Virus record (IMG/VR): IMGVR_UViG_3300032093_000643
Coordinates: 1-28,615 of that record
Origin: a virus
Lineage: Duplodnaviria > Caudoviricetes
Length of the DNA: 28,615 bases
Strand: one strand, 5' to 3'
Shown here: piece by piece, positions 1 to 28,615 of the stretch
Layout of the letters: each line of letters opens with the position of its first letter
How positions within the stretch are numbered: the first letter of the stretch is position 1
The notes under the pieces: model-generated
Seen by the model: only the letters and a program-made list of their open reading frames with translations
What the model was told of the DNA's origin: nothing
The model's database searches: none
Position numbers and translations under genes: made by a program

Positions 1-1
1 C

Positions 2-1567
2 TACAATGTTGCAAGATTCTATGAGAATAGCTTGTTTAGTAGGGACACTTGCACTCTGCTATATTTTAACTATAAGACAACCAAAAAGGTAGTCTATAAG
101 AGAAAGACAACCGATACCGGTTCTGTCAAGATGATACCAAAGGACGATACGTTCAATCCTCCGGCAGAGATGATGGAGGAGGGTAATTTCGAGAAGGTAG
201 AGAAGACCATTGACGTATGGTATGAAGGTGTTATGGTAATGGGTACTAACTACTTGATTAAATGGGAGATGGCCGAGAATATGGTCAGACCAAAGTCATC
301 AACACAACACGCAATGCCAATGTATGTGGCTTGCGCTCCAAGGATGTATAAGGGCGTTATTGAGTCATTAGTTAGAAGGATGATACCATTCGCTGACTTG
401 ATTCAAATCACCCACCTAAAGCTACAGCAAGTCATTAACAGAGTTGTGCCTGATGGTGTGTTTATTGACGCTGACGGTCTCAATGAAGTTGACCTAGGTA
501 CAGGTGCCGCATATAACCCTGAGGATGCACTAAGGCTCTACTTCCAAACAGGTAGTGTTATCGGTAGAAGCTTCACTCAGGATGGTGACTTCAATAATGC
601 TAGGGTGCCAATCACTCAGCTAACGTCAAACTCAGGAGCAGCGAAGACACAAATGCTCATCGCCAACTACCAGCATTATATGGACATGATTAGGACCGTA
701 ACAGGTCTTAATGAGGCGAGAGATGGGTCAACACCTGACCCGAACTCTTTGGTTGGTCTACAGAAGATGGCAGCGCTCAACTCAAACACAGCAACAAGAC
801 ATATCCTTGAGAGTGGTTTGTTTATCTACAGAAGACTAGCTGAAGCAATCACCTACAGGGTGTCTGACATCTTAGAGTACTCAGACTTTAAAGAGGACTT
901 TGCTATGAGGATTGGTAGGTATAACACCTCTATCCTAAATGACATCAAGGACTTGTACCTATATGATTTTGGTATATTCATTGAGGTCACTCCTGACGAA
1001 GAGCAGAAAGCACAACTTGAGGCCAATATACAGGTGGCATTATCGAAAGGGGACATCAACCTTGAGGATGCGATTGACATCAGAGAGCTTAAAAATCTCA
1101 AGCTAGCCAATCAGCTACTGAAGCTCAAGCGAGTTAAGAATGCTGAGAGAATGGAGCAAATGATGATGCAAAAGCAGGCGATGCAATCACAGCAGCAGTT
1201 GCAATCTCAGCAGATGGCAGCCGAGATGGCAGTACAAAAGATACAACTTGAAGCCCAGTCAAAGACAATGGTTATCCAGGCAGAGATAGAGGGACAAATG
1301 AAGAAGATGGAGTTTGAAGCAGGGATTAAGTCTAAGCTGATGGCAGAGGAGTTCCAATACAATATGAAGATGCACGAGATGCAGTCAAGTTTACTGACAA
1401 GTAGAGAAACTAAAAGAGAGGAGGAGAAGAATAAGCGTATAGGTATTCAGAACACTCAGCAGTCAAAACTGATCAATCAGAGAAAGAATAACCTACCTCC
1501 ACTTGACTTCGAAAGCAATGAAGATAGCTTAGATGGCTTTGATTTAGCAGAATTTAATCCAAGATAA
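2..1567 (+). CDS. Portal protein (5' truncated by the window edge)
   Basis: The frame is open from position 2 (YNVARFYENSL...), so the true start lies upstream. Motifs DVWYEG, MIPFADLIQITHLKLQQ, YFQTGSVIGRS and TGLNEARDG plus a Q/M-rich C-terminal coiled coil resemble portals of crAss-like/flavobacterial podoviruses. It lies upstream of the scaffold and capsid genes. Confidence 0.85.
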   Translation, partial: YNVARFYENSLFSRDTCTLLYFNYKTTKKVVYKRKTTDTGSVKMIPKDDTFNPPAEMMEEGNFEKVEKTIDVWYEGVMVMGTNYLIKWEMAENMVRPKSSTQHAMPMYVACAPRMYKGVIESLVRRMIPFADLIQITHLKLQQVINRVVPDGVFIDADGLNEVDLGTGAAYNPEDALRLYFQTGSVIGRSFTQDGDFNNARVPITQLTSNSGAAKTQMLIANYQHYMDMIRTVTGLNEARDGSTPDPNSLVGLQKMAALNSNTATRHILESGLFIYRRLAEAITYRVSDILEYSDFKEDFAMRIGRYNTSILNDIKDLYLYDFGIFIEVTPDEEQKAQLEANIQVALSKGDINLEDAIDIRELKNLKLANQLLKLKRVKNAERMEQMMMQKQAMQSQQQLQSQQMAAEMAVQKIQLEAQSKTMVIQAEIEGQMKKMEFEAGIKSKLMAEEFQYNMKMHEMQSSLLTSRETKREEEKNKRIGIQNTQQSKLINQRKNNLPPLDFESNEDSLDGFDLAEFNPR

Positions 1568-1589
1568 TACTACATAATAAATTTTTTTA

Positions 1590-1597
1590 TAAATTTG
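1590..1597 (+). promoter_or_regulatory. Bacteroidota-type -7 promoter element TAnnTTTG (TAAATTTG)
   Basis: Exact match to the Bacteroidota primary-sigma -7 consensus in the 52-bp gap between portal and scaffold, followed by an A-rich leader. No clear -33 TTTG at canonical spacing. Confidence 0.55.
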
Positions 1598-1619
1598 CAA
1601 ATAATTAAAATAAAATCAA

Positions 1620-2696
1620 ATGGAATTTAAAGCAGTAAGAGTATTAGACTCAACAGAACCCAAGAGTGTACAAGAGGTCGAAAAGGAACTTCTTGAGAAG
1701 CACGAGCAGTCATTATCGCAAGAAGTGCCGCAGGAAAACTTCTCTATGCCACAGCAGGAGGTTGAGTTAAGAGAAGAAGACGTTCTTTCATATATAGGTA
1801 AAAGATACAATAAGCAGATTAGCTCATTCGATGAATTGATGGCTGAGCGTAACAGCTCAGAGGAGATGCCAGAGGATGTCGCTGCTTATATGAAATATAG
1901 AAAAGACACAGGAAGAGGATTTGAAGACTTTCTCAAGTTGAAGAAAGATTTCGATTCTGTTCCGGAAGAACAGCTGCTCAAGGAGTACTTGTTATCTACA
2001 CAAGAGGGTCTTGACGAAGATGACGTTGAGATGATGTTGGATGAGTACAGGTATGACGAGGACCTTGATGACGAGTCTTATATTAAGAAGACAAAGATAT
2101 CAAGAAAGAAAGCTGTTAATGAGGCAAAGAAGTTTTTCAACTCTCAGAAGGAGATGTATAAAATGCCCCTTGAGTCAAGTACGGCAGGTATGTCTCAGGA
2201 AGAAAAAGAGGAGTTCAATGCTTATCGTCAATATATGCAACAGGCTAAGACGATCGAGGAGGAAAATAATCGTAAGCGTCAATGGTTTGAACAAAAAACC
2301 AATGAGGTATTTGATGGTAATTTCAAAGGTTTTGAATTTAGCGTCAATAACAAAAAGCTTAATTTTAATCCTGGGGATGCTAATGAGCTTAAAAAGTTAC
2401 ACTCAAATCCATCAAGCTTTATCGGTAAGTTTATCGATGAGAGTGGTTTGATTAAGGATGCAGGTGGATACCATAAGGCTTTGGCTGTTGCAATGAACCC
2501 TGAGAGGTTTGCCAAGTTCTTCTATGAGCAAGGTATGACTGATGCAGTAGATGACTTTATGCGTAAGACTAAAAATGTAAATATGTCTGAGCGTAGGGCA
2601 AATGAGACAACGAAGGGGAATGATGGGTTTCAGGTTAAAGCGGTTAATCCTGACCATGGAAAAAGCTTAAAAATCCGCAGCATAAAAAAATTGTAG
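1620..2696 (+). CDS. Putative capsid scaffolding/assembly protein
   Basis: 358 aa, very acidic and helical, with a basic C-terminal tip (KSLKIRSIKKL). Located between portal and major capsid genes. Confidence 0.65.
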   Translation: MEFKAVRVLDSTEPKSVQEVEKELLEKHEQSLSQEVPQENFSMPQQEVELREEDVLSYIGKRYNKQISSFDELMAERNSSEEMPEDVAAYMKYRKDTGRGFEDFLKLKKDFDSVPEEQLLKEYLLSTQEGLDEDDVEMMLDEYRYDEDLDDESYIKKTKISRKKAVNEAKKFFNSQKEMYKMPLESSTAGMSQEEKEEFNAYRQYMQQAKTIEEENNRKRQWFEQKTNEVFDGNFKGFEFSVNNKKLNFNPGDANELKKLHSNPSSFIGKFIDESGLIKDAGGYHKALAVAMNPERFAKFFYEQGMTDAVDDFMRKTKNVNMSERRANETTKGNDGFQVKAVNPDHGKSLKIRSIKKL

Positions 2697-2716
2697 ACAA
2701 ATTAAAAATTTAAAAA

Positions 2717-4186
2717 ATGCCAGGTTCAATATTACCAAATCCTACGTTTCGCTTACAACCAGCAGCGGAGCAATTGGCTTTACAACAAAATTACATTACC
2801 GACTTTGAGTTCTTGAATCAGTATCTTCCTGATACTTATGAGAAGGAATTTGAGCGTTATGGTAACAGAACAATTGCATCATTCTTGCGCCTTGTAGGTG
2901 CTGAGATGCCTTCAAACTCTGACCAAGTAAAATGGGCTGAGCAGGGTCGTTTGCACATCAAGTATACTAACTGTACAGCTACAGCAGTAAGTACAACTAC
3001 ATCTACTTTTTCAGTAGCTGCTGTAGCAGGTGATCCTGCTTCTGTAGCTATTAGAGTTGGACAGACTGTATTTATTCAGATAGATACAAGTGCCACGCCT
3101 ACTAATGTTGGTAAATCCTACAAAGCTATCGTTACAGCTGTTACTCAAACAGGTAGCCCAACTGTAGCTGGTACTTTCGCTGTAGCTTACTATAACGATC
3201 CATCAACTGTTACAATTGCAGCTACTGATGTTTGTACTGTATTCATTTATGGTTCTGAGTTCAGAAAAGGAACAACAGGCATGGTAGGTTCTCTTGATGC
3301 TGAAGATGTAATTTTCTCTAACAAGCCAATCATCCTAAAAGACCGTTACGCTGTAAATGGTTCTGATATGGCTCAGATTGGATGGGTTGAAGTAACAACT
3401 GAGAACGGTGCTACTGGTTACCTTTGGTACTTGAAGTCAGAACACGAAACTCGCCTTCGCTTTGAGGACTACCTTGAAACATCTATGATTGAAGCTGTAC
3501 CTGCATTTGCAGGATCTGGGGCTGCTGGTGTTTTAGGAGCAAACTCAGGGTCTGAGGGTATCTTTTATGTTGTAAACCAACGCGGTAACGTATGGGGTGG
3601 TGGTACGCCAACATCTCTTGCTGATTGGGATTCAATCGTACAACGTCTTGACAGACAAGGAGCTATTGAGGAGAATGTATTGTTTGTAAATCGTCAATTG
3701 AGCTTTGACATTGACGGTATGCTTGCAGGTCTTAACGGTGCAAGTACTGTAGTTGGCGCTCCTTCTTATGGTGCTTCTTACGGTCTATTTGACAATGACG
3801 TAACTATGGCTTTAAATCTTGGCTTCTCAGGTTTCAGACGTGGTTATGACTTCTACAAATCAGATTGGAAGTACTTGAACGATCCAACTATGCGTGGCGG
3901 TCTTTCTACAAATGCTGCTGCCTTTGGTACAGTTACAGGGCTTTTGGTTCCTGCCGGTTCAACTTCTGTTTACGACCAGATTATGGGCAAAAACGCTAAG
4001 CGTCCATTCCTTCACGTTCGCTATCGTGCAACTGAGTCTGAGGATCGTAGATATAAGACTTGGATTACAGGGTCTGCTGGTGGTGCTGCTACTAGCGACT
4101 TGGATGCAATGGAAGTAAACTTCCTTTCTGAGCGTTGTGTTTGTACCCTTGGTGCTAACAACTTCGTTTTGTTTAGATATGGTTAA
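2717..4186 (+). CDS. Major capsid protein
   Basis: 489 aa. Motifs EKEFERYGNRT, WAEQGRLH, GYLWYLKSE, LNLGFSGFRRGYDF and FLHVRYR resemble crAss-like/flavobacterial podovirus capsids. Codon usage is high-expression-like (GCT/GGT/CGT/ACT), with a double stop and a downstream terminator. Confidence 0.88.
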   Translation: MPGSILPNPTFRLQPAAEQLALQQNYITDFEFLNQYLPDTYEKEFERYGNRTIASFLRLVGAEMPSNSDQVKWAEQGRLHIKYTNCTATAVSTTTSTFSVAAVAGDPASVAIRVGQTVFIQIDTSATPTNVGKSYKAIVTAVTQTGSPTVAGTFAVAYYNDPSTVTIAATDVCTVFIYGSEFRKGTTGMVGSLDAEDVIFSNKPIILKDRYAVNGSDMAQIGWVEVTTENGATGYLWYLKSEHETRLRFEDYLETSMIEAVPAFAGSGAAGVLGANSGSEGIFYVVNQRGNVWGGGTPTSLADWDSIVQRLDRQGAIEENVLFVNRQLSFDIDGMLAGLNGASTVVGAPSYGASYGLFDNDVTMALNLGFSGFRRGYDFYKSDWKYLNDPTMRGGLSTNAAAFGTVTGLLVPAGSTSVYDQIMGKNAKRPFLHVRYRATESEDRRYKTWITGSAGGAATSDLDAMEVNFLSERCVCTLGANNFVLFRYG

Positions 4187-4199
4187 TAAGGTGAATAAT

Positions 4200-4231
4200 G
4201 GGGAGTGTCTTATGGCACTCTCCTTTTTTTT
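4200..4231 (+). terminator. Rho-independent terminator after the major capsid gene
   Basis: GGGGAGTGTC-TTAT-GGCACTCTCC forms a 10-bp stem (2 G-U pairs), followed by 8 T. Confidence 0.85.
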
Positions 4232-4252
4232 AAATTAAATCAAATTAAATAT

Positions 4253-5005
4253 ATGTCTGAGTTAAAGAAAATGGTACCTACTGATAAGGTATATAGATTA
4301 AAAGGCGATTCATCCCCATTGTCATACACGTTAGCATCAAGAAATCATCCAAGGTTCCCTTTGATGTGGTATGATGAGAAGAACAATGTAAACAGAGCGC
4401 TAAGATATGCATCAAACCAAAAGTCACCATTTGAGGATGAGCAAGATGGGAACGCAATTTTAGAGCCTATTATTTTTCAAGATGGGATGTTAGCTGTTCC
4501 TAAATCAAATCCTGTTCTTCAGGCATTTATGCATTACCATCCAATGAATAACAGAATATTCGAAGAGGTAGATAAAGAAAAAGAGGCATTTGAAGAAGTT
4601 GAAGACTTAAATATTGAGGTAGATGCATTGATTGCCGCTAGAAATTTAAGCATAGAGAAGCTTGAGATTATGACAAGGGTACTATTCGGTAAAGACCCAT
4701 CGGTTATCTCAACAGCAGAACTAAAAAGAGATATGCTTATTTTTGCCAAGACTAATCCTAGAGATTTTATGCAAACCATAAATGACCCTGAGTTAAACTA
4801 CCAAGGCAAGATTATGCTATTCTTTGAAAAGAGACTATTAGCTCTCCGTAATAATGACAGAGAGATTTGGTTTAGTACACCATCCAACAAAAAGAAAATG
4901 TGTTCAATACCATTCGGTGCTGACCCATATGATTTTGCTGGACAGTTCTTACAAAGTGACGAAGGTCTTGATGCGCTAAAGATGTTAGAGACATACTTAT
5001 CGTAG
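4253..5005 (+). CDS. Conserved head-module protein downstream of the capsid gene (function unknown)
   Basis: Start reassigned from GTG 4205, which is inside the terminator, to ATG 4253 with an A-rich leader, giving 250 aa. The RALRYASNQKSPFEDEQ motif and its position are typical of this phage group. Confidence 0.7.
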   Translation: MSELKKMVPTDKVYRLKGDSSPLSYTLASRNHPRFPLMWYDEKNNVNRALRYASNQKSPFEDEQDGNAILEPIIFQDGMLAVPKSNPVLQAFMHYHPMNNRIFEEVDKEKEAFEEVEDLNIEVDALIAARNLSIEKLEIMTRVLFGKDPSVISTAELKRDMLIFAKTNPRDFMQTINDPELNYQGKIMLFFEKRLLALRNNDREIWFSTPSNKKKMCSIPFGADPYDFAGQFLQSDEGLDALKMLETYLS

Positions 5006-5036
5006 TCAAGTGAAAATATTTTAGAGTTATAGTAAG

Positions 5037-5067
5037 AGAGGGTGTAAATATATGCCCTCTTTTTTTT
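5037..5067 (+). terminator. Rho-independent terminator
   Basis: AGAGGGTGTA-AATA-TATGCCCTCT forms a 10-bp stem (2 G-U pairs), followed by 7 T. Confidence 0.8.
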
Positions 5068-5074
5068 ACATTTG
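5067..5074 (+). promoter_or_regulatory. Bacteroidota-type -7 promoter element (TACATTTG) inside a 22-bp inverted repeat
   Basis: TAnnTTTG match immediately after the terminator and 14 nt before ATG 5089, centred in TTTTTTTACA-TT-TGTAAAAAAA (5061-5082). Confidence 0.55.
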
Positions 5075-5088
5075 TAAAAAAATAGAGA

Positions 5089-6051
5089 ATGATCAACTCA
5101 GTAAGAAATACAGTGCAGTCTGTTCTGAACAAGAACAACTATGGGTACATCTCACCGGCTGACTTCAACCTGTATGCATTGCAAGCTCAGATGGAGATAT
5201 TTGAGGATTACTTTGCCGCATACAACAAGGTTATAAATATGGAGAATGGGCGCATGGCAGGCACTGACTATGCAGACTTAGAGCAACCTATAGCAGAGCT
5301 GCTAGAGACGTTTATTGCTACTGAGTTCCTTGTACCAAGCCCTGCGGCATCAGGTTACATAGGTAATAATTTCTTTGCTCCATCGCTAACAACAACAGGG
5401 TCAGATTACTACTTGATAAATAGAGTCAACTGCTACACTACTGTGTTGGCATCAGGAACAAACACAGGTACACTTCCTGCGTTCCAATTGATTGATGCTA
5501 CTGCGAACTTTGTAACGGCAGGCGTATCTGTTGGTGACGTAGTTGTCAATACTACGCTCTATGAGGGCGCATTTGTAACAGGTGTATCGGCTACAGCCCT
5601 TGATATAACAGATAATATCTTTACAGCTATAGGTCAAGATTATAAGGTATACAAGGCATCAGCAATCAGCGAGGCTGAGAAGGTGACAATGGGTAAAATA
5701 CTTATGTTAAACCAGTCATTGCTCACCGCTCCATCTACTCAGTACCCTGCTTATACACTGGCAAATAGTAATATTCTCACTGTGTATCCAGTTAGCGTGT
5801 CAGGCTACGGTGCTGTACAAGCGGTCTACTTTAGATACCCTACGCCACCAAAGTGGACATATATCTCACTCGCTAGTGGTGAGCCTGTTTTTGATCAAAC
5901 GCAGCCTGACTACCAAGACTTTGAGCTACCACTTGAGGATGAGTACAAGCTTGCAATGAAAATATTACAGTACTGCGGCATTAGCATTAGAGAGACTGAG
6001 GTGGCTCAATTTGCTATGTCTCAAGAGCAACAACAATCAGCAAATTCATAA
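5089..6051 (+). CDS. Head-tail ring/adaptor protein
   Basis: 320 aa. N-terminal NKNNYGYISPADFN and C-terminal YFRYPTPPKW...QDFELP motifs resemble crAss-like ring proteins. Carries a central beta-rich insertion (LIDATANFVTAGVSVGDVVVN). Confidence 0.65.
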   Translation: MINSVRNTVQSVLNKNNYGYISPADFNLYALQAQMEIFEDYFAAYNKVINMENGRMAGTDYADLEQPIAELLETFIATEFLVPSPAASGYIGNNFFAPSLTTTGSDYYLINRVNCYTTVLASGTNTGTLPAFQLIDATANFVTAGVSVGDVVVNTTLYEGAFVTGVSATALDITDNIFTAIGQDYKVYKASAISEAEKVTMGKILMLNQSLLTAPSTQYPAYTLANSNILTVYPVSVSGYGAVQAVYFRYPTPPKWTYISLASGEPVFDQTQPDYQDFELPLEDEYKLAMKILQYCGISIRETEVAQFAMSQEQQQSANS

Positions 6052-6054
6052 CAG

Positions 6055-7029
6055 ATGGCATATATATCAAATTTTCAGTACTATACCAACAATGGCAATA
6101 ATCCAACGGATGCCAATTGGGGGTCGTATCAGTATGTTAGCCTATTTGACATCGTCAATAATTTTCAGTTGATGTACACCGGCAATCACTCATTGGTTAA
6201 TAATGAGGAGCGTTATAAGATATTGTTCCACGCAAAGAGAGCCATCCAGGAGTTGAACTACGATGCGTTCAAGGAGATTAAAGTCCTTGAGCTTAGCGTC
6301 TGCGATCAACTACGCTATGTGCTGCCGCATGACTTTGTCAACTGGGTGCGCATCTCGCTTTATGCGAACGGAACTTTGTTGCCTCTTTCTGAGAATATAC
6401 AAACACTATCATCAAAAGCATATTTGCAGGACCACAACTGCAATATTTTGTTTGATCAAAATGGTAACATCTTGGAGCCGCAGTACTCCAACATTGACTA
6501 CGATCGAATCAAAGGAACCAAGAAGAGTATCTACCTTAATCATGGCCATCAGTTTCACGGACATGAGGGATATTGCTGTGACGGTAATTGGTATTTCGAG
6601 CATAGTATAGGTGCTAGATTTGGTCTCAATACAGAGACAGCTAATCGTAACCCTACGTTTAATATTGACAAGAAAGCTGGGGTGATAAACTTTGACAGCG
6701 CAATCTTGGGTTATAACCACTACAATAATAATAACGACCCAAATCACCCTCATAATCTATCTGCAACAGTTATTCTTGAGTATGTGTCTGATGGTATGGA
6801 GAATGGTGACAACTCAGCTATCTCAGTAAACAAATTATTTGAGCAGTATGTGTATGCCTATATCAGATATGAGATACTAAATGCAAAGCTTGGGGTACAG
6901 GAGTACATTGTGGCTAGAGCTAGAAAGGAGAAGCAGGCGCTTTTAAGAAATGCAAAAATAAGAATTAGCAACATTCATCCAGGAAGGCTCTTAATGAATA
7001 TGAGAGGAATGGATAAGATAATCAAATAA
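6055..7029 (+). CDS. Tail ring/tubular protein (P22 gp4-like position)
   Basis: 324 aa. Motifs YQYVSL, FHAKRAIQELNYD, LPHDFVNWVRIS, ILEYVSDG and RNAKIRISN. Lies directly upstream of the tail stabilisation gene. Confidence 0.65.
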   Translation: MAYISNFQYYTNNGNNPTDANWGSYQYVSLFDIVNNFQLMYTGNHSLVNNEERYKILFHAKRAIQELNYDAFKEIKVLELSVCDQLRYVLPHDFVNWVRISLYANGTLLPLSENIQTLSSKAYLQDHNCNILFDQNGNILEPQYSNIDYDRIKGTKKSIYLNHGHQFHGHEGYCCDGNWYFEHSIGARFGLNTETANRNPTFNIDKKAGVINFDSAILGYNHYNNNNDPNHPHNLSATVILEYVSDGMENGDNSAISVNKLFEQYVYAYIRYEILNAKLGVQEYIVARARKEKQALLRNAKIRISNIHPGRLLMNMRGMDKIIK

Positions 7030-7031
7030 CA

Positions 7032-10000
7032 ATGGCGAATTTTACAAGGAACTTTATTGCCGGTAGAATGAATAAGACATTCGATGAGCGAGTAGTCCCT
7101 GATGGGGAGTACATTGACGCTATGAATGTTAGGATGGGATCGACAGAGAAGTCGGAGGCAGGAGTCATTGAGAATACGAATGGTAACTTGCCATTGACTG
7201 CATTGACCTATATTGACGGTACGCCATTGAGTACTGATGCAAGATGTATAGGGGCTATAAATGACAGCGCAAGAGAGACTTTGTATTGGTTTGTTCATGA
7301 CCCAAATTCTAAAACTTCTCCAACTGGAAAGCTTGACCTTGTTGTTTCTTTTAATATGGTATCTCAGGTATTGACATACCATATTGTTAGCGTGAATGAT
7401 GGAGGTGTAGTAAATACTACATTGAATTTCAATCCTGACTATTTGATTACAGGGGTTGACATTGTTGAGGATTTATTATTTTGGACTGATGACTATAATC
7501 AGCCTAGATTTATCAATATCAATAGGGGCTACGCTAATCCTGACGCTTTAGGCGTTGACTATAACGGTCAGCCTGACCTGCTTGCAGAGACGATCCTTGT
7601 TATTAAGAAGCCACCTACCGAAGCCCCAACGATAGAACTTATTGAGGTAGATGGTCAAGAGAATTATCTAGAGGATAGGTTTTTATGCTTTGCTTATAGG
7701 TATAAATATGTCGATGGAGAATATACAGCTACGTCACAATGGTCTGAGATTGCATTTGAGCCAAGTTCTTTTCAGTTTAGTACAAATAGTTTCCTTAATC
7801 AGGGAATGGAGAATAAGTACAATGCTGTTAATGTAAGCTTTAATACAGGTGGCCCATTAGTGGTTGGTATTGATTTATTATATAAGGATGCAACAGGAAA
7901 TATAATAAAAGTAATCGAACGATTTGACAAGCAGAATGCTGGATGGACAGATAATACCATTCAAACATATCTATTCGTAAATAACAAAATATTTACTATT
8001 CTTCCAGAGTCTGAGTTGTTGAGGCTTTATGATAATGTCCCAAGACTTGCTAAGGCTCAAACAATTATGGGCAATAGGTTGATGTATGGAAATTACGTTG
8101 ATGGATACGACATAGTTGATAGCAATGGTCAGGATGTAAGATTTGATTACACTACTGAGTTAGTATCTCAGTTTATTGGAACCAATGATATACCATCTAG
8201 TACTAGCGATAGCTCTTTACCTCTTTCAAACACTGCTTTTAATCCTTGTTCTCCCCCTTGTACTAGACCCAATACTCAACTAGACATAGACCTTACAGGG
8301 ATACCACTATTACAAGGTAGGATATTAGCTTTTGACATAACCTTTAACACTTTTTCTACTTTAGGTTATGACGTAAGTTGCAGTTTTACTTTTACTCTTC
8401 CGGTAAATTATAGCTCACCTTATCAATTAGCAACAAGTATAGAGTTTCAGCAAGCAATAGGGACAGCAGCAAATATAAAGCCTATATATAATCCAATTCC
8501 TGGAGGTGACGATTCTTGTGATGGATTAACATTTACTGATATATATAATTGTGCTTGGCCTCAGTTCTTGTCACTGTTTGCATATAATGGCATTAAATAC
8601 GAGAGTGGAATCACAGCAAATGGACAGCCGATAGCAATAACAGCCTCTCCTAGTAGCAATATTATTTCTTTACAGTTTTTGGCTATCCTATATTATGACT
8701 ACACTCAAACACCTCCGTATGATATAGTAGGTTTATTTGGCAATATTAAAAATGCTAGCGTTCAATTGCAGGATTTATCAAGCCAAAAAAGCTTGCATAG
8801 TAATAGAGATTATGAGATTGGGATTGTTTATATGGATGAGTTTGGCAGATCAACTTTAACAAATGTAAGTTCATTAAATACTGTTCATATTCCATGTAGT
8901 TACTCATCTCTTGTAAACTCAATCACAGTAACAATCCCAACGACACAAGTTGCTCCTTATTGGGCTAAAAGATATAAGTTTGTATGTAAGGCAAATCAAG
9001 CAGGATACGAGACTATTTACTCAAGTATATTTTTTACCAATAGCTCTACTCAAGAGACATACTTCTTACTTCAAGGAGAAAACCCAAGAAAAGTAGAGGA
9101 GGGAGATAGGTTAACTGTAAAGGCAGATAGTGAAGGTCCGATGCAAACTTGTGTTTTTGCAACCGTATTAGAGAAGGAGGCAAAGCAATCTGGGTTTGAC
9201 CCTTTGATTACACCAACACCCCCTGCTGGTGTCTATATGAAAATAAAGGCTAATGGCTTCTCTGTGAATCCATTGTCATACTCTACAATAGAATTCGGTA
9301 CACTTACTGCGGTTAGTTCTACTTCTGGAACGTCACCTATATTGGCATACCCAATGAGCTTAGAAGACCCATCAAACCCAGGATTTTATATACCCTATTC
9401 AGTTGATGCAGGAACTGTTATTGTATTTGATATAAGATTCGAGAGAACAGGCTTTGGGGGTAATGCTTGCGAAAAGAGGATATATACATTAAAAAAGACT
9501 TATGTGTCTTCCTCTAATTATGCAAATATGCAGGATTGGTTTATAAATGACAATATTGCAAGTACTTTAAATGATGGGGATCAAGAAGTTGGAGGAGGTG
9601 CTTGCCCTGTAAATAATGTTTTTATACCTACTAATGGGACAATCACATCAGGTCAGTTATGTGATAATTATTGGCGATTTTATCTGCATCCAATAACTGG
9701 GGCTTTAGAATTATATATGTCAGGGACTTGGGCTTGTGGCTCAACTCAAAAAAGAAAATCAAGAGTAATTGCAAATATTATTGTCTTTAGAACAGCGGAG
9801 TCAATTATATTTGAAACTCAACCAATTGACACGCTACCTGATGTATTTTTCGAAAATGAATTATCATTTCCGATTGATGCAAATGGCAATCACTTGTCAA
9901 ATGGTGCCCCTGGAGACCAATCTCAAGATATAAGCTTAGGTGTCCCTGCAATAATCCAAACAGGGTTCTTTAACTGCTTTGCATTTGGTAATGGTGCCGA

Positions 10001-11708
10001 GAGCTACAAGATAAGAGACTCAATCATCGGCAGAGATTTTAATCTTGGCAACAGGGTAACAACAGTAGCTGCTCAAGACTATAAAGAGTCAAGACGTTTT
10101 GCTGACATCACTTATAGTGGTGTATATAACCCTGAGACCAATGTCAATAAGCTTAATGAGTTCAACGGAGCATTGCTTAACTACAAGAACCTTGAGCTGT
10201 CATTTGGAGCAGTATACATCCTTGATGGCAGAGAGACTGACGTGTTAGTCCTGCAAGAGGACAAGGTGTCATACGTCCTTGCAGGAAAGAACCTATTATC
10301 TGATGCTGCTGCCGGTGGTGCCATAACCTCAGTCCCTGAGGTATTGGGTACACAGATAGCGAGAGTCGAGAACTACGGCATAAGTTTCAATCCTGAGAGC
10401 TACTCTAAATGGGGCTATGACAAGTTCTTTACTGATGCCAAAAGAGGGGCAGTAATACAGCTTAAAGGCAACTCATACTCTAATGAGCAGCTTGCAGTTA
10501 TCTCTGATATGAACATGAGGACATGGTTTAGAGATGAGTTCATTGCAAGGTTCAATAACCAAAAGCTCGGAGCGTTTGACCCATATATGAACGAGTATGT
10601 GCTGACGCTGAACGACAGAGAGATACCGATGGAGGAGGAGTGTATTAAGTGTGGTGTCACTAGAACCTTTACATTTGCTCAGGGTAAGATAGCATCTGAG
10701 GTGAATTTCTGTGTAGACTTTGCAACTAAAGTTGGGCCTGTAAATGTGGATTGGTTAGTTCAAAGTATTGATGTGGACGCTGACTTTGTTATTGACGTAG
10801 AGTACGATGGTACTACTTATACGTCAGGGCTACAAACCTCATCAGGGTACTTTGACTTCTTTAAGAATACCCAATTACCATCTACAGGAACGGTTACTAT
10901 TACAGCCACAGGCAATGTTGTGATTAGCGTAACTATTGGATGCCCAGTGCCTATACCAATGACACTTGTAGAGGTTGTACTCACAGATGACTGCGATGCA
11001 GGCCTGACGACACTAAAACAATTTAATTATGTCAATGGGACATATACTTCGCCCACGCAATCTAATTTCTTTATCTTTGCGTCAGGGACGAATAACCCAT
11101 TGGTGTCATACTATCTTGCAACGAATGGATTTGAGGGTCAGGGTAGCCTACCACCAGAGGGAGCGTTAATGACGTTACAGATAAATGAGACACCGCCATA
11201 TGTGTCATATAACTTTGACCCAGGACAGAATAAGTTCAGATACGCAAGGACAACAGTGCTATATGGCAATAATGATATTGATATGCAGGCAATGCTGGCA
11301 ATATCAAATATAGCTACGCCTATACTTAATCCATCAACTGGTATCTATAATGCTACCTTTACTGTGCCACCAACATTAGACGGTCAGTACTTGTACGTTA
11401 TATGGGATTTAAGGTCATCAATTGGCGTAGAGCTTTGTTATGACCCTGAGTCGTTAGAGGCTGTGTGCTGCGAATGCTTACCATGTACAGAACTATGTAA
11501 CTCATATTTGTTTCAAAATCCGTCAACAGCAACTGAGGATGCAATTATAGAGTTTCCTCTTGGCTTATGCGGATCGCCTGAGACACACACAGAGACTCTA
11601 GCTCCTGGTGCATCAGTAAGCCTATGCATACCAAATGACAAAGACAATTATATCATTTTACAAGGCAGTCCAATTATTTATATGGAGAGTTGTTTTTGTG
11701 GAACTTAA
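7032..11708 (+). CDS. Tail stabilisation/muzzle protein (P22 gp10-like), N-terminal and main part, with a Cys-rich C-terminal extension
   Basis: 1558 aa. Motifs GRMNKTFDERVVPDGEYIDAMNVR, LFWTDDYNQPR, FAYRYKY, LYDNVPRLAKAQ, GNRLMYGNY, SLHSNRDYEIGIVYMDEFGR, FGNGAESYKIRD, YGISFNPES and GAFDPYMNEY are characteristic of this family. Confidence 0.78.
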   Translation: MANFTRNFIAGRMNKTFDERVVPDGEYIDAMNVRMGSTEKSEAGVIENTNGNLPLTALTYIDGTPLSTDARCIGAINDSARETLYWFVHDPNSKTSPTGKLDLVVSFNMVSQVLTYHIVSVNDGGVVNTTLNFNPDYLITGVDIVEDLLFWTDDYNQPRFININRGYANPDALGVDYNGQPDLLAETILVIKKPPTEAPTIELIEVDGQENYLEDRFLCFAYRYKYVDGEYTATSQWSEIAFEPSSFQFSTNSFLNQGMENKYNAVNVSFNTGGPLVVGIDLLYKDATGNIIKVIERFDKQNAGWTDNTIQTYLFVNNKIFTILPESELLRLYDNVPRLAKAQTIMGNRLMYGNYVDGYDIVDSNGQDVRFDYTTELVSQFIGTNDIPSSTSDSSLPLSNTAFNPCSPPCTRPNTQLDIDLTGIPLLQGRILAFDITFNTFSTLGYDVSCSFTFTLPVNYSSPYQLATSIEFQQAIGTAANIKPIYNPIPGGDDSCDGLTFTDIYNCAWPQFLSLFAYNGIKYESGITANGQPIAITASPSSNIISLQFLAILYYDYTQTPPYDIVGLFGNIKNASVQLQDLSSQKSLHSNRDYEIGIVYMDEFGRSTLTNVSSLNTVHIPCSYSSLVNSITVTIPTTQVAPYWAKRYKFVCKANQAGYETIYSSIFFTNSSTQETYFLLQGENPRKVEEGDRLTVKADSEGPMQTCVFATVLEKEAKQSGFDPLITPTPPAGVYMKIKANGFSVNPLSYSTIEFGTLTAVSSTSGTSPILAYPMSLEDPSNPGFYIPYSVDAGTVIVFDIRFERTGFGGNACEKRIYTLKKTYVSSSNYANMQDWFINDNIASTLNDGDQEVGGGACPVNNVFIPTNGTITSGQLCDNYWRFYLHPITGALELYMSGTWACGSTQKRKSRVIANIIVFRTAESIIFETQPIDTLPDVFFENELSFPIDANGNHLSNGAPGDQSQDISLGVPAIIQTGFFNCFAFGNGAESYKIRDSIIGRDFNLGNRVTTVAAQDYKESRRFADITYSGVYNPETNVNKLNEFNGALLNYKNLELSFGAVYILDGRETDVLVLQEDKVSYVLAGKNLLSDAAAGGAITSVPEVLGTQIARVENYGISFNPESYSKWGYDKFFTDAKRGAVIQLKGNSYSNEQLAVISDMNMRTWFRDEFIARFNNQKLGAFDPYMNEYVLTLNDREIPMEEECIKCGVTRTFTFAQGKIASEVNFCVDFATKVGPVNVDWLVQSIDVDADFVIDVEYDGTTYTSGLQTSSGYFDFFKNTQLPSTGTVTITATGNVVISVTIGCPVPIPMTLVEVVLTDDCDAGLTTLKQFNYVNGTYTSPTQSNFFIFASGTNNPLVSYYLATNGFEGQGSLPPEGALMTLQINETPPYVSYNFDPGQNKFRYARTTVLYGNNDIDMQAMLAISNIATPILNPSTGIYNATFTVPPTLDGQYLYVIWDLRSSIGVELCYDPESLEAVCCECLPCTELCNSYLFQNPSTATEDAIIEFPLGLCGSPETHTETLAPGASVSLCIPNDKDNYIILQGSPIIYMESCFCGT

Positions 11709-11717
11709 AAATAAAAT

Positions 11718-12650
11718 ATGCCAACACAACAAACATTTTATCTAAATTGCCCAACACTAGCGTCAGCGACAACAGTGTTCTTGGACCCAGGACTTACTAC
11801 AGTAGCTCCTGATGGGTACTACTTTGATGGCACCACAGCAAGACAACAAGTTGGGGGTATATTATTTCCTGCTGAGGCCTGTCCTACTTGCGGCACTGAG
11901 TGCAAGGGCACAGTAGAGGCACCATCCCTACAAGGCGTTTATACCATCACATTTGATGCAGGTAACACACCAACGTCAGTGGGGGCTGTTATAATCACCA
12001 TAGCTGTAAATAGTACAGTCAATGGTATAAAGGCTGTTTATGACTCTGTTACATATAACCAATTAAGCTCTCAAGGCTATGGCTATCTCGCTGGAACACC
12101 AAGCACGTCATATACCTACATAGGAGCATCGCCAAATGACTGCATTGTCGTTGGCACTCCTGTGAGCCTTGACCTATATGATTGGGATGGAACTACATAC
12201 ATCCCTGTTGGGACAACTAGCGTTACGGTATCGGCTGGTGAGATGCAGCTAACCGCAGGCAATCCTGACCTATGCGTAATGGTGATACCAAAAACAAATG
12301 CTACCGAACGATATATCAACGTGACAATCGTAGGGATATGTCCTGACTCTGAGGCTGTTGTAGGTATCTCATGCCCATTGGAGCTTCCATCATTCTTAGG
12401 CACTTATGGCGTACCAACAGTATCGCCCGAGTTCTTCTGTAATTTCCCATACAACTACACCTACTATGTGGCACCTGTTAATGGTGATGGCATCACACTA
12501 GGGCTATACGATTGGGTGTTCTTAGATAGTAGCGGAGCGACAGTACTGCCAGATGGATACTATAGGGCATTGCCAGTTCCGGCGCCATACGACACGTTCC
12601 AAGTACAAGACGGAGTAATCATTGCATTCCATTCATATTGCGCATCATAA
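11718..12650 (+). CDS. Putative tail fibre/decoration protein, Cys- and Thr-rich
   Basis: 310 aa, beta-rich. Has a duplicated terminal motif (VFLDPGLTTVAPDGYY near the N-terminus, VFLDSSGATVLPDGYY near the C-terminus) and lies within the tail module. Confidence 0.55.
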   Translation: MPTQQTFYLNCPTLASATTVFLDPGLTTVAPDGYYFDGTTARQQVGGILFPAEACPTCGTECKGTVEAPSLQGVYTITFDAGNTPTSVGAVIITIAVNSTVNGIKAVYDSVTYNQLSSQGYGYLAGTPSTSYTYIGASPNDCIVVGTPVSLDLYDWDGTTYIPVGTTSVTVSAGEMQLTAGNPDLCVMVIPKTNATERYINVTIVGICPDSEAVVGISCPLELPSFLGTYGVPTVSPEFFCNFPYNYTYYVAPVNGDGITLGLYDWVFLDSSGATVLPDGYYRALPVPAPYDTFQVQDGVIIAFHSYCAS

Positions 12651-12660
12651 AAAATAAATA

Positions 12661-13539
12661 ATGGGAAAAGACCCTATAACTCCAGTTGACCCCTTAGATC
12701 CAGGCCCAATAATACCTGTCCTTATTGAGGACTTCTATACACTATCTTTCAGTAATGCTGTATCGGGATGGGTGTCATTCTACTCGTACAACCCTGATTG
12801 GATGATAGGAATGAACCAATACTTCTACACGTTCAAGGGAGGTAATCTGTACAGGCATAATGTCAACAAGAAGAAAAACACATTCTATGAGCCTTGGTGG
12901 ACCATTCTCAGTGACGCTACCGCAGCATTTACGCCAACAAGAATGACGAGTGTATTCAATACAGTTCCTCTTGAGAATAAGTTGTTTAAGACGCTTAATC
13001 TTGAGGGCGATGCAACGTGGAGCGCGATACTATATACTGACATCCAAGACTCAGGGTATATCCTTGATACTTGGTTTGAGAAGAAAGAGCAGTCATATTT
13101 CGCATTTGTCCGTAATGATGCAAGCGGTGAGTTGGCTATTCGCAGTACAAATGGTATCGGTAAGAGCTATCAGGTGAACGTAGCAGGGGACACGATTGAC
13201 TTCTCAATATCACCGCTAGTTGACCTTGGCAATATTATGAGCATTGGCGATATGCTATACTTCACATTACCGCCATCAACAACTCAGTACTTTGCAGGGC
13301 AAATACTACAGATAAATAGGAATTATAAGCTTGGTATCAATCAGATTGTCATCGACATTACGATACCTGGCACTACTCCGATACCAGTACAAGATGCCTA
13401 CTTCTTCTACACCAAGAACTCAGTGGCTGAGTCGCATGGTGTGCTTGGTCACTATTGTGTATTTGAGATTACAAATTCTTCTACATCAAAAATAGAATTA
13501 TTTGCTGTAGAGTCTGAAGTTATGAAATCTTTTCCATAA
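12661..13539 (+). CDS. Tail protein resembling the C-terminal part of the stabilisation/muzzle protein
   Basis: 292 aa. Motifs TLSFS..GWVSFYSY.P, FYTFKGGNLYRH, KLFKTLNLEG and FEKKE are ones I recognise from the C-terminus of single-chain muzzle proteins. Confidence 0.6.
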   Translation: MGKDPITPVDPLDPGPIIPVLIEDFYTLSFSNAVSGWVSFYSYNPDWMIGMNQYFYTFKGGNLYRHNVNKKKNTFYEPWWTILSDATAAFTPTRMTSVFNTVPLENKLFKTLNLEGDATWSAILYTDIQDSGYILDTWFEKKEQSYFAFVRNDASGELAIRSTNGIGKSYQVNVAGDTIDFSISPLVDLGNIMSIGDMLYFTLPPSTTQYFAGQILQINRNYKLGINQIVIDITIPGTTPIPVQDAYFFYTKNSVAESHGVLGHYCVFEITNSSTSKIELFAVESEVMKSFP

Positions 13540-13544
13540 TTTTG
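13537..13544 (+). promoter_or_regulatory. Bacteroidota-type -7 promoter element (TAATTTTG) overlapping the upstream stop codon
   Basis: TAnnTTTG match ending 5 nt before ATG 13550, at the start of the internal-protein block. Confidence 0.45.
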
Positions 13545-13549
13545 TGTTT

Positions 13550-13963
13550 ATGGAAGAGCTAACTATAAGACCATTGACAATGGAGGACTACGATGCCATA
13601 TTGGTAGAGTGGTGGAAAGAGTGGGAATGGACCCCACCAACAAGGGCATTCTTGCCTGATGATGGGACCGGTGGTGTTATAGTTTATGATGGCGATACGC
13701 CTATCTGCGCAGGGTTTATGTATATGACAAACTCAAAAGTGTCATGGGTAGATTGGATAATCTCAAGTAGGAAGTACACCAAAAAGCCAATGCGCAAGGA
13801 AGCGATAATGCTATTGGTATCAACTTTGACAGAGATAAGTAAGAACTTGGGAAACGAGTATTGTTACGCACTGATTAAAAACAAAAGTCTTATTGACACA
13901 TACAAGGAGATTGGCTATGTAAAAGGCGATGAGTATGTTGGTGAGATGATAAAAATACTATAA
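13550..13963 (+). CDS. GNAT-fold acetyltransferase-like protein (positional analogue of T7 gp13/P22 gp14)
   Basis: About 137 aa with a GNAT-like layout (LTIRPLTMEDY...GVIVYD..PICAGF...SKNLG...YKEIGY). Sits between tail and internal virion genes. ATG 13550 is preferred over GTG 13544. Confidence 0.65.
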   Translation: MEELTIRPLTMEDYDAILVEWWKEWEWTPPTRAFLPDDGTGGVIVYDGDTPICAGFMYMTNSKVSWVDWIISSRKYTKKPMRKEAIMLLVSTLTEISKNLGNEYCYALIKNKSLIDTYKEIGYVKGDEYVGEMIKIL

Positions 13964-13965
13964 AT

Positions 13966-14949
13966 ATGGCAGCAATTACAGGAGCAGTTATAGGTCTAGG
14001 CACAGCGGCAGTTACTACCGGTATGTCATTTGCTCAGGCAGCTAAGCAGAACCAATTGATGAAAGAGGCTCAGGCTAAGGCAGACCAAGCTATGAGCGAG
14101 GCTCGTAAAAAGCTAGAGGTAAACTACTACGACCAACTTGCAATTAAAAAGGAGCCGTATGAGCTACAGAGAGAGGCGATGCTCTCCTCAGGCGCTCAGG
14201 CACTAGAGGGAGCAAGAGAGGCTGACAGAGGCGCTGCGGCAACAGCAGGCCGACTACAGGCTATGCAGAACCAAGCACAGGCAGACATTAGGACTCAAAT
14301 GGGTCAGGAGTTGATGGCCCTTGAGAAGCTGTCAGCTACTGAGGAGTCAAGGCTTAGAGACGTAGGAGTGCAGTTGGATATGGGTGAGGCTATGGGTGCC
14401 CAGCAGGCTGCTGCTGACGCTCAGGAGGCAAGAACAGCTGCATTGGGTCAGGCATTCCAAGGCATCTCAGGAATGGCAGGATATGCTGCTGAGATGGTGC
14501 CATTGTATATGCAGAATGCAGCTAGCAAGCAATTTGGGAAACAGCAGGCTGAGTATAGTAAGAGAGCTGCTGCTGGGCAGTTGGGTGCTGAGTATATGAT
14601 TGATGGTAAGCCAATGACCTATCAACAGGCTATACAGAAAAAGTTTGGACTAGATGTAGGAGGAATGAAGCAAGCTGACTTTGAATCATATATGACAGGT
14701 AAGGGCAAAAAGTTTATCAATCAGTATGACTTGTTTGGATCCACACCTGTTACCCAAACGCAAACTCCACAGCAAAGACAAGAGGCTGAGATGTATATGA
14801 GAGGGACAATTGGGACTAGCAGTGTAAATCCATTTGCTCCTTATAATACAGGATTTAATCCATATTTACAGCAACAGCAATCAGGATTTGATATGCTTGG
14901 AGGATATTCTCCATCAAATGAAACATTCCCTATGCTTGATAGATTTTAA
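13966..14949 (+). CDS. Internal virion/ejection protein (T7 gp14/P22 gp7-like architecture)
   Basis: 327 aa. Gly/Ala-rich hydrophobic N-terminus (MAAITGAVIGLGTAAVTTG), A/Q-rich coiled coil and a second Gly/Ala segment. Follows the GNAT gene. Confidence 0.65.
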   Translation: MAAITGAVIGLGTAAVTTGMSFAQAAKQNQLMKEAQAKADQAMSEARKKLEVNYYDQLAIKKEPYELQREAMLSSGAQALEGAREADRGAAATAGRLQAMQNQAQADIRTQMGQELMALEKLSATEESRLRDVGVQLDMGEAMGAQQAAADAQEARTAALGQAFQGISGMAGYAAEMVPLYMQNAASKQFGKQQAEYSKRAAAGQLGAEYMIDGKPMTYQQAIQKKFGLDVGGMKQADFESYMTGKGKKFINQYDLFGSTPVTQTQTPQQRQEAEMYMRGTIGTSSVNPFAPYNTGFNPYLQQQQSGFDMLGGYSPSNETFPMLDRF

Positions 14950-14954
14950 CAAAA

Positions 14955-16427
14955 ATGAACGAAGAAGCAGTTAATCTTATATTTGATTGGGTAAAAGGTA
15001 GAGGATACCAAGGAAGTAAAGAAGAATGGCTAAATTATATTTATGCCAACGATGATGCCTTTAATTATATCTACGATATTGCAAAACAAAGAGGATATCA
15101 AAAAGACCAAAATTCTTTTGGTACACTTATAGGTAGAACCACTCCTGTAGCAACTACTGAGCCTGCTAAGACTGAGCAAACTACAATAGAGCCTGCAAAG
15201 ACTGCTCCTGCAAAGACTGAGGTTGCGACTACTATACCTGTTGCTGAAACGAAGCCAGCAGTTACGGTGAAAAGCGTAGAGGCTACACCTACTAAGGAGG
15301 AGCCAATGACTGCCGAGAAGAAAGAGGTTGTCAAAAGTGACATTGAGAGCCAGCTCCTTCCTGTCACTGAGAAGACTGAGGTGAAAGCTATCGAGACACC
15401 AAGTGACAAGATGGTGATCAAGTCAGAGACGAAAGCGGAAGTGAAGCCTACAGAGGTAGCAAAGGTAGAAGTAAAAGAGGTGAAGGCTGAGGAGCCTAAG
15501 ATGAAAGTAAAAGGTAAGCTCAAGCCAGAGCCAGTAAAGATAGAGACAATAAAAGTGGAGAGCGAGAAAGGCCCGACAACAGTAGAGGTTCCTAGCTTTG
15601 CTGTTCCTGAGCCAAGAAAGAAATATAAGCCTTATGGAGAAAAAGGTCCTGACGTGTACTACTCTGAAGAGTATGACCAGTATATTATTAAGGAGGGAGA
15701 CAACAGAACAGTAGTAAATAAAGGCTCAGGTAAGTATGAAGAGTTAACAAATAAAATCTCAGAGTCAGTAGGCTCAACAAAAGAAGGAAAAGGAAAATGT
15801 GACACTCCTCCTTTTGTAGGCTGTTCAAAAGAACAAACTGCACTTACTAATTTTAAATACTATAAAGGAGATAATTATGCTATGGGAAGTGGCAGAACCG
15901 ATGAAGGAGGGTTAATAGAAACATTAGATTATAGAAAAAATAGACTTGAAAAATATGGTGAATCAGTTTGGTCGCTTTATGGAGAAGGAGACGATCCAGA
16001 TAGAAAAACAGAAGGAGACATTTATTATGCAAATCAAGAACCTCCAAAGTCTGATAGATTTATAACATATAAACCTTTCGGGAATGACAAAACTTTAATA
16101 TATGACAAAGAATCAGGGATTATATTAAAACAATTAGACCAAAAAGCCCCAATGGTTGATCTCAGTGTAACTGGTCAAGTAGTTGACGAAAAGGGCAATG
16201 TAGTAAAAAAGGGTTCAGACCCAAGAGAATATTGGCAAAAATACGCAAGAGAAAATCCAAATGAGGGATTGACTGTTTGGCAAGGTTACGAGCTAGACCA
16301 TCCTGAATACAAAGAACTAAAGTCAATAATAGAAGGTGTAAATTATAAGAAAGAGAAGGGGTCGAAGAATACTTTTATAGTTCCTTCTACTGAAACTCAA
16401 TTTGTTCCTGATTGGTTAAAAAAATAA
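14955..16427 (+). CDS. Putative accessory internal/cargo protein: tandem N-terminal helical module, low-complexity linker, unknown C-terminal domain
   Basis: 490 aa. The N-terminal ~60 aa hold two x-R-G-Y-Q repeats, aa ~61-225 form a P/E/K/T/V-rich linker, and the C-terminal half is AT-richer and looks globular. Confidence 0.6.
   Translation: MNEEAVNLIFDWVKGRGYQGSKEEWLNYIYANDDAFNYIYDIAKQRGYQKDQNSFGTLIGRTTPVATTEPAKTEQTTIEPAKTAPAKTEVATTIPVAETKPAVTVKSVEATPTKEEPMTAEKKEVVKSDIESQLLPVTEKTEVKAIETPSDKMVIKSETKAEVKPTEVAKVEVKEVKAEEPKMKVKGKLKPEPVKIETIKVESEKGPTTVEVPSFAVPEPRKKYKPYGEKGPDVYYSEEYDQYIIKEGDNRTVVNKGSGKYEELTNKISESVGSTKEGKGKCDTPPFVGCSKEQTALTNFKYYKGDNYAMGSGRTDEGGLIETLDYRKNRLEKYGESVWSLYGEGDDPDRKTEGDIYYANQEPPKSDRFITYKPFGNDKTLIYDKESGIILKQLDQKAPMVDLSVTGQVVDEKGNVVKKGSDPREYWQKYARENPNEGLTVWQGYELDHPEYKELKSIIEGVNYKKEKGSKNTFIVPSTETQFVPDWLKK
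15159..15221 (+). repeat. Short coding repeats CCTGC(T/A)AAGACTG x3 (PAKT)
   Basis: GAGCCTGCTAAGACTGAG at 15159, GAGCCTGCAAAGACTG at 15189 and CCTGCAAAGACTGAG at 15207. Confidence 0.8.
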
Positions 16428-16437
16428 ATAAAATCAT

Positions 16438-18363
16438 ATGCCACCTAAGTCATATTTTGGTTACGTTGAAAGGGAAGCTGACAGTTATGTAAACTGGGCT
16501 GATGTCGGCAGGACAATAACAAATACTGTCGATGAGATTGACCGTGTACGCACCGAGAAAAAAGCCGCCATTGACGCAGCCTATAAGGAAGGACTACAAC
16601 GAATAAATGACATACCACAAGGTGAGAACAGGGTATTAAACGAGTTCTCAATAAATCTTGGGTATAACCAAGCAGAGAACCTTAAAATACAAAACAATTT
16701 ATTGAAGTCCGGCAAACTAAGCCCTAAGGACTTTGCCGTGTATTTACAAAATACAACTGACGACATTGACTCAATATATGGTACACTTACCAATGCTCAG
16801 CAAGTATTCAAGGAGAAGCAAGACAGGATGAAGGCAGGGGCGAATCAAGGTATTGAGGTGATAGATGCTATCGACTTAGAGAAATACGGCAACTTTGCTG
16901 ACCTGCAAACATTCTCAAACATAAACGGTAAGCTGTCATTTGGCGTTACTGAGGAGACAATAGTAGATGGACAAAAAGTTCGAAAAGTAAAACCTGGCCA
17001 AGAGAATATCCTATCAGTAGATATGCTCGTTGGTGCCATGAACAGAAAGTACGACAGGTATGACTATGTGAAAGATGCATCAGGATTCGTGGAAAGGCTT
17101 GGAGAAAGCATAATGTCATACAGGACTTTAGGAGATAGGATGAAAGCTGGTACTATTACAGAAATAGTGGACAAAACAGGAGAATTAGACCTTGTCAAAG
17201 CAGCAGAATATGGGATAACAGATCCAGTAGAAATAGACAGACTTAAAAAAGTAGTCGCTGATTTTAAGGAAGCAGAAGAAAAATACATAAAAGCTTCATT
17301 GTCAGAATATAATATGTCATCTATTATTACAGAAGAGTTAAATTATGAAGCAACATTTGATAAGACCTTAGCTGAGAAAGACCCTAAAAAGTATATGTAT
17401 GCGGAAAGACAAAGCAATGGTGTTATTAAGCCTATGCCTACTCCTGAGCAGGAAAAAGAAGCTGAAAACTTTATGAGAAATCAGATGCGTCAAATGATAG
17501 ACAAGAAATTGAACATCAAGACATATATAGACCAAGCACAAGATAAGCCCGAAAAATCTATACCACAACCAACCGCAGCTCAAAGTGCTAGACTTGAAGG
17601 TATTGAAGATGTACAAGGCTCAGCAAGATGGATTGGTCAATTATATAGCGGAGATAATAAGGTGAAACAAAACGCATTAGAAATACTTAGAAATGAAACT
17701 GGAGTAGAAAGTGCAAGATTTGTAGATATGGGAAATGGAGTTGTTGGATTAGAAATATCTAATAATCAAGGCAAAACATCAACAATAAAAATCTCGGATG
17801 ATATAACTGTAGCGCAATTCGGTAATGCAGTAGCAAGTGCAATATATACAGACACAGAGAATAGAAAAGTATTGAATAGGTATCAGAATAAATTTGACGA
17901 AGCTATTACTGCGCAGCACTCAAAATTTACTCCTATGGATACAGCTGATAAGCCCGATCAATATTGGACAGCTGTTGAAGTTAAAAAAGAAGATCCTTAT
18001 ATATTATTTGTAAACGAAAATAAAAAAACGGATGAGAATCCTAAAGGATGGTGGGGAGAAGCTTTTCTTGATATGCCTGCGGAAAATGTTGCAAATAAAT
18101 TAAATGATAATTTAAAAAAATATGGTGAATTTAGAGCGAGAAATACAACTGGATATTTTAGCGAAGTAACGGTTGAAAAACTTGATGAAAATGGAAAAGT
18201 TATTTCGTCCGTAAAAATTCAACCAAATTGGGGAGGAAAAAATGATAATAAAAGAGATAACAATATGCAAATATTGGAGAATTTCTTACAAGATAATATG
18301 ATAAATAAAGGCGGCTCAAACTCTACACCAAAGCCACCTAAACCGCCAAAACCAGGAGGATAA
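16438..18363 (+). CDS. Internal virion/ejection protein (T7 gp15-like position)
   Basis: 641 aa, helical. N-terminus SYFGYVERE...VNWADVG and a Pro/Lys C-terminal tail. Directly precedes the giant gene. Confidence 0.6.
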   Translation: MPPKSYFGYVEREADSYVNWADVGRTITNTVDEIDRVRTEKKAAIDAAYKEGLQRINDIPQGENRVLNEFSINLGYNQAENLKIQNNLLKSGKLSPKDFAVYLQNTTDDIDSIYGTLTNAQQVFKEKQDRMKAGANQGIEVIDAIDLEKYGNFADLQTFSNINGKLSFGVTEETIVDGQKVRKVKPGQENILSVDMLVGAMNRKYDRYDYVKDASGFVERLGESIMSYRTLGDRMKAGTITEIVDKTGELDLVKAAEYGITDPVEIDRLKKVVADFKEAEEKYIKASLSEYNMSSIITEELNYEATFDKTLAEKDPKKYMYAERQSNGVIKPMPTPEQEKEAENFMRNQMRQMIDKKLNIKTYIDQAQDKPEKSIPQPTAAQSARLEGIEDVQGSARWIGQLYSGDNKVKQNALEILRNETGVESARFVDMGNGVVGLEISNNQGKTSTIKISDDITVAQFGNAVASAIYTDTENRKVLNRYQNKFDEAITAQHSKFTPMDTADKPDQYWTAVEVKKEDPYILFVNENKKTDENPKGWWGEAFLDMPAENVANKLNDNLKKYGEFRARNTTGYFSEVTVEKLDENGKVISSVKIQPNWGGKNDNKRDNNMQILENFLQDNMINKGGSNSTPKPPKPPKPGG

Positions 18364-18377
18364 AATACTTTAATAAT

Positions 18378-21300
18378 ATGAATGAAGAATATATAAAAAG
18401 CCTTTACGATTGGATCGTATCTCAAGATAATGAATTTAGCAATGTATCATTGCAAGATTTTTCTGAAGGATTAAAAAATGAAACATATGTAAAAGAAATA
18501 CACAATTATCTTTTGCAAAAAGATAATTCATTTGCGTCATTAGATGAGTTTTCGGCTGGGCTAAAATCCACTCAACAGCCAATGGCTCAAGAGCAGCAGC
18601 CTGTTAAAAAAAAAGAAGCTTTTGGGGATTATGGCGTACTTGGCTACCAGCAAACAGAGGGTCCAATACAGCGCTCGATAAAAGAAGGAAAGCCTACGGA
18701 ATCATTATCGGAAGAGTTTTCATCGGGGTCACAATTAGCTGATGCCTATGGCCTACCTGTTAAAGGTCTTGAGAAAATAACTCAAACACAGCAAGATGTA
18801 GCTCAAATAGAAAAACCTAAAAGCCCTTTTGACTTACAGTTAAAACAAGAGGTATATGCAAAAAAGCAAGAGGAGATACAAAAAGAACAGCTAAGAGTTC
18901 TAAGAGAAACGAATGCCCTTAAACAAAAAGAGCAAGAGATACAAAAGGAAATACAACTCGAAGCTAATCTTAGAAGCGAGACCCCTGACTTTATAAACAA
19001 GCTCAGTACAGTAAACACCAGTATATTTGACGACTACTCTAATATAGATGCAATTAAAAAAGAGTTCGCTCCATATGGTATAGTAGTAGAAAAAACTGGG
19101 TTCTTTGGCAATAAGCTAACCGCAAGATCACTGAACGGAGAAGTTTCCGTAGAAATAGACCTATCAGTAGACTCAAACACCGAAAAGGCGGCTGAGCTAG
19201 AACGTCTTAGAAGTTTTATAAAGCAAAACAATAGGGTGTCAGAAGAAGAAGACTTCCTAAACAAAGCTCTTCGTGCTAAAAACATGAGACCTTCTGCAAG
19301 AACAAATGATGATGGCACTCAATCAACCGTAAAATTTGTTTCATTTGACAATAAAGTAATTCCAACTCTTTTCCCAAAGGTACCAAATCCTAAGACTAAA
19401 GACGACTGGATGGAATTGCCATTCGAGCAAGCACTTGAAGAAGCAAAGAAAAGAGGTGAAGTATTTACATTTAAAACAGATAAAGAAGCTAAAGATTTTG
19501 CTGCTGGTTCTTGGAAAGAAATATCTAAAGTAGACATAGAGGGTGATAAATTTTTCAAGCAAAGAGGCAGGGACTATATGTCCGATGCAAAAAAGCTTGA
19601 CAGATATAAAGAGCTAGAGTCAATAATAAACTTCGTAGAAGGGTATAATCTTAAAAGCAGAACATCTGATGGGTATAAAGGATCAGCACTTACAGAACTA
19701 GCAAAAGAGCAATATCCAAATCTATTTATAGGTGGCAATAAATTGAGAGGAGACATCAATGAAGTCGTAGCTCAATATAAAAAAGAAAGAGATTTATTGA
19801 AGTCTCAAGTAAAAGACATGACGTTTATGAAACAAGATGGCACTCTTGAAAAAACAGTCATGGACTTTGATGCTCATTTAGCAAATCTACAAAGAGAAGC
19901 CTCTATGGAATCGGCAAAGTTATTCAGAGAGGCTAAGACCGATATAGACATTATAGATGCTGAGTCTTTGAAAAGGTTTAATATGCCTATCGAGACTTTG
20001 ATGAAAGAAAATGTAAATAATATCCAAGACAAACAAGCATATAATAATTTAGTCCAGAAATATAGTGAGGCTCAGAAAATAGCTAAGACAGCAGCTATGA
20101 AATACGATGAGTCTCAAACTTATTTCGATGCTAAAACCAATAAAGAGATAACAAGTGAACTCTCAGACAATTGGAATGCCATCTCATCATCTTTAAGTGA
20201 TGGGTTGAAGAATGGATTTATAGGAGACCAATTACTAGCGCTATCAATGCCTGGTTATGTGTCTTGGTCTGGAGTTAAAGACAAGGAGAGTGCAGCAAAA
20301 TATATATCAAGTACACTTGCTGGTATGAGTGGCACTCAAAGCCGTACAATGACAAGACTTGCTGCTGCAACGTCAGCTATGGATTGGATTGACGTGATAC
20401 TTGACGATCCGTTTGAAGCAACAACAATTGCTGTAGGTCAGTCATTATCACAGATGTTGCCTTATGGAATTAAGATAGTTCCAGCTATTACAGCCCCATC
20501 TACTGGTATAGGTTCAGTAACAGGTCTTCTAGGCGGTCCTTTTGCCCCATTTACTGTAACGACAGGTGCAACAGCAGGATTTTTTACAGGTCTAAAAATG
20601 GGACAAGCAGTGACAGGTTTTGCCACTGAGTACACAAATGCCGTAATGGAGGCCGTAGAAAATAATGGATACAAAGCTCTTGACCCTGAATCGTTGGAAC
20701 AGGCGCTAAATGACCAAAGAGTTTGGGATGAAGCAAGGGCTGTTGGTCTAGCTAGAGGTGTTCCTATTGCTGTTGTAGATTATGTAACAGCAGGCCTTGC
20801 AGGGAAAATGATAAAGCCGGCAAGTAAATTAGCTACAACTAGCTCAAAATTATCAAGAGCAGCAGCTGAGAACGTAATAATAGACCCATTAGCTGAAAGT
20901 GGTGGTGAGCTTGTAGCGCAGGGTAGTGAGATTGTCTTTGGCACAGGAAGGAAGGAGATTGACTTTAATGAGGTAGCACTTGAAGGATTAGGCAGTATAG
21001 GTACAAACGTGCCGAACTATGTACTTAACACATATAGTGCTATAAAGAAAAATACGGATATTGATCTTGCATATAGTCTAACTGACTATAAAAATATAGC
21101 ATCAGAGAATGTATCTGATGAGCGCATATCAAGTTGGGCCAATAATATGCAACGCCTTGGGAAGATTGACGAGTCAGTTAATCAGAAGATACAAGAGAAT
21201 GTTGGCCTTAGAAGAGATGCTAAGGGCTTGATGTCTGTTGGCGGTAAAAAGGTAAATGACAATGTCACTGCTAGGACAATGGAGCTACTTGCTGCCAAAA

Positions 21301-24300
21301 AAGAGCTTACATCGTCTAAAGAGAGACAAGAGATTTATGGCGAAGATATAAGAGCTATCAATGAGGAGCTTTCTGCTATGGGCAAAAGCAAGGAGCTATT
21401 GCCAGCAGAGAATCAAGTTGACCTAAGTAGTATCTCAGGTATTGAGACTAAGGAGGTAGGAGAGTATATGATAAATGGTAGAAGATATACTAAGCAACAA
21501 TTTTTAGATAAAATCAATTCATCCACTCCTGAGAGACTTGCAAAGTTAAATATTGGTGTCAAGAATGACGAAGAAGTATCTCAGACATTAAACGATAAAT
21601 TAGATGCCTTTCAAAAGCAAACAACAGGTGAAGTATCTGTACAGCCAGAAGCCGGAATTGGCCAAGAGATGGTCGAAGGAGAACCCGAAACAGGACTTGA
21701 AGCAGCTCCCAAGCAAGGTCTCAGCCCCGAAGAAAGCCAAAGGAAAGAAGAACTCTTAGCAGCATTCGAGAACCCCTCAGAATTAGAAAGCTTTACAGAG
21801 GGTGAACCAAAACCTCTTATTAAAGTTAATGACGCTTATGAGGATAAAGCTGATGCTCAGGCTGAACTTGACGCATTACTCCAAAAAGAGCAGGCTACCC
21901 CTGAGGGCTTAGGCGCTCAGCTTGAGATAGCAGAAAAGGAAGCTGCACCTGTACAGCCAGTAGAGACATTTACTGAGCAGGACAAAGCGAGACAGCAGGA
22001 GCTAACTGATGCACTAGCTAAGGCTGACAAGAGACGCAAGAACATAACTGTTGGTGAGACGGTCATGCCAAAGGCTGACGTGAAGGCTGAGCTTGACGCT
22101 CTTAATCAGAAAGAACTATCATCACAGCAACCTGTAACTGAACCTGTAACTGAGACATTGACACCTGAGCAAGAGGCTGACAAGCTAGAGCAAATGATGC
22201 TAGCTAAGATGGGGGCACCAAAGGTTGAGGCGGCACCGGTAACTGAGACTCCTGTGACTGAGACTGTACCTATAACCGAGGTGGCTCCTGAAGCAACAGA
22301 AGAAGTCAAAGGGAGTCCTTGGGATATTGTAAATGCAGAAGAAAAAGCGTACAGAGAAAAGCAGCAAAAGGATAAAGACCAAGCTACAAGTGATATTGAA
22401 TTGATAAACAATGGAGATCAAAAAACCATTGACAAGTACTTCAAAAAGAGTGGATATGTAGAGATAACAGGAAATGAAACAAACCCAAACCTAAAAGGTA
22501 GAAAAGGAGTTTACAAACAAACGGGAGCTTCTCTTATTATAAAAGGTAGTAAGCAAAAAGCTGCATTAGATACGGCAACAAATATTTCTAAAAAGAAAAT
22601 ACAAGGATTACCTAGTGCAAGAGTTGAGCAAATCGTAAGAGAATTTGAAAAGAAATCAAAACAACCAAAGACTGAGGCTCCTGTAACTGAGGGTAAAGTA
22701 GAAACAGAAAACGAAAAGACTGCCAAGAGAATTAGAGGTAAGAAAATGAAAGGCACCTTGTCAACTCTTGACTTTGGCATAACTCAGACCGTATACAATG
22801 GGGCATTGGAATTTATGGCAAGGCAGGTTGAGAGTGGAACAAAAATAGGTGAAGCCATTACTGCTACCATAAATTGGATTGATACAAAAGTCGGCAATAT
22901 AAAGTGGGACAAGGAATCATTTAGCAAGTATATGAATACTGCGGCTGAACAGAAAAAAGATATCCCTGAATTAAAAGATGTAAATAGTACAACTAAATTA
23001 TTAAAGAAAAATAATACTATTTTATCAGCTTTAAGAGATGCGATTGCAAATATTAATAGAAGTTATGTTTTAATAAATGGTATAAAATACACAAAGGATG
23101 AAATAAAAGATTTAATTTATGATATAATAGGATCTGAAGTTGACAAAATAGTTGATATAAAAATTACAGGTTCAAGAGTATATGGCACATCTAAAAATAA
23201 TAGTGACTTAGATATAATTGTTGAATACGAGGGAGATATAAGAGAAGACACTTTATTTGATATCGCTAATGGAGAGCGGTTAAAAATAGGGAATGTAAGA
23301 ATAGATATAAATCCAATTAAAGCAGAAAAATCAGGTACTATTTCAGAAAATGCAATTAAAGAAAGAAAATACCTAGATGAAGTAGCAGATGAGAAATATC
23401 TTGCAAGAGCCTACCATTCAGCGAAAGTAGATGGTACTAATCCTAAATTAGTAGAAGCAGTCGAAGGTTTACTACAACCTGCTAAAGAAAAAACGCCATC
23501 TCTATCAGATGCTGTCAGGAGCTTAAAGATAAAAGGACCTGGTGGATTGCAGAGTAATATACTTGGTGTACCTATTGCAATATGGAATGCGGCAGTATTA
23601 ACAACCGCTAATGCTATTGATGCTGGTGTTGCTGTTTCTAAGGCTGTAAAGAAAGGAGTAAAAAAAGTAAAGGACTTAGTAAAGAAAAATAAACTATCTA
23701 GCAAAATAACAGATAAAGAGATAGACGATGTAATATTAAAAAACATATTCGAAGTCATAAGAAAGAAAGCAAAGGATAGCGGTTTCTCCGATACAGGCGT
23801 TAGAATATATCTTAAAAGAAATGGTATTGATGATGCTACAATAGATATGTTATTTGGCGCTCCAGAAGAGGCTAGCACATCTAAGCTAAATGAGACCATA
23901 CTGCCAGGCTACAATGAGATGATGAATAAGGTGGATGCTATGATCGCCAGACAAATAAAGAGAGGCACAGCAGTAGATAAGATAGGTAAGAACTTAGATG
24001 CATTACTTAGGAAATTTGATGCCTATATCAACGCCACTGATGCACAGAAAAAGGCATTAGAGCAAGAGGCAAGGAATAGAATTGGTGCAGCACAAAAACG
24101 TGCGCCATCTACTGGTAGAATACTAGGAGCATTCAAAGATATCACCAACCTTGGCAGAAAGGAGAAAAGCACAATCCTTAACAACATAATGAGACTTTCT
24201 AAGGATGCTGCAAACGACTTGGCAAATGAGATAAAGGCAATGAAGGTAAATGGTAAAATAACCATTAGCCAATTTACAGCCATTCAAAAAAGGCTGAGTA

Positions 24301-27300
24301 AGGTCAACTTCTCTAATGAGAGTTCCATTTCCTCATTTGTTGATTATATGGCAAAAGTATTCAAAGATGCCGAGTATGCAGAAAAAAAAGCAAGAGCAAA
24401 TGACTTGCGGTCAAAGATAAAACAACTATCAAAGAATAAAGGCAAATTTGGAAACCTTACAACCTTCGCTGCTGAGTTTGCTAAGATTGACCCGGCAATG
24501 GTTGAGAATATTGACGAGTATATTGAGATGGCATCAAATGTCAAAGAGGGCGTACAAGGGTCAAAGATAGTAAGAGGGAATGTTATCCCTGCTGATATGG
24601 TTGACGTAGGCAAGACAATGGAGTATGTCAATAAAATGATGGAGGCCCAAGATAAGCTTGTCAGACAAAAGGCAATTGAAAGTCTACAAAATCTTATGGA
24701 CGTAGATGTATCTGACCTTACATATGATAAGATAGTAGAATTGATTGATTTAGTTAGACAAGAAGAAAATACATCGGGAGAACAAAAAGAAGAAATATCA
24801 AAAAAAATAGAAGAGTTCTTTAAGCTAAATAAAGACAGAGAGAAAGCGGTAAGAGATGCTATTAACAAAATGTTTGACTCTTATGCCGCTGTTATAAAGA
24901 ATATGTTTGAGACAGGCATCGACCCATTCTCTGACCCTGACAATCCAACGACAGTTGAGTTTAAGGAGTCAGATAAGAAGATTGTTGAGGAGTTTATGGA
25001 TATGGACTTAAAACAATTAGATGCAAAGGAAGCGCTTAGGGCTGCCGATGCATTGAATAATTTTATTGTCAATAAGTCAATTGCTGGGATGGAAGGTGTA
25101 CTCGGAACATATAGAGGACGAAAAAATGTAAAAGAGGTAGATAATAAGGGCATAAGGTCAAAGGAAATAAAAATGTATTTCAGCCCTGCAATTGGTAGAT
25201 TATTCTTTGAGCAGTTTGCATCTGTACCGTTATTCTTTGAAAGGTTATTTAAAGGATTCAAGGCAGGTCAGTATGTTCGTGAGAAAATGGGCATAAACTC
25301 TTTAATAAACCACAAGGCAGAGGCTTTAGATACTGCGAATAGAATTATAAATAAATACGTCTTGCAATTCTCAAAGATGAAGCCAAATAATAAATCTTTT
25401 CAGGATATGTACAATATCATAGAGAGAGGCATTATAGGTGACTTGGCAAAGACAATTATTGGTGACGATAAGCAAGTAGCAGCAGAGTTTAATAGAAGAA
25501 AGAAACTCATCGAGGAGTCTATTGAGGTATTAAATAAAGGCGGCACTAAAAAAGAAACCGAGGCAGCTAAAATTATAAAAGAGGTTTATGACAAAATAGC
25601 AAGAGACGCAAATGATATCGCAGAAGTAAAAGCAAATGCTGACCAAATCAATGTGGATGCTGTCCAATTTTGGGTTGACGAATGGGCAAAACTATATGAC
25701 CAATTTGCTGACGTTGCATTGAGCGTTTACAATAAGGTACTTGACAAAAATGTCAACTATGTACCGGACAGATTTGGTTTCTTGGAAAGAGCTGACAAAG
25801 TAAAGAAAGATACTGACGGCACCGAGTCGTTATTCTTTTCCAATAGTAATACTGAGAACTTCTACAAAAAAGAAGCTGGCTCCTTAATGAAGTCAACACC
25901 ACCAACAACTTTATTTGATTCGAGTGGTAAAGCAAATATGTACGTTAACCTATCCTTCGACACCAACAATGCAAATGCTTTATTGGAGGCTCTTATTGAC
26001 ATTAAAACTGCGGCAGACATTAGGCAGATACAAGCATTTACAAAATCTCCTGAGTTTGAGAATATTATACCTAGTGGTAAAGATGCAAGCTTAGCAAAGG
26101 ATCGAATAGCAACACTTATAAGAAATATAAGAAATAAGAGGATTGTAACTGACAAAGTATTTAGAGATGTAACAAGAAAACTTGATAGGATAGCTAGTCT
26201 CGGTACAGCACTTGCATTAGCAGGTCCTACTCAAGCTATTTCACAGACAGTACCAGTTGCTGTAAATACACTTACCAATTCAGTAGGAAATTTAAAACTT
26301 AGTAATTTACATAATAAAGCTGTTAATGATTTTATAAACAACTCAGGAATGGCGATAGCTAATAGAGGTGTTGAAGCAACAACTGAACTTGAGACATTGA
26401 ATCAAAAACTTGAGGCGGTAGCAACTGCAAAAACTGAGAAGGTGGCTAGATTTATTGAAAATATAAATAGGAAATATCTAAAGATATACTTATCAAATTT
26501 TGACGTAATGATAGCTAGAGCTTCTTGGATTGCATACTATGAGCAGTATCTTAAAAAACAAAAAGAATATCCAAAGCAAGGCATTGACTATAGTAATCAT
26601 GAGATGAATAAAGAAGCTGCGCAGTATGCACAGGATATGGTTGATAGGCAGCAGAATATATCTGACAAGGATTTAGCAGGAAAGATGTACCAGTCTGATA
26701 ATCCACTAAAGCAGTTTATAACAAAAATTGCTATGCCTCTTTCTACTTTTAGGATGAACCAAACAACTCGTTTCTCAAATGACCTAGCGGTATTATCAAG
26801 TAAGACTGCATCAAATGAGGATAAGAGAATAGCTGCTAGGTCACTCGGTGGTTTTGCTGCTGAGATGGCTACATTTAGATTGGTCAAACTCTATATTGGA
26901 TACTATGTATTTTATAGTATAGCTCAGTTTATACGAGGAGAAGAGGACGATGAAGAGGAGAAGAAAAAGAAATGGGATAATATGGTGAAGGGCGCTGCTA
27001 CATCAGTTACTACTGACGTTTTATCCCCTGCGCCATTTGCAGATATAGTTGCAAGATCTGGATTTAGTGCTGTCTTAGATAAAGTGCAAGAATTTATTGG
27101 CACAGAGGAAGAAGATAGATATAACATCTTTACAGATCAAGGCAAAACTGTATTTGAATCATTTATAAGTGACTTAGGGATACTTGGTATTGCTGCTGAC
27201 AAAGCAACAAAACTTTACGAGAATATAAGACTAGGTATTACTGGTGAATTTACTGATAACTATAACAATAAGAAGACTATAATGGAGAAAGATAGAGAAT

Positions 27301-27878
27301 TGCTATCTAATCCACTGTACATAGCTCTGGGTATTACTACTACCCTTGGTATAAATCCTTTTAGTCCTGAGACTAACAATGTTATGAACACCATAGTCAA
27401 GAGTGCTAAGAAAGATGCGATGACAGGAGAGCAACTCAAAGAGTACCAAGAAACAGGCAGAACTAAATCAGAGGCAAAGAAATACAAAGCCGAGAGAAAA
27501 GCTATGAAAGAAGAGGCTTATGGTGGCTATGAGACACTAGAAGAGTTTGAGAAAAATGACCCTGAGAAATTTGACGAATACTCTGCTCGTGGTGGTAAGT
27601 TATATAAGTACAGAGAGAGTGAGAGATTGGAAGAAGAGGAGAAGAATAAGGATAAGCCATTCAGAGGATTGAGCGAAAAGAAATTTAAAGAGCTATATCC
27701 TAGAGAGTGGAGGGAGAATTATGGCCCAGGCACTGAATACTTTAGAGAGCAGAATACTCCTGAGAAGAGAAGAGAAAGAGCGATGGAGAAAAGGGAAGAG
27801 GCTAAGCGAGAGATGCTCAGAAAGAGAAGAGAGGTGCAGGAGAAGATAAGAGAAAGACAAGAAAGATACGGAAGGTAA
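18378..27878 (+). CDS. Giant multidomain internal virion (polyvalent-type) protein containing a minimal nucleotidyltransferase domain
   Basis: 3166-aa uninterrupted ORF and last gene of the ejection block. Contains a Gly-rich hydrophobic segment (~20460-20640), acidic repeat linkers, an NTase motif GSRVYG...SDLD...D and a helical C-terminal region with hydrophobic segments. Confidence 0.8.
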   Translation: MNEEYIKSLYDWIVSQDNEFSNVSLQDFSEGLKNETYVKEIHNYLLQKDNSFASLDEFSAGLKSTQQPMAQEQQPVKKKEAFGDYGVLGYQQTEGPIQRSIKEGKPTESLSEEFSSGSQLADAYGLPVKGLEKITQTQQDVAQIEKPKSPFDLQLKQEVYAKKQEEIQKEQLRVLRETNALKQKEQEIQKEIQLEANLRSETPDFINKLSTVNTSIFDDYSNIDAIKKEFAPYGIVVEKTGFFGNKLTARSLNGEVSVEIDLSVDSNTEKAAELERLRSFIKQNNRVSEEEDFLNKALRAKNMRPSARTNDDGTQSTVKFVSFDNKVIPTLFPKVPNPKTKDDWMELPFEQALEEAKKRGEVFTFKTDKEAKDFAAGSWKEISKVDIEGDKFFKQRGRDYMSDAKKLDRYKELESIINFVEGYNLKSRTSDGYKGSALTELAKEQYPNLFIGGNKLRGDINEVVAQYKKERDLLKSQVKDMTFMKQDGTLEKTVMDFDAHLANLQREASMESAKLFREAKTDIDIIDAESLKRFNMPIETLMKENVNNIQDKQAYNNLVQKYSEAQKIAKTAAMKYDESQTYFDAKTNKEITSELSDNWNAISSSLSDGLKNGFIGDQLLALSMPGYVSWSGVKDKESAAKYISSTLAGMSGTQSRTMTRLAAATSAMDWIDVILDDPFEATTIAVGQSLSQMLPYGIKIVPAITAPSTGIGSVTGLLGGPFAPFTVTTGATAGFFTGLKMGQAVTGFATEYTNAVMEAVENNGYKALDPESLEQALNDQRVWDEARAVGLARGVPIAVVDYVTAGLAGKMIKPASKLATTSSKLSRAAAENVIIDPLAESGGELVAQGSEIVFGTGRKEIDFNEVALEGLGSIGTNVPNYVLNTYSAIKKNTDIDLAYSLTDYKNIASENVSDERISSWANNMQRLGKIDESVNQKIQENVGLRRDAKGLMSVGGKKVNDNVTARTMELLAAKKELTSSKERQEIYGEDIRAINEELSAMGKSKELLPAENQVDLSSISGIETKEVGEYMINGRRYTKQQFLDKINSSTPERLAKLNIGVKNDEEVSQTLNDKLDAFQKQTTGEVSVQPEAGIGQEMVEGEPETGLEAAPKQGLSPEESQRKEELLAAFENPSELESFTEGEPKPLIKVNDAYEDKADAQAELDALLQKEQATPEGLGAQLEIAEKEAAPVQPVETFTEQDKARQQELTDALAKADKRRKNITVGETVMPKADVKAELDALNQKELSSQQPVTEPVTETLTPEQEADKLEQMMLAKMGAPKVEAAPVTETPVTETVPITEVAPEATEEVKGSPWDIVNAEEKAYREKQQKDKDQATSDIELINNGDQKTIDKYFKKSGYVEITGNETNPNLKGRKGVYKQTGASLIIKGSKQKAALDTATNISKKKIQGLPSARVEQIVREFEKKSKQPKTEAPVTEGKVETENEKTAKRIRGKKMKGTLSTLDFGITQTVYNGALEFMARQVESGTKIGEAITATINWIDTKVGNIKWDKESFSKYMNTAAEQKKDIPELKDVNSTTKLLKKNNTILSALRDAIANINRSYVLINGIKYTKDEIKDLIYDIIGSEVDKIVDIKITGSRVYGTSKNNSDLDIIVEYEGDIREDTLFDIANGERLKIGNVRIDINPIKAEKSGTISENAIKERKYLDEVADEKYLARAYHSAKVDGTNPKLVEAVEGLLQPAKEKTPSLSDAVRSLKIKGPGGLQSNILGVPIAIWNAAVLTTANAIDAGVAVSKAVKKGVKKVKDLVKKNKLSSKITDKEIDDVILKNIFEVIRKKAKDSGFSDTGVRIYLKRNGIDDATIDMLFGAPEEASTSKLNETILPGYNEMMNKVDAMIARQIKRGTAVDKIGKNLDALLRKFDAYINATDAQKKALEQEARNRIGAAQKRAPSTGRILGAFKDITNLGRKEKSTILNNIMRLSKDAANDLANEIKAMKVNGKITISQFTAIQKRLSKVNFSNESSISSFVDYMAKVFKDAEYAEKKARANDLRSKIKQLSKNKGKFGNLTTFAAEFAKIDPAMVENIDEYIEMASNVKEGVQGSKIVRGNVIPADMVDVGKTMEYVNKMMEAQDKLVRQKAIESLQNLMDVDVSDLTYDKIVELIDLVRQEENTSGEQKEEISKKIEEFFKLNKDREKAVRDAINKMFDSYAAVIKNMFETGIDPFSDPDNPTTVEFKESDKKIVEEFMDMDLKQLDAKEALRAADALNNFIVNKSIAGMEGVLGTYRGRKNVKEVDNKGIRSKEIKMYFSPAIGRLFFEQFASVPLFFERLFKGFKAGQYVREKMGINSLINHKAEALDTANRIINKYVLQFSKMKPNNKSFQDMYNIIERGIIGDLAKTIIGDDKQVAAEFNRRKKLIEESIEVLNKGGTKKETEAAKIIKEVYDKIARDANDIAEVKANADQINVDAVQFWVDEWAKLYDQFADVALSVYNKVLDKNVNYVPDRFGFLERADKVKKDTDGTESLFFSNSNTENFYKKEAGSLMKSTPPTTLFDSSGKANMYVNLSFDTNNANALLEALIDIKTAADIRQIQAFTKSPEFENIIPSGKDASLAKDRIATLIRNIRNKRIVTDKVFRDVTRKLDRIASLGTALALAGPTQAISQTVPVAVNTLTNSVGNLKLSNLHNKAVNDFINNSGMAIANRGVEATTELETLNQKLEAVATAKTEKVARFIENINRKYLKIYLSNFDVMIARASWIAYYEQYLKKQKEYPKQGIDYSNHEMNKEAAQYAQDMVDRQQNISDKDLAGKMYQSDNPLKQFITKIAMPLSTFRMNQTTRFSNDLAVLSSKTASNEDKRIAARSLGGFAAEMATFRLVKLYIGYYVFYSIAQFIRGEEDDEEEKKKKWDNMVKGAATSVTTDVLSPAPFADIVARSGFSAVLDKVQEFIGTEEEDRYNIFTDQGKTVFESFISDLGILGIAADKATKLYENIRLGITGEFTDNYNNKKTIMEKDRELLSNPLYIALGITTTLGINPFSPETNNVMNTIVKSAKKDAMTGEQLKEYQETGRTKSEAKKYKAERKAMKEEAYGGYETLEEFEKNDPEKFDEYSARGGKLYKYRESERLEEEEKNKDKPFRGLSEKKFKELYPREWRENYGPGTEYFREQNTPEKRRERAMEKREEAKREMLRKRREVQEKIRERQERYGR
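18606..18742 (+). other. Candidate slippery site (A9) and 42-codon -1 frame extension
   Basis: GTT AAA AAA AAA GAA at 18603-18617. The -1 frame is open 18614-18742 and reads RSFWGLWRTWLPANRGSNTALDKRRKAYGIIIGRVFIGVTIS*. Confidence 0.35.
21604..21759 (+). CDS. Nested +1-frame small basic protein (MPFKS-type, 51 aa)
   Basis: ATG 21604 to TAG 21759 reads MPFKSKQQVKYLYSQKPELAKRWSKENPKQDLKQLPSKVSAPKKAKGKKNS. It has an A-rich leader (CATTAAACGATAAATTAG-ATG) and resembles small phage proteins of the MPFKSxxQxxYLY..P..AKRW...P....LP.KV type. Confidence 0.7.
   Translation: MPFKSKQQVKYLYSQKPELAKRWSKENPKQDLKQLPSKVSAPKKAKGKKNS
22131..22280 (+). repeat. Coding repeat cluster CC(T/G)GT(A/G)ACTGA (PVTE)
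   Basis: Copies at 22131, 22143, ~22236 and ~22251, a degenerate copy at ~22269, and a further copy at 22680. Confidence 0.75.
23070..23385 (+). other. Pol-beta superfamily minimal nucleotidyltransferase (MNT-like) domain within the giant protein
   Basis: ITGSRVYG (GS at 23169-23174), SDLDIIVEY (D-x-D at 23205-23213) and a third acidic residue in RIDINPI (23304-23306) give the complete hG[GS]x9-13DhD...D signature. Confidence 0.85.
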
Positions 27879-27880
27879 TA

Positions 27881-28156
27881 CTAATACCTCAGTCCTTTGC
27901 ACCAGTGCTTATAGTTTATATGGGTATCAGGATTGTCAATAGAGCTATACAGCCAGTCAAGTATCTGCCCGACTGGCTGCTTGGTATCTATGTCATAACG
28001 TATGTCATCAAAACCAAAGTACATAACATCGCCAAAGCAGGCGATTGTACCGATGTCATTAGCTACCCATGACTCTAAAATCATGTCTTGTTTTTTGCAG
28101 AACGCATCCATATATGCCTCAACTATGGATACATATTTAGTCTTTAAGCTGCTCAT
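27881..28156 (-). CDS. Hypothetical phage protein (91 aa)
   Basis: ATG with an A-rich leader. The FCKKQD..WVANDIG..FGD..DIRYDID pattern is of a kind seen in small Bacteroidota phage proteins. Convergent with the giant gene. Confidence 0.75.
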   Translation of the reverse strand: MSSLKTKYVSIVEAYMDAFCKKQDMILESWVANDIGTIACFGDVMYFGFDDIRYDIDTKQPVGQILDWLYSSIDNPDTHINYKHWCKGLRY

Positions 28157-28173
28157 TGAGTTGTTTTAAAGTT

Positions 28174-28316
28174 AAAAAAATTGCTGTCTTTCCAGCTGTC
28201 ATCGGTTGTAATCAATTACTCATTGCTTAAACATCACCGAAAGTTACTTGTGCCTCAATCCAAAGTTGAGTTAATGCATAAGACTGCGCAATCTTAGACA
28301 AAGCCGTTAGCCAAGT
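28174..28316 (-). ncRNA. Candidate structured RNA filling the intergenic gap
   Basis: Nested stems ACUUG/CAAGU, UAAGAUU/AGUCUUA, CUCAA/UUGAG, UCGGU/ACCGA and GUAA/UUAC, then a 3' GACA-GCUG-GAAAGA-CAGC hairpin followed by AA and U7. Confidence 0.5.
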
Positions 28317-28502
28317 TTATTTTTTGTAGGTTTCATTGTAGTATTGTTCGGGTTCATTCTCCACATAAGGATGAAGGAACTTATACTGGAATGCATCTTT
28401 TATCTGTTGCTTTTCCATTTCGAGGGCTTGTTCTATAATATCATCAAAATCTTCTAATGTTAATGACATTTTTTGAGATAAAAACCATTTAAGTGCTGTC
28501 AT
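28317..28502 (-). CDS. Hypothetical phage protein (61 aa)
   Basis: The TAxxW...EQALEMEKQQI...EQYYNETY pattern is common in small proteins of aquatic Bacteroidota phages. Its ATG overlaps the upstream stop. Confidence 0.75.
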   Translation of the reverse strand: MTALKWFLSQKMSLTLEDFDDIIEQALEMEKQQIKDAFQYKFLHPYVENEPEQYYNETYKK

Positions 28503-28615
28503 AGTTTTTTAGATTTAGGTGAACAACCGAGCCAAAAGGAATAGAAGAACTGACTTCGCTTATAGCCCTTTATCTTAAACTCATCCAAGGTATCCTCACA
28601 GATCTTCTTCATTAC
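28499..28615 (-). CDS. Hypothetical protein, 3' end only (probably truncated by the window edge)
   Basis: The frame is open from 28615 (VMKKICEDTLDEFKIKGYKRSQFFYSFWLGCSPKSKKL*). Its TGA forms an ATGA overlap with the next gene, suggesting translational coupling. Confidence 0.6.
   Translation of the reverse strand, partial: VMKKICEDTLDEFKIKGYKRSQFFYSFWLGCSPKSKKL

What the first reader, a model, noticed from the sequence alone, without database searches (positions are those of the whole stretch)
21604..21759. Gene within a gene: 51-aa basic MPFKS-type protein in the +1 frame of the giant ORF
Seen: ATG-to-TAG ORF MPFKSKQQVKYLYSQKPELAKRWSKENPKQDLKQLPSKVSAPKKAKGKKNS (14 K, 1 R, 3 acidic) with an A-rich leader like the other genes here. 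It is too short for the ORF track. The overlapping giant-protein frame reads as a disordered acidic linker (DAFQKQTTGEVSVQPEAGIGQEMVEGEPE), as expected if it accommodates an overlapping gene. The peptide matches, from memory, a widespread family of small free-standing phage proteins (MPFKSxxQxx(Y/F)(L/M)...P..A..W...P...LP..V). Inference: a formerly separate gene captured inside the giant gene and still translated, perhaps a DNA-condensing or core protein. Gene callers would routinely miss it.
Basis: partly seen in the sequence, partly recalled or inferred. Interest (0 to 1): 0.8.

Follow-up and report, generated by a model that had tools for sequence, protein, structure and literature searches.

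The report
Swappable small gene inside giant gene
A 51-codon gene for a small, very basic protein lies in a shifted reading frame inside a 3,166-codon phage gene; related phages conserve the small protein rather than the giant one on that stretch, some carry an unrelated small basic gene at the same site, and the protein is likely translated and predicted to bind DNA in the virus particle.

Summary
Confirmed. The +1-frame ORF 21604-21759 inside the 3166-aa gene of a crAss-like Bacteroidota podophage behaves as a real gene. It is nested in 80 of 80 closest relatives and in 48 of 59 informative new giants found by the giant's C-terminus. Nested-frame identity is 83-85% against 53-56% in the host frame, the dN/dS-like ratio is about 0.05, and its leader has the adenines that Flavobacterium uses. 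The family (phrog_1375-like, 3052 clusters) stands alone in many phages, often among virion genes. Unrelated basic genes (DUF6496 and others) replace it with a sharp junction at the ATG; a subtype nests in the scaffold-position gene instead; split and half-fused states exist. A cultured phage (Flavobacterium phage elemoA) carries an unannotated nested copy. Against: no expression data; 3 of 16 giants of one clade have a premature stop; 4 giants have an empty slot; DNA binding is untested. The scan noted this nesting before on other genomes, once with the swap. Verdict: new variant of embedded phage genes.

The parts
21604..21759 (+). Nested gene, 51-aa basic MPFKS-family protein (two predicted helices, residues 6-15 and 17-26, then a Lys-rich tail)
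   Evidence: phrog_1375 E=0.004
21588..21603 (+). A-rich, SD-less translation leader (A at -13, -12, -6); also codes the end of the giant's N-terminal part
   Evidence: determinants from PMC6847099 section 15
18378..27878 (+). Giant host gene, 3166 aa, likely virion ejection/cargo protein with a variable middle
   Evidence: last gene of the virion module; weak top fold match of residues 2250-2850 to the PhiM1 ejectosome, Z 7.7
21603..21761 (+). Acidic, low-aromatic host linker (aa 1076-1128) read through the nested gene in its -1 frame
23142..23375 (+). Pol-beta-type nucleotidyltransferase domain in the giant's variable region
   Evidence: PF18765 28.1 bits over cut-off 26.9 when scanned alone
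24219..27077 (+). Conserved helical C-terminal region of the giant; its part 25125-26927 was the independent query
1620..2696 (+). Scaffold-position gene between portal and major capsid gene; 358 aa with no nested family member here, but the alternative host (about 400 aa) in relatives
   Evidence: 32% identity, E=6e-50, to nested-carrying L223 gene
2..16427 (+). Context: portal (2-1567), capsid-position gene (2717-4186), muzzle-like gene (7032-11708) and further virion genes of a crAss-like podophage
   Evidence: PHROG 6547, 13704, 14478; Pfam crAss_MUZ; capsid-position protein 44% identical to Flavobacterium elemo phages

Best explanation
The stretch is a complete small gene under protein-level selection in its own frame, likely translated from its own ATG on the late mRNA, and its product is predicted to be a basic virion-interior protein that binds and neutralises packaged DNA. 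The giant gene reads through it as a tolerant acidic linker: Lys-rich codons in the +1 frame read as Glu/Gln in the host frame, so the host only needs to stay free of stops. The arrangement most likely arose when an upstream ejection gene lost its stop, read through a free-standing small gene and later fused with the downstream gene. Once stop-free in the -1 frame, such cassettes are likely exchanged by recombination at the shared ATG-CCN start, so unrelated basic families fill the same slot. Shown: ORF, selection, leader composition, free-standing homologues, exchange, split and half-fused states. Inferred: translation (about 0.92), read-through origin (about 0.6), virion DNA-binding role (about 0.55).
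For: Nested in 80 of 80 best relatives; 62 of 80 loci found with the giant's C-terminus, 48 of 59 after removing 14 contigs already seen and 7 truncated ones; 13 of 16 in a second clade. Identity 85% nested against 56% host, 1485 of 1485 pairs; nested-nonsynonymous over nested-synonymous rate 0.05 (21 new representatives) and 0.11 (13 of the Cys subtype); Ser5 kept through AGC/TCG/TCA switches; the variable codon position flips against L003 from host third position (0.136 C-terminal, 0.31 upstream) to nested third position (0.154 against 0.026). Leaders: A at -13/-12/-6/-3 in 83/77/67/77% of 94 nested starts against 38/41/35/38% of 10,704 out-of-frame ATGs, the positions named in PMC6847099. 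Free-standing copies: 16 of 22 scanned loci have a labelled virion gene among the three nearest ORFs on either side, 12 a terminase, portal or capsid gene; many sit in clusters of small basic genes, three beside a family weakly like fusellovirus VP2. Swap: 22-28 of 30 matches per block upstream, 7-16 of 30 after the ATG (L073/L109, L038/L159); the two families did not co-occur in the records searched. Split state L304, half-fused state L256.
Against: No expression or proteomic evidence was obtained. Premature TAG at codon 30 in L321, L330, L334, an internal in-frame deletion in L116, and no recognisable occupant in L100, L101, L103, L155: the gene is dispensable in some lineages. The window's own leader is only at the 91st percentile and 50 of 94 nested leaders fall below the control's 95th percentile. 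No solved structure or named family gives a function. 6 of 22 free-standing loci have no labelled virion neighbour. Split and half-fused states were seen for the DUF6496-like occupant, not for MPFKS itself, and do not give direction. The VP2 likeness concerns a neighbouring family and is under the Pfam cut-off (17-23 of 27 bits). Alignment A2 was seeded with giants that carry the nested gene, so the 'independent' sample leans to their kin.
Confidence: 0.6

Rival explanations
1. Real nested gene, but the protein works elsewhere than on packaged DNA: as an assembly or capsid-targeting factor, or as an injected or late host-directed effector.
For: 31 of the 150 listed representatives carry the module at the N-terminus of proteins of 100 aa or more with low-complexity bodies, as a targeting leader would. 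The core has invariant aromatic and Pro positions and a two-helix fold; the Cys subtype has two invariant Cys.
Against: Non-homologous families replace each other in one slot and share little but small size and positive charge, which points to a generic polyanion partner.
Confidence: 0.3
2. The nested cassette entered the giant and scaffold-position genes by in-frame insertion, or the split forms are derived by fission, rather than by read-through capture.
For: The Cys subtype sits in two different host genes (14 giant, 65 scaffold-position of 80 loci); occupant type is patchy on the giant's tree (19 changes); L306 holds MPFKS plus a remnant of the other family.
Against: All 47 free-standing copies have stops in the -1 frame (mean 3.3), so a first direct insertion would break the host; L256 shows a read-through intermediate. 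Later movement of stop-free cassettes is compatible with the best explanation.
Confidence: 0.35
3. The frame is reached by +1 ribosomal frameshifting, giving the giant's N-terminal part with a basic C-terminal tail, not a separate peptide.
For: P0173 (1075 aa) is a giant N-terminal part (25% identity to host proteins) fused in frame to the peptide.
Against: ATG invariant in 55 of 55; bases before it vary with no shared slippery run; initiation-type leader; free-standing homologues start at the same Met. P0173 may be an assembly frameshift.
Confidence: 0.07
4. A shadow of host-frame or nucleotide-level conservation (RNA structure, DNA site), not a protein.
For: The 5' half is the most shared DNA in the region across metagenome contigs (summed depth 38 to over 1000 in X5).
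Against: Host frame is the less conserved one; third positions of the nested frame vary freely; Ser and Leu codon-family switches; 116 of 127 out-of-frame ORF clusters show the opposite pattern; no notable fold (z -0.3).
Confidence: 0.03

Closest known systems
Embedded spanin genes (lambda Rz1 in the +1 frame of Rz; Kongari et al. 2018, PMC6139136, abstract and section 11 read)
   Same: A complete, separately initiated gene inside another, same strand, +1 frame; separated and overlapped forms exist; the paper proposes stop-codon loss and read-through as one route to embedding.
   Different: Spanins are two partners of one complex and of similar size. That section reports no family with embedded members together with overlapped or separated ones; here one family is free-standing, terminally overlapped (DUF6496-like occupant) and embedded. 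Host is 60 times larger, nearly unconstrained at the overlap, and occupants are exchangeable.
PHROG 1375 (unknown function)
   Same: P0001 matches at E=0.004, residues 3-47; 21 of 30 proteins scanned match it weakly.
   Different: Match is weak; the family has no function; the nested Cys subtype did not match.
Pfam DUF6496 / PHROG 2423
   Same: The alternative occupant of the same slot (29.1 bits over cut-off 24); small, basic, free-standing in most loci (54 of 76 not nested).
   Different: Not detected as a homologue of the window's peptide; the window does not encode it at the slot.
Overprinted viral genes (phiX174 B, E, K; recalled, not checked here)
   Same: Two proteins from one stretch; one frame disordered.
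   Different: In overprinting the nested frame is the young one. Here the nested gene is the old, widespread one and the host linker is the by-product.
Crassvirus cargo proteins (PMC10172136, 12 passages read) and phage polyvalent proteins (PMC5512222, 12 passages read)
   Same: Giant gene after muzzle and smaller cargo-position genes; variable middle with an enzymatic domain.
   Different: No RNA-polymerase DFDxD or HExxH motif in the window's giant; the passages read mention no nested gene.

Membership tests
Embedded (nested) protein-coding gene | Complete ORF wholly inside another, in a different frame | tested here: met
Embedded (nested) protein-coding gene | Purifying selection in its own frame | tested here: met
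   ratio 0.05-0.11; codon-position flip
Embedded (nested) protein-coding gene | Own translation-initiation signal | tested here: met
   family-level enrichment of A at -13/-12/-6/-3; window leader 3 of 4 positions
Embedded (nested) protein-coding gene | Product shown to be made | not testable with these tools
   no RNA holder or proteome available
Two-component spanins (Rz/Rz1) | Nested o-spanin lipoprotein with signal sequence and lipobox Cys | tested here: not met
   P0001 has no Cys and no hydrophobic signal
De novo overprinted gene | Nested protein has no homologues outside the host gene | tested here: not met
   free-standing homologues, 3052 clusters
PHROG 1375 | Significant profile match | tested here: inconclusive
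   E=0.004, 18.6 bits; repeated weak matches of relatives
Pfam DUF3008 | Profile match | tested here: not met
   no member of A3 matched at E<=1; only an Atlas neighbour at 0.83
Virion DNA-condensing/core protein | Small, strongly basic, encoded among virion genes | tested here: met
   net +12
Virion DNA-condensing/core protein | Present in virions and binds DNA | not testable with these tools
   needs MS and binding assay
Phage ejection/cargo protein (host gene) | Fold of a known ejection protein | tested here: inconclusive
   top match PhiM1 ejectosome 8vb2, Z 7.7, rmsd 6.3, 235 aligned, within the range of chance helical matches; Foldseek none
Phage polyvalent protein (host gene) | Unrelated enzymatic domains in one virion-context polypeptide, often a zincin peptidase | tested here: inconclusive
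   Pol-beta NTase present, no HExxH in the window, HExxH in L321/L334; PMC5512222 lists Pol-beta NTase for conjugative-type proteins only

The most novel reading that the evidence does not exclude
Bacteroidota podophages keep an exchangeable gene socket inside the disordered linkers of their giant ejection protein and scaffold protein. Old, free-living genes for small basic virion proteins were swallowed by read-through, and unrelated families now swap in and out at the start codon while the host frame stays open. This is nesting by engulfment, the reverse of overprinting, caught with its split and half-fused intermediates, and it hides a class of histone-like capsid proteins from annotation.
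Probability: 0.5. Interest if true: 0.86.

Novelty: new variant of a known kind. Interest (0 to 1): 0.76.

Why it matters
It gives a natural series (free-standing, terminally overlapped, fully embedded, replaced, decayed) for how embedded genes arise, a route that the spanin survey could only propose. It shows an overlap in which the tiny gene, not the giant, carries the constraint, so codon-based analyses and gene callers misread these genomes. It points to very large, unnamed families of small basic phage proteins as one functional class, and a cultured phage-host pair (elemoA on Flavobacterium sp. BAL314) makes translation and function directly testable.

Tried and rejected
tblastn of P0001 and of the giant's C-terminal region against GenBank phages: no match; only the Cys subtype reached cultured phages. 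Pfam, PDB sequence and PDB Foldseek searches for the peptide: nothing; BFVD gave only uncharacterised proteins, none at E<=0.001; the wide VIA search of the peptide model never ran, so its fold is untested there. DUF3008 kinship: not supported. Internal promoter: 2 sigma-70-like sites against 2.2 expected; Bacteroidota promoters are not covered by that scan. RNA structure at the start: z -0.3. No RNA holder listed: no evidence either way. TAG recoding as the cause of the codon-30 stops: not tested directly, unlikely since TAG ends 55 of 118 nested copies. The count '0 of 118 nested copies with a host stop' is circular and not used. Search with the split C-part alone found only itself. Host assignment from MAGs: 3 of 5 pattern hits in Bacteroidota bins, 2 in CPR-labelled bins, too weak to use. 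No complex prediction was sent, as no specific binding is claimed. Literature: ten searches; none listed a paper on this nesting, and MPFKSK, phrog_1375, phrog_2423, DUF6496, DUF3008, MPLKKG gave 0 papers. Subscription papers and all supplements were not seen; virion proteomics of elemo phages could be there.

Full report
OBSERVATION. window 21604-21759 (+) is an ATG-to-TAG ORF that gives the 51-aa peptide as quoted, net charge +12, in the +1 frame of ORF 18378-27878 (3166 aa), over host residues 1076-1128. The window is the virion module of a crAss-like podophage: portal PHROG 6547, virion proteins PHROG 13704/14543/13977/14478, Pfam crAss muzzle. The capsid-position protein is 44% identical to Flavobacterium elemo phages and 48% to a Maribacter phage. 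The ORF's length is unremarkable: six other +1 ATG ORFs of 30 codons or more lie in the giant.

CONSERVATION OF THE NESTING. The peptide found 367 related stretches in viral contigs; the best 80 were fetched. In 80 of 80 it starts with ATG and lies in the +1 frame of a long open frame, although these giants are mostly unalignable around it and 24-50% identical in the C-terminal region outside the nearest kin. Because that sample was chosen by the peptide, I searched again with an alignment of the giant's C-terminal region (best 80 of 220). 62 of 80 carry the nested gene, 7 without it are cut at the 5' end, 11 are complete and lack it. 14 contigs were already in the first set (one search lists 15; L156 is a slicing artefact), leaving 48 of 59. 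The seed alignment came from carriers, so the sample still leans to their kin. A second C-terminal clade gave 19 loci: 2 split, 1 truncated, 13 intact, 3 with a premature TAG at codon 30. In 10 of 10 records searched that carry a copy there was one match each; 0 of 10 records whose giant lacks it had a copy elsewhere, 5 of them at least 90% complete.

WHICH FRAME IS SELECTED. In 55 non-redundant copies, entropy at nested codon positions 1/2/3 is 0.37/0.18/0.84; position 2 is the host's wobble position. Amino-acid identity is 85% nested and 56% host, higher in 1485 of 1485 pairs (pairs are not independent). 47 of 51 possible nested-synonymous, host-changing alleles are seen, but 11 of 77 nested-changing, host-silent ones. 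Ser5 is kept through AGC (47), TCG (7) and TCA (1). On contigs new to the second search the nested-changing rate is 0.05 of the nested-silent rate (21 representatives), and 0.11 in a Cys-bearing subtype (13). Against L003, divergence at host positions 1/2/3 is 0.03/0.01/0.14 in the C-terminal region, 0.09/0.07/0.31 just upstream and 0.15/0.03/0.03 inside the nested gene. As a control, 116 of 127 clusters of out-of-frame ORFs in the fetched loci show the ordinary pattern; this family scores 3.8 (25 sequences), the DUF6496 occupant 1.9. In metagenome contigs the 5' half of the gene collects many other phages (summed depth 38 to 677-1059 in X5) with loose ends at the ATG; 7 of 8 single-site variants that I classified are silent in the nested frame and change the host (the three-base block 21703-21705 was left out).

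START SIGNAL. Flavobacterium johnsoniae uses A at -3, -6, -12, -13 and no Shine-Dalgarno (PMC6847099, abstract and section 15 read). 94 distinct nested leaders have A there in 77, 67, 77, 83%, 244 ordinary starts in 63, 42, 58, 57%, and 10,704 out-of-frame ATGs in 38, 35, 41, 38%. 44 of 94 exceed the control's 95th percentile; the window's leader is at the 91st. Leaders are related by descent, so the p-value of that call overstates the case. Translation itself is inferred.

FREE-STANDING RELATIVES. A profile finds 3052 clusters at E<=0.001. A scan with distant members gave mostly free-standing genes: 47 distinct copies, all with stops in the -1 frame, mean 3.3. 16 of 22 loci scanned have a labelled virion gene within three ORFs, 12 a terminase, portal or capsid gene; 6 have none. 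Many lie in clusters of small basic genes; one neighbouring family weakly matches fusellovirus VP2, under the cut-off (that VP2 binds DNA in the virion is recalled). 31 of 150 listed representatives carry the module N-terminally on longer proteins. Cultured phages hold free copies, annotated in Streptomyces phage FlowerPower and unannotated in S-CBS2 and P-RSP2. The model shows two short helices and a tail (pLDDT 78) with no PDB match.

A SLOT. Of the 11 complete giants without MPFKS, five carry a DUF6496/PHROG 2423 gene in the +1 frame at the same place, L107 and L143 two other short basic ORFs, and four nothing recognisable. L073 (MPFKS) and L109 (DUF6496) match at 22-28 of 30 bases per block up to the shared start and 7-14 of 30 after it; L038/L159 and L111/L110 behave alike. 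The DUF6496-like family is nested in 22 of 76 loci and shows the same third-position pattern. It was found in 4 of 5 control records and 0 of 4 complete MPFKS carriers. The Cys subtype nests in the giant in 14 and in the scaffold-position gene in 65 of 80 loci; that gene is homologous to window 1620-2696, which lacks the insert. L222, of the same phage group, has the gene free-standing after the portal. L175 is a nesting in a GC-rich giant with an SD-like leader and no hit to these giants.

ORIGIN. L304/L305 are split: a gene like the giant's N-part, a 434-aa gene, the small gene standing free, then a gene like the C-part. L256 has the small gene nested near the end of a 760-aa N-part gene, with the C-part still separate. 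This is the read-through route that Kongari et al. propose for embedded spanins without an example (PMC6139136, abstract and section 11 read). Direction is not shown, and these states were seen for the DUF6496-like occupant. Occupant type is patchy on a FastTree tree of 65 giants (19 changes, shuffled mean 25), as expected from repeated exchange and loss.

HOST GENE. The giant has a Pol-beta nucleotidyltransferase domain, no DFDxD or HExxH motif and a helical C-terminal region whose best fold match is the PhiM1 ejectosome at a non-decisive Z 7.7. Position and size fit crassvirus cargo proteins (PMC10172136, 12 passages) and virion polyvalent proteins (PMC5512222, 12 passages); ejection protein is an inference.

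TESTABLE SYSTEM. Flavobacterium phage elemoA (NC_055852.1) has a 42-codon Cys-subtype copy in the +1 frame of gp21 (3694 aa), unannotated; 68 elemo records match (nesting checked in one). MW202828 has one too.

MECHANISM AND LIMITS. Most likely a separately initiated small basic protein that is packaged and neutralises DNA; exchange among unrelated basic families argues for a generic polyanion partner, while invariant aromatic residues and N-terminal fusions leave room for a targeting or assembly role. Decay in a few lineages shows that it is dispensable. No expression, virion or binding data were available.

NOVELTY. Embedded phage genes are known; an old gene engulfed by a giant, used in two host genes and exchangeable is a new variant. 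Ten paper searches listed no description; subscription papers and supplements were not seen. The scan's own notes report the nesting on other genomes and the swap once; these are unchecked AI notes and were not counted as support. Interest 0.76.

Noticed in passing
L238:16987 region (elemoA gp21, offset 2647); L039:4078, L044:4078, L045:4651: A second 40-aa basic ORF nested in the +1 frame of the same giant, upstream of the MPFKS slot, with a strong leader; shared by the cultured phage and three contigs.
   Followed up: partly
L005:1935, L015:6853, L018:6679 and 14 more; L026:7282 group; L035:6343 group; L034:7024 group: Further +1 ATG ORF clusters in the giants' variable regions with fair leaders and mixed selection ratios (0.85-1.2); possible extra nested genes.
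   Followed up: partly
L107:7602-7736; L143:4566-4658: Two more unrelated short basic ORFs at the slot, each seen once; no Pfam match (L107 also none in PHROG).
   Followed up: partly
L306:4677 and 4974-5063: MPFKS cassette followed by a remnant 3' half of the DUF6496-type gene, like a replacement caught in progress.
   Followed up: no
L206:6256-6354: Partial duplicate of the nested gene's 3' half 255 nt downstream, host frame still open.
   Followed up: no
L321:6138 region, L330:6021 region, L334:5766: The same Gln30 codon is TAG in two lineages, leaving the two helices and dropping the basic tail; L321's giant is also in three ORFs.
   Followed up: partly
P0173: 1075-aa protein: giant N-terminal part fused in frame to the MPFKS peptide; natural fusion or assembly frameshift.
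   Followed up: partly
L175:6001-6183: Independent-looking nesting in a 2483-aa giant of a GC-rich phage, with a GGAGG leader.
   Followed up: partly
L256:5390-5890; L304:3698-4999: Unrelated genes (167 aa, ferritin-like by eye; 433 aa) sit between the two halves of split giants.
   Followed up: no
window 23142-23375: Pol-beta-type nucleotidyltransferase domain in the giant's middle, absent from nearly all relatives at this place.
   Followed up: partly
window 11029-11169: +1 ATG ORF of 46 aa in the muzzle gene with the best leader score of the window's out-of-frame ORFs (5.4); no relatives examined.
   Followed up: no
window 21850-22340 (giant aa about 1160-1320): Pro/Glu/Thr-rich segment with short imperfect repeats; relatives L003 and L013 show a duplicated block here.
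   Followed up: no
L163, L168, L189, L237, L288, L343: Clusters of two to four unrelated small basic genes next to free-standing copies.
   Followed up: partly
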